Below are positions 1 to 35,546 of a DNA stretch of 35,546 nt, piece after piece (within the stretch, counting starts at the first letter, position 1; every line of letters starts with the position of its first letter). The position numbers were made by a program, and so were the translations under genes. This DNA comes from a virus (Duplodnaviria > Heunggongvirae > Uroviricota > Caudoviricetes): the IMG/VR virus record IMGVR_UViG_2778261064_000019. The stretch is one strand, 5' to 3'. The notes under the pieces are model-generated. The model made no database searches, had not been told where the DNA came from, and saw only the letters and a list, made by a program, of their open reading frames with translations.

Positions 1-1200
1 ATGCTGACCGATACCAAACTGAAAAACCTCAAAGCGCGGGAAAAACTTTATAAAGTTGCAGACCGTGATGGGCTGTATGTAACCGTATCTCCCAAGGGAT
101 TGGTGACGTTTCGCTATGACTATCGAATCAATGGTCGTCGTGAAACGTTAACTATTGGTCGCTATGGTGACGGTATTTCTCTGGCGCAGGCGCGCGAAAA
201 ATTAGTGGAAGCCAAAAAACGCGTAAATGCAGGAATATCGCCCGCTGGAGAGAAGCGTGACGGTAAAACAAAGCGAAAAGAAGAAAAGACACTCCACGAT
301 TTTACCGTCAGCTACATGAAACACACCCGGCTGGCGGACAGCACAAGGGCGATGAAGCAAAGCATTATCGACAGAGACATCACGCCAGTATGGGGGCGCA
401 AGCTGCTGTCAGAGATAACCCCCTCTCTCCTACGTGAGTATTGCGACAAGATAAAAGCGCGTGGTGCGCCAGCGACGGCGATTCAGGTTCGCAATATCGT
501 TAGTGCGGTATTTAAGTTCGCCGCGCTTCACGGCGACTATTACCCCAATCCTGCCGAAGAGGTTTTACCGGCTTCAATTGCGACATTCGAAGCGCGCGAC
601 AGGGCGCTCAAGCCAGAGGAGATAGGCTGGTTTTTCAATCAGCTTGAACAAACGGGTACATTACCCACCATCAAGCTGGCCATTAAATTGGTTTTATTAA
701 CGATGGTACGTAAAAGTGAACTGCTGAACGCTCCGTGGGGTGAGGTTAATTTTAATGCCTGCCTTTGGACGATTGACGCCAGCCGGATGAAGGGATCACG
801 GGATCATAATGTTTATCTGTCCCGGCAGGCACAGGACATTCTGATTGCCCTGAAAATGTGCGCAGGAAGCAGTGATTGGGTTTTGCCTTCATGCAATCAG
901 TCGTCGCATAAGACCATGTCGGCGGCGACCTTAAACCGGGTCATTAATCTTACGGTTAAGCAGGCGCAGGAACGGGGGATCAGGCTGGCGTCGTTTTCCG
1001 TTCACGATATGCGCCGAACGGCATCGACGTTATTGCATGAGGCGGGGTTTAATTCCGACTGGATAGAAAAATGCCTCGCGCACGAGGAAAGAAGCGTCAG
1101 AGCCGTTTATAACAAAGCGGAATACGCAGAGCAGCGCCGTGATATGTTGCAGCAGTGGGCGGATATGGTTGATGGGTGGATCAAGCAATACCGCCCGTAA
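1..1200 (+). CDS. int: Tyrosine integrase, P4/CP4-57-like family
   Basis: 399-aa ORF. N-terminus LTDTKLKNLK...DGLYVTVSPKG...FRYDYR is typical of P4-type integrases; C-terminal region HDMRRT...AHEERSVRAVY fits the tyrosine-recombinase catalytic region. ORF starts at the window edge, so the true 5' end and the att site are not visible. Confidence 0.85.
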   Translation: MLTDTKLKNLKAREKLYKVADRDGLYVTVSPKGLVTFRYDYRINGRRETLTIGRYGDGISLAQAREKLVEAKKRVNAGISPAGEKRDGKTKRKEEKTLHDFTVSYMKHTRLADSTRAMKQSIIDRDITPVWGRKLLSEITPSLLREYCDKIKARGAPATAIQVRNIVSAVFKFAALHGDYYPNPAEEVLPASIATFEARDRALKPEEIGWFFNQLEQTGTLPTIKLAIKLVLLTMVRKSELLNAPWGEVNFNACLWTIDASRMKGSRDHNVYLSRQAQDILIALKMCAGSSDWVLPSCNQSSHKTMSAATLNRVINLTVKQAQERGIRLASFSVHDMRRTASTLLHEAGFNSDWIEKCLAHEERSVRAVYNKAEYAEQRRDMLQQWADMVDGWIKQYRP

Positions 1201-1203
1201 GTA

Positions 1204-1458
1204 CTATGCGGGGATCTTGGTACCAGAGCGCTTTGGGACTTTGGCCAGATTTTTCTGTACCGCGTTATCAATATGGTGATGGTTATTTTCCTGCCGTGCT
1301 TTGAGCCAGCGTTCCACTTCCTCTTTGTCCCACGCGACGGCGCGCTTCGTTAGCGCAAAACGTTTGGGAAACAGGCCTTTTTGCTCCAACGCATAAATCG
1401 TACTTTCAGAGAGTGGCACCATCTGTAAAAGCACGTTTTTTCTAATGGCAATTTTCAT
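1204..1458 (-). CDS. AlpA-family HTH regulator / excisionase-like protein
   Basis: 84-aa ORF convergent with int (3-bp gap). Segment STIYALEQKGLFPKRFALTKRAVAWDKEEVERWL resembles AlpA/phage regulatory protein family. Start may be the internal Met at 1422. Confidence 0.65.
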   Translation of the reverse strand: MKIAIRKNVLLQMVPLSESTIYALEQKGLFPKRFALTKRAVAWDKEEVERWLKARQENNHHHIDNAVQKNLAKVPKRSGTKIPA

Positions 1459-2269
1459 TGTTTATTCCTTTAATCCAAAGGCACTCAGTTCTGATAACAG
1501 ATCCTTTTTTACCAGCAGCGGCAGATTGCTTTGTCTCTTTACGCCAGCCGGTTAGCAAATCGTTATACATTTCGGTGTCGTAGCCGCTGATAACCACGCT
1601 TCCTTGTAACCGGGTGACGGTCTCCAGTAAGCGCAGGTGGGCACCATCGTCCATTTCGTGGCGATAATATTTGTTAGTCAGATTACGGGTGCTATGAACA
1701 TACGGCGGATCGACAAAATGCAGCGTGTCGGCGGCGTCATGATCCAGAATACACTGGATGGCATCGCGGTTTTCCACCAGAACCCCTTCAAAACGCTGAC
1801 CAACGGCGGCCAGATTATCGGGCATACGGCTCCAGATGTGTTGGGCCGTTCCACTGGCGCGTTTAGTGTCCAGCCGAAAGCCGGTAGTGCCTTTAGTTGC
1901 CCCGGCAGAACCGAAGCCCATCGTGGCGCGAATCACTAAACGCCTTGCCTGTTCAACAGAATTTTTCCCATAGCGATAGGCCGAAATAAACTCGGTGCGG
2001 GAATAGGGTGTCAGGCTGCAGGCTTCAACCAGTCTTTCGCGCAGTTGTGGGGTACGAAGAACGGCGAACAGGTTAACGACGTCGCCATCCAGATCGTTGT
2101 AAACCTCGGCGTAGCTACGTGGTTTTCTGAGCAGTACGCTGGCTGCACCGCCGAAGGGTTCCACATAGCATCTGTGGGCCGGAAAGTGGCTAATGATCCA
2201 CGGAGCTAGTCGCCACTTGCCGCCGTGGTAGCGGATTGCAGGGTGCTTAATCATCCAGTTTTTCTCCAC
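1442..2269 (-). CDS. DNA N6-adenine methyltransferase (Dam-like, orphan)
   Basis: 275-aa ORF with N-terminal AdoMet-binding motif YVEPFGGAASVLL and catalytic DPPY motif (FVDPPYVHSTRN). No adjacent restriction enzyme gene. Confidence 0.8.
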   Translation of the reverse strand: MEKNWMIKHPAIRYHGGKWRLAPWIISHFPAHRCYVEPFGGAASVLLRKPRSYAEVYNDLDGDVVNLFAVLRTPQLRERLVEACSLTPYSRTEFISAYRYGKNSVEQARRLVIRATMGFGSAGATKGTTGFRLDTKRASGTAQHIWSRMPDNLAAVGQRFEGVLVENRDAIQCILDHDAADTLHFVDPPYVHSTRNLTNKYYRHEMDDGAHLRLLETVTRLQGSVVISGYDTEMYNDLLTGWRKETKQSAAAGKKGSVIRTECLWIKGINNENCH

Positions 2270-2846
2270 GCCGTTCTACGTTCAGGTGTCGCCACTGCAC
2301 CGCAATCCGTTTCATCACCGCATTCCCCTCTGGGATCACCTCCTGCGGCTCCTTCATCAACATGACCCGCCCCCGAATAACGATCAGCGCTTGTTCCAGC
2401 AGGCCATAGTCCAGATAACAGAGATCGGGAATATCCAGTTGCCACACATAGCCATTCCATGCTGAAAGTAGCACTTGCGCGGCGGCGCGTCCGCCGCTGG
2501 TTTCTGTGAGCGCGATTTTGGCAAGTGTATTGACGGCTGCGCCATATTCCTCTGGCGTGACGCGGAGTTTCTGCTGGCTGTTATCTTCTTTTGCCAGCGT
2601 TAATAATCCAATCGGGTGTAATACGCCCAGCTCTTCCATCTTTTCTTTCAATGTTGCAGCTGTATTCCATCCAATTCTGAATTTGCGCTGCAGGCGGCTG
2701 ATACTGATAATGCCTTCCGCCTCGGCCAGTTCGACCGCTTTGGGATAGAGTTCATTGAGCCGATATTCGTAATCAGCGAAGGGCGCACCGCTATTCTCTG
2801 GCAGGCCAGAGAGTGTTTGTGAATTATTTCCAGAGGATTTCATCAT
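2247..2846 (-). CDS. Hypothetical protein with FtsK-gamma-like winged-helix segment
   Basis: 199-aa ORF in the same minus-strand gene string as primase and Dam. Segment ISISRLQRKFRIGWNTAATLKEKMEELGVL resembles the FtsK gamma DNA-binding domain, judged from memory only. Confidence 0.45.
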   Translation of the reverse strand: MMKSSGNNSQTLSGLPENSGAPFADYEYRLNELYPKAVELAEAEGIISISRLQRKFRIGWNTAATLKEKMEELGVLHPIGLLTLAKEDNSQQKLRVTPEEYGAAVNTLAKIALTETSGGRAAAQVLLSAWNGYVWQLDIPDLCYLDYGLLEQALIVIRGRVMLMKEPQEVIPEGNAVMKRIAVQWRHLNVERRGEKLDD

Positions 2847-2856
2847 AATTTCCTTT

Positions 2857-5514
2857 TTAACGTTGAAAAACCCAACACTTCACCGTCGCCGGGCGGCGCG
2901 GTGCGGCTGGGTAACGGCGGTTAAATTCAGCGTTGATGCCGCTGTTAACCGTTCTGACTTCAATAAACTTGTGGGTACGGCTGGTTTTTAGCACTCGCTT
3001 CAAATCGCTGATCGGCGGGATCTGCTGGCGGCGCTCGGTAGCCAGTTGAATAAAGTGGTTAAGGTTAACGGCGATAAGCTGTTCATCGCGCGAGTGGTTG
3101 AGCTGTGGTTCGTCGTCGCCATCGAGGAAGTCGAAAATATCCCAGAACTCCTGCACCAGAGGATGGTCGGCGCTGATGGCCTGTTGGCGCTCCAGACTGA
3201 GGCGGATAAACATTTCTCTGGTCGCCTGTAGCTGCTCTTCCGTGACCGGAATAACCAGCGCCAGCGCGTCGAGCAGCGCCATAAGCTGGGCGTGGTTTTT
3301 AATGATGCGGATATGGCGAATATCTGGGTGGGAGTGAAGTTGCTGCTCGTATAGCGGGATCTGACGGTTAACGCACTCCAGCACGGCCTGTTCCGCCAGC
3401 GCTGCCTTCAGCATAAAGCCGGAAAGCTGTTCTACCGGCAGGCGTTCGAGCTGCTCGGCAGCGACCTTGGTCTGAGTATTCTGGCCGCTGCGGTCGGTGT
3501 ACAGGTGAATAATACGTTCCAGCACCGGGTTAGAGGCGCTAACATCGGCGTTTTGCGCAATCACAATCGCGCCCCGGAACGGCGGTTCATAGGTCTCGTT
3601 GCCGCTGTTACGCAGACCGCGAGAACGCACCGACCGCCCGTTATAGGCGGTTTTCAGCTCTTCCCAATCAAAGCCACGCTGCTTTGCCCCCTCCTGATTA
3701 CGGTCACCCTCGATCAGCACCACCGGCATATTTGCTACCTGCGCAAAGTTGCGCGCGCGGGCGGCCAGCGTTGATTTAGACGGATCGAAACCTTCATAGT
3801 CGCGTCGGCCCAACAGTTTTCAGAGGAACTCTATCAGCGTGGTTTTACCGCTGCCGGGTTCGCCAACGATTTCCAGAAATGGAAAGCTCTTGTGCTTGTC
3901 GCGGATCTGTTCGGCAAACATCGTCCCAAACCAGTACGCCAGCGCCACAAACCCCTTTGCGCCAAACGCCTGCCAGAGTAGCTGGGGCCACTGGCTGTCC
4001 ATCTGTTTTAAATTGTCGTTCAGCGTCAGGCTGACCGACTGGTTCAGGCTTTTAAGGCTAAGTTTGCCCATGTCGAAGAAGTCTTCTTCGTTGAGTGTGT
4101 ACAGCCGACCATCGCGAACGGCCAGATCGTTGAACACGTAAGCGCGGTATTCTTTGCTGTAGCCGATAAAATCAGTGGTCTGGACAGTTTTGATTTTGGG
4201 AAGCTGCTTGAGCAGCAACTTATCTAACTGCTGACTGGTGCCGGTGAAGATGCCGCCCTGCGCGATATGCAGCAGGCGCTTTTTGAATTCTGAGCCGCTG
4301 GAAAGTTGGGAGCCGGTGAAGGTGTTTTTTATCGGTGGAGTGTCGTCGGGGAAGTTAATGCGAAAGTAATACCAGCTTTCGTCGGTAATGGTGTTGGCCT
4401 GATAGTAGAGGGTGGTCGGGTAGCAGTTGGCTATCTCAACAACGGCGGCTGACTCCTGTAGCGCTTTATGTTTGGCTTCTTCTTCGTCCAGCTCCTCTTT
4501 GCCGTTATACATCACGTTATCAAAGGCACGCATATAACGGTCAATATCCAGCTTGAACCAGTACAGGCGGCTGTCGAACTCGAAGTGAAACTCTTTGCGT
4601 TCGGTACGCTCATGCATCAGTAATGCTTTGGCATTCGGATTGGGAGCGATCAACAGTGAACCGTAGTAACGATATTTTTTAATCAGATCCGGGTTTAGCC
4701 GATCGCGCTGGTGCAAATCGTTCCAGTCCAGCTTGGTGCGGGAATAGGGCGTTTGTGCGGCGGTGGAAAGCCAGCCGTCGTCGCGGCTGCGTTTTACCCA
4801 GCGGCGGGTGTAATTCATGCCCGCTTTGTCGTTATCCAGCGCCCAGACCAGTAAAGGACGCTTTTTATCCACGAACAGCGCGGCCAGTTGGCTTAACGCC
4901 TGCGCCGGATAGTTGTTACAGGTCATCAGGGAAACGGCGGCAATGCCGTGGTGGTGCAGGGCGATAGCGTCAAAAATGCCCTCAACCAGCCAGATCTCCT
5001 GCTGTTCTTCCAGCTTAAGCGTTGGCAATTGCCACCATAGCCCGCTGTAAGCGCCGTGAAAATTGGCTTTGCGATCGCCGAAACGCTGTGGGCGGTCAAC
5101 GATCCGCTCCCACCACACGCCGTCAGCCAGCGGGAAACGCACAGTGGCCGAGCCGAGATCGCGCCGTGCGTCATAGTAGTTCTCTTGAGCGTAACAGTTA
5201 CGGAGCAGCGAAAGGTCAAAGCCGCGCATCTCGCGCAGGTAGGCATCGGCGGCGGCCTGTGGGTTTTCCGGGGTTGGGGGATATCTGTCTGACCAGCTTT
5301 CAAATAGATCCGGGTACACCTCTTTGATATGGATTTCGGCATTGCATTTATTCAGGCGACCGCAGCGCAGTACCCACGGGCTGATGGCGTAGGTGTACAG
5401 CTCTTTTTTCTGGCAGTCCGGGCAGACGCCCTGCCGCAGCCAGTCGCCCTGTTCTTTAAAGGAAAAATCGGCTAGCAGTCGCCGCGTAATTTCCTGATGA
5501 AGTTGTGGTTGCAT
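2857..5514 (-). pseudogene. P4 alpha-like primase-helicase interrupted by an in-frame TGA (fragments 3820..5514 and 2857..3813)
   Basis: The two ORFs are in the same frame, separated by a single TGA at 3820..3822 (translation ...GEPGSGKTTLIEFL*KLLGRRDYEGF...). N-terminal Cys-rich zinc-binding motifs (CPDCQKK, CGRLNKC) and a Toprim-like segment (LVEGIFDAIALHHHG); Walker A (GEPGSGKTT) sits just before the stop, and the helicase region continues after it. Confidence 0.6.
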
Positions 5515-5602
5515 TGCCAGTACCTTTATTCAGGTAATACTTACCCGTCGCATAGACACGTTGTTTATGCGTTGTGGTTGTGAGTCTTTTATTTACTGAG
5601 CG

Positions 5603-5833
5603 TTACGCGATTTTCTGCTTTTGCAGAAATTGCCCGCGTGTGGATAGCGGTATGTGTATCTTAGGATTCGGGCAACCGCTGGGTACTACCGTTCCCATCA
5701 CGGTCTCCATCGCGATAAATGAAAACGAACAGTTAACGTTCTTGCACTGGTAATAGAGCTTACGTACCAGCGGTGACATATATTCGCTGCTGCGAATTAT
5801 CGCCTTACCGTCGCAGTGTGGGCATTTCATCAT
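5603..5833 (-). CDS. ogr: Ogr/Delta-family zinc-finger late-gene transcriptional activator
   Basis: MMKCPHCDGKAIIRSSE...YYQCKNVNCSFSF matches the Cys4 motif of P2 Ogr. Start set at ATG 5833 (AGGAG 7 nt upstream) rather than the longer ORF start at 5851. Monomer size (76 aa) is Ogr-like, not the duplicated P4 Delta. Confidence 0.85.
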   Translation of the reverse strand: MMKCPHCDGKAIIRSSEYMSPLVRKLYYQCKNVNCSFSFIAMETVMGTVVPSGCPNPKIHIPLSTRGQFLQKQKIA

Positions 5834-6156
5834 GTCCGATCTCCTTACCACTTTTAACTAACTGAAACACTAACGCTTTTCGTTAACGGACTGACGAAAT
5901 AGTGTGATGCCGTTCAAAAAAATGATTCTTGCCATGCTGGACATCGAACGGTTCTGCTCCAGCGCTAATGCTTACAGTTCCGCGATTTCAGCGGGGAGCA
6001 GACGCATTGCCACCGGTTTGTTCGACATCACCCCGCGGGGTGCTCGTGAGCGTAAGACGTTCTCATTTGTTTTCATGGTGGTATATTGTGGTTATTAACA
6101 TTACACAATCTATAATTCCCTCAATTGAGTGAATTGTCAATGGTAATTATATCCAA
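5834..6156. promoter_or_regulatory. Divergent intergenic control region between ogr (minus) and the XRE gene (plus)
   Basis: 323-bp non-coding gap between divergently transcribed genes. Contains a 14-bp perfect palindrome CACCCCGCGGGGTG (6029..6042), palindrome TCAATTGA (6121..6128), TATAAT (6111..6116) and TTGTCA (6135..6140). Promoter assignment is not resolved. Confidence 0.35.
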
Positions 6157-6495
6157 ATGAAAGAATTTGGCATCCGTTTGAAGGAAGAACGTATCCGACT
6201 TGGCCTTGATCAAGACGGCTTTGGACAACTTGGGGGCGTGAAGAAAAACGCACAAAGTAACTATGAGAATGGACTGCGCAAGCCGGACAGTGACTATCTT
6301 GCTGGCATAGCGGCAGCGGGAGTTGATGTTCTGTATGTTCTAACAGGCAACCGCACGCCTGTGGCTACGTTGTCCAGTAAAGAGAGTGTGTTGGTGGAGA
6401 ACTATCGTTCTGCTACGCCAGAACACCAGTCCACCCTTGACACGGTTAGCGCTGCGCTTGCGCAACCGGGAGTAGGGAAAGCAGCTAAGGGATAA
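6157..6495 (+). CDS. XRE-family helix-turn-helix regulator (candidate prophage repressor or cargo regulator)
   Basis: 112-aa ORF; N-terminal HTH pattern (IRLKEERIRLGLDQDGFGQLGGVKKNAQSNYENGLRKP) is typical of Cro/CI-type regulators. Divergent from the ogr-primase string, directly upstream of the AT-rich operon. Confidence 0.7.
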   Translation: MKEFGIRLKEERIRLGLDQDGFGQLGGVKKNAQSNYENGLRKPDSDYLAGIAAAGVDVLYVLTGNRTPVATLSSKESVLVENYRSATPEHQSTLDTVSAALAQPGVGKAAKG

Positions 6496-6535
6496 CGAGT
6501 AGAATGAATTTGGTTATTGTCTGTATGGAGGCAAA

Positions 6536-7108
6536 ATGAAGTTGAATAATCTGGTTGCTCTTTACAGGAACATGACAGAGCAAAAATTGGATAGGGTTAA
6601 ATTCCCATACAGACACAATAATTTACATTTTGATGTATTTTTCTTTATTGATGGAAAACCGTTTGAGCTTCTTTTCGGAGCATTAGGCGCTAATCTTTGC
6701 TTTCGTCTAAAAGTCGAGAAGGGATTCGTCATAAATCCTAATCTGGGAAGTGAGACTTATAAAGAATTATGCAAGGCGCTAGGTTTGAAATATGACCCTG
6801 CCAATCCATTTAGAACAAGTAAGTTTTTTGAAGATTTTGATGGGAAAATCCCTACATCGGTTACTGTTAAGAATAAGGCAAAATATACTGATATTGCTGT
6901 GCATGTCAGGGATGTTGAAGAAGCAGACAGAATATATTTCTGTGGATGGAAAAACAACAATGAAGAAAAGAGTCATGTTACTGAAGATAATTTAAAGAAA
7001 ACGAAAGAGTTTTTAGGGTATCAGGCTTTTCTTGTTTGTAAGGAAAAGAATATTAGCAGTAGATGGACTGATTTAGAAAATAAAGCAAAAGATTTTTATT
7101 TACCATAG
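6536..7108 (+). CDS. Hypothetical protein, AT-rich cargo operon gene 1
   Basis: 190-aa ORF with GGAGG-like RBS before the ATG. Strongly AT-biased codon usage unlike the flanking phage genes. No family recognised. Confidence 0.6.
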   Translation: MKLNNLVALYRNMTEQKLDRVKFPYRHNNLHFDVFFFIDGKPFELLFGALGANLCFRLKVEKGFVINPNLGSETYKELCKALGLKYDPANPFRTSKFFEDFDGKIPTSVTVKNKAKYTDIAVHVRDVEEADRIYFCGWKNNNEEKSHVTEDNLKKTKEFLGYQAFLVCKEKNISSRWTDLENKAKDFYLP

Positions 7109-7122
7109 GATTGTGAGGTTAT

Positions 7123-8271
7123 ATGTCTGATATTTCATTAGGGTGCGTGGTTGTTCATAGGTTGATAAAAGAGCAACATAAAGATTTCGATCACTCAAAA
7201 CCATATAGTCGCCGTGATACGGTTCTTGACCGAAATAATGAAATCGTAATTAAACTAGTGTCCAGTATAGCCGCATTGTATGGTAAAAAATCTAATAGCT
7301 CGCATTATGGTATATTTAATTTAGATGAAACACGCAGGGGGCCTTTTCCAGCGGAATTTGATAAATATCGGAATGATACATCCAAGAAGTTAGACGATGA
7401 ATTGTTTATAGGATTATCAAAAAATGTTATGCATCAGTTATATATTGAGGCAAAGGATCGACCTGCTGCATCAGGAGGATTACTTCTTTTTGCTGATTAT
7501 ATCAGTAAATCCGTGCGTTACTTTCTTATTGCAATGATTAAGCAAAAGGAAGGTATAGTTATTAGTGATAAATTAGAGCCAAAGGAGTTAGAGCATCTTG
7601 ATCTGGCAAAACTAAACCAGGCGGCACGAATAAACTATGATTTGTATGATAAATATATTTCCGCTGATGAGAATGAAAGACAGGATGTTAATTATTTAAG
7701 TTTTGTTAGTCCCAGTTCTAACCAGACAACTTCAGGGTATTTCATTACTGCCTTAGGTTGTGATAAAGGTAATACATCAACTAAAGCTACGAGTAATTTA
7801 ATTAATGAATCTTTTAACTTCTTCAGAAATCATCAAGAATTAAAGGATAATGCCCGTAAATTTAAAAATGAAATTATTGAGTATTTATTCGATTGTTCTG
7901 AAAATAACATTTCAGCTAAGCTCTCTGTTGTTAGTGAGATGGCGGCGAAGCATATGGTTAATTTAGAAGATGACATTAAAGATAAATTGTCAGAAGAATT
8001 ATATGCTCATTTGAATAGTGAAAGTATTCGTGTGCCTGTGGAATTTAGGGTAAGCAAATCAGTAGTTAAGAAAAACAGAAATATTAAATATACAAGTGAT
8101 AATGTTAATTTTGAGTTTAAATCTAGTTTACTAGGCAATACTCTTGATAATGAGATATGCTATAATAAGAAAACTGGACATTTAACTTTTACTCGGATTA
8201 CTCCTGAGAAAAAAAGTGAAATAGCTCAATTGCTTGATGAGTTAATAAAAGAAAGAAATAGCGAAAAATAA
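7123..8271 (+). CDS. YejK/NdpA-like (NA37 family) nucleoid-associated protein homologue, cargo gene 2
   Basis: 382-aa ORF, 14 bp after gene 1 with a GTGAGG RBS. Full-length pattern similarity to E. coli YejK as recalled: MSDISLGCVVVHRLIK vs MSLDINQIALHQLIK; ASGGLLLFADYISKSVRYFLIAMI vs [25 protein letters not shown]. Not verified by search. Confidence 0.6.
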   Translation: MSDISLGCVVVHRLIKEQHKDFDHSKPYSRRDTVLDRNNEIVIKLVSSIAALYGKKSNSSHYGIFNLDETRRGPFPAEFDKYRNDTSKKLDDELFIGLSKNVMHQLYIEAKDRPAASGGLLLFADYISKSVRYFLIAMIKQKEGIVISDKLEPKELEHLDLAKLNQAARINYDLYDKYISADENERQDVNYLSFVSPSSNQTTSGYFITALGCDKGNTSTKATSNLINESFNFFRNHQELKDNARKFKNEIIEYLFDCSENNISAKLSVVSEMAAKHMVNLEDDIKDKLSEELYAHLNSESIRVPVEFRVSKSVVKKNRNIKYTSDNVNFEFKSSLLGNTLDNEICYNKKTGHLTFTRITPEKKSEIAQLLDELIKERNSEK

Positions 8272-8282
8272 GGTTGCTTAAT

Positions 8283-8912
8283 ATGTCATGTTTTGAAACG
8301 GTTGTTGAGCTTTTCAGATATGTAGGGCGTCCTAAATTTGATGCTATTAATAATCGTTTTTCAGCAACTATTTCTTATGATGCTCATATATATGAACTCT
8401 TAGTTTCTTTGCAACCTCATACAGCGTGGGGAGAAATTGAAGAGATTGTCATTGATGATGTGGATATAGATGTTGATGATAGCCTTCCCGCTAAAGGAAC
8501 ATCAATAACACTGACAATCTCTATATCAACTGGAGCTAGTGAGTCATTTTTTATCGATATTAAAGATCTAATTCAAAAGTCTCCGATGTTAAATAGAGGT
8601 ATTTTAAGAAAGTCTTTTTACTTGGTTGAGGAAGATTTTTATTTTAATGAAGGAATGGTTGAGGGATTAGCAAAAATACCAGAACTATCTGTTTTAAAGA
8701 ATCTTTGTGATTTTATTTTATGTCTATCAAAAGTTGCACACTACAGCAATAGTAAAAGTGATGATGTATGCCATAAGTTAGTTTTCTTGAAAAATACTAA
8801 TGCTAAGTCATTACCTTTAATTATTGAAACTAATGTTGATTATTCACTTCTTTTAACAGGTATTAAGGATTTAAAAATCATCGAATCTTTTTCTGATGAA
8901 AAAAAGCTATAA
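8283..8912 (+). CDS. Hypothetical acidic protein, cargo gene 3
   Basis: ORF track starts at TTG 8274; the first ATG is at 8283, about 11 nt after the gene 2 stop. Contains acidic stretch EEIVIDDVDIDVDDS. No family recognised. Confidence 0.55.
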   Translation: MSCFETVVELFRYVGRPKFDAINNRFSATISYDAHIYELLVSLQPHTAWGEIEEIVIDDVDIDVDDSLPAKGTSITLTISISTGASESFFIDIKDLIQKSPMLNRGILRKSFYLVEEDFYFNEGMVEGLAKIPELSVLKNLCDFILCLSKVAHYSNSKSDDVCHKLVFLKNTNAKSLPLIIETNVDYSLLLTGIKDLKIIESFSDEKKL

Positions 8913-8956
8913 CGGATGATAATTATTTTGAGCGAAAAGGGATTTTCATTAATACG

Positions 8957-9538
8957 GTGGTCGATTTTCTTGAATCAATCGATGTAAAGAAACAGTTTCA
9001 TTTTTTATTCTGTGAGTGGGATGAATTTCTAAAACTATACCATAATAACCTCGGTGTATATCTTAGTGGTTTTTCATTTCATAAAGTAAGAAAGGAAGTG
9101 GCAGAGGCAGAAGCTAATTTAGCTGAGCGTTTTTCAAAAATAATGTCAGACATGATAGCTAAGCTTTTAGGTATTCCTGTTTCTTTGGTTGCTACTTTTG
9201 GCATGATAAAATTAAATACCCTGCCGGAAATGTTAGTGGTTTTTTTAGGTGTATTGCTCACGTCGATAATTATGTTTTTTATTGTAAGAAGTCAATACAC
9301 ACAGTTTAGGATGATTTGTGATGCTAAAGATATTATATTTTCCCCATTAGTGAAAAAATCTGTAGGTTATACAGAAGATTTGAAAAAATTAGTATGCAAT
9401 GCAAAGGATAATTTAGACAAAAATCAGGTCATGTTAAATCGTTACCTTCTTTTCTTTCAATGCTTATGCTGGATTCCGACAGCCTTAGGTGGTGGAATGA
9501 TCTTAATGGCTATTATGGTTCATTTAGGATTACTATAA
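8957..9538 (+). CDS. Predicted multi-pass membrane protein, cargo gene 4
   Basis: Hydrophobic segments IPVSLVATFGMI, MLVVFLGVLLTSIIMFFIV and YLLFFQCLCWIPTALGGGMILMAIMVHLGLL. Track start is a GTG at 8957, so the true start is uncertain. Stop codon overlaps the gpD stop convergently. Confidence 0.5.
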   Translation: MVDFLESIDVKKQFHFLFCEWDEFLKLYHNNLGVYLSGFSFHKVRKEVAEAEANLAERFSKIMSDMIAKLLGIPVSLVATFGMIKLNTLPEMLVVFLGVLLTSIIMFFIVRSQYTQFRMICDAKDIIFSPLVKKSVGYTEDLKKLVCNAKDNLDKNQVMLNRYLLFFQCLCWIPTALGGGMILMAIMVHLGLL

Positions 9539-10633
9539 ACTTAATTCCATTTCTAATGCGGTGACATAACCAGTACCGCCATCCAACGTATGCACGCACC
9601 GCGTAATCACCCACGCGGTGCCATCAATTTCCGCCTTAAACCCCTTCACCTGCAGCGGTAATTCCGGGAACAAATCGGGCCGTCCACGCGCAAGATTCAG
9701 GCTGAACGTTGCCGCGCCGCGCTGTAGCTGCTCCCACGCGCTTTTTGCCGCTCTGTAGGCGTTATTTTTGTTGGCATAGGTGTGGCGCAGCACCTTGATA
9801 TTTCCCTCTTCGCCAACCATCACGTTATCAGCATTGAATGAGGCGTCTGACGGCGGAGATTCTGTTGGTTGCGTTTGTGGACGGTTTTTCCGTGTCTTGC
9901 GCTTCATGTCAGTGGACTGCTTTTTTGCCTGCCGTGTATCCAGCCAGTAGGCCGTCACACCGGTATACGCCTCCCTGTCCGCGATGCTGAACCGGTGGCT
10001 GTCGCCGTCCTCGCGGGTAATGGTTGCGACCGGCAGCGGTTTGCCGCTGGCACTTTTACCGGAACCTGTCGGCATTAGCAGCAGAGCATCATTTTTCACG
10101 CAGGCGATAGCGCCGTGCAGTTGCGCCAGCCGGGTCAGGAAGGAGGCATCGGATTCGTTAGTCTGGTCAACGTGCTCAATGGCGATCCCAGCCAGCTCGC
10201 CGCTGACGGTTGATTCCAGCTTATGACGCGCCGCCACGGTTTGCACAATCGCGCCCAGCGTCGCATCATGGTAGCTCTGTTCCCGTTTAACGTTCAGCGA
10301 ATCGCGGAAATCGGCGCTGCGGGCGCGGAGGCTGAGTACGTCCGGTGCGCCGCTGTGCTCCAGTTCGTCCACTGTGAAGACATTCTGGTGCATCACGCCG
10401 TCACCCTTCCAGCCTAGAGAAACCGTTAGCTTTTCGCCCTTTGCCGGAAACGCCAGCAGGCCGTCGCTGTCGTCCAGTTCGAGCTGCAGTTCGTCGGCCT
10501 CAAAGCCCCGGTTGTCGGTGATACGCAGGCTGATTAAGCGGTTGTCCAGATTCCGCGTAATGTCCTTACCGTTCAGCACCACGCTGTACTCCGGCTGCGG
10601 CTGGGCGTTTAAGAGTGCGTTTAACATCGTCAT
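9533..10633 (-). CDS. D: P2 gpD-like tail protein (late control D)
   Basis: 366-aa ORF at the end of the T-U-D string, in the order and size expected for P2 D. Confidence 0.8.
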   Translation of the reverse strand: MTMLNALLNAQPQPEYSVVLNGKDITRNLDNRLISLRITDNRGFEADELQLELDDSDGLLAFPAKGEKLTVSLGWKGDGVMHQNVFTVDELEHSGAPDVLSLRARSADFRDSLNVKREQSYHDATLGAIVQTVAARHKLESTVSGELAGIAIEHVDQTNESDASFLTRLAQLHGAIACVKNDALLLMPTGSGKSASGKPLPVATITREDGDSHRFSIADREAYTGVTAYWLDTRQAKKQSTDMKRKTRKNRPQTQPTESPPSDASFNADNVMVGEEGNIKVLRHTYANKNNAYRAAKSAWEQLQRGAATFSLNLARGRPDLFPELPLQVKGFKAEIDGTAWVITRCVHTLDGGTGYVTALEMELSL

Positions 10634-11058
10634 AGTCCGTCTACCATCGTGATGATGTCGCCCAGCAAGCCACCCAGCTTCGGCGGATCGACACGTTTTA
10701 ACGCCAGCGTAAACTCAATGCGCCGGGCCGCACCGTCGCGAAAAAAGACGCTCCGGGTGACGTTCAGACTCTCAATCACAAACCAGCCATGCAGCGATCC
10801 GGTGCCTTCAATCAGCGGCCAAGCCATCCCCTGATCGGCCATCTTTCGCAGGAAAAACAGGGTAAATCGCCCGCCGGTCAGTTCCGGCAACAGCACGCCG
10901 TTTAGCGTAATGGTTTCGTCACCCACGCCGATAAACTGGCTGGCCGGACGTAGCCCCACGCGGGAACTGGCAGGATGCCGCCACGCTACGGCGTGCTGCA
11001 TATCCTGATAGGGCAGGGTTTTCAGGCTGAAGACGAACAGCCCCAGTACCATCATCAT
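10630..11058 (-). CDS. U: P2 gpU-like tail protein
   Basis: Start set at the ATG-ATG-ATG triplet ending at 11058 (MMMVLGLFVFSLK...), preceded by AAGGAGG. The longer ORF to 11166 would overlap the tape measure gene. Confidence 0.75.
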   Translation of the reverse strand: MMMVLGLFVFSLKTLPYQDMQHAVAWRHPASSRVGLRPASQFIGVGDETITLNGVLLPELTGGRFTLFFLRKMADQGMAWPLIEGTGSLHGWFVIESLNVTRSVFFRDGAARRIEFTLALKRVDPPKLGGLLGDIITMVDGL

Positions 11059-11068
11059 AAGAGCCTCC

Positions 11069-13918
11069 TTAATCAATATCGCGCAGGCTGCTGCGGGTTC
11101 TGGCGGCATTCTGCCTTTCGCGCTTGTCCAGTTCCTGCGCCACCAGTTTCGCCAGTTGTTGTTCATTCATGCCGGGAGCAGCGTGGATGTGAATAGTGAC
11201 AGGCCCGCCGCTGGCTGCCGGTACAGAAAGGGATGCTGGCGCGAGCGGGGCGCGATTATCCGGCAGGGCGGCGATAGGGGGCATGGCGACAGCGGCGGCG
11301 CTGAGCGTCAGCCCGGCACCGGCGGCGATTAACTGCTTCGAGAGTTGCCCTACGCTGGCCAGCGCCGTTTGCGTGTTGCCCTCAATCCCGACCGCCAGCC
11401 CGTCCACGGTATAGCGGCCCATTTCGGCGAACACCCGCGACGGTGAATGAATACCGAGCTTGTCCTTAAACCAGTTGGAAATATTGCTGCCCAGATCCAG
11501 CACGCCCTGTTTAATCGCTTCCCATTTGGCAAAGATCCCCTGTTTCAGCCCTTCCATGATATTGCCGCTGATCTCGGTAAAGCGGGTGGACAGGTTACTG
11601 AAACTGTTCAGAACGTTATCCCAGACTGTGGTAAACACCGTGGACAGGTTCCAGTTGGTGAAAAAAGCAATGATGGCATTCAGGGCAGTGCTGACGGTGG
11701 TTTTAATTCCCTCCCAGATACCGGTGGCGGTAGTGGTAATGCCCGTCCAGATTTGCCCCAGAAATGCCACCACGCTGTTCCACGCCTCAGCGGTACTGGC
11801 TTTGATAGTATCCCAGTGCTGGTAAATCAGGCCGGGAAGCGTCCAGTTCAGCAGGATATTCACCAGCCCGTTCCAGCAGCCGGAGAGAAACGTTTTAATC
11901 CCTTCCCAGACGGCGCTGGTTGTGGCTTTTACACTGTTCCACGCATCGCTGCATACCTGCTTAAAACTATTCCAGAGCGCGGCGAACTTCGGCCCCAGCC
12001 AGTCCCAGTTACTCCAGATCCAGATGGCGGCACCGGCGATCAGCGCAATCACCGCCAGAATCGGGTTAGCCATCATTGCGCGGCCCAGCCAAATTACCGC
12101 TTTTCCCGCGCCTTTAAAGGCATTCGCCAGCAGCCCCAGCGCGCTGCCGCCCTTAATACCGAGCACCGACAGGCTGAGTTTTAGCGCCGCCATCGGGCCG
12201 AGGATACCGGCCAGCGTCAGGGATATGCCTCCGAGCGCCACGGCGAACGCGCCGATCGCCATGCCGATTTTCACCAGCGTGGCGGTTAATTGTGGGTTGG
12301 CCTTCATCCATGCGCCGATGGACTGTAAAACGCCGGTTATGCGTTGGGTAATACTGCGCAACGGGCTGTCAACTGATTCGAACATCTCAATACCGAGATC
12401 TTCCCACGCCGAGTCAAGATTCTGGAGATCACCCTTCATATTATCGGCCATCGTTTTGGCAACTTTGCCAGCGGTACCGAGGGAGGCTTTCACCTGTTCG
12501 GCATAGGCTTCAATACGCTGCGACGGATCGAGTGACGCCTGTTTGTCGAGCAGTTCCATCATCGCGGAAGAGGCTTCCACACCGAAAATATCCTTGATGT
12601 AGGACATTTTCTTCACGTTGCCGACGCCGCCGATCCCTTGCTTCTCAAACGCGGCGGAGATTTCTGCCAGTAGCTGCGGCATCTCTTTCATTTTTCCGGT
12701 GCTGTCCGCCACCGAGGCTTTCAGGTCTTCCAGCGCGGCGGCGGCTTTTTTCGGCTGTGATGCCAGCCGCAACAGCGCCATACGTAAGGATGTACCTGCC
12801 TGCGCTCCCTGAATCCCCACGTTACCCAGCATCCCGACCATCGCTGACATGGTTTCAAAGTCCTGCCCCGCAGCCTGTGCAGCCGGGCCGACGTATTTCA
12901 TGGTTTCACCCAGCATCTGCAGGTCGGTATTAGACGTAGTGAACGTGAAGGTGAGCGCGTCAGCCATGCGTTGCATCTGGTCTGCCGGGATTTTATAGGC
13001 GCTCTGAATATTGGAGGCGATATCGGAAACCTGAGCAAGCTGCGTGTCCATCCCCGCCGCTTTCGCCAGATCCAACATGTGCGGCATCGCCTTTTCGATT
13101 TTATCTGGCGTGTAGCCCGCCATTGCCAGAAAACCCTGCCCCTGCGCCACATCGTTGGCGGTAAAGCTGGTTGATGCGCCTAAATCTCGCGATTGCGTTC
13201 GCAGCCGTTTCAGTTCATCAGAGTTTTTATCGGTGCGTGTTAACGCCTGTACGCGCGACATGCCCACGTCGAAATCGTAGCCGGGCATCATTACCCGCGC
13301 GCTGCCGTAAAGCATACCCACGCCGGTGGCCGTCGTGGTTGCGCCGAATCCGGCCAGTTTGTTGCGGGCGTCCATTGCTCCTGCGTAGCTATTTTTTGCT
13401 GCGTTCATCCGCTGCTGCTGCCGGTTTAGCCGTTCCAGTCGCCTGCGCTGTTCCTCCATGCTACGGTTAGCACTCTCCAGTCGTTGCCGTAGTTCACTCT
13501 GGCGCTGGCTGAGATTACGGGTATCGATACCAGCGTTGCGCAGTACGGTGCGGCTATGCTGCTGGGCCTGAGTAAGCTGACCATGCCGTTCTTTAAGTCG
13601 CCGCGCCTCCTGCTGAGCACGTTCAAACTCCCGACGCATCGCAGCCGTGGGCGCAGTGCTGCTTTGCATTGCCGTGGCCAGCGCCCGGACGCGATCCTGC
13701 GCGCTTTTAAGCTGATTGCCGGTGACGGCGACATCGCGCGCCAGCTTGCGGTAGCCATCGATTTGTCCGGCCTGTTTGTTCAGGTCTTTGACCTGCTGCT
13801 GCGCCGCTTTCAGTGCTCTGGCGGTGTCGCTGCTGCTTTGCGTGACGGCTTTTAGCGGACGGGTGATTTTATCTACGGCGCTGAGTAGTACCTGTAAACG
13901 AAGGTTTTGTGTGCTCAT
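11069..13918 (-). CDS. T: Tail tape measure protein (gpT-like)
   Basis: 949-aa ORF, Ala/Gln-rich with coiled-coil-like N-terminus and hydrophobic central segments, located after the E/E' chaperone genes as in P2. Confidence 0.85.
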   Translation of the reverse strand: MSTQNLRLQVLLSAVDKITRPLKAVTQSSSDTARALKAAQQQVKDLNKQAGQIDGYRKLARDVAVTGNQLKSAQDRVRALATAMQSSTAPTAAMRREFERAQQEARRLKERHGQLTQAQQHSRTVLRNAGIDTRNLSQRQSELRQRLESANRSMEEQRRRLERLNRQQQRMNAAKNSYAGAMDARNKLAGFGATTTATGVGMLYGSARVMMPGYDFDVGMSRVQALTRTDKNSDELKRLRTQSRDLGASTSFTANDVAQGQGFLAMAGYTPDKIEKAMPHMLDLAKAAGMDTQLAQVSDIASNIQSAYKIPADQMQRMADALTFTFTTSNTDLQMLGETMKYVGPAAQAAGQDFETMSAMVGMLGNVGIQGAQAGTSLRMALLRLASQPKKAAAALEDLKASVADSTGKMKEMPQLLAEISAAFEKQGIGGVGNVKKMSYIKDIFGVEASSAMMELLDKQASLDPSQRIEAYAEQVKASLGTAGKVAKTMADNMKGDLQNLDSAWEDLGIEMFESVDSPLRSITQRITGVLQSIGAWMKANPQLTATLVKIGMAIGAFAVALGGISLTLAGILGPMAALKLSLSVLGIKGGSALGLLANAFKGAGKAVIWLGRAMMANPILAVIALIAGAAIWIWSNWDWLGPKFAALWNSFKQVCSDAWNSVKATTSAVWEGIKTFLSGCWNGLVNILLNWTLPGLIYQHWDTIKASTAEAWNSVVAFLGQIWTGITTTATGIWEGIKTTVSTALNAIIAFFTNWNLSTVFTTVWDNVLNSFSNLSTRFTEISGNIMEGLKQGIFAKWEAIKQGVLDLGSNISNWFKDKLGIHSPSRVFAEMGRYTVDGLAVGIEGNTQTALASVGQLSKQLIAAGAGLTLSAAAVAMPPIAALPDNRAPLAPASLSVPAASGGPVTIHIHAAPGMNEQQLAKLVAQELDKRERQNAARTRSSLRDID

Positions 13919-14088
13919 GATTCAACACCGCTGCGCTGGCGGGCCTGCTCCCGCCAGTAAAGGGTTTCGCCAAGGGTTAATGCGTCCATCGCGGATAGTG
14001 GCCAATGGAAGATGACGGCTATGTCGCCTTGAGCCTCCTCTATGCGTCCGGGGTATCCGTTGCTTCCGGCGAGGTCTGCGGCAAAAAA
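13915..14088 (-). other. Programmed -1 frameshift site (T_TTT_TTG at 14082..14088) and E' extension giving the E+E' fusion
   Basis: Minus-strand mRNA reads GGU UUU UUG. The -1 frame downstream stays open for about 57 codons (FFAADLAGSNGYPGRIEEAQGDIAVIFHWPLSAMDALTLGETLYWREQARQRSGVES) and ends at a TGA overlapping the tape measure ATG. Confidence 0.7.
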
Positions 14089-14336
14089 CCGACAAGCGCC
14101 GTACCGAAAGCCGTCAGGTCGATAAAATCCAGTTGCGCCACCTCATGCTTATTCAGCGGCGGTGCGGTGATGCGCGGTAGAACGCTGGTGAGTGCATCTA
14201 CGTTAAGGCTTAACAGCTCCACCAGACTGACACCGCGCAGGTCGCCGCCCAGTGGTTTACGGATCTGGAACTCGACAAATTCGGTTTCGCCGCGTTTCAG
14301 GGGAGTATTCAGGGTAACGGTTTTACGTTCGCTCAT
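14040..14336 (-). CDS. E: Tail assembly chaperone gpE (zero-frame product)
   Basis: 98-aa ORF between the tail tube and tape measure genes. Contains a TTTTTTG slippery site near its 3' end. Confidence 0.8.
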   Translation of the reverse strand: MSERKTVTLNTPLKRGETEFVEFQIRKPLGGDLRGVSLVELLSLNVDALTSVLPRITAPPLNKHEVAQLDFIDLTAFGTALVGFLPQTSPEATDTPDA

Positions 14337-14345
14337 GGTTCATCC

Positions 14346-14861
14346 TTACAGGCCAATGGCGCGACGTGCGCCAGCCAGACGGTCTTTGCCGTCGATATTT
14401 TCAATAAAGTTCACGGTGTCGATTTCGACGATGGTTTCACCGTTGACGCTCTCTTTGTAATAGGTACAAAGGGTGCTGATTTTGGTCGCGGAGTTCTCGC
14501 CCTGCTTGTATTCGCCGCGATCCAGCTCTTTGTGGCGACCACGCACCACGATTTCCACCGCGTCGTACTCTTCGCTGTCTTCACGCTGGATAGCGCCGGA
14601 GAATCGCAGCATCACGCCGCTGATCTTCGTCCAGCCGATCTGCCGCAGCGCCAGCAGCTCATAGCCGCCGATTGACCATTCCACGCTGAGCGCCTCGTCA
14701 TCCAGTCCCAGATCGACATGCGCCGCGCCGTTCATGCCGCCGCCGCGATAGGCTTCCAGCTTGCGCGTCAGCTTTGCCGGGGTGAAGGACTCCACCTGTG
14801 CCAGATAGATATCGCCCTCGTTAAACAGGTTGAGGTATTTCAGTTTGCTGGGTAGTGCCAT
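14346..14861 (-). CDS. FII: Tail tube protein (gpFII-like)
   Basis: 171-aa ORF, size and position as P2 FII, immediately after the sheath gene. Confidence 0.85.
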   Translation of the reverse strand: MALPSKLKYLNLFNEGDIYLAQVESFTPAKLTRKLEAYRGGGMNGAAHVDLGLDDEALSVEWSIGGYELLALRQIGWTKISGVMLRFSGAIQREDSEEYDAVEIVVRGRHKELDRGEYKQGENSATKISTLCTYYKESVNGETIVEIDTVNFIENIDGKDRLAGARRAIGL

Positions 14862-14875
14862 GGTGCGTTCTCCTG

Positions 14876-16054
14876 TTACACGGTGGTGGCGATGGATTCA
14901 GCCAGATTGACCAGATAGCGGTCAGTGATGCGCTGGCGGAACATCAGGTTTTCCAGCGGCGGCACCGGGGTGTAGTCGTAGTCGATATACGCTTTACCCG
15001 CTTTCAGGATGTCCGGCGTGTTGGCGGCGGGATCGAACCATGCGGAGCCGTCGACGATGTAGCCGTTGCCTTTCAGTTCGCGGAATTTGGCGTTCACGCC
15101 TTCGATAATGTCGCGGAACAGAGAAGCGTGTTGCGGTTTATCTATCGCCCAGAAGTGGGCGTCGGCGATGGTATCCGCCAGCACCTGCGCGGTGCGGGTG
15201 TAGTTCTCAAAGGCAAACAGCGGATCGGTGCTGCAGGTGCGCGATCCCCAGAAGCGATAGCCGGCGTTGCAAATCAGCGTGGTGACGTCGTGGCTGTTGA
15301 GGTAATCCGAATCGGTGGCGGTGGACTGCAGATCCCAGAATACGCTGCGGGAAATGCCGGTCACGCCGTTGACGTCAACGTTGGACAGCGTTTTATGCCA
15401 GCCGGTTTCTTCATCAATTTTTGCACGCAGGCCCACGGCGCGGGCGGTGGCGTATAGGGTACGTTCGGCGGCAGCCTGTGTATCAAAGCCGACAAAATCC
15501 GGCCAGATAATCATCGCCTCTCGCGCACCTAGCTGATCGCGATACAGCACCGCCTCTTCTTTGGTCTGCGCGCCGAACGCCGACAGATAGCTGAAGGCGC
15601 GAAGCTGTTGTGAAATGCTGACCAGTTCGGTGGCGATGGGCAGAGAATCCAGCCCTGGTACCGCCAGAATGCGCGGTTTTATTTTCAGTTTGGTTTGCGA
15701 GTCCAGTAGCGCCTTCATGCCGGTGTATTTCCCGGCTGGCGTGCTGCCGCCGATGATATTGGCGGTGGTTTCGGCGGCGGAGTCACCTTCGGCTACGCGC
15801 ACGGCGACCACCACCGGCTGCGTCTGGTCGGCGATGGCATCCAGAGAGTGTGCCAGCGTACCGCTATCACCGGCTTTACCCAGCGCAGATCGCACGTCGG
15901 TTAACAGTACTGGGGTATCAAGGGGAAAGGTTTTTTCATCGGCATCTGAACCGGTACAGACAATGCCGATCACGGCAGTGGAAATGGTACGGATCGGGCG
16001 CACGCCTTCATTGATTTCAATAACGCGCGCGCCGTGGTGGTAGTCGGTTGCCAT
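14876..16054 (-). CDS. FI: Tail sheath protein (gpFI-like)
   Basis: Start set at ATG 16054 (MATDYHHGARVIEINEG..., GGAGG 8 nt upstream), matching the P2 FI N-terminus as recalled. The ORF track extends to 16141. Confidence 0.85.
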   Translation of the reverse strand: MATDYHHGARVIEINEGVRPIRTISTAVIGIVCTGSDADEKTFPLDTPVLLTDVRSALGKAGDSGTLAHSLDAIADQTQPVVVAVRVAEGDSAAETTANIIGGSTPAGKYTGMKALLDSQTKLKIKPRILAVPGLDSLPIATELVSISQQLRAFSYLSAFGAQTKEEAVLYRDQLGAREAMIIWPDFVGFDTQAAAERTLYATARAVGLRAKIDEETGWHKTLSNVDVNGVTGISRSVFWDLQSTATDSDYLNSHDVTTLICNAGYRFWGSRTCSTDPLFAFENYTRTAQVLADTIADAHFWAIDKPQHASLFRDIIEGVNAKFRELKGNGYIVDGSAWFDPAANTPDILKAGKAYIDYDYTPVPPLENLMFRQRITDRYLVNLAESIATTV

Positions 16055-16124
16055 GAGGCGAGCCTCCATCAGGTCAATAAATGACGATGGTGGCACAGAG
16101 CGAAAAGGGCGGTGACGGCTTCCA

Positions 16125-16147
16125 CTTGTAACCACTGGCACTACAAG
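16125..16147. promoter_or_regulatory. Dyad CTTGTA-N11-TACAAG upstream of FI (candidate Ogr-responsive late promoter element)
   Basis: Inverted repeat with imperfect extended arms (GGCTTCCACTTGTA / TACAAGCAGAAGCG, 16117..16155), 70-100 bp upstream of the FI start. Same half-sites and spacing at three other late-operon positions. Confidence 0.5.
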
Positions 16148-16159
16148 CAGAAGCGGTTT

Positions 16160-16918
16160 TTAATTCAGGATAATCAGTTCTGATGTGGTGCTGGCTGGCT
16201 TTCCACCTACGGTATAGCGAATCCCTACCGTTGAGAATGTCAGGCCGTGGAAGATATCGCGCATTTCCGGGATGTCGTTAACCGAGATAATCATCCGGCC
16301 CTGCATGGTGCGCGCCAGCTCTGCCATACGCTGGTACTGCTCAAGGCCAAATGGTACGCCGTAGCCTTCGGTTTTCCAGTATGGTGGGTCGCAGTAGAAC
16401 AGGGTATGCGGGCGGTCATAGCGGCGAATACAGTCGGCCCAGTCCAGATTTTCAATGCAGACGCGCGCCAGCCGCAGATGGGCGGCGGATAAATCCTCTT
16501 CCATACGCAGCAGGTTCAGGCGCGGCGGTGAGGTGGTGGCGGTACCGAACGTGCGACTTTCCACTTTGCCGCCGAATGCCAGCTTTTGCAGATAGTAGAA
16601 GCGCGCCGCGCGCTGGATATCGGTCAGCGTTTCTTCCGGGGTGATCTGGAGCCAGCGGTACATTTCGCGGCTGACCAGCGACCATTTAAACTGGCGGACA
16701 AACTCTTCTAAATGGTGCTGAAGTACGCGGTAGAGGTTGGTAACGTCACCGTTGATATCGTTCAGCACCTCGGCCTGTGCGGGCTGTTTCATAAAGAACA
16801 ACGCTGCCGCCCCGCAGAACGGTTCAACGTAGCAGCGGTGTTTGGGAAACAGTGGCAGAATGTGTTTTGCCAGCCTGCGCTTACCGCCGATCCACGGAAT
16901 AACGGGTAACGTATTCAA
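16160..16918 (-). CDS. DNA N6-adenine methyltransferase (Dam-like), second copy
   Basis: 252-aa ORF with YVEPFCGAAALF AdoMet motif and DPPY motif (FYCDPPYWKTEGYG). Sits between the tail fibre assembly gene and FI, the position of the P2 Z/fun locus. Confidence 0.8.
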   Translation of the reverse strand: MNTLPVIPWIGGKRRLAKHILPLFPKHRCYVEPFCGAAALFFMKQPAQAEVLNDINGDVTNLYRVLQHHLEEFVRQFKWSLVSREMYRWLQITPEETLTDIQRAARFYYLQKLAFGGKVESRTFGTATTSPPRLNLLRMEEDLSAAHLRLARVCIENLDWADCIRRYDRPHTLFYCDPPYWKTEGYGVPFGLEQYQRMAELARTMQGRMIISVNDIPEMRDIFHGLTFSTVGIRYTVGGKPASTTSELIILN

Positions 16919-17382
16919 ATTGTCAATTTTCCAGACCGACTGCTGACCAACGCATACAGCAGATTAGGAGACCAGCGCCAACTATCGCGCAGGTGCAGAA
17001 ATTCGGCGCAGAACTCGCTGCAAAACAGGCGTTCCTGTTTACCCTGACTGAGTAACACAAAACCCATGGCGCCCAGCCAGTCGTAACCTTTATCGTCGTG
17101 CTGACGAAAAAAGGTTTCCAGTGCCAGCGGATCGGCGTTGATCGGGAGTAAATCCCATTTCTCAATCGGCAGCGGCATTCGTTTGCTGCGCACGCCTTTA
17201 TCCCGTACCGATGATGAGTAACAGATAAACAGGCCATCCGGCAGGCGTTCGACCAGTTCGCAGTGAGAGTAAGGGCCGCGCGTGACCTGTCGCGTCAACC
17301 AGTCGGAGAGCCGGGCAAGGCTGAAAAAGCGTTCAGCCCGGCCACGGTAGAACGCCATGTAAACCTGACTCATGGTTGCCAT
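16915..17382 (-). CDS. Hypothetical protein (Z/fun-position cargo)
   Basis: 155-aa ORF translationally coupled to the neighbours (4-bp overlap with Dam, 13-bp overlap with the upstream gene). Cys/His-containing segments (CELVERL, LFCSEFCAEFLH); no family recognised. Confidence 0.5.
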   Translation of the reverse strand: MATMSQVYMAFYRGRAERFFSLARLSDWLTRQVTRGPYSHCELVERLPDGLFICYSSSVRDKGVRSKRMPLPIEKWDLLPINADPLALETFFRQHDDKGYDWLGAMGFVLLSQGKQERLFCSEFCAEFLHLRDSWRWSPNLLYALVSSRSGKLTI

Positions 17383-18077
17383 CCTGATGAGTAGTCGTAA
17401 CCCATAACCGCCTGCACCTCCGTCAACGCTTCAACGGCGGCAATATGCTGCTGGGCAGCGGCGAACAGGCGCATATCGTGCGCCATTGTTTCGGTTTCAA
17501 ACCGGGCGGCGATCTCGTTGGTTAGTTCAATCAGGTTGTGATTTTTGGTCTGCCACATTAAGCCTGCCGGTATTTGTTTAGCCACGCCCATTTTGGTGAG
17601 CGAGAGCTGCTGGATGCGGCTGTTAGCGTCGCTGTGGAAATGGTGATTATCGATGATGATGTAGTCAGCGGTGATTCGATCGCGATACTGCTTTATTTCT
17701 GCCACCTTTGCCTGTCGGGCTTTTTCGATATCGGGCTGCCAGCGTTTGCCGTCCCAACGGACAAAGGCGTTATCGGGCTTCAGCAGAGTGACGTTATCCG
17801 GCAATGGCCCCAGATGATGAAGCTGTACCTCACTGCCCGCATCGGTATCAAACGCGGTTTTACCGCGATGATCTTCTACCGCAAGCCATGTTTCTCCGTT
17901 GAATGTCAGGGCAAAGCCGCTCTGGCATTCGGGCGGTTCGATAGTGGTACAGCATTCCGGTAAGCCGGTGTTGGGGGCGATATAGGCGTCGCTGACGCCG
18001 ATAAATTCCTGAGTATCTGCCGCGTAGTTAAAGATGCGCAGGGTTTGCGGTTCGTCGGAAAATGCGAATGTGCTCAT
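17370..18077 (-). CDS. Putative tail fibre assembly protein (gpG position)
   Basis: 235-aa ORF directly after the tail fibre gene with a 4-bp overlap. Assignment is by position only. Confidence 0.5.
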
Positions 18078-19339
18078 GCCAGCCTCACGATATAGTTGAA
18101 AGCGATATTTTTAACGGTGTTTTCGGTGTTCCCGGCGGCGTTCACCGTAATAGTGTGGCTGTGGGAACCCAAGGCGATAGCGTGGTTATGCGCGCCGATA
18201 GTCAGCGAATGGGTATGAGCGCCGATGGCTACTGTGTGAGTATGGACACCGTCTGTACTGGTTCTGAATTTGTAGTTATCCCAGTCTGTGTCTGCAGACC
18301 CCTGATTATTACGGGTACTGTCGAAGTAACCGTGACGTCCACCGCTGGCTTCACCCCATCCGCTGTCGTGGTTGTGAGCACCGGCTGACGCTGTTGATTT
18401 TGTCCCGTAGTCAAACGCGCTGGTATTTTTAGTACCCAAATCGGTGGAACTGGCAGTTTTAGTGCCTAAATCTGTGTTAGTGGCGCTGGCTGTGTGACTA
18501 TGAGATTTAACGCCATCCTGTTCCTGAGACAGTATCGAGCGTCCGCTGGCGGGTTTCCCCTTGATTGTCCAGCCGCGCATATCCGGGATTACCCCAGAGG
18601 GGTAAGCGATTGCCAGTTTAGGGTAGGCGGTTTTATTGAAGGACTGACCGACCATCAGGGCGTAGCCGCTGGGGATTGCATCGGATGACCACGGTATCGG
18701 CGTGCCGACCGGACAGGTTTCCGCCGCCAGCGCTTTGTCTACTGCCGCTTTCACCGCCTTGGGCGTGGCGGCCAGTGTTTCGCTGATGCTGTTGGTCGCA
18801 CTGCTTAATTGAGTAAAACCTTTGGCAGTTAACGTGGCGTCAGGATGGTTACGGGACTGCACGTGGCACGTCAGGCTTTCATCCACATACTGTCTTGTTG
18901 CCAGCACCACGGCAGGGTCGATTTTCAGCTCCACGTTTTCCGTATGGGAGACAATCAGCACCATGCGGATAATCTGCGTGCGGCCCGAACCTTCGATTAA
19001 CTGCGGCTTGTAGGTTGGCGGGCAGTTGCCGACGGCAATCAGCCGGTCGTGCTCGTCGTACAGGCCAATTTCTCTGATCCACCATCCGCCTACATCCTCC
19101 GGTAGTACCTGTTCGGCAATAATCTGGTTGGGGTTGTTAGGGTCAATACTGAGCGTATTCAGCGGCGCACGTCGGCGTTCGTTGATTAACCGGGTTTGGC
19201 CAGTCTCCGGTGTTGGCAGGTTACCGTTTCCGTCGCCCACGGCCATTTGCGTCAGATGAAGAGGTGAACCCTGTGCGGTGGCGGTCGCCAGCGCGGATTC
19301 GCCGGTAGTGGTTAATAGCGTGAAATAGGTAGCGCTCAT
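18074..19339 (-). CDS. H: Tail fibre protein (gpH-like)
   Basis: 421-aa ORF with a gpH-like N-terminus ([20 protein letters not shown]...MAVGDGNG) and C-terminal Gly/His-rich repeats (TDLGTK x2, GAHTHS / GAHNHA / GSHSHT). Confidence 0.75.
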
Positions 19340-19950
19340 GGGGCGATCCTTAGCGTATCAATCAGATGCAGCGCAGCCCCGCGGTAGTTACGGCCCACGC
19401 TGTATACATGTTCGGGAATAAAGGGATAAACGGTGAGCGTATCGCCGGTATAGTTCGTCGCGCTGAACCAGACGTATCCGTTGCTCTGCAGGCTGATCGC
19501 CAGTCCGATTAAGTGGCGTGAACAGGGTTTGGCATCATCGATCAGGCGCTCCAGCTCCACATACATCTGCTCGGTGATGCCCTGTTCGCGCACGCCGACC
19601 TCCAGTGCGAAGGTGCCGGGAATACCTTCCGGGCGCAGTTGCCACCATTCGGTTACCCGGATAAGGAAACCGAGCGGTTCCACCGCACGTTGCAGTGCGC
19701 CGATGGTGCCTTTGTGCTGATGGATGTAGAAAGAGGCGGCAATCACCTGCCGCTTGGTATCGACTGGCCAGTTTTCATCCCAGCGGTCAACGGAAAACGC
19801 CCATGCCAGATAAGGCAACAGCGCGGCGGGGCAGCTACCCGGTTGCCACAAGCTACGCAGCGGGACTGGCACTTGTTCAGTCAGGCTGCCGGTTTGTGCC
19901 AGATTCTGCTCCAGCGGGCTGGCATTGTTGGGGAGCAGGGAGCTATTCAT
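19336..19950 (-). CDS. I: Baseplate/tail protein gpI-like
   Basis: Start set at Met 24 of the track ORF ([15 protein letters not shown]...), matching the P2 I N-terminus as recalled. Contains [17 protein letters not shown]. Confidence 0.8.
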
Positions 19951-20854
19951 CGCTTCCCCCGATGGCAATTTTCCATCCGGTGCAGTAGCTGGCCTGCGTT
20001 TTGTTGATAATGACATCAACGGCAGGGGAGAGCAGTTCTACGCGCTGAACACCGGTGACATGCAGTGCGGCGTAAATCGCGCTGCGGCGAATATCACGCC
20101 CGATCCGATGCTGGTCATTAACGTAGCTTTTTAGCCGCTGCTCGGCGGCCTGCCGAATGGGTTCCTGCTCCGGGCCAGGATAGCAATAAAGTACGGCATC
20201 AATCTGATATGGGATCACTTCGGCGGACTGAATGGTTGGGCGATCACCTACCGGACGAATATCAATATCGTTCAGGGCGGAATCGACTATCGCCAGCAGT
20301 TCTGCGCTGGCCAGCCCGTTGCCTTCGCGGGAGAGTACCGACACGGTGACGTAACAAGGATAGGGGCTGATAGCGGAGACGTCTGCGATACGCCCGTCTG
20401 CGCTGCGGGCGTGATATTCGTAGGCGGCGGTCGGGCCTGCGACGGACAGACCTTCAAACGCCTGCTGTGCGCGCATTCGTAAATCGCTGTCGGATTCATA
20501 AACCGGATCAACGGGCGGTATCGCCGTACTGTCTCCGGGCGAAATTTGCAGGCGAAAAACCTTAAAGTTAGCGACCAGATTATCCAGATCGCGCCCGGCG
20601 GCATGGGCCAGCATATTAGCAACGGCGGCTTCATTGATGCGTACCCGCAGCGCCATCTCTAAGTAAGTATTTTCCTGCAACAGCTTGACGAAGGGTTCTG
20701 ATTCATAGCCCAGTGTGCGGGTAACTTCTGCTTGCTGTTCGGCAGGATACAGGCTGATAAAGCGCTGCTTGCGGGCGGTTAGCAGGGTTTCAAAATCGAC
20801 TGTTTCCACCACATCGGGGATCGGTAATTGGCTTAAATCGGTCAGTGCGCTCAT
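19943..20854 (-). CDS. J: Baseplate assembly protein gpJ-like
   Basis: Start set at internal Met (MSALTDLSQLPIPDV...), overlapping the gpW stop. Size about 303 aa, as P2 J. Confidence 0.8.
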   Translation of the reverse strand: MSALTDLSQLPIPDVVETVDFETLLTARKQRFISLYPAEQQAEVTRTLGYESEPFVKLLQENTYLEMALRVRINEAAVANMLAHAAGRDLDNLVANFKVFRLQISPGDSTAIPPVDPVYESDSDLRMRAQQAFEGLSVAGPTAAYEYHARSADGRIADVSAISPYPCYVTVSVLSREGNGLASAELLAIVDSALNDIDIRPVGDRPTIQSAEVIPYQIDAVLYCYPGPEQEPIRQAAEQRLKSYVNDQHRIGRDIRRSAIYAALHVTGVQRVELLSPAVDVIINKTQASYCTGWKIAIGGSDE

Positions 20855-21168
20855 GGACGTCTCCTGTCGATTGGAATGGAGAATGTCCACGGCTGGCCGG
20901 GGATATCGGTACGTTCGGCTTCAATAGTGACGCTAAGATCGGCATTATCCGCAGCAAAGTCCACACCGATAATCTCGATGCGGGGTTCCCAGCGCGTCAG
21001 CGCCATGACCACTGCCGACATCACCCGTAGCCGGGTAGCGCCATCGTTGGGCTGGTCGATCAGGTTGCCGATCAGTGAGCCATAATCGCGACGCATCACG
21101 CGCGTACCTACCGGCGTGGTCAAAATATCTTTTACGGATTGCTTAATGTGCAACTCGTCGCTTAACAC
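20851..21168 (-). CDS. W: Baseplate protein gpW-like
   Basis: 105-aa ORF between V and J, size and position as P2 W. Confidence 0.8.
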   Translation of the reverse strand: MLSDELHIKQSVKDILTTPVGTRVMRRDYGSLIGNLIDQPNDGATRLRVMSAVVMALTRWEPRIEIIGVDFAADNADLSVTIEAERTDIPGQPWTFSIPIDRRRP

Positions 21169-21199
21169 TCTGCCGGTTTCGCGTTCATACCGAGGTACA

Positions 21200-21799
21200 T
21201 TACTGCGGCCCTCCGGTATTGCTACCCCCGCGCTCTACGCCTGTGTGCGTGTGGGTATGAACGGTGACGCCGTTGGAGGTAAAACTGCCGCCGCTGTGGG
21301 TGTAAGCACCTTTAAGCGTGCCGCCTTTTTTAACCGACAGCGTGGCGGTTTCCAGATGCTGGGTGCAGACGACGAGCGGTGTATCCAGCGTGACGCGGGT
21401 GCTGGCTTCGACCAGTGCGGTCTTGATGCCGGTAGCTTTTAACGTGCTGGAGCGCGGATCATATTCAATCACCGCACCATCGGGGTAAACGCTATGGTGA
21501 ACCTGTTCATCCAGCAGCGGGGCGGGGTTGGCGTCAGAGTAAATGGCCGGAAGTGCCACGGCGGTGGTTAACTCACCGCTTAAACAGAGCAGTAACACCT
21601 GTTCGCCTGTTGATGGCCGCCACCACGTCCGGGCATCACCGGCGCGTAGCGTCAGCCACGGTATCCAGTTGGTGGTCAGTTCACCAGTGTGAATGCGTAC
21701 TCGATCGCCCTTCACCTCTTCAACGGTGCCGGTACGGATCAGGTTTTCAATGCGCCGGTGCAGCTCGGCGAGGTTGGCTGGGTGGTTTGCGTCGCTCAT
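21200..21799 (-). CDS. V: Baseplate spike/assembly protein gpV-like
   Basis: 199-aa ORF, first gene of the V-W-J-I-H string, preceded by a dyad element. Confidence 0.8.
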   Translation of the reverse strand: MSDANHPANLAELHRRIENLIRTGTVEEVKGDRVRIHTGELTTNWIPWLTLRAGDARTWWRPSTGEQVLLLCLSGELTTAVALPAIYSDANPAPLLDEQVHHSVYPDGAVIEYDPRSSTLKATGIKTALVEASTRVTLDTPLVVCTQHLETATLSVKKGGTLKGAYTHSGGSFTSNGVTVHTHTHTGVERGGSNTGGPQ

Positions 21800-21843
21800 G
21801 CCGGAATCATTGGGATTCGCGGGCGAAGAGGGAAGGGCTAAGG

Positions 21844-21866
21844 CTTGTAGGATAATGGGCTACAAG
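21844..21866. promoter_or_regulatory. Dyad CTTGTA-N11-TACAAG upstream of gpV (candidate late promoter element)
   Basis: Inverted repeat CTTGTAG-N9-CTACAAG about 50-65 bp upstream of the gpV ATG. Confidence 0.5.
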
Positions 21867-21869
21867 TAA

Positions 21870-21891
21870 AACGCCCCTGAGTAGGGGCGTT
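21870..21891 (-). terminator. Possible hairpin terminator after hicB
   Basis: Stem AACGCCCCT / AGGGGCGTT with a 4-nt loop just downstream of the hicB stop on the minus strand. The following run is only weakly T-rich (TTACTTG). Confidence 0.35.
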
Positions 21892-21905
21892 GAACGAAAA
21901 AGAGC

Positions 21906-22241
21906 TTAACCGTGCGCAGCCTTCATCAGTGTATCGTTAATCCACTGGTTAACGCTTTTACCGGAGACTTCTGCCGCAACGTTAATGGCAGAGTGAATTT
22001 CAGGTGGAATACGCAGGCTGATTTTTCCGCTGGCCGGACGCAACGGCTCCCGGCCCCGTTCCTCGCAGTAAGCCAGATAGTCGTCTACCGCCTCTTCAAA
22101 CGCTTTACGCAGATCGGCAACATTATCGGCATGAAAGCCAATGACATCCCGAATGCCTGCAACGTGACCAACAATGCATTGATCTTCATCGCTGTATTCA
22201 ATTTTTGCGGCATAGCCTCTATATGTCATGGTATTCATCAT
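21906..22241 (-). CDS. hicB: HicB-family antitoxin
   Basis: 111-aa ORF 4 bp-overlapped with the upstream hicA-like gene. C-terminal RHH-like segment (KISLRIPPEIHSAINVAAEVSGKSVNQWINDTL). Confidence 0.75.
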   Translation of the reverse strand: MMNTMTYRGYAAKIEYSDEDQCIVGHVAGIRDVIGFHADNVADLRKAFEEAVDDYLAYCEERGREPLRPASGKISLRIPPEIHSAINVAAEVSGKSVNQWINDTLMKAAHG

Positions 22242-22501
22242 GGTGTTACCCCTACAGCTTCAAGGAATGTTCTGGCATCGCGAACCTGATAGGCTTTCGC
22301 TTCTTTTTCCGGGTGTGGACGATGAAATGAAGCCACAACCTGATTAATTTCAAACCTGACGCGGGAACCGTTTCCTTCCGTAGCAATAGCCCCCAAAGCA
22401 ATAAATAAGGCTTCTATTTTTCGCCATTCCAGCGTGACAGGTGTTGGCGTAGAAAAAACAGCTTGTAAGGTTTTTTTATGTTTGGCGCTTAACGTATTCA
22501 T
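22238..22501 (-). CDS. hicA: HicA-family toxin (mRNA interferase)
   Basis: 87-aa ORF with GS..RF.......FHRPHP.KE pattern consistent with the HicA fold, in hicA-hicB order. Confidence 0.65.
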   Translation of the reverse strand: MNTLSAKHKKTLQAVFSTPTPVTLEWRKIEALFIALGAIATEGNGSRVRFEINQVVASFHRPHPEKEAKAYQVRDARTFLEAVGVTP

Positions 22502-22550
22502 ACAGGGTATTTTCCATAAGTTATTTTATTCTTCCGCCAAGATATAATGA

Positions 22551-22571
22551 TGATATCATTTTTTGATATCA
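22551..22571. promoter_or_regulatory. Tandem palindromes TGATATCA (22551..22558, 22564..22571) in the hicA promoter region
   Basis: Two identical 8-bp palindromes separated by TTTTT, overlapping candidate -35/-10 elements for the minus-strand hicAB transcript. Confidence 0.4.
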
Positions 22572-22573
22572 TT

Positions 22574-23020
22574 TCAAGTCAGGAAGTGAACGATTAGCGC
22601 CTCTATCTTTCGCACATCCTCCGCCGAAACCCCCAGCAACTGCCTTTGTGCGTAATCCACCTCCAACCCGTAGCGATTTACCCGATCGCGCAGGCCATAC
22701 TGATGAACGGCGGCCATATGTCGAACGCTGCTGAGAAACGAAATGGTTACACCCTGCCCATCGCCTTTTCCTTTCATATAGCGTGCGGTACGCAGCTTAC
22801 GGAACATCTGGCGGCGGATCTTTCCTTTTTTACTGCGTAGCTGGGGCTTACGGGGGGCGAACGATGAGCCGTCCGGGTTTTTCTGCGCGGCTATCCGCTG
22901 GCTTTGTGACTGGCGCAGGCTGCGGGCGATTTCCCGCGCCAGTTGGGTTCGGCTTGCCGGGGAGAGCTTTACGAGCAGGCCATCGGCCCAGCGGTGGAGT
23001 TGTTGCAGGTCTTCGCTCAT
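22574..23020 (-). CDS. S: Tail completion protein gpS-like
   Basis: 148-aa ORF after gpR, size and position as P2 S. Confidence 0.75.
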   Translation of the reverse strand: MSEDLQQLHRWADGLLVKLSPASRTQLAREIARSLRQSQSQRIAAQKNPDGSSFAPRKPQLRSKKGKIRRQMFRKLRTARYMKGKGDGQGVTISFLSSVRHMAAVHQYGLRDRVNRYGLEVDYAQRQLLGVSAEDVRKIEALIVHFLT

Positions 23021-23478
23021 CAGGTGCTCACAATCGTTTCACCGCGACAGGCGATTTCCCAGCCGTTGTAACCGCTTTCTGGCTGCTGGTCGTTACAGTG
23101 CTTTGCTTCCAGACCACCGTCGCGCTGGCGAACAATGACGCGCTCGGTCAGCGCCAGTTTGATGCTGATATCGTAGCTTTGATGGTCGATGGCTTCGGCC
23201 TCAAACTGAAACGCCTGCTCGCGCAGGTCGCTATTGGCGAAGGCTTCCTGCTGGTGAAGCGACATCCAGCCGACCAGTAGCACCATCAGCGTATCGGGAT
23301 CGGCGGCGTAGTCGGTGATCAACAGTTCCAGCGTGTACTGGTATTCAAAACTGGTGCTGCGCCCTGCGGTGGCGACGATCCGGCCCTTATTGATAAAGAT
23401 CCGCAGCGCGTCCGGGTTCTGCTGTAGATGCGGGACGCTGGCGGCCAGCAGTTCACGGATGAGCTGCGCTTTGTGCAT
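23020..23478 (-). CDS. R: Tail completion protein gpR-like
   Basis: 152-aa ORF after the spanin genes, size as P2 R. Confidence 0.7.
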   Translation of the reverse strand: MHKAQLIRELLAASVPHLQQNPDALRIFINKGRIVATAGRSTSFEYQYTLELLITDYAADPDTLMVLLVGWMSLHQQEAFANSDLREQAFQFEAEAIDHQSYDISIKLALTERVIVRQRDGGLEAKHCNDQQPESGYNGWEIACRGETIVST

Positions 23479-23728
23479 CGATACGCTCCTGACAGCTAAT
23501 CGTCATATCCACCTGCGCAGCGCACTGGTGCCACGCGTTTTCAGTGTCCAGCAGTGCGCGGCTTAAATCTTCATTACTCTGCGGTTGCAGCGCCGGAAGC
23601 TGGCAGGGCCTCAGTTTCGGGCAATTGACGGTAAGCCGCACTGCCGGTAATGGTGGTGTGCTGGTGCAGGCGGATAATATCAGCGGGCAAAGCAGTATCA
23701 GCCCATTCACGAAGCTGTTGATTTTCAC
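23453..23728 (-). CDS. lysC: o-spanin (LysC/Rz1-like lipoprotein)
   Basis: Signal peptide with lipobox (LILLCPLILSAC), Pro-rich body; start embedded out of frame in the i-spanin gene, as in P2 lysB/lysC. Confidence 0.6.
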   Translation of the reverse strand: MKINSFVNGLILLCPLILSACTSTPPLPAVRLTVNCPKLRPCQLPALQPQSNEDLSRALLDTENAWHQCAAQVDMTISCQERIDAQSAAHP

Positions 23729-24023
23729 GTTTCAGTTTCTCCAGTTGCTGATTGCGCTGCCGTAGCTGGTCATGGGCGGCGGCGGTTTGCTGTTGCAGCG
23801 TCAGGTATGCCTGCTGGTCGGCGTCGGCCTGTTGCTGGAGTTCGTCCAGTTCCCGCACTTTTGTCATCAGGGATTCGGTCAGGCTGGCAATCTGAGTGTC
23901 GGCCAGCCTGATGTGCTGCTGCTGTTCAATAAGCTGTTCCTGCTGCGTCATACGCTGCCAGTTAGTCCAGAGCAGCATCACACCGAGCAACAGCAGCGGC
24001 GCGGCTTTCATCCAGCCCATCAT
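23574..24023 (-). CDS. lysB: i-spanin (LysB/Rz-like)
   Basis: N-terminal transmembrane segment (AAPLLLLGVMLLW) followed by a Gln/Leu-rich coiled-coil. Confidence 0.65.
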   Translation of the reverse strand: MMGWMKAAPLLLLGVMLLWTNWQRMTQQEQLIEQQQHIRLADTQIASLTESLMTKVRELDELQQQADADQQAYLTLQQQTAAAHDQLRQRNQQLEKLKRENQQLREWADTALPADIIRLHQHTTITGSAAYRQLPETEALPASGAATAE

Positions 24024-24610
24024 GCTGCCGCCTTACTGAATTTTTCGAAGGCGACCGCCAGCTTAGTATCGTACTGGTTGCGTTTGTACTGTGGCCCGTT
24101 GTAGCGGCGGGCGAACTCTGGCCAGTTCTGTACCTTCATCGCGTCGTGGATCTTCGAATTGGCCTCAACAAAGCGCACGAAGGTATCAAGCTGCATCTGC
24201 TCGCTGTCGTTCATCTGTTTTTCAAAGTCGGCAGCAGAGGTGTAGCCCAGCGTTTTCCAGTGAAAGCCCATAATCTGGAACAGTCCCCAGCTTGCGCTCT
24301 CAATGGCGGCGGCGCTGTGGATCTGTTTCGCCAGATTCAGACGGTAGTGCTCACGGCTTCCGCCCTGATAGCCGCCTGCGCTCTTGTTCACCAGATCCGG
24401 GTAATTCTGCGCCAGCCGATCGGCGTCCAGTCCGTGGCTTTTTAACTGGCGGTACATGACGTGGCGTTCAAACAGAATAGCTGGGCGGCCATCGGGCAAG
24501 AAGCCGTGAGATCGGGCTTCAACCTCCTGCACTGCCTGTAATGTCGCCAGCGGGATGCCCAGATACAGCGCGGCGGCCTGCTGCTGATCATGAGTGAGTG
24601 TACGAGTCAT
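24020..24610 (-). CDS. Putative endolysin (N-acetylmuramidase-type)
   Basis: 196-aa soluble protein between the holin-like genes and the spanins; motif SWGLFQIMGFHW recalled from phage muramidase-family proteins. Confidence 0.6.
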   Translation of the reverse strand: MTRTLTHDQQQAAALYLGIPLATLQAVQEVEARSHGFLPDGRPAILFERHVMYRQLKSHGLDADRLAQNYPDLVNKSAGGYQGGSREHYRLNLAKQIHSAAAIESASWGLFQIMGFHWKTLGYTSAADFEKQMNDSEQMQLDTFVRFVEANSKIHDAMKVQNWPEFARRYNGPQYKRNQYDTKLAVAFEKFSKAAA

Positions 24611-24902
24611 GGCGTGGCTCCTTCGGGTGGTGACGTAAGGGTTTAATCAGGCTGGCGACGTTGCCGCGTGCGGCAGTCAGGCAAATCAGCAGCACGATGT
24701 TGATGGCGGTTTCGGCGATAAACACGTAGCGGTACAGGCTGAAACAAATCAGTACCGCCACTGATGCGGTGCAGCACATCAGCAGCCACGCCAGCCAGCT
24801 ATACAGCGGGCGATAGGTAGTACCGTGAACGCGGCGATAGAGGAACAGACGGATGGTAATCAGCAGGCAAATAATGGCGTTAAGGCTCAGGATTAGTTTC
24901 AT
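24588..24902 (-). CDS. Small membrane protein (putative holin/antiholin, LysA position)
   Basis: 104-aa ORF with three hydrophobic segments, located in the lysis cassette. Confidence 0.5.
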   Translation of the reverse strand: MKLILSLNAIICLLITIRLFLYRRVHGTTYRPLYSWLAWLLMCCTASVAVLICFSLYRYVFIAETAINIVLLICLTAARGNVASLIKPLRHHPKEPRHDSYTHS

Positions 24903-25288
24903 TTGCGTCCCCTTAAAAAGTCGAGCAGTTGACCGGGGTTATCCAGTTGTCGGATGGCCCATAGCAGCGCCTTGACGGTAAGCGCCGATGAGAGCAGCGC
25001 CCCGATACCGGGGGAGACTTTTTCCGTCAGATGTTGCGGCAGATATCCGGCGACCAGTGCAGTGAACAGGTCGGCGGTCAGCAGGCCGATCACAAACGCC
25101 ACGCAGAAGAAAATGATGCGCAGGAACAGGCCGATCTCTTTTTGCGAAATCACCAGCAGCAGCGCGCCACACAATGCGCCGAGCACCACCGGAGCCTGTA
25201 GCGTCGGGAACAGCGTGGCAATGGAGAATGCGCTTACGGAAGCGGCGACGACGGTGCCGGTTACGGGTTCGTTCATAGTCAGTCCCAC
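24899..25288 (-). CDS. Holin-like membrane protein (gpY position)
   Basis: 129-aa ORF with several transmembrane segments, directly after gpX. Confidence 0.6.
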   Translation of the reverse strand: MGLTMNEPVTGTVVAASVSAFSIATLFPTLQAPVVLGALCGALLLVISQKEIGLFLRIIFFCVAFVIGLLTADLFTALVAGYLPQHLTEKVSPGIGALLSSALTVKALLWAIRQLDNPGQLLDFLRGRK

Positions 25289-25482
25289 AGGTTGATTCGT
25301 TGACGTTCGGCGGCGGGAGCCTGTTCAGGTACGTTCACCGCCGTACCGTGCGGCAGGCGCAGCGGCAGTTCGCATAGGCGCGGGTTGTCGCGGTAAAGCC
25401 GTTCGACAATCCCGGCAGTGCGCCCGAAGGTGCGCCAGCAGAGCTGGTCGAGCGTTTCGTTTTGCAGGCTATAGACAATCAT
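25279..25482 (-). CDS. X: Tail protein X (gpX-like)
   Basis: 67-aa ORF, the same size as P2 X, heading the lysis cassette. Confidence 0.75.
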   Translation of the reverse strand: MIVYSLQNETLDQLCWRTFGRTAGIVERLYRDNPRLCELPLRLPHGTAVNVPEQAPAAERQRINLWD

Positions 25483-25554
25483 GGTGTTTCCCGCGCGGCG
25501 TCAGGTGATGCGGGGATGGTGGCACAGGGGCGGGAAGTGAAGGGAAGGCTTCCG

Positions 25555-25577
25555 CTTGTAACTGAGGACAGTACAAG
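25555..25577. promoter_or_regulatory. Dyad CTTGTA-N11-TACAAG with 13-bp extended arms upstream of gpX
   Basis: Near-perfect inverted repeat GGCTTCCGCTTGTA-N11-TACAAGCGGAAGCG (25547..25585). The surrounding ~70 bp is near-identical to the element upstream of FI. Confidence 0.5.
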
Positions 25578-25596
25578 CGGAAGCGATTGGCGAGGG

Positions 25597-25917
25597 CTAT
25601 GCCTCGTCGCTGTCGGTATTGATGATTTTCAGTTCAGCGGACTTCTGGAGCTGGATCAGCGCCGGGATCAGAAGCGCGGTAGCCGACAGGCCGTGCCCTA
25701 ACTGGCACAGGCTTTCAGCGGAGAATTCCAGCACGTTGCTGTCGGCAAAGGAGACGAAGGTTTTACCCAGAAAATGCAGGCCGTGACATAGCCCGGCATA
25801 GCACTCTTCGCTGCTGTTGGCCAGTTGCAGAGTATCGTCGGCGTTCAGGTGTGAAATATCCAGCTTGCGGATCGCGTCCGCCAGTTCAGAGGACAGAATA
25901 TTGGTTTCAGGCACCAT
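25597..25917 (-). CDS. Hypothetical protein
   Basis: 106-aa ORF, last of three tightly coupled small ORFs between the Doc module and gpX. No family recognised. Confidence 0.4.
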   Translation of the reverse strand: MVPETNILSSELADAIRKLDISHLNADDTLQLANSSEECYAGLCHGLHFLGKTFVSFADSNVLEFSAESLCQLGHGLSATALLIPALIQLQKSAELKIINTDSDEA

Positions 25918-26083
25918 GGCGCACCTCCAGCGGTTTGCAGGAGACGAACACCAGCGGGAAACCCGCCAGCAGGCCGCGAGCCTCTGTCTCTGTTGTCGCC
26001 AGTACGGATACCAGACGCAGTGGCTGGATCTCGCGCAGCAGGCGGTTGGAACGGGCGTTCAGGAAGGTGTAGAGCTTAGGCAT
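25910..26083 (-). CDS. Hypothetical small protein (57 aa)
   Basis: Not in the ORF track (below 60 aa). ATG at 26081..26083 preceded by GGAGGTGAA; translates MPKLYTFLNARSNRLLREIQPLRLVSVLATTETEARGLLAGFPLVFVSCKPLEVRHGA; stop overlaps the next ATG. Confidence 0.3.
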
Positions 26084-26315
26084 GGTTCACCTCCTCTACC
26101 GGGGTGCTACGTGGGGGATTGAACGACTGAGCGATAACGCTCAGTGCCTGCTTACCTTCGGGATGCGCAAGACGGTAGTAAGTTAACAGGACTTGCTCCT
26201 GTGGGCTGAGATCGTCCCACGTGAGAGTTGTGTTACTATTAGCGGTAGCCATAGCATTACCTCGATTAATGTTGTGGTTAGATGCCTTGGCAGTGTTCGC
26301 GCACTGTCGGGGCAT
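26076..26315 (-). CDS. Hypothetical protein
   Basis: 79-aa ORF (possibly starting at internal Met, MATANSNTTL...). First of the three coupled small ORFs. Confidence 0.35.
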   Translation of the reverse strand: MPRQCANTAKASNHNINRGNAMATANSNTTLTWDDLSPQEQVLLTYYRLAHPEGKQALSVIAQSFNPPRSTPVEEVNHA

Positions 26316-26394
26316 TGTTATTTATGTCATGTGATAGTAATGTGTCATCACACAGTACTACATTAACCTGAGTGTGATTTAGGTGTCAATACAC

Positions 26395-26562
26395 ATGAAT
26401 GAAAGAAGAGGAAATCCTCCGTTTCAGTTTCGACTCGATCCTGAACTGAGAAACGCGATGGAAGAAGCTAAAAAGCAAGATGGTGATGAATCACTGGCTG
26501 CGTGGATTAAGCGAATTATCAGAAAAGAGCTTCAGTCACGGGGTATAGAACCAAAAGATTAG
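26395..26562 (+). CDS. Arc/MetJ-type ribbon-helix-helix DNA-binding protein
   Basis: 55-aa ORF not in the track. FQFRLDPELRNAMEEAKKQDGDESLAAWIKRIIRKEL follows the Arc-like beta-strand/helix pattern. Inverted repeat TGTGAT-N10-ATCACA (26331..26352) lies upstream. Confidence 0.55.
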   Translation: MNERRGNPPFQFRLDPELRNAMEEAKKQDGDESLAAWIKRIIRKELQSRGIEPKD

Positions 26563-26608
26563 CAGATAGGTATATACTTTGAATAAAGAGTATTAGAGGT
26601 AAAAAATA

Positions 26609-26797
26609 ATGGCGAAGAATAGCAGTCCTGCCAGCCGATACGGTATCAAGGTCGTAAAAAGAGACAGTATGAGCGGGCAGTTTGTACCCGTCGAAATGAA
26701 GCTGGACGGCCCGGAAGGTGAGCGTGTGATTAAAAAGTCGGCAGAGCGTATTTATGCCAGACACAACAAAGTCATTAAGGCGCTGGCTAACCGATGA
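26609..26797 (+). CDS. Putative antitoxin partner of Doc (family unassigned)
   Basis: 62-aa ORF whose stop overlaps the doc ATG (ATGA), the classic coupled toxin-antitoxin arrangement. Sequence does not resemble Phd as recalled. Confidence 0.45.
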   Translation: MAKNSSPASRYGIKVVKRDSMSGQFVPVEMKLDGPEGERVIKKSAERIYARHNKVIKALANR

Positions 26798-27171
26798 TTG
26801 ATGCACATTTGGTGATTGGAATTCACGACTTTATTCTTGCTCATGAGCCGGGATTGGTTGGTTATCAGGATGCTGGCCGGGTCGAGGCAACACTGGCACG
26901 GGTGGATAACCGTATTCTGTATGAGCAGATGAATGATATTTTCCAGATCGCCGCATCTTATGCGGTTGCCATCGCCAGAGGGCACGTTTTTGCTGATGCC
27001 AACAAGCGAACGGCACTGGTGACGGCGTTGACATACCTTGATATGCAGGGTGTGAACCTCAAGCGAACACAAAAGCTGGAAGATATTATGGTGGATGTGG
27101 CTGAGGGAACGCTAAATCTGGATGATTTAGCCGATATTTTCTATACCCTTAGTGATGTAAATGCTTCCTGA
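26794..27171 (+). CDS. doc: Doc (death-on-curing) / Fic-family toxin
   Basis: 125-aa ORF with the Fic/Doc active-site motif HVFADANKRTAL. Confidence 0.8.
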   Translation: MIDAHLVIGIHDFILAHEPGLVGYQDAGRVEATLARVDNRILYEQMNDIFQIAASYAVAIARGHVFADANKRTALVTALTYLDMQGVNLKRTQKLEDIMVDVAEGTLNLDDLADIFYTLSDVNAS

Positions 27172-27176
27172 CGTTA

Positions 27177-27201
27177 CAGCCCGACAGATCGGGCTGTTTT
27201 T
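27177..27201 (+). terminator. Rho-independent terminator after doc
   Basis: 8-bp stem CAGCCCGA / TCGGGCTG with a 4-nt loop, followed by TTTTT. Confidence 0.6.
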
Positions 27202-27203
27202 AA

Positions 27204-27440
27204 TTATGCCGCCTCAATACCCGCGTTGGTTAACATATAGTGGCCCCAGTGGTTTTTTTTCAGGTAACCGGCCAGTTCCATCTGCGTCACAATAAATTCA
27301 GCGTTAACCATTTCTATACCTGCGTAGTCGGCCAGATCGCGCAGCGGCCATGTGCTGCGAACGCCGACGCTAACTATGGTGTCTCTGATGCGGCGAGCGG
27401 TATCGGTCATTGGGCGGGTTCTGGCTGCCTGAATAGTCAT
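27204..27440 (-). CDS. Hypothetical protein
   Basis: 78-aa ORF downstream of gpL on the minus strand. No family recognised. Confidence 0.4.
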   Translation of the reverse strand: MTIQAARTRPMTDTARRIRDTIVSVGVRSTWPLRDLADYAGIEMVNAEFIVTQMELAGYLKKNHWGHYMLTNAGIEAA

Positions 27441-27556
27441 GGTATTTTCCCCTGTAGATTCTTTCTGTTAGGTCAGACACTAACTCTGGTGGGGAAGGGG
27501 CATCCAGCGTTCAGATGAGGCGATACGGTGATGCGCATCGCATATCCGTACTCTTT

Positions 27557-28024
27557 TTATACCAGAACAAACGTACTGCGCGGCTTGCCCAGAATATCCC
27601 GCACGGCGAAGCGGGCATCGCGCGCCAGATCGTCGGCGGTGCTTTCCTTCTGTTCCGCCAGTTTGCTGCCGTGGGCGGTGGCATCAAAGTTACGGTAGCG
27701 TTCCAGCAGGTTTGCGTGCGTCAGGCTGTACACCGCGTAGCGGTAGCGGTGCAGGTTAACGCTTTCGCCGTCCAGCCGTTCGGTAGTAGTTTCCACAATG
27801 CCGGTTGTGCCACGGCTTTCCTGCTCCAGCCGCCATTCCCGCAGGTCGTCGTTCACGCTGGCCAGCGCAATCAGCAGCGCCTCGCGCAGCCGTTCGTTGG
27901 TGATGGTGCTGTCCAGCGGTTGGGTTGCACGCAGATGTTGCGTATCGATATTGGGAAAGAAAGGGTGGTTGCTGATAACCAGCCCCGGCAGACTGGCGGC
28001 GGGGGCAACCTGAATAAAGCTCAT
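27557..28024 (-). CDS. L: Head completion protein gpL-like
   Basis: Start set at ATG 28024 (MSFIQVAPAAS..., GGGAGA RBS upstream); the longer ORF would overlap gpM. Size about 155 aa, as P2 L. Confidence 0.75.
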   Translation of the reverse strand: MSFIQVAPAASLPGLVISNHPFFPNIDTQHLRATQPLDSTITNERLREALLIALASVNDDLREWRLEQESRGTTGIVETTTERLDGESVNLHRYRYAVYSLTHANLLERYRNFDATAHGSKLAEQKESTADDLARDARFAVRDILGKPRSTFVLV

Positions 28025-28109
28025 TATATTCTCCCTGTTCGGCGGTGGACGGCGGGCGTTGCAGTGGTAAAACCACGCGCGGCCAGCCGTGCCGCCGGTC
28101 GTGAGGGTC

Positions 28110-28763
28110 TCACTCGGTAGGCTGACTGTTGCGAATTTGTCGCTCCAGTTGCTCAATCAGCTTTTTCACGCCGACGTTCTCATCCAGTTGTAGCGCGCGC
28201 TGGAACTGCGCCAGCGCCTCCTGCGGCTGGCTTTCGCTGTGTGCCAGCCCCAATGCCTTGTGCAGGCGAGCGCGAACCTGATCCGGCATGTCCTGATCGG
28301 CTAACAGCCCGGCAAAGGCCAGCAGGCTGTCCAGCGCCGCAAAGGTACCGGCGGTAAGCTGTTTCAGGGTGGTGTCGGCGACCTCTTCAGCCACCATGCA
28401 GGCGGTCTGCCGCTGGTACTGATCCGGCGTTACCCAGCCGTGTTTCAGGGCGTGTTCCGCCATGGGGTAGGCAGCGGGAAAGTCGCCGGTATCCAGCGTC
28501 CAGAGCAGCACCGTCATAAACACATCGTCCTGCTGTTGGCTGTCGGCAGCCAGAACGCCGCTTACCCATGGCTGGTAATCGGGCAGCAGTTCACCCTTAA
28601 CCTCGATTTTGCGTTCAATGGACTGGATCGCTTTCAGGCGGCGTTTATCGGTTGCCAGCTTTGCCAGCATCAGTTCATAGCCGCTGGCGTAGGTCTGATT
28701 TTCCTGTTGATTTGCGGCCTGCGCCTGATGGCGCAGCAGGTGGCGGCGGGCAGGCGTCATCAT
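28110..28763 (-). CDS. M: Terminase small subunit gpM-like
   Basis: 217-aa ORF between the capsid gene and L, as in P2. Confidence 0.75.
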   Translation of the reverse strand: MMTPARRHLLRHQAQAANQQENQTYASGYELMLAKLATDKRRLKAIQSIERKIEVKGELLPDYQPWVSGVLAADSQQQDDVFMTVLLWTLDTGDFPAAYPMAEHALKHGWVTPDQYQRQTACMVAEEVADTTLKQLTAGTFAALDSLLAFAGLLADQDMPDQVRARLHKALGLAHSESQPQEALAQFQRALQLDENVGVKKLIEQLERQIRNSQPTE

Positions 28764-29779
28764 GCGTCTTTATCCTCAAACTTGATGTTTTCAAACAGGC
28801 AACCGCAGCCGAAGTCTTCCACCACAAAGGCATCGTTGGAAGACTCGAAGTTCTCTACCCGGTCACGTTTGGGGTTATCAATAATGGCGCGGCGGCGGGT
28901 GCCTTTCTGGACATAGATAGACAGGTTACTGAAGGCGGTGACCAGAATGGTGTTGTGCGGGAAACCCGGCACGCGCACGGCAGGGCGACTGCCGATGGTT
29001 TTCTGGCTGACCAGAATCTGCCCCGCCAGTTTTTCGCTGTTCTCATTGTGCTGGTTGAGGATCGGGAAGTATTTGTCGTGCAGGACGCCACGGCCACAAA
29101 TGGCGACCAGATCTGCGCCGTCGACATGCCATTCGTCAATCAGGTTTTCTTCGCCGTCATTGACCATGGCGTCCAGATTCTCATAGTCGCCGCCTTTGCC
29201 AATGATGATTTTGCCGGAACCTTCCACACCTTCGTTCATGACGCGTTCCGGGGCGTGATCGCGATACTGCTGCAGCCAGCCTTTGTTAACGTCCTGCAGA
29301 AGGGGGTAACGCTGGAAGTCGGTCTGGGCTGCAACGAGGATACCGTTGAAGCCAATCAGGATGCGGTCTAATCCCTGTCGCCGGGTGATGCTGTCGCGCA
29401 CGCGGATCTGAAAATCTGGGTGGGCGGCCCATGCGTCCAGTTTGGCGTATTTCAGCGCGGTATCGTAGTTGGTTTTTTCGCAGCGGTAGCGGTTAGTCGT
29501 CATTGACGTGGGGTCGACGGGTTCACGTTCACGCTGACTGGTATCGGTACGACTGGCCGTGGGGCGATCAATGCCGATACCGACTTTTTCACCTTCCTGA
29601 TCCACCACTTCATGGACGTTGATTTTGGTCAGGAATTCTACGGACGCCTGAATTTTGGTTTCCAGCGTCTGCTGTACGGAAGGTTCTACCGTGAATTCGA
29701 CGGCGGCGCTCTGGACACCGGACAGCCCGGCGACGGTTTCAACGTAAGCGTTGTATTTTAAGCGGGTTTCGTTACGCAT
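28760..29779 (-). CDS. N: Major capsid protein gpN-like
   Basis: 339-aa ORF following the scaffold gene, size as P2 N. Confidence 0.85.
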   Translation of the reverse strand: MRNETRLKYNAYVETVAGLSGVQSAAVEFTVEPSVQQTLETKIQASVEFLTKINVHEVVDQEGEKVGIGIDRPTASRTDTSQREREPVDPTSMTTNRYRCEKTNYDTALKYAKLDAWAAHPDFQIRVRDSITRRQGLDRILIGFNGILVAAQTDFQRYPLLQDVNKGWLQQYRDHAPERVMNEGVEGSGKIIIGKGGDYENLDAMVNDGEENLIDEWHVDGADLVAICGRGVLHDKYFPILNQHNENSEKLAGQILVSQKTIGSRPAVRVPGFPHNTILVTAFSNLSIYVQKGTRRRAIIDNPKRDRVENFESSNDAFVVEDFGCGCLFENIKFEDKDA

Positions 29780-29789
29780 CGGGGGTTCC

Positions 29790-30617
29790 TTAACAGTCGG
29801 TTTTCAGGTCGGTGTTGCCACCGGTGGCAGGCTGGCGCGGCGGTGTGGCCGGTTGTTTTGCAAGCTGAGTTTTCAGCGTGGAATAATCGGTCTGTAGCTG
29901 CTGATGCTGCGTTTGCAGCTCAGACAGCTCAGCGCGAATTTGGTCGACCTGTTCGCTACAGAACGTCGCTACTTCCTCCACCGCCAGATGCACGTCGTCC
30001 CGTTGCTGGTCGTCGTGGTTCTGCTTTTTACTTAACAGCGCCTTGATGCGGGTAAACAGAGATTCGCCGCTGCTTTCCTCCACTTCTTCAAACTCCAGTT
30101 CAATCTCTTCTGCCACGCTGAAAATGTTCTCCGGCGAGCGTTTACGCGCCGCCAGCGGGTTGCTTTGCGCGCTGGCGCAGAAGGAGAGCATTTCGGTGCC
30201 GAGGCTGGCCGGATCGTCGGTGACCGCCAGCCCGACCAGATAGGCTTTGCCCGTGTCGGCAAATTTCGGATTGACTTCCACCGAGGTATAAACCTTCTGC
30301 CCTTTGCGGTTCATTTCGACCAGCGAATCCGTTGGGGCCAGACGCGCCAGCAGCGCCAGTTTGCCTTTCAGGGGACCGTCTTCGGCGATCTCTTCTTTCT
30401 TCACCATCGCCACGTCGCCGTAGCGCTGGAACGGGCCGTCCGGCAGGATGCCTTTCAGGTGCTCCAGATTAATGCGCGCGCCGTACACTTTTGGGCTGTA
30501 TGTATCGGCCATTTGCTCGATCCACTGGCGTTCAATCGTGCGCTTGTCGCAGGTTGCGCCTTCTACGGCGATACGCACCCATTTAGAGAGCAGTTTTTTC
30601 TTTGGCTTTTTGTCCAT
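29790..30617 (-). CDS. O: Capsid scaffolding protein gpO-like
   Basis: 275-aa ORF with an acidic coiled-coil C-terminal half, first gene of the minus-strand head operon, divergent from P. Confidence 0.85.
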   Translation of the reverse strand: MDKKPKKKLLSKWVRIAVEGATCDKRTIERQWIEQMADTYSPKVYGARINLEHLKGILPDGPFQRYGDVAMVKKEEIAEDGPLKGKLALLARLAPTDSLVEMNRKGQKVYTSVEVNPKFADTGKAYLVGLAVTDDPASLGTEMLSFCASAQSNPLAARKRSPENIFSVAEEIELEFEEVEESSGESLFTRIKALLSKKQNHDDQQRDDVHLAVEEVATFCSEQVDQIRAELSELQTQHQQLQTDYSTLKTQLAKQPATPPRQPATGGNTDLKTDC

Positions 30618-30689
30618 AACGTTCAGTCCCGGCGTTGGCTAAATAAGCGAATGGTCGGGTAGTCCTCCGCTATCAGGCAACGGGCTTCG

Positions 30690-30712
30690 CTTGTAATCAT
30701 CCGGGTTACAAG
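30690..30712. promoter_or_regulatory. Dyad CTTGTA-N11-TACAAG in the O/P divergent intergenic region
   Basis: Inverted repeat at the centre of the 155-bp gap between the divergent O and P genes. Confidence 0.5.
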
Positions 30713-30772
30713 CGGCATTGCTACGCGCAGACAGCGGCTTGTTTACGCTGACGGCAGAAACGAGAGGACGTT

Positions 30773-32557
30773 ATGCCGCCAGACATCGAAAAACATCTGC
30801 TTGCCCTTCAGGACGAAGATCCACGCCGTAAAGCCCGCTATCTGTACTGGCAGGGTTTTCGCATTGCGCGGATCGCTGAACTATTGGGGGTGAAAGTTAC
30901 CACGCTGCATAGCTGGAAGCGGCGCGATGGCTGGGACGAATCCGCCCCGCTGGAGCGGGTGACGGCGGTGACCGAAGCGCGGCTGATCCAGCTCACGGTG
31001 AAGGAAAATAAGGAGGGAAAGGATTTTAAGGAGATCGACCTGCTCTGGCGGCAGATGGAGCGCGGGGCAAGGGTTGAACGCTATCAGCAGGGGGGCAATG
31101 AGGTCGACCTGAACCCTGCTCTTGCGAAGCGTAACGCCGGGCCGCGCAGACAGCCGGAAACCAACCATATCAGCGAGGAGCAGGCGGAGAAGCTGAAACA
31201 GTTATTTCTGGACGGACTGTATCCGCACCAGAAACACTGGTACCGCGCCGGGCTGGAACACCGTATCCGCGATATCAACAAGTCGCGCCAGATTGGGGCG
31301 ACGATGTTCTTCGGGCGGGAAGGATTTATGGATGCGGTGGAGAGCGGGCGCAACCAGATCTTTCTCTCGGCCTCCAAAGCGCAGGCGCACCAGTTCCGCC
31401 AGTACATTGTCGATTTTGCTCGTGAGGCGGATGTTGAGCTGAAGGGCGAAGTCATTCACTTGCCGCATAATGATAGCCGGATGTATTTTCTCGGCACCAA
31501 TGCCCGCACCGCCCAGACCTATCATGGCAACCTGTATCTGGATGAATACTTCTGGATACACCGCTTTTTGGAACTGCGCCGTAACGCGGCGGGGATGGCC
31601 AGCCAGAAACGCTGGCGGCAGACCTACTTTTCCACACCGTCCAGCATTACCCACGAAGCCTATAAGTTCTGGACAGGGCAACTGTTCAACAAGGGCAGGC
31701 CGAAGAGCGAACAGATTCGACTGGATATCAGCCATCGGGCGCTGGCGGCGGGGCGTCTGTGTGAAGACGGCCAGTGGCGGCAAATCGTCACCGTTGAGGA
31801 TGCCATCAATCAGGGTTATGACCTGTTCGACCTTGAGCAACTCAGGCTGGAGAACTCGCCGGAAGAGTTCGCCAACCTGTTTATGTGCCAGTTTATCGAC
31901 GATACCGCATCGGTATTCCCACTAAGCATGTTGCAGGGTTGCATGGTCGATAGCTGGGAAGTCTGGGACGACTACAAGCCGTTTGCCCTGCGTCCGCTCG
32001 GCGAACGCTCGGTGTGGGTGGGGTACGATCCCGCATTAAGCGGTGACAGCGCCGGGTGCGTGATGGTCGCGCCGCCGGTCATTGAGGGCGGCAAGTTTCG
32101 GGTAATTGAAAAGCACCAGTGGCACGGGATGGACTTCGCGGCGCAGGCGGAAAATATCCGCAAAATTACCGAGCGCTATAACGTGACTTACATCGGTATT
32201 GACGTGACCGGCATCGGCCACGGCGTGCATCAACTGGTGAAACAGTTCTTCCCGGCAGTGCAGGCATTCTCTTATTCCCCAGAAGTGAAACAGCGTCTGG
32301 TGCTGAAAACGCTGGACGTTGTCCGTAAACGCCGACTGGAGTTTGACGCCGGATGGACGGATCTGGCGCAGGCGTTTATGGCAATTCGCAAAACCCTGAC
32401 TCCGTCCGGGCGTCAGGTGACCTTCGAGGCCAGCCGTTCGGAAGAAGTCTCCCACGCGGATCTGGCATGGGCGTGTATGCACGCCATTATCAATGAACCA
32501 CTGGAAAGCTCCGGCGGCGCGAACAGCGGGCGGGGCTTAATTAAGGTGTACGGATGA
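30773..32557 (+). CDS. P: Terminase large (ATPase) subunit gpP-like
   Basis: 594-aa ORF, size and divergent position as P2 P. Confidence 0.9.
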   Translation: MPPDIEKHLLALQDEDPRRKARYLYWQGFRIARIAELLGVKVTTLHSWKRRDGWDESAPLERVTAVTEARLIQLTVKENKEGKDFKEIDLLWRQMERGARVERYQQGGNEVDLNPALAKRNAGPRRQPETNHISEEQAEKLKQLFLDGLYPHQKHWYRAGLEHRIRDINKSRQIGATMFFGREGFMDAVESGRNQIFLSASKAQAHQFRQYIVDFAREADVELKGEVIHLPHNDSRMYFLGTNARTAQTYHGNLYLDEYFWIHRFLELRRNAAGMASQKRWRQTYFSTPSSITHEAYKFWTGQLFNKGRPKSEQIRLDISHRALAAGRLCEDGQWRQIVTVEDAINQGYDLFDLEQLRLENSPEEFANLFMCQFIDDTASVFPLSMLQGCMVDSWEVWDDYKPFALRPLGERSVWVGYDPALSGDSAGCVMVAPPVIEGGKFRVIEKHQWHGMDFAAQAENIRKITERYNVTYIGIDVTGIGHGVHQLVKQFFPAVQAFSYSPEVKQRLVLKTLDVVRKRRLEFDAGWTDLAQAFMAIRKTLTPSGRQVTFEASRSEEVSHADLAWACMHAIINEPLESSGGANSGRGLIKVYG

Positions 32558-33534
32558 ATAACTCAATGGCTTTCACCTTCGGTGAACCTGAAGCCCTGCT
32601 GGACAGGCGGGAAATACTGAACTATCTGGAGTGCGTGGACTTTGGCAAATGGTATGCGCCGCCGGTGGATTTTAATTCGCTGGCGCTGTCGTTCCGCGCT
32701 TCGGCGCATCATACCAGCCCGATCTGCGTGAAGCGCAACGTGCTGGTTGGTACCTTCATACCTCATCCGTTGTTGACCCGGCAGGCGTTCAGCCGCCTTG
32801 CGCTGGACTATCTGGTATTCGGCAATGCCTATCTGGAGCGGCAGGATAACCGGCTGGGCCAGCCGTTAACGCTGGTGCCTGCGCTGGCGAAGTATGTCCG
32901 GCGCGGCAAGGCGCTGGACAGCTATTTCTTTGTTCAGCCCGGTAAAGTGGATCATGAGTTTGCGTCGGGCAGTATCGGCCACCTGCTGGAGCCGGATATC
33001 AATCAGGAAATCTACGGCCTGTCGGAATACCTCTCTGCGCTGAACGCGGCATGGCTGGATAACTCCGCCACGCTGTTTCGCCGTCGTTACTACAAGAACG
33101 GCAGTCATGCCGGTTTCATCCTCTACCTGAGCGACCCGGCCCACAACGAGGCGGATATTGGGGCGTTACAGGAAGCGCTAGCGAACAGCCGTGGCCCCGG
33201 CAACTTCCGCAATCTGCTGATGTATCTGCCGAACGGCAAGCCAGACAGCGTAAAGGTTATCCCGATTGGCGAGGTGGCGGCGAAAGATAACTTCTCCGAT
33301 ATCAAGAGTGTCAGCCGTGACGACCAGTTAGCTGCGCACCGGGTACCACCTGCGCTCATGGGCGTGGTACCGAGTAACGCCGGTGGCTTTGGTGATGCCA
33401 TCAAAGCGGCGAAGGTATTCAACTGCAATGAGATCGAGCCGCTACAGGAACGGTTCAAGGAGCTGAACGACTGGCTGGGGCTGGAGGTTATTCGCTTCAA
33501 AAAGTACCGCCTTGCCGACGACGATTCAGAGTAA
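32554..33534 (+). CDS. Q: Portal protein gpQ-like
   Basis: 326-aa ORF overlapping the P stop by 4 bp. Confidence 0.85.
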   Translation: MNNSMAFTFGEPEALLDRREILNYLECVDFGKWYAPPVDFNSLALSFRASAHHTSPICVKRNVLVGTFIPHPLLTRQAFSRLALDYLVFGNAYLERQDNRLGQPLTLVPALAKYVRRGKALDSYFFVQPGKVDHEFASGSIGHLLEPDINQEIYGLSEYLSALNAAWLDNSATLFRRRYYKNGSHAGFILYLSDPAHNEADIGALQEALANSRGPGNFRNLLMYLPNGKPDSVKVIPIGEVAAKDNFSDIKSVSRDDQLAAHRVPPALMGVVPSNAGGFGDAIKAAKVFNCNEIEPLQERFKELNDWLGLEVIRFKKYRLADDDSE

Positions 33535-33579
33535 CCCCACCAACGACCAGCTCACTATCAGAGCCACCATGCGCCATTC

Positions 33580-33603
33580 AGCCCGCTTCCTGCGGGCTTT
33601 TTT
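33580..33603 (+). terminator. Rho-independent terminator after the portal gene
   Basis: Stem AGCCCGC / GCGGGCT with a 5-nt loop, followed by TTTTT. Confidence 0.65.
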
Positions 33604-33853
33604 ACGCCTTCTCACCGCCAGAATCCCCGGTCAGCACCGCCAGCGCGCGGTTGTGACCCCGCCACGCCTGCGCAGTAAATAGATCGCTTTTTTTGCACTG
33701 GTGCGTAAGCGTCGGAGCGGGCCATAACGGGAGGGCGTGGTCGGGTTGCAGTTGCAGCAGAATCATGCGGATTTATACGCCCTGTGTATGCGCCAGAGAC
33801 GATCGGGAGGGCAATGCCACGATCCTTTCGGTATTTTTGGATCGCCTGTCGGG

Positions 33854-34138
33854 AAAAGGTAACCTCAGTAATTAGCAGTAAAAATAATGCTTATTCTATT
33901 GTTTATAAAAGAGAAATTTGGTTACCCCTAAAAGGTAATCTGAGGTAACCCAAAAGGTAACCTGTTTTATATTTTCATATAAATCATGATGTTACAAATT
34001 AGAAGACATCACTATTATAAAAGGTAACCTGATTACGCTTTGGTTACCAAAAGATTACCTTTCTCTGTTTTTGAAAAATCCTTTTTATTCATTAAGTTAT
34101 TTTGATTTTTCGTTGCAGGTTACTAAGGTTACCTTTTT
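33854..34138. repeat. Cluster of about nine AAAGGTAACC-type short repeats in both orientations
   Basis: GGTAACC/GGTTACC cores at 33858, 33920, 33944, 33956, 34023, 34042 and 34127, plus GGTAATC variants at 33933 and 34053. Most are flanked by an A-tract; three sit at 11-12 bp spacing (33933, 33944, 33956). Region is A/T-rich and non-coding. Confidence 0.7.
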
Positions 34139-34407
34139 CCGAAGTCCCCACGGACTTTGGTATATATAGATAGGTTAAAAAGTAGCCGTTATGTTTGCCA
34201 GCTATTTACTTCCCATTCTTCCACTGGCCAGCATGTTAATATGCCCGGTAATGATAACTAGTTGCCATTGGGTTACTTTCTTCTGTGGACGGTAAAACTG
34301 ACGGTAAATTGGGTTGTGGGTCTCGATTTAGATTAGTAAAATCAAGTGATTAAGTCGACTGTAGATAATCGAGTGGGAATGATTTGATCCCTGCACTATG
34401 AATTAGC

Positions 34408-34437
34408 AAAACCCTCTGTTACTACAGAGGGTTTTTT
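34408..34437. terminator. Bidirectional Rho-independent terminator
   Basis: 9-bp stem AACCCTCTG / CAGAGGGTT with a 6-nt loop, flanked by AAAA upstream and TTTTTT downstream. Lies just after the stop of the minus-strand gene 34476..35015. Confidence 0.6.
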
Positions 34438-34475
34438 ATACTCACGAATCATAGGATTGAAGTTACTGACATCGC

Positions 34476-35015
34476 TTAGTTAAACCAGCTGTCCGATTTG
34501 TTTTCTTCTGCTTTGCCCACGCTTTTCATCAGATCGCGACCGCCTTCAGTCATATTCCTGTTTGCGTCAGCTTCAGATTGCACCACATCGGTTTGCGCAG
34601 CTTTGTGCTTCAGTTCCTGATCGATAAATTCGTTTTCTCGCTTAACGCGGGCTTCTTCTTTCGCCAGCGCCAGTTTTTGTTTCTGAATCTCTAAGCTGCG
34701 TAGCTCATCTTCATAACTTTGATCGCGTTTCTTGTCCGCAGTGGCTTCGGCGTCCAGTTTATCCTGACGAGCTTTCTTATTCGCCGCTGCCGTTGCCGCT
34801 CTTTTATTAGCCGCGGCCTGGGCGTTTGCGCGACGTTGCTTCTCTTGCTGGATTTCCCTGTTGCGCTCCGCGACCCATTCGTCATGCTGCCTTTGCTCTT
34901 CGTTTTTACCTTGCTGTTCCGCTTCTGCGACAGCAGAGAGTTGATCCTGCAATGATGAGGCGATAGCCGGATAGCTTAAGGAGGCTAAGATGGCGCAAAG
35001 AAAAACTTTCTTCAT
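34476..35015 (-). CDS. Secreted coiled-coil protein (likely host-encoded)
   Basis: 179-aa ORF with a signal peptide (MKKVFLCAILASLSYPAIA) and a Lys/Glu/Ala-rich coiled-coil body. Confidence 0.5.
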   Translation of the reverse strand: MKKVFLCAILASLSYPAIASSLQDQLSAVAEAEQQGKNEEQRQHDEWVAERNREIQQEKQRRANAQAAANKRAATAAANKKARQDKLDAEATADKKRDQSYEDELRSLEIQKQKLALAKEEARVKRENEFIDQELKHKAAQTDVVQSEADANRNMTEGGRDLMKSVGKAEENKSDSWFN

Positions 35016-35030
35016 GACTCCTCCTGATTA

Positions 35031-35546
35031 TTAGCTCTTTTCAGGACATTTGGTATTTGGCTGAATACGCGTTTCGTTATACGTCGTGGTAATAACAACG
35101 GCTAAACCTGTCGTAAACTGGCACTCTTTACCCACCTGGGTGGAGGTATACACTTTGGTGCCTTCCTTATACGTTAGAGAAACACCTTCCACTAAGGTTT
35201 TATCATTCACCATAGAACCTGCTGCCGCGCCAACAGCTCCGCCGCCAACTGCACCTGCCGTCGTTCCGGAATTGCTGCCAGACCCCACGTTGTGGCCGAT
35301 AACACCGCCAGCGACTGCACCAATAAGCGCGCCGAAGGCTTGTGCGTTTCGTTTATTTTGGGAGTTGTCTACGGCAACTTTTGCGGGAAGAATGGAAATA
35401 ATATTAACGGTTTTAGTTTCTTGTTTGGTATTCAGTTGATCGGTTTGATAAACATCGGCGGCATGATCATCAGCATTTGACTGGCATCCTGCCAGAGTGA
35501 ATGACGCTAACATTGCCACAGGCAGAAGACATTTTTTAAATTTCAT
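35031..35546 (-). CDS. Lipoprotein with glycine-zipper segment (likely host-encoded)
   Basis: 171-aa ORF with lipobox (FTLAGC) and Gly-rich segment GALIGAVAGGVIGHNVGSG...GAVGGGAVGAAAGS. Confidence 0.55.
   Translation of the reverse strand: MKFKKCLLPVAMLASFTLAGCQSNADDHAADVYQTDQLNTKQETKTVNIISILPAKVAVDNSQNKRNAQAFGALIGAVAGGVIGHNVGSGSNSGTTAGAVGGGAVGAAAGSMVNDKTLVEGVSLTYKEGTKVYTSTQVGKECQFTTGLAVVITTTYNETRIQPNTKCPEKS

Follow-up and report, generated by a model that had tools for sequence, protein, structure and literature searches.

The interval at positions 16160–17382 of an E. coli P2-like prophage, at the 3′ end of the tail operon, probably consists of two late genes with separate functions rather than one cassette. 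The upstream gene (hereafter the small gene) belongs with the tail-fibre and fibre-chaperone genes that precede it and is predicted to encode a permuted papain-like enzyme, and the downstream gene is predicted to encode an orphan DNA methyltransferase. A preliminary description of this DNA had suggested that the two genes, at a place where P2-like phages exchange accessory genes, are a pair that could act in anti-restriction or defence. That reading was not supported by comparison with other loci, where the small gene tracks the fibre chaperone and usually has no methylase behind it.

Gene organization of the interval

We analyzed a window of 35,546 nucleotides (IMG/VR record IMGVR_UViG_2778261064_000019), in which the interval is filled by two minus-strand genes. 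The open reading frames previously placed at 16160–16918 (252 aa) and 16915–17382 (155 aa) were both recovered, and their neighbors are those originally named: a tail-fibre assembly gene with Caudo_TAP and DUF4376 domains at 17370–18077 and the sheath gene FI at 14876–16054. The fibre gene, fibre assembly gene and FI follow the P2 gene order, such that the interval lies between the tail-fibre assembly gene G and FI in the slot equivalent to P2 Z/fun, with FI as its downstream boundary. The features of the locus are as follows.

14876–16054, minus strand: tail sheath gene FI, 392 aa from the ATG at 16054, which is also the RefSeq start; PF04984, PF17482, PF22671 and phrog_23
16127–16145, no strand assigned: dyad TGTAACCACTGGCACTACA, proposed Ogr-type late-promoter element of the FI operon
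16160–16918, minus strand: D12 methylase gene, 252 aa, TTG start; predicted orphan Dam-family N6-adenine DNA methyltransferase
16915–17373, minus strand: small enzyme gene, 152 aa (the open reading frame reaches 17382, giving 155 aa); predicted papain-like enzyme
17370–18077, minus strand: tail-fibre assembly (chaperone) gene; Caudo_TAP N-terminal and DUF4376 C-terminal domains
18074–19339, minus strand: P2 H-like tail-fibre gene, first gene of the fibre cassette; PF12571 at 2e-62, with PF03406 and PF07484
21846–21864, no strand assigned: dyad TGTAGGATAATGGGCTACA upstream of gene V, proposed late promoter of the V-W-J-I-H-G operon

Both genes of the interval are real by homology. The methylase gene matches Pfam PF02086 at 6e-29 and phrog_56 at 2e-97, and the small gene matches phrog_1128 at 1e-53 and has 40 database homologues, with E-values down to 1e-98. 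An Rfam search of the interval produced no match near threshold, and its antisense and alternative-frame open reading frames had no Pfam match. The small gene likely begins at the ATG at 17373. This codon overlaps the chaperone stop as ATGA, has an AGGA sequence 8 nt upstream, and agrees with both RefSeq call WP_000084748.1 and the N-termini of homologues. At its other end, the stop codon of the small gene and the TTG start of the methylase share the TTGA at 16915–16918, in keeping with the translational coupling that had been described for these two genes. Because the start at 17373 overlaps the chaperone stop, the small gene would be coupled to the chaperone too, and so to both of its neighbors.

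Both genes look like late genes

We found no sigma-70-like promoter and no terminator on the minus strand between the fibre assembly gene and the methylase stop, though one weak promoter-like site lies within the start of H. The palindromic pattern TGTA-N11-TACA occurs four times in the window compared to 0.25 expected, and none of 100 shuffled sequences reached four. Three of these sites are directly upstream of late operons, and the fourth separates a group of hypothetical genes from the tail-protein-X/lysis genes. The dyad at 16127–16145 is 14 nt downstream of the methylase stop, and its center is approximately 82 nt upstream of the FI start. TGT-N12-ACA, the classic pattern of P2 late promoters, was not enriched, and FI has no such site upstream; the N13 variant of the P2 pattern is enriched and does have a site there. 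Promoter assignment rests on the motif, and transcription from the promoter proposed upstream of V would continue through the small enzyme gene and the methylase. Thus, both genes look late because they lack an internal promoter or terminator and because late-promoter-like dyads are found upstream of V and downstream of the methylase.

The small protein is predicted to be a permuted papain-like enzyme

Domain and structure searches, as proposed in the preliminary description, differed in their yield for the 155-aa protein. There was no Pfam, NCBIfam or PADLOC match, but the fold could be recognized as permuted NlpC/P60 through a profile-to-PDB match to 3kw0 (E 3.6e-4), in which the His and Cys motifs of the small protein align. 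The AlphaFold2 model (pLDDT 84) fits the predicted class, a YiiX-type papain-like enzyme of the NlpC/P60 superfamily that is soluble and circularly permuted. The model has a papain-like core in which the His is N-terminal to the Cys, with the Cys opening a helix and the His opening a strand. The Cys/His-containing segments that had been pointed out in this protein correspond to invariant His40 (within YSHCE) and Cys121 (within FCSEF). These two residues and Tyr100 (155-aa numbering throughout) are invariant across 30 homologues and all genomic contexts; in the 152-aa form, His40 and Cys121 become residues 37 and 118. We propose an active site with a Cys121-His40 dyad and Tyr100 in the oxyanion position, which agrees with the catalytic Cys/His/polar/Tyr set described for YiiX and BcPPNE (PMC3142127). 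The third catalytic residue is ambiguous. The His-orienting Glu of YiiX and BcPPNE is replaced by a variable Ser, with BcPPNE Glu64 aligning to non-invariant Ser57, and the nearby invariant polar cluster of Glu42, Ser56 and Ser58 provides the candidates instead.

The closest structural relatives are lipid-binding YiiX-type enzymes, which form the YaeF/YiiX-like group (Peptidase_C92, PF05708). Sequence identity to these enzymes, represented by E. coli YiiX (PDB 2if6) and BcPPNE from B. cereus (PDB 3kw0), is only ~15%. They are also longer, at 180–190 aa versus 152 aa, and the small protein is phage-borne and tied to fibre cassettes, a setting in which YiiX has not been described. The PF05708 threshold is missed by the small protein, and one of the 30 homologues matches the model, with an E-value of about 0.09 (0.092). 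On sequence grounds, the protein is best treated as a separate, unmodelled subfamily. A profile search with the small protein retrieved about 4000 protein clusters (4083) at E ≤ 1e-3, the weakest of which may be neighboring YiiX-type families, and 1729 clusters at ≤ 1e-10. Fusions offered no functional clue, as the top 150 representatives are almost all standalone proteins of about 135–190 aa and the longer few share no consistent partner. A viral structure library returned only uncharacterized phage proteins, and we found no literature on STM4198 or HI1522 and no functional study of the family. The PHROG name, "enoyl-CoA hydratase/carnithine racemase-like", was rejected because the fold is papain-like and not that of a crotonase. 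The lipid-directed permuted NlpC/P60 effectors and transferases Tox-Act1, TseH, LRAT/PLAAT and MARTX RID are distant relatives. Nothing in the setting of the small protein points to secretion, toxin delivery or immunity.

NlpC/P60 superfamily membership, the presence of TseH and CHAP domains among the structural matches, and a late position in the tail operon would all suit a cell-wall or envelope hydrolase. Such an enzyme would act during virion entry or as a lysis accessory, cutting peptidoglycan or its link to Lpp in the manner of NlpC/P60 endopeptidases or the tail-tip domain of lambda gpK. We consider this role improbable. The topology is permuted, and the characterized permuted members have documented activity on lipids rather than peptidoglycan (PMC3142127, PMC12994826). 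The N-terminus of the small protein forms a strand and a helix of the predicted fold, with no signal peptide or membrane segment apparent by inspection. Moreover, the prophage already encodes a muramidase, holins and spanins, and the small gene is found beside fibre genes rather than the baseplate hub or lysis genes.

The small gene travels with the tail-fibre cassette

Comparison of gene neighborhoods shows the small gene as a conserved third member of a fibre/fibre-chaperone/enzyme cassette. The gene begins −11 to +5 nt from the stop codon of the upstream open reading frame in 77 of 81 loci, with a 4-nt overlap in 52 of them. In 56 of the 81 loci, that upstream frame is recognizable as a tail-fibre chaperone by its match to the chaperone of the window, and among the unrecognized frames up to 11 of 19 match a single PHROG tail-fibre-assembly or tail-protein family. 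Fibre and chaperone genes precede the small gene in most of 80 viral loci, and the fibre-chaperone-small gene order is also found in SuMu, Moraxella Mcat2 and P. stutzeri pAN. Loci of this kind are found in P2-like and Mu-like phages, in siphoviruses and, in E. coli, in a headless, tail-only cluster. This last cluster, at lysC-yjbD in E. coli S10, comprises Mor, lysis genes and the genes from sheath through fibre, without capsid, terminase or integrase; the small gene is its last gene and has intact catalytic residues. In jumbo phage RP12, the small gene stands alone among unrelated genes.

The association with one chaperone type is nearly one-to-one in E. coli, where 202 genomes carry the small gene and 210 carry the abutting DUF4376 chaperone C-terminus. 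P2 and most P2-like prophages lack the small gene, with ~1349 E. coli genomes matching the sheath/tube end of the query compared to 202 with the small gene, and therefore it is not generally needed for fibre assembly. The preliminary description had also considered that the 155-aa protein could be a conserved structural tail component. Our results support the conserved part of that idea, since the gene is a member of a tail-fibre module, but the protein is not proven to be structural. The small protein is unmentioned in the main text of the SuMu proteomics paper, and we found no proteomic data for its homologues. A paper on an E. coli ST131 "tailocin" was set aside because it concerns a different element.

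We considered whether the post-chaperone site is simply a permissive insertion point for a lysogenic-conversion or exclusion gene (moron), whose product would change lipid metabolism or the surface of the host, for instance by hiding the receptor that the linked fibre uses. This slot is a known cargo site, with macro-domain genes following the chaperone in Gifsy-1 and SEN4/5, and what follows the small gene varies greatly, with genes for glycosyltransferases, acetyltransferases, RlaP, Mom and methylases. Receptor-blocking genes adjoin receptor-binding genes in T5, which also favors a moron. We nevertheless view this explanation as unlikely, because morons usually have their own promoter and terminator and the small gene shows no promoter, has the same GC content as the tail genes, overlaps the chaperone stop by 4 nt in most loci, and co-occurs almost one-to-one with a single chaperone type.

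Placement in the fibre cassette would also be explained if the small protein were an anti-defence isopeptidase acting on fibre proteins, stripping ubiquitin-like or other lysine-linked host modifications from them. We judge this very unlikely. The closest structural relatives are lipid-binding enzymes and not deconjugases, host conjugation systems are rare compared to a very large family of small proteins, and the gene is also retained in the chromosomal tail-only cluster.

Predicted activity of the methylase

Judging from its motifs, the 252-aa protein is an orphan D12-class (Dam-family) N6-adenine methyltransferase with an intact catalytic center, and the earlier Dam-like assignment holds. 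PF02086 matches residues 9–225 with 101.9 bits against a cut-off of 22, and motifs GGK, ExFxGxA, ND and DPPY are invariant. Motif I (EPFCGAAA, residues 32–39) and motif IV (DPPY, residues 177–180) are in the alpha order, and both are invariant in 11 aligned homologues. The preliminary description had allowed for a catalytically inactive enzyme, and the intact DPPY and other motifs argue against this. The protein is 66–73% identical to the methylases of PhiKM, KP12, VP882, B3 and phiE125. Its clade, which includes Pseudomonas phage B3, Burkholderia phiE125 and Vibrio VP882, is widespread in phages, and homologues are encoded in 676 of 50,697 phage records (~1.3%). In other phages these homologues stand alone.

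The enzyme resembles E. coli Dam and T4 Dam (PDB 2g1p, 1q0t) in Pfam family, fold family and motif order (motif I, recognition region, DPPY). However, it matches EcoDam with an E-value of only 2.7e-14 and scores below the cut-offs of TIGR00571 (105.6 versus 114.85) and PRK10904 (62 versus 441). In the alignment, Pro and Glu take the places of K9 and R124, with which EcoDam reads GATC, and orthology to E. coli Dam is therefore unsupported. Palindrome counts in the prophage, GATC included, gave no clue to specificity, and the target is not predictable from sequence. A GATC enzyme would add little because E. coli already has Dam. The prophage encodes a second D12 methylase in its early region, and therefore the need for the slot enzyme is less obvious.

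PADLOC model MTase_II (PDLC03253) matches the methylase at 1.6e-114. A type II restriction-modification system is not indicated, because no nuclease is encoded beside the methylase, its neighbors being the papain-fold enzyme and the tail sheath; the fold of the small protein rules it out as a restriction endonuclease partner. The PD-Lambda-5 defence pair was rejected as well, with the methylase matching PD-Lambda-5_B weakly (1e-15 compared to 1.6e-114 for the plain type II model) and the small protein not at all. Anti-restriction is the most plausible reading of the methylase.

The two genes are not consistently associated

If the interval were one functional cassette, the small protein would serve as a cofactor, regulator or effector of the methylase in anti-restriction or defence. 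The genes are translationally coupled in this phage, and in 18 of 60 loci the 2.5 kb that follow the small gene include a D12 methylase, compared to the ~1.3% of phage records that contain a homologue. This enrichment can be attributed to the location of both genes at the end of the tail operon. No methylase is downstream in the other 42 loci, and the overlap is unique to this phage lineage, the genes being separated elsewhere by gaps of 147–1467 nt. A Com-like open reading frame occupies the gap in both Mu-like cases examined, SuMu and L055, and Mom takes the place of the methylase after the small gene in an E. coli Mu-like prophage. The closest methylase homologues are in other phage contexts that lack the small gene. 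Conversely, the small gene is kept in the tail-only cluster, which packages no DNA, and PADLOC defence models do not match its product. Together, these results make a single cassette highly improbable. The earlier proposal of an anti-restriction or defence pair is thus retained for the methylase, as anti-restriction, and is unsupported for the pair. In practical terms, two genes do not become a functional pair by adjoining in a phage cargo slot.

Proposed roles of the two genes

In the arrangement we favor, with two separate late genes, translation of the small gene would be coupled to that of the chaperone, and therefore the enzyme would be made late, alongside the fibre proteins. By analogy with YiiX, BcPPNE, TseH, PLAAT and RID, we propose that it acts on a hydrophobic substrate, either cleaving an amide or ester bond in it or transferring an acyl group at such a bond. 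We infer both the substrate and the benefit to the phage: the enzyme may act on the fibre/chaperone complex or on the lipidic (LPS or lipoprotein) receptor environment targeted by the fibre. More speculatively, the small protein could be an unrecognized enzymatic third component of the receptor-binding modules of contractile tails and siphoviruses. One possibility is that it binds the fibre or the chaperone and, as an acyl hydrolase/transferase, remodels lipid A, LOS or lipoprotein where adsorption takes place; another is that the fibre is itself the substrate and is acylated or trimmed. In either case, phages and tailocins with such a chaperone would require the enzyme to be fully active. We regard this as a tentative idea with a fairly low probability of being correct.

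The tail-fibre cassette of fibre plus chaperone is the unit swapped to retarget phages and tailocins, and a third gene travels with that unit. This gene is translationally coupled and encodes a predicted intact Cys/His active site, but it has no Pfam model and carries a misleading database name. If the enzyme matters for fibre function, its omission could explain failed fibre transplants, and a module so far regarded as purely structural would gain enzymatic chemistry.

The methylase, which has neither Com nor its own ribosome-binding site, would probably be translated weakly, through termination-reinitiation after the upstream gene. It would then modify replicated phage DNA before packaging, and progeny would therefore resist restriction in the next host.

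Relationship to Com-methylase modules and P2 Z/fun

The methylase slot is where Mu carries com-mom, and in Mu com-mom and the Com-plus-methylase modules of FluMu, SuMu, B3 and KS5 the DNA-modification gene is likewise last after the tail-fibre genes. These modules are expressed late and are thought to protect phage DNA from restriction, as we propose here. They differ in having Com. No zinc-ribbon Com gene is directly upstream of the methylase in the window, and there is no room for one because the methylase start overlaps the small-gene stop; the TTGA overlap couples the methylase to the upstream enzyme gene instead. The methylase is ordinary by itself, and its sole unusual trait is this Com-free, overlap-coupled expression. 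FluMu and SuMu carry Com with a Hia5-type methylase, but the slot methylase falls outside the Hia5 family and has no chemical relationship to Mom. Literature parallels to the slot methylase are Hia5, Hin1523 and B3 ORF48 (PMC3299994). The last of these is 66% identical to the slot enzyme and was reported not to be retrieved by Hia5 searches (PMC3299994).

P2 Z/fun has the same map position, between G and FI, but no sequence relation to the genes described here. A tblastn search with the small protein against the 50,697 phage records identified 25 records, and P2 is not among them, which provides no indication of homology to Z/fun. The two genes appear to belong to the late operon, in contrast to the lysogen-expressed exclusion genes of P2 Z/fun. 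The slot is variable among P2-like phages, and Z/fun has been mentioned as a defence locus (PMC13586616). In the Burkholderia P2-like phage KS5, the same chaperone–FI slot contains Com and a methylase, encoded by gp20/gp21 (PMC3091744).

Gene structure of the 16160-17382 interval

The preliminary description had placed two genes between the tail-fibre assembly gene and FI, and both minus-strand ORFs are present precisely as claimed, each with strong homologues. The interval and its flanks are as follows:

ATG at 16054: sheath gene FI, the other flank of the interval
16160-16918, minus strand: D12-class methylase, 252 aa, TTG start
16915-17382, minus strand: small gene, 155 aa
17370-18077, minus strand: tail-fibre assembly gene (chaperone), Caudo_TAP and DUF4376

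The chaperone and sheath flanks confirm that this is the Z/fun position of P2. The proposed translational coupling is also borne out, with the small-gene stop overlapping the methylase start (att-TGA over TTG-aat). The likeliest start of the small gene is the ATG at 17373 (152 aa): this codon forms an ATGA overlap with the chaperone stop, has AGGA 8 nt upstream, and agrees with RefSeq and with the N-termini of homologues. The two overlaps therefore chain three genes together. Neither an RNA family nor a credible alternative-frame gene was found within 16160-17382.

The window corresponds to a P2-like E. coli prophage whose insertion site adjoins guaA. A 4.6-kb query that covers the locus is matched over 87% of its length, at 99.9% identity, by RefSeq chromosome NZ_CM148325.1, whose annotation supplied the full gene order: integrase, an early region (HTH regulator, D12 methylase, DUF7673, toprim protein), Ogr and a low-GC island; then D-U-T-E-FII-FI, the methylase and small gene, G-H-I-J-W-V, HicAB and S-R; and finally lysis genes, X, a few small genes, L-M-N-O and P-Q. 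Of the 5426 complete E. coli genomes, just 4 have the entire fibre-to-sheath stretch.

The small protein is probably a circularly permuted NlpC/P60 enzyme

The small protein has no match in Pfam, NCBIfam or PADLOC. It falls within phrog_1128 (1e-53), whose name, "enoyl-CoA hydratase/carnithine racemase-like", is also carried by SuMu gp51 (3947-4468 of the fetched locus) and RP12 ORF176 (3995-4438). This name is apparently an annotation error, as the fold is papain-like.

In an alignment of 30 homologues (residues numbered in the 155-aa form), His40 (YSHCE), Ser56, Ser58, Arg60-Asp61, Arg65, Lys67, Trp76, Tyr100-Asp101, Cys121 (FCSE) and Pro139 are invariant. The family profile retrieves 3kw0, the B. 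cereus BcPPNE structure, by sequence (E 3.6e-4), with the SH and CSEF motifs aligned. An AlphaFold2 model built from the same alignment (mean pLDDT 84) begins a helix at the Cys and a strand at the His. The His lies N-terminal to the Cys and an invariant Tyr 21 residues ahead of it, which is the arrangement of circularly permuted NlpC/P60 enzymes. The Glu that usually orients the His in those enzymes aligns instead to variable Ser57; invariant Glu42, Ser56 and Ser58, on the same hairpin, may take its place. We consider membership in this class probable, and the small protein is a distinct subfamily, lacking its own model, of a known enzyme superfamily. The profile search returned 4083 clusters at E ≤ 1e-3, the weakest of which may be neighbouring YiiX-type families, and 1729 at ≤ 1e-10; nearly all of the best 150 of the 4083 are standalone proteins of about 135-190 aa.

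In circularly permuted NlpC/P60 enzymes the S1 pocket is hydrophobic, and the substrates of known members are fatty-acyl amides, phospholipids or lipidated lysines (PMC3142127, PMC12994826). By analogy, we propose that the small protein acts as a thiol acyl-hydrolase or transferase, with a hydrophobic amide or ester as its target. Two rival activities, those of a wall hydrolase and of an anti-conjugation isopeptidase, fall to be weighed against this acyl-hydrolase or transferase reading. The small protein is soluble, with a basic pI of 9, and by inspection no signal peptide is apparent, the N-terminal residues forming a strand and helix of the predicted fold. The substrate of the acyl-hydrolase or transferase would belong either to the fibre/chaperone complex or to the lipids surrounding the receptor, although any specific substrate named now is unlikely to be the right one.

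The small gene belongs with the tail-fibre genes

A scan of viral contigs gave at least 579 relatives, and 80 loci were fetched. In these, a fibre gene followed by a chaperone-like gene of ~200-260 aa nearly always precedes the small gene. The upstream ORF ends -11 to +5 nt from the small-gene start in 77/81 loci, overlaps it by exactly 4 nt in 52/81, and directly matches the window's chaperone in 56/81; among upstream ORFs lacking a direct match, at most 11 of the 19 checked could each be placed in one PHROG family for tail-fibre assembly or a tail protein. The order is fibre, chaperone, small gene, Com (a small zinc-ribbon regulator) and methylase in the Mu-like Haemophilus phage SuMu, and chaperone, small gene, Com and Mom in an E. 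coli Mu-like prophage. Siphoviruses of Moraxella and Pseudomonas stutzeri and a Salmonella locus with STM4198 keep the same order around the small gene. The sole isolated homologue is that of jumbo phage RP12. Across 5426 E. coli genomes, DNA homologues of the small gene occur in 202 and of the DUF4376 chaperone end in 210; in the rows sampled, the two are directly adjacent. It is therefore very probable that the small gene is linked to the tail-fibre module. Our literature search found no description of this tight tie; the methylase is a further member of a known sort.

One homologue lies in a cluster of E. coli S10:

NZ_CP010229.1, 13024-28783 of the fetched locus: headless Mu-type tail cluster between lysC and yjbD

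It encodes a Mor activator, holin, transglycosylase, sheath, tube, tape measure, baseplate, fibre, DUF4376 chaperone and the small gene, whose product retains intact catalytic residues; the cluster lacks genes for a capsid, portal, terminase, integrase and replication. From its gene content the cluster is a candidate R-type tailocin, and no paper describing it was found in the literature search. An anti-restriction partner is useless to an element that packages no DNA, which ties the small gene's function to the tail or its manufacture rather than to DNA methylation. The STM4198 locus adjoins yjbD and rluF, flanking genes shared with the S10 cluster.

The small gene is independent of the methylase

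The preliminary description had treated the two genes as a cassette, and a true pair is one of the rival readings. Among the 60 loci with enough downstream sequence, a D12 methylase follows the small gene on the same strand within ≤2.5 kb in 18, far above chance. We attribute this enrichment to position, because the DNA-modification module comes after the fibre genes in Mu-like phages. The overlap of the two genes is limited to the window's own lineage; elsewhere the gap is 147-1467 nt, and in SuMu and one Mu-like locus (L055) it holds a Com-like zinc-ribbon gene, which means that regulation is separate. Other loci continue with FI, Mom, RlaP, glycosyltransferases, acetyltransferases or the prophage end. 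With a methylase downstream in 18/60 only, and the small gene kept in the S10 cluster, the pair was not upheld: the small gene is independent of the methylase. We conclude that the variable cargo site is the slot downstream of the small gene, which itself stands on the conserved side of the boundary.

The methylase matches PF02086 (D12 class, 6e-29), and its N-terminal GGK, motif I (EPFCGAAA), ND pair and DPPY are invariant in 11 aligned relatives. It scores under the NCBIfam Dam cut-offs, aligns to EcoDam at 2.7e-14 only, and does not keep the GATC-reading K9 and R124; we therefore assign it no target sequence. No nuclease gene adjoins it in the window. Its closest phage relatives (66-73% identity), from BcepMu-like PhiKM and KP12, Vibrio VP882, Pseudomonas B3 and Burkholderia phiE125/phi1026b, stand alone in other contexts, with lysis genes beside them, gpD before them or Com ahead of them. 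In Mu-like phages the place of mom is taken by B3 ORF48 and the non-specific Hia5/Hin1523 enzymes (PMC3299994), and Burkholderia P2-like phage KS5 has Com and a methylase between chaperone and FI (PMC3091744). A methylase in this slot is thus an already known sort of gene, and it would guard progeny DNA against restriction.

Probable late expression

Four copies of the dyad TGTA-N11-TACA are present across the window, where 0.25 would be expected, and 0/100 shuffles reach four:

16127-16145: 14 nt past the methylase stop, centre ~82 nt ahead of the FI start
21846-21864: upstream of V
25557-25575: between a group of hypothetical genes and the tail-protein-X/lysis genes
30692-30710: between O and P

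All except that at 25557-25575 lie directly upstream of late operons. The motif resembles the Ogr-dependent late-promoter dyad of P2-type phages plus one spacer base (13 vs 12 between TGT and ACA); the classic form, TGT-N12-ACA, was not enriched and had no site ahead of FI. The four dyads look like Ogr-type late-promoter elements. On the minus strand, no sigma-70-like promoter or terminator was found from the fibre-assembly gene to the methylase stop, and one weak promoter-like site lies within the start of H. These observations bear on the rival view that the small gene is a moron expressed in the lysogen and modifying its surface. We infer rather that the late V operon ends in the small gene and methylase as its final two cistrons, and that both are co-expressed late. 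Given its TTG start without a usable Shine-Dalgarno, the methylase would be translated at a low level by reinitiation. The composite reading, of a fibre-linked thiol acyl-hydrolase or transferase, late genes independent of each other and a methylase guarding progeny DNA, is somewhat favoured overall.

Other features of the prophage

Several further genes were seen:

1442-2269, minus strand: second D12 adenine methyltransferase, 275 aa, DPPY present, in the early region beside the HTH regulator
6157-9538, plus strand: low-GC island, five genes between gpD and Ogr, 28-35% GC vs ~57% for the prophage
about 21906-22500 (minus) and about 27000-27520 (plus): two toxin-antitoxin modules, both within the late region, the first HicA/HicB between S and V, the second a Doc-family toxin, preceded by small ORFs, that separates the head-completion gene from the small genes ahead of X

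The early methyltransferase shares 32% identity with that at 16160-16918 and has a different best PADLOC methylase model; the two Dam-family enzymes of this prophage presumably differ in target or timing. The island encodes an HTH regulator, DUF6037, a 382-aa NA37-type nucleoid-associated protein and ORFs of 212 and 193 aa, the last two matching nothing in Pfam or PADLOC. The island may represent cargo or a defence locus, in a slot other than that of the small gene and methylase.

In a nearly identical prophage of strain 24A16CRGN010, the fibre gene is longer (553 aa, 23275-24936 of that locus, vs 421 aa at 18074-19339 in the window), and identity ends within this gene at ~18790. This point is a recombination breakpoint, beyond which the fibre C-terminus, chaperone, small gene, methylase and sheath stay together in a single block.

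Follow-up and report, generated by a model that had tools for sequence, protein, structure and literature searches.

A predicted additional late promoter before gene X and structure-like arm extensions at two activator sites of a P2-like prophage

Two modules of a P2-like prophage, one upstream of the tail gene X and one upstream of the tail sheath gene FI, are best read from their sequence and position as Ogr-type late promoters, with predicted activator binding, start sites and activator dependence. The site before X (PX) is a predicted extra, fifth late promoter without counterpart in P2 or 186, and at both sites (PX and PF) the palindrome of the activator is lengthened by 8 bp per arm, an extension that behaves like structure and not like a recognition sequence in its covariation and its dependence on context. 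The identity as Ogr-type late promoters is itself ordinary, known biology; new here are the predicted fifth promoter before X and the structure-like extension of the arms, a modest variation on P2 biology. The whole explanation, in which two Ogr-switched late promoters, one of them additional, share an origin and carry arms that act as an RNA hairpin, appears to us rather probable.

The DNA analyzed (the window: the whole stretch of 35,546 nt, IMG/VR record IMGVR_UViG_2778261064_000019) represents a P2-like prophage whose late genes occupy the minus strand in the order O, N, M, L, a 2-kb accessory island, X, two holins, endolysin, a spanin gene, R, S, hicAB, V, W, J, I, H, G, an ORF and a methyltransferase gene, FI, FII, E, T, U and D; P and Q diverge from O in the opposite direction. 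The following genes and regions bear on the two modules:
25279..25482, minus strand: tail protein X gene, the first that PX would serve (PHROGs search and RefSeq annotation of the identical E. coli prophage)
14876..16054, minus strand: tail sheath gene FI with its ATG at 16054 (392 aa), first of the FI-FII-E-T-U-D operon
25597..27556, both strands: moron island from the L stop codon (27557) to the PX hairpin, with small minus-strand ORFs and a plus-strand operon
25597..25917, minus strand: phrog_19484 gene, in the moron island
16160..16918, minus strand: DNA methyltransferase gene in the same direction as FI; 4 nt separate its stop codon from the PF hairpin
5603..5851, minus strand: Ogr/Delta-family zinc-finger activator gene (Pfam PF04606, E = 1e-19)

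In tblastn, FI aligned from residue 1 to phage sheath proteins at ~70% identity. The translation of the Ogr homologue, which probably starts at the methionines of MMKCPHC, contains a CX2CX22CX4C motif and shares 42% identity with Ogr of P2.

The moron island includes a toxin-antitoxin operon opposite to the late genes (26383-27171, plus strand; a small YlcI/YnfO-family ORF, phd and doc), with a terminator at 27176-27197. Just upstream of this operon, a plus-strand hairpin with a 16-bp stem and a T-rich tail (26281-26316) overlaps the 5′ end of the minus-strand ORF 26076-26315. A conserved, overlapping pair of small ORFs (~58-68 aa, followed by the phrog_19484 product of 103-115 aa) was located directly upstream of the hairpin in every relative examined (25597-26083 on the minus strand of the window; 3371-3878 in L217, 386-884 in L218, 9371-9887 in L240 and 2638-3184 in L207), and in Photorhabdus it sits beside convergent tail-fibre genes. 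A search for a remnant hairpin where the moron island adjoins L found none. The hicA-hicB pair lies between S and V (21906-22501, minus strand). A D12-class methyltransferase and a 155-aa ORF (16160-17382, minus strand) occupy the position of fun(Z) in P2; they run in the direction of the late genes, which fun(Z) does not, and apparently constitute the tail of the V operon. The early region (1-5514) is not P2-like. No A, B, C or cox of P2 can be recognised in it, and its products include an integrase, AlpA, a Dam methylase, an FtsK-gamma/DUF7673 protein and a protein resembling a Toprim primase. The prophage has a mosaic make-up, its late region being of the P2 type and its replication and integration module of another kind. 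Between ogr and D, an island of low G+C content (6157-9538, plus strand; 30-43% compared with ~57% for the phage) contains five plus-strand ORFs, encoding an HTH protein, a DUF6037 protein, an NA37 nucleoid-associated-like protein and two unknowns, and is possibly a cargo or defence locus.

The identical region is annotated in E. coli 24A16CRGN010 and is carried by only 4 of 5426 complete E. coli genomes. Edwardsiella ictaluri, Salmonella enterica and a few contigs from metagenomes and IMG/VR contain relatives, and two Photorhabdus species contain partial ones. The ~57% G+C of this prophage in an E. coli chromosome, its rarity in E. coli and its closest relatives in Edwardsiella and Salmonella suggest a recent transfer between genera. 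When either module region was compared by blastn with sequenced phage isolates, distant mode included, no match was obtained, and the comparisons were therefore drawn from prophages and metagenomes. No Rfam family was detected in the whole window at gathering thresholds or in the two modules at E ≤ 1. A loose 14-base pattern for the dyad gave mostly chance hits among the matches listed in viral contigs and was replaced by tighter patterns; the loci L236-L239 found with the latter were chance matches.

The elements of the two modules, all on the minus strand, are as follows:
25547..25585, minus strand: PX extended dyad/hairpin, sense CGCTTCCGCTTGTA-ctgtcctcagt-TACAAGCGGAAGCC; core 25555-25577, centre 25566
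25515..25527, minus strand: PX 13-nt box, sense CTGTGCCACCATC; putative extended -10 of T-15, G-14 and c, then CACCAT (25521-25516)
25499..25506, minus strand: ACCTGACG in the predicted PX leader, common to PF by alignment
16117..16155, minus strand: PF extended dyad/hairpin, sense CGCTTCTGCTTGTA-gtgccagtggt-TACAAGTGGAAGCC; core 16125-16147, centre 16136
16086..16098, minus strand: PF 13-nt box, putative extended -10 with CACCAT (16092-16087) ending 49 nt from the centre
16067..16074, minus strand: ACCTGATG of the predicted PF leader; a GGAGG-type ribosome-binding site and the start codon of FI come next

An earlier note on this DNA had described these two regions as near-identical promoter modules, and a check against the window returned the same coordinates and sequences. 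The 13-nt box (GATGGTGGCACAG) is exact at 25515-25527 and 16086-16098 and has no other exact copy in the window; a scan of the whole window added four further matches, each with 2 mismatches, and none of 100 shuffles gave at least six matches. The extended dyads at 25547-25585 and 16117-16155 have the 14-nt arms and 11-nt loop that had been noticed, the variable segment of about 18 nt measures 19 nt from dyad to box before X and 18 nt before FI, and the 35-45 nt given from box to start codon is about right, with 33 nt (X) and 32 nt (FI) from the proximal edge to the A of the start codon and ~45 nt from the distal edge. The term near-identical was an overstatement: only 54 of 72 positions match over this span, at a level to be set against the 55-58% that unrelated flanks reach under the same aligner. 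Identity between PX and PF is modular, being complete in the core (12/12) and the box (13/13), high in the outer arms (14/16) and low in the loop (5/11), and only 17 of the 33 nt that follow the dyad (spacer and box) agree. The pairwise alignment extended the likeness past the coordinates of the note into the leader, where both modules have an ACCTGAYG motif; the similarity is not confined to the dyad.

The note had overlooked the Ogr homologue, the minus-strand orientation of the genes and the distinctive character of the additional 8 bp on each arm. Because the genes are on the minus strand, the box lies downstream of the dyad, as a -10 region would, and it reads as an extended -10 element (TG-c-CACCAT), which would put the dyad centre near -55. 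At PX the hexamer ends 50 nt from the dyad centre, and from the spacing in P2 and 186 we infer a transcription start at ~25507-25509. The PX dyad is conserved in 9 distinct relatives, and the positions GTGCCA..AT are invariant in all 12 aligned PX and PF variants while the spacer drifts.

The P2 late promoters PP, PO, PV and PF depend on Ogr, which acts at a site centred near -55; promoters of this type have no recognisable -35 and require the activator together with the alpha subunit of RNA polymerase. In the window, CTTGTA-N11-TACAAG occurs four times against 0 expected (16125, 21844, 25555 and 30690), namely before FI, before V, between the divergent genes O and P, and before X, and the relaxed form TGTA-N11-TACA (equivalent to TGT-N13-ACA) finds the same four sites and no more. 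Two of these sites, and the terminator next to one of them, complete the list of elements:
21844..21866, minus strand: PV activator dyad, core only, with 6-bp arms; centre 21855
21870..21891, minus strand: canonical intrinsic terminator after hicB, a 9-bp stem and then a T run, abutting the PV dyad
30690..30712, serving both strands: single dyad common to the divergent PO and PP, with 8-bp arms; centre 30701, 84 nt from the O start codon and 72 nt from the P start codon

In the P2 record, pO and pP share one annotated activator site and V and FI are each preceded by another, and the 186 record annotates B-protein sites in the O/P-equivalent region and before the sheath gene, so the sites at FI, V and O/P match annotated Ogr/B sites in position. 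The distances are also kept:
dyad centre to FI (sheath) start codon: window 82 nt, P2 83 nt, 186 82.5 nt
dyad centre to V start codon (21799 in the window): window 56 nt, P2 55.5 nt

In our reading of the sequence, each of the five promoters has a -10-like hexamer that ends 48-50 nt from the centre of the dyad, namely CACCAT for FI and X, GACCAT for O, AATGAT for V and TACGCT for P. The same spacing is found at P2 pF (GAAAAT) and 186 pJ (GACAAT), both of which have annotated starts. A scan with the sigma-70 consensus called no promoter at any of the four sites. The V transcript of P2 is annotated as beginning at the V start codon, and by analogy the V mRNA of the window is probably leaderless too, the centre-to-start spacing being kept in relatives (21799-21866, minus strand). 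Sites of the form TGT-N13-ACA at a comparable distance from FI are widespread (~50 diverse P2-like contigs).

It is the number of sites, the synteny with P2 and 186, the -10 spacing and the presence of an Ogr gene that point to Ogr-type late promoters. The resemblance to P2 comprises sites at the same genes and distances, a single O/P site, a -10 at ~50 nt from the centre and an Ogr-family activator with the CX2CX22CX4C motif; P2 differs in its N12 spacing compared with N13 here, in a core that is a far poorer palindrome, in the overlap of L and X without a promoter where the window has a fifth site, and in lacking the 8-bp arm extensions that the window has at two sites. For P2, four late promoters with the consensus TGT-N12-ACA have been described (PMC3931495). 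The late promoters of phiRSA1 and phiRSY1 comprise four sites of TGTTGT-N13-ACAACA, 50-90 nt from the start codons and without a sigma-70-type promoter (PMC5694545); these phages share with the window the N13 spacing and a sheath protein that is ~70% identical, and differ in the half-site (TGTTGT versus CTTGTA) and in that no site before X is reported for them. The promoter part of the cassette proposed in the earlier note is thereby well supported by comparison, in position, geometry and a partner protein of the P2/186 Ogr type, but the dyad cannot serve as a mark of duplication, its core being the four-copy regulatory site.

Read as RNA, the extended dyads of PX and PF are predicted to form stable, G+C-rich stem-loops with stems of 13-14 bp that begin 4-12 nt past the upstream stop codons. 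The sense RNA of PX (101-nt stretch) folds at -27.7 kcal/mol (z = -6.0), and that of PF (101-nt stretch) at -24.5 kcal/mol (z = -2.15) in sense and -21.1 kcal/mol (z = +0.34) in antisense orientation. No U run was found on the sense strand after the stem (tails UUCCCUUC/UUCCCUUCAC at PX and GUCACCGC/GUCACCGCCC at PF), and a terminator consensus scan called the real terminator before PV and neither of these hairpins, so that a canonical intrinsic terminator is unlikely. Like intrinsic terminators and the stabilizing hairpins at the 3′ ends of morons, these are stable hairpins 4-12 nt after a co-directional accessory gene with compensatory pairing; they differ from intrinsic terminators in an 11-nt loop that is larger than typical and in the missing U tract. 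The layout at 186 pJ is similar, with a co-directional tail-fibre assembly gene, a transcript-ending hairpin, an activator site and the sheath gene 82.5 nt from its centre. There, however, terminator t45 and the B site are separate elements 10 nt apart, whereas in the window one palindrome, without U tract, appears to serve both roles. Read on the plus strand, the PF hairpin (16142-16165) runs into GGTTTTTAATTC, which resembles the tail of a terminator for antisense transcription; this T run is partly the complement of the stop-codon region of the methyltransferase gene and is absent in the L014 variant.

With arms of only 6-8 bp at PV and PO/PP, the outer 8 bp do not belong to the activator site that the promoters have in common. 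Covariation, context dependence and retention in Photorhabdus suggest that in these outer arms pairing rather than sequence is kept. Across 14 arm sequences, 92% of cells pair compared with 33-44% in slid controls, and 5 pairs are changed on both sides, a number reached in 0 of 500 shuffles; the both-side changes come from two lineages only, L014 and Photorhabdus. The PF arms of contig IMGVR_UViG_3300013182_000039 (CGCTATTGCTTGTA..TACAAGCAATAGCG) are perfectly paired with 3-4 compensated pairs, and this contig retains GCTTCCG..CGGAAGC at PX and an unchanged methyltransferase-module-FI layout. In the window itself, the PF arms differ from those of PX at two positions, which gives U.G and G.U pairs on the sense strand. 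Changes on a single side of the arms are mostly G.U-compatible on the sense strand, although as a test of an RNA role this asymmetry (~4-5 sense versus 1 event) is not significant and is a hint only. In Photorhabdus the hairpin lies 3′ of the phrog_19484 gene with a G-C pair compensated to A-U, next to a decayed box and ahead of a convergent gene.

Context points in the same direction as covariation. Arms are extended only at sites directly adjoined by a co-directional gene that has no canonical terminator, namely at PF, at PX and at PV of Salmonella L240, where arms of 8 bp are followed by a bulge and 5 bp of different sequence; short arms are found at divergent sites (PO/PP, and PV of L209, L217 and L218) and at sites preceded by a canonical terminator (PV in the window and in L241). 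We claim this rule within the close clade only, with ~2 independent origins of extended arms, PX and PF being related by descent. A comparison of arm length with the orientation of the upstream gene at ~75 diverse P2-like FI loci was too noisy to be used (heuristic ORF calls, G+C-rich DNA and strict Watson-Crick pairing), and a search of these loci with a covariance model of the hairpin brought up no additional extended module.

That the outer arms act as an RNA hairpin in the read-through transcript and insulate the promoter is a proposal we put forward tentatively in view of the missing U tract, as possible and somewhat short of probable. Its nearest competitor places the arms at the DNA level only, as a longer symmetric site for the activator, perhaps in the form of a higher-order oligomer at promoters in heavy use, or for a second symmetric protein. 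The perfect symmetry of the DNA, the symmetric double changes in L014, which a dimeric protein site could tolerate, and the missing U tract after the hairpin all fit such a site, as do long palindromes of 12-15 bp at the FI site of unrelated P2-like contigs (L182 and L196, for example), which indicate that extended symmetry may sometimes reflect protein binding. Nevertheless, the outer arms of PF (CGCTATTG/CAATAGCG) and PX (AGCTTCCG/CGGAAGCC) differ within one phage while each is self-complementary, so that one protein could not read both; PV and PO/PP make do with arms of 6-8 bp in the same phages; the single-side changes, mostly to G.U on the sense strand, break the symmetry of the DNA; and the arms are retained in Photorhabdus where the promoter is not. 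We thus consider a purely DNA-level role unlikely and continue with the RNA hairpin as the preferred reading of the outer arms.

The position of PX is where the window departs from the known phages. In P2 and 186, L and X overlap, X belongs to the O operon and there is no PX, and the same L/X overlap without PX is seen with more distant X homologues (L219 and L220, 64-67% identity). The module precedes X in the clade with an X identity of at least 78%, a small group of Escherichia, Salmonella and Edwardsiella, in which PX is conserved: among 9 distinct PX relatives the functional positions GTGCCA..AT are invariant and the spacer is variable. Most clade members have accessory genes between L and the module, including toxin-antitoxin pairs, some of them on the opposite strand. 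In Edwardsiella ictaluri the moron island is absent, and L is followed within 7 nt by the hairpin, the box and X; homology between arrangements with and without the island stops at the 5′ edge of the module. In the literature consulted, in which the older P2 and 186 papers are incompletely covered, no report of a late promoter before X was found.

The hairpin could alternatively be the 3′ end signal of the upstream moron cassette, with PX as a decaying relic and X and the lysis genes read from PO. The phrog_19484 gene always precedes the hairpin in most relatives and the Photorhabdus pair sits away from any late gene, as a moron signal would predict, yet the Edwardsiella ictaluri arrangement combines L, hairpin, box and X without the moron. 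Nor does PX look like a relic: TG, A-11 and T-7 of its box are invariant in 9 PX variants while the adjacent spacer drifts, and its core dyad matches the three other activator sites exactly. Moreover, the plus-strand operon and terminator in the L-X island would interfere with read-through from PO. Taken together, this makes a moron signal with a relic promoter very unlikely, and a functional PX remains the preferred reading.

The simplest reading of the sequences is that PX and PF are of common origin, through duplication or recombination of a ~100-bp cassette from hairpin to leader. PX is closer to PF than to PV or PO/PP in the outer arms, the box and the leader (in the outer arms, PX and PF agree at 14/16 positions, and all other promoter pairs in the window at 4-10/16), and it is this greatest resemblance, together with the universal position of PF, that argues for a shared origin. 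The divergence of loop and spacer suggests that the duplication would be old. The duplication or recombination that the earlier note had proposed thus appears plausible, as PX is absent where L and X overlap and is closest to PF.

Convergence, or neutral correction of the palindromes by quasi-palindrome template switching, would account for the likeness without common descent. The same core and a good -10 are required at both promoters, inverted repeats can become perfect through template-switch repair in the absence of selection, and loop (5/11) and spacer are barely above random likeness. Against convergence, the outer arms are free to vary, as L014 shows, but PX and PF of the window are identical at 14/16 positions and the arms are identical in the Edwardsiella and Salmonella relatives except for C/T at position 7 of arm 2; the likeness also takes in non-required positions of the 13-nt box, the leader motif ACCTGAYG and a CTGCC in the loops of several variants. 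Neutral correction leaves unexplained why the extension is found beside co-directional genes without a terminator. We regard both as improbable in comparison with a common origin of PX and PF. A host-wide small repeat (REP/BIME- or MITE-like) that landed before X and FI would supply a stable hairpin in more than one copy but is excluded by copy number and scarcely deserves consideration, with the extended form present twice in the window, a single PX region in each of the 4 E. coli genomes (out of 5426 complete ones) that carry it, no Rfam match, and, among 185,579 species genomes, the extended dyad only in Edwardsiella ictaluri (both matches being PX and PF of one P2-like prophage), two Photorhabdus species (matches adjoining phage tail-fibre genes) and a few unrelated single matches.

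In the mechanism that we propose, the phage's own Ogr-family activator would bind the core CTTGTA-N11-TACAAG ~55 nt upstream of the transcription start and bring in the host RNA polymerase at a weak promoter that relies mainly on the extended -10 box. The FI module would be the ordinary PF promoter, and PX would split the O-N-M-L-X-lysis-R-S operon of the P2 type, so that X, the lysis genes, R and S would remain under late control whatever inserts between L and X. The additional 8 bp per arm would be dispensable for recognition by the activator and would let the site fold into a 13-14-bp hairpin in RNA coming from the co-directional upstream gene. Such a hairpin may end, pause or stabilize the upstream transcript and screen the promoter from incoming polymerases, whether by pausing, by weak or factor-assisted termination or by protection of the 3′ end. 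Going one step further, the ~100-bp cassette might combine a terminator or insulator with an activator-dependent promoter and be a unit that can be copied to a new position, in this case between L and X, and offers accessory genes a safe landing pad upstream, an idea that we consider on the doubtful side. If true, the late and lysis genes would be shielded from moron transcription in the lysogen and their late expression guaranteed, and the cargo of the landing pad would be toxin-antitoxin pairs and a methyltransferase.

Late control in P2 is the textbook case of four activator-dependent promoters. The clade described here would add a fifth before X and the lysis genes, at the place where accessory genes accumulate, and PX would show how a phage rewires an operon to tolerate cargo. 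If the outer arms act in RNA, they would be a compact example of one palindrome that is bound by protein as DNA and gives a structural signal once transcribed, which may aid the annotation of transcription units in prophages and provide a design idea for insulated inducible promoters.

Follow-up and report, generated by a model that had tools for sequence, protein, structure and literature searches.

The window, by which we mean the whole 35,546-nucleotide stretch of DNA analyzed here, carries close to its right end a dense array of short repeats that is probably the iteron replication origin of a phiCTX-type P2-like temperate phage, bound by the primase-helicase of that phage. The first-pass annotation of this DNA had recorded the repeats and offered four readings of them: arm-type sites of the integrase, sites for an AlpA-like protein, replication iterons, or part of the packaging region. 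The comparative evidence favors the iterons, through homology in register with arrays of related phages, linkage to the primase gene, and a P4-like repeat grammar. By analogy with P4, a combined ori/crr-like element would also fit this best-supported reading, with the primase-helicase as the presumed binder.

Results

A repeat array at the right end of a P2-like prophage

The prophage that makes up the window is P2-like (Peduoviridae), and its insertion site is the 3′ end of guaA. Its left-end genes encode, in order, a P4-type integrase, an AlpA-family protein, a Dam methylase, a DUF7673/FtsK-gamma protein, a primase-helicase, and ogr, and the tail, lysis, and head genes come after this block. 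At the right end, genes and sites follow the order portal, terminator, cos, array, integrase arm sites, and attR core. The landmarks used below are as follows.

1..1200 (+), P4-type tyrosine integrase (Arm-DNA-bind_3 and catalytic domain)
1204..1458 (-), AlpA-family excisionase or regulator
2857..5514 (-), phiCTX-orf37-type primase-helicase of 885 aa, with Zn ribbon, Toprim, P-loop NTPase, and C-terminal winged-helix-like domain
30773-32557, terminase, at the right end
32554-33534, portal, at the right end, which adjoins the host genes yfgI and yfgH
33580..33598 (+), intrinsic terminator 3′ of the portal gene
33650..33668, cos cohesive-end sequence GTTGTGACCCCGCCACGCC, aligned with the cosL ends of P2, 186, phiCTX, and Smp131
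34288..34308 (+), two direct GACGGTAAA repeats, the same motif being present on the attL arm and on both phiV10 attP arms
34371..34384 (+), attR core GAGTGGGAATGATT, a 14-bp duplicate of the guaA 3′ end

An initial candidate for cos at 33735-33753 was ruled out because the alignment with P2, 186, phiCTX, and Smp131 puts cos at 33650-33668, to the left of the array and separated from it by a gap of about 185 bp. Part of the cos core recurs in inverted orientation, as GGGCGTGGTCGGGTTGC, at 33733-33749, some 65 bp right of cos; this copy may correspond to the R4-R6 repeats annotated around the phiCTX cos.

The attR core is identical over 14 bp to the guaA end at attL (L001 4810-4823) and to the phiV10 attP, so that the left attachment site and the matching core repeat, which the first-pass annotation had proposed to look for, have both been located. 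Host homology starts at the attR core in 5369 E. coli genomes. The array is inside the element, with 230-520 bp separating it from the core, and the first pass was right to place it at the element's right end, with the portal terminator on one side and the host genes on the other. NZ_CM148325 has the element between guaA and yfgI, with the same order of annotated genes and with 100% identity over the right-end segment (window 33500-34480). This right-end region is present in only four of 5426 complete E. coli genomes.

Several features of the element outside the array were also recorded. The offset between the window and NZ_CM148325 shifts by 397 bp across the tail region (window 18074-19339 versus L001 23120-24781), where the tail-fiber CDS measures 1662 bp in NZ_CM148325 and the corresponding ORF of the window 1266 bp; judged from this shift, the two prophages appear to differ by a tail-fiber indel or swap. 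Flanked by the CI-like repressor and gene D is a 3-kb island (6500-9500, GC ~0.32) that looks like a cargo or defense hotspot; its products are a DUF6037 protein, a nucleoid-associated protein, and two hypothetical proteins. HicA/HicB and a Doc-family toxin module are found among the late genes (21906-22501 and 26794-27171). In E. coli GMF054 (L004 2380-3883), the right junction of the prophage is GAGTGGGAGTGA, followed by a different, DUF262-led island and not by yfgI, which suggests tandem occupancy of the guaA site.

The repeats noted in the first pass are present, at a density far above that expected by chance. Where about nine copies had been counted, the copies are real and the number was too low: 12-13 GGTAAY/GTAAY half-sites lie at 33849-34143, in four clusters with an overall dyad symmetry. 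Exact GGTWACC sites start at 33858, 33920, 33944, 33956, 34023, 34042, and 34127, AAAGGTAATC variants at 33931 (+) and 34053 (-), and weaker GTAAT/GTAAC half-sites at 33868, 34031, and 34119, with a degenerate one at 34007; in the comparative alignment, these last four occupy conserved positions. The spacing first noticed as helical is that of three direct copies at 33931, 33942, and 33953, which are 11 bp apart. Within the 291-bp region, GGTAAY was observed nine times against a mean of 0.28 and GTAAYC 11 times against a mean of 0.27, counts that were reached in none of 5000 shuffles. A motif search of the whole window, one of the checks that the first pass had proposed, found that the motif is not common across the element: seven of the ten GGTWACC sites in 35.5 kb fall in the array, and AAAGGTAACC, at one mismatch or fewer, matches six times in the array and once elsewhere in the window. 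Outside the array the motif is rare, both in the element and in 8.5 kb of flanking host DNA, and no second iteron cluster with this motif was found elsewhere in the window. The region is noncoding and A/T-rich (GC ~0.30). From left to right the layout is T-left (→→), spacer, C-left (← →→→), spacer, C-right (→ ←←←), spacer, and T-right (←←), with the following parts.

33849..33874 (+), T-left terminal unit GTCGGGAAAAGGTAACCTCAGTAAT: direct half-sites GGTAAC (33858) and AGTAAT (33868) with a GGAAAA flank on the 5′ side; in register in nine arrays
33875..33915 (no strand), spacer 1, A/T-rich, not conserved in sequence (49% identity to Edwardsiella)
33916..33964 (+), C-left: inverted GGTTACC (33920), then direct GGTAAT (33934), GGTAAC (33944), and GGTAAC (33956), at a spacing of 10-12 bp
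33965..34018 (no strand), central A/T-rich spacer with IHF-like AATCATGATGTTA (33982-33994, one mismatch) and the degenerate half-site ATCACT (34007); a candidate unwinding or bending region
34019..34064 (-), C-right: direct GGTAAC (34023), then inverted ATTACG (34031), GGTTACC (34042), and GATTACC (34054), mirroring C-left
34065..34111 (no strand), spacer 3, A/T-rich, not conserved in sequence (57% identity to Edwardsiella)
34112..34143 (-), T-right: reverse complement TCGGAAAAAGGTAACCTTAGTAAC, with inverted half-sites at 34119 and 34127, mirroring T-left

From the start of T-left to the start of T-right the array measures 271 bp. Matches to the IHF consensus in the window array all carry one mismatch (33982 and 34045), and perfect matches occur in phiCTX, RSY1, and Smp131. 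The spacers of phiCTX that correspond to the central one also contain annotated IHF sites. The window copy of the array has no DnaA box of note, and Rfam returned no match at E values up to 1 across 33500-34480. Between the array and the integrase arm sites, at 34158-34167, lies an extended -10-like element, TGGTATATAT; the 25 bp that include it, CCCCACGGACTTTGGTATATATA, are all conserved in the Edwardsiella relative described below. Once the phage DNA is circular, the element would face int across attP, and it could drive transcription into the array.

Conservation of the half-sites in Edwardsiella

A prophage located at guaA in Edwardsiella ictaluri ATCC 33202 (L235) has a portal 95% identical to that of the window phage, together with the same cos, array, arm sites, and guaA-type core; the match between E. 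coli and Edwardsiella probably indicates recent spread between genera. The same strain holds a second array-bearing prophage (L230). The four half-site blocks of the window are 88.9% identical to their Edwardsiella counterparts, versus 57.7% for the three spacers (Fisher p = 1e-9), with values of 85% for T-left, 90% for C-left, and 89% for C-right. Outside the array, cos is 93% and the integrase arm sites are 90% conserved, and conservation drops to 57% over the 150 bp that separate cos from the array. By these identities, the half-sites are under purifying selection and the spacers are not. What is constrained are the short, oriented repeats and the distances between them, the pattern that a protein-binding array should show.

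An in-register family of arrays

By these alignments, described below, the window array is the E. coli copy of a conserved block of about 290 bp that was first annotated in phiCTX and is homologous to it in register. In the phiCTX record (NC_003278), the segment 35100-35390 between attP and cosR is annotated as containing R3 repeats along with two IHF sites, and its sequence is a 290-bp array of AAAGGTAAT in both orientations. This repeat block has been on record since the 1990s, in the GenBank annotation and in Hayashi et al. (1993, Mol Microbiol 7:657, PMID 8469112), as cited in PMC12540744. No function for the R3 repeats was found in the GenBank record or the accessible literature. The same array, of about 290 bp and in the same place between attP and cos, is present in RSY1 (Ralstonia), Smp131 (Stenotrophomonas), and a Halomonas phage, and five metagenomic phages found via their portal genes carry it as well. 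Alignments of eight and of nine arrays are in register, half-site by half-site.

To follow the block more widely, we searched one genome per bacterial species for the exact terminal unit TCGGAAAAAGGTAAYNNNNGTAAY. It occurred in 89 genome stretches, most of them from gamma- and beta-Proteobacteria, and a P2-type portal gene lay inside the 8-kb stretch in 49 of the 80 examined. Both terminal units matched in 19 loci and were 266-270 bp apart in 17 of these (the window equivalent is 271 bp). For detecting arrays as such, 5-mer density was too noisy in GC-rich genomes, and a combination of 6-mers and low GC worked. The IMG/VR copies of the closest relatives (L096 and L097) are truncated directly past the portal gene and do not include the array region. 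One further locus, in Halomonas sp. QHL1 (L207 4665-4823), has two inverted terminal units only 135 bp apart, with no match to portal, primase, or integrase within 8 kb; it may represent half of an array, or what remains of one.

Some members of the family carry altered half-sites, which keep the same positions and scaffold, even the CATCGGAAAAA flank. The array of Escherichia phage ESSI2_ev239, a phage with a P2-type integrase and Cox, is built of GTCACA/ATCACA half-sites; those of L078 (17575-17870) and L088 (5820-6115) mix GCGATA with GTAATA (GGTAATA) half-sites; and that of Mae-JY29 (L177 11935-12205) is bipartite, with ACGGTA and TGGAAYA. The presence of two half-site sequences at fixed positions in Mae-JY29, L078, and L088 suggests a bipartite recognition or two binding partners. 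The public record of ESSI2_ev239 (L005, NC_049392) ends at 29128-29160 in the Nextera adaptor CTGTCTCTTATACACATCTCCGAGCCCACGAGAC and a poly-A run, and its left end is unannotated DNA beside tail genes that is not cos-like; the record looks incomplete or untrimmed.

Linkage between the array and the primase gene

In phiCTX-type P2-like phages, a large primase-helicase replaces gpA, the rolling-circle initiator of P2. We propose that this protein is the trans-acting partner of the array. The window primase is 58% identical to that of RSY1, 53% to that of ESSI2_ev239, 48% to that of phiCTX (over 885 aa), and 45% to that of Smp131, and the array was present in all six complete genomes with a phiCTX-type primase. 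In Pseudomonas phage phi3, whose primase is 34% identical, the array starts 72 bp past the primase stop codon, on the far side of the primase from int, and has the same grammar with at least 14 YGGAACA half-sites. P2, 186, and Fels-2 use gpA to replicate from an origin within gene A; they lack an array, nor would one fit beside cos, and seventeen further gpA-type loci have no array. By the placement in phi3 and by these comparisons of variants and absences, the array travels with the primase gene and not with the integrase, AlpA, cos, or packaging genes. The primase-type phages do cluster partly by portal sequence in a nearest-neighbor analysis, and the co-occurrence of primase and array could partly reflect common descent. 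A different set of five to six GCATGA/CATGCA repeats was seen 0.5-2.5 kb downstream of the portal in Fels-2 (L095 24271-24570) and in many gpA-type loci of L106-L175.

We compared nine primases by windowed identity and by partition analysis against half-site type. A small cluster at aa 101-113 and differences in the C-terminal wing were the only signals, and no primase domain tracking half-site type was found among the nine. The C-terminal region was modeled with a pLDDT of 94.5, its last 90 residues adopting a winged-helix-like fold in the model; the best structural matches were the self-loading initiator helicases Cch and SaPI Rep, with weak scores. A sequence search of the primase against the PDB gave no match, and among a plasmid collection only four phage-like records had a window-type primase.

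In the window itself, the primase gene has an in-frame TGA at 3820-3822, a TGG-to-TGA change that turns W565 into a stop just past the Walker A motif; the otherwise near-identical prophage of NZ_CM148325 has TGG at this codon. Because of this nonsense codon, the window prophage may be unable to replicate and its origin may not be in use in this strain.

Integrase, excisionase, and packaging readings of the array

The integrase (1..1200) is assigned here to the GACGGTAAA sites and not to the array. Close upstream of int, the attL arm carries three copies of GACGGTAAA (L001 4951, 4989, and 5015), and the pair at 34288-34308 probably represents the integrase arm-type sites of attR. The closest phage integrases, at 60% identity, are those of epsilon15/phiV10-type podophages; the phiV10 attP has the identical core and GACGGTA repeats on both arms, and phiV10 contains no GGTWACC anywhere in 5 kb and no array. 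Nor does the attL arm (L001 4822-5046) contain a GGTWACC or AAAGGTAACC-like site. The suggestion that the array extends the right arm of attP/attR by arm-type sites for the P4-type integrase could draw on the arm-binding domain of the enzyme, on a distance to the core of at most 520 bp, and on the repeated sites in the attP arms of P4 and lambda, but it is contradicted by these absences and by the use of GACGGTA on both arms. Moreover, phiCTX keeps its AAAGGTAAT array despite integrase arm repeats of the type GTTCCCA and a tRNA-Ser core, and in ESSI2_ev239 and phi3 the arrays accompany other integrases and are separated from attP by cargo genes or by the primase gene. We regard the arm-site reading as largely refuted by these sequence comparisons and as highly improbable. 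The window AlpA is 54% identical to that of phiV10, and with integrase, AlpA, and att features all in common with this array-less phage, the int-AlpA-att module is one shared with phages that lack the array. Even more improbable, then, is that the array binds the AlpA-family excisionase/regulator as a recombination directionality factor. Its gene adjoins int, and phased direct repeats in one att arm are a frequent target of directionality factors; against this stand the missing array of phiV10, the arrays of phages in which no AlpA was recognized, and a 290-bp dyad with 12-13 sites that is unlike known directionality-factor sites. No AlpA domain was found among the scanned small early proteins of phiCTX, Smp131, and ESSI2_ev239, and none is annotated in phi3. 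AlpA was recognized only in the window phage and RSY1, DUF7673 only in the window phage and phiCTX, and neither in ESSI2_ev239 or Smp131.

Linkage to cos speaks for a packaging role, in which the array would be an accessory site like lambda cosB, where gpM (the small terminase subunit) and IHF assemble beside cos. The array and cos lie close together (100-450 bp) in most genomes, and the linkage is broken in one lineage only, that of phi3. The distance is 100-210 bp in the window, phiCTX, RSY1, Smp131, and the Halomonas phage, no cargo genes lie between the two, and IHF sites are annotated within the phiCTX array. We nevertheless consider this reading distinctly unlikely, and the packaging option of the first pass is disfavored. 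P2, 186, and Fels-2 have the same terminase family and cos and a gpM about 50% identical, and they do without the array, as do the 17 gpA-type loci. The Fels-2 gpM, at about 50% identity to that of the window phage, is no more distant from it than the gpM of the primase-type Ralstonia phages. In phi3, six ORFs and 2.9 kb separate the array from cos, and its direct neighbor is the primase gene. As given above, the 150 bp from cos to the array are poorly conserved with Edwardsiella. Finally, P4 packaging by the P2 terminase needs cos alone.

Discussion

The mechanism that we envisage for the array starts from the primase-helicase, which would bind the half-sites through its C-terminal domain and oligomerize on the helically phased repeats, probably aided by IHF bending in the spacers. 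It would then melt an A/T-rich spacer, load itself, and prime theta replication of the circularized genome. The dyad layout would let two assemblies load head to head. Tentatively, and with less confidence than in the origin itself, the array may represent an origin cassette of fixed length that is widespread and is made of two inverted half-origins with P4-ori grammar placed 266-270 bp apart (about 25.5 helical turns), with head-to-head loading of the primase, wrapping or looping by IHF, and half-sites that can be swapped, or in some phages become bipartite, on an unchanged scaffold.

An alternative is a different function that is still linked to the primase. The array could be another kind of nucleoprotein site, such as a crr-like enhancer, a copy-control (handcuffing) site, an accessory site for multimer resolution, or a scaffold for attP/int transcription. 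The array resembles the ori as well as the crr of P4, a phage that depends on the two together; the fixed span of 266-270 bp suggests DNA wrapping or looping; the conserved TGGTATATAT element lies just beside the array; and the window phage also encodes an FtsK-gamma-domain protein. However, the window shows no second cluster of the motif and hence no separate origin, RSY1, ESSI2, and Smp131 lack the FtsK-gamma/DUF7673 protein, and no Xer-type core was recognized by eye. We consider such a function unlikely, if less so than a role in packaging.

No mapped origin for phiCTX-type P2-like phages was found in the literature. If the array is the origin, it provides a testable one for phages of Pseudomonas, Ralstonia, Stenotrophomonas, Halomonas, Edwardsiella, E. 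coli, and many other Proteobacteria, and it explains a repeat block that has been annotated without a function since the 1990s. It would also supply a set of natural specificity variants on one fixed scaffold and a correct attR annotation, in which the true integrase arm sites (GACGGTAAA) are told apart from the origin repeats. If the fixed-length cassette is true as well, the family would be a natural model for the co-evolution of initiator and origin specificity across the Proteobacteria. The repeat block itself is already known from phiCTX, and the window array is a further copy of it; what is new, to our knowledge, is its linkage to the primase, its dyad grammar of fixed length, and its wide occurrence among the Proteobacteria.

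Comparison with known systems

As annotated in the P4 record and as is well established, the P4 alpha primase-helicase binds 8-bp type 1 iterons in ori and crr. Both P4 sites resemble the window array in having short iterons in both orientations, a spacing of about 10-11 bp, and A/T-rich stretches. The P4 ori, with three tandem iterons, one opposed, an A/T-rich stretch, and two tandem iterons, has the grammar of one half of the window array. In the P4 crr, iterons make up a block of 300 bp; like the window array, this block lies across the attP core from int, at a distance of about 200 bp. The alpha protein has the same domain order as the window primase (primase, P-loop NTPase, and C-terminal DNA-binding domain, the last being putative in the window primase). 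In contrast, the P4 iteron sequence is TGTTCACC, and its ori and crr are split and lie 4.5 kb apart, whereas the window array is a single dyad block. By BLASTP, the window primase and P4 alpha gave only marginal colinear matches (Toprim, E = 0.066; Walker A, E = 0.011). Because the two primases are barely alignable, the likeness to P4 is best taken as analogy, or at most as remote homology. The iteron origins served by SaPI Rep and SCCmec Cch were also compared: the structural scores are weak, these proteins have no sequence similarity to the window primase and no primase domain, and their hosts are Gram-positive.

The epsilon15/phiV10-like phages, which also use guaA, are similar to the window phage in their integrase (60%), AlpA (54%), 14-bp core, and GACGGTA arm repeats. 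They differ in that the sites held in common sit at 34288-34384, outside the array, and in that phiV10 is without a GGTAACC array. The annotated counterpart is the R3 block of phiCTX. The phiCTX copy has more repeats and two annotated IHF sites, whereas the window copy has one-mismatch IHF matches only; the attachment site of phiCTX is a tRNA-Ser gene and not guaA, and its host and integrase also differ. Against these differences, the two phages belong to the same family and have primases 48% identical, and their arrays have in common a 9-bp motif (AAAGGTAAT in phiCTX and AAAGGTAAC/T in the window), a length of about 290 bp, a four-cluster dyad, and a position between attP and cos.
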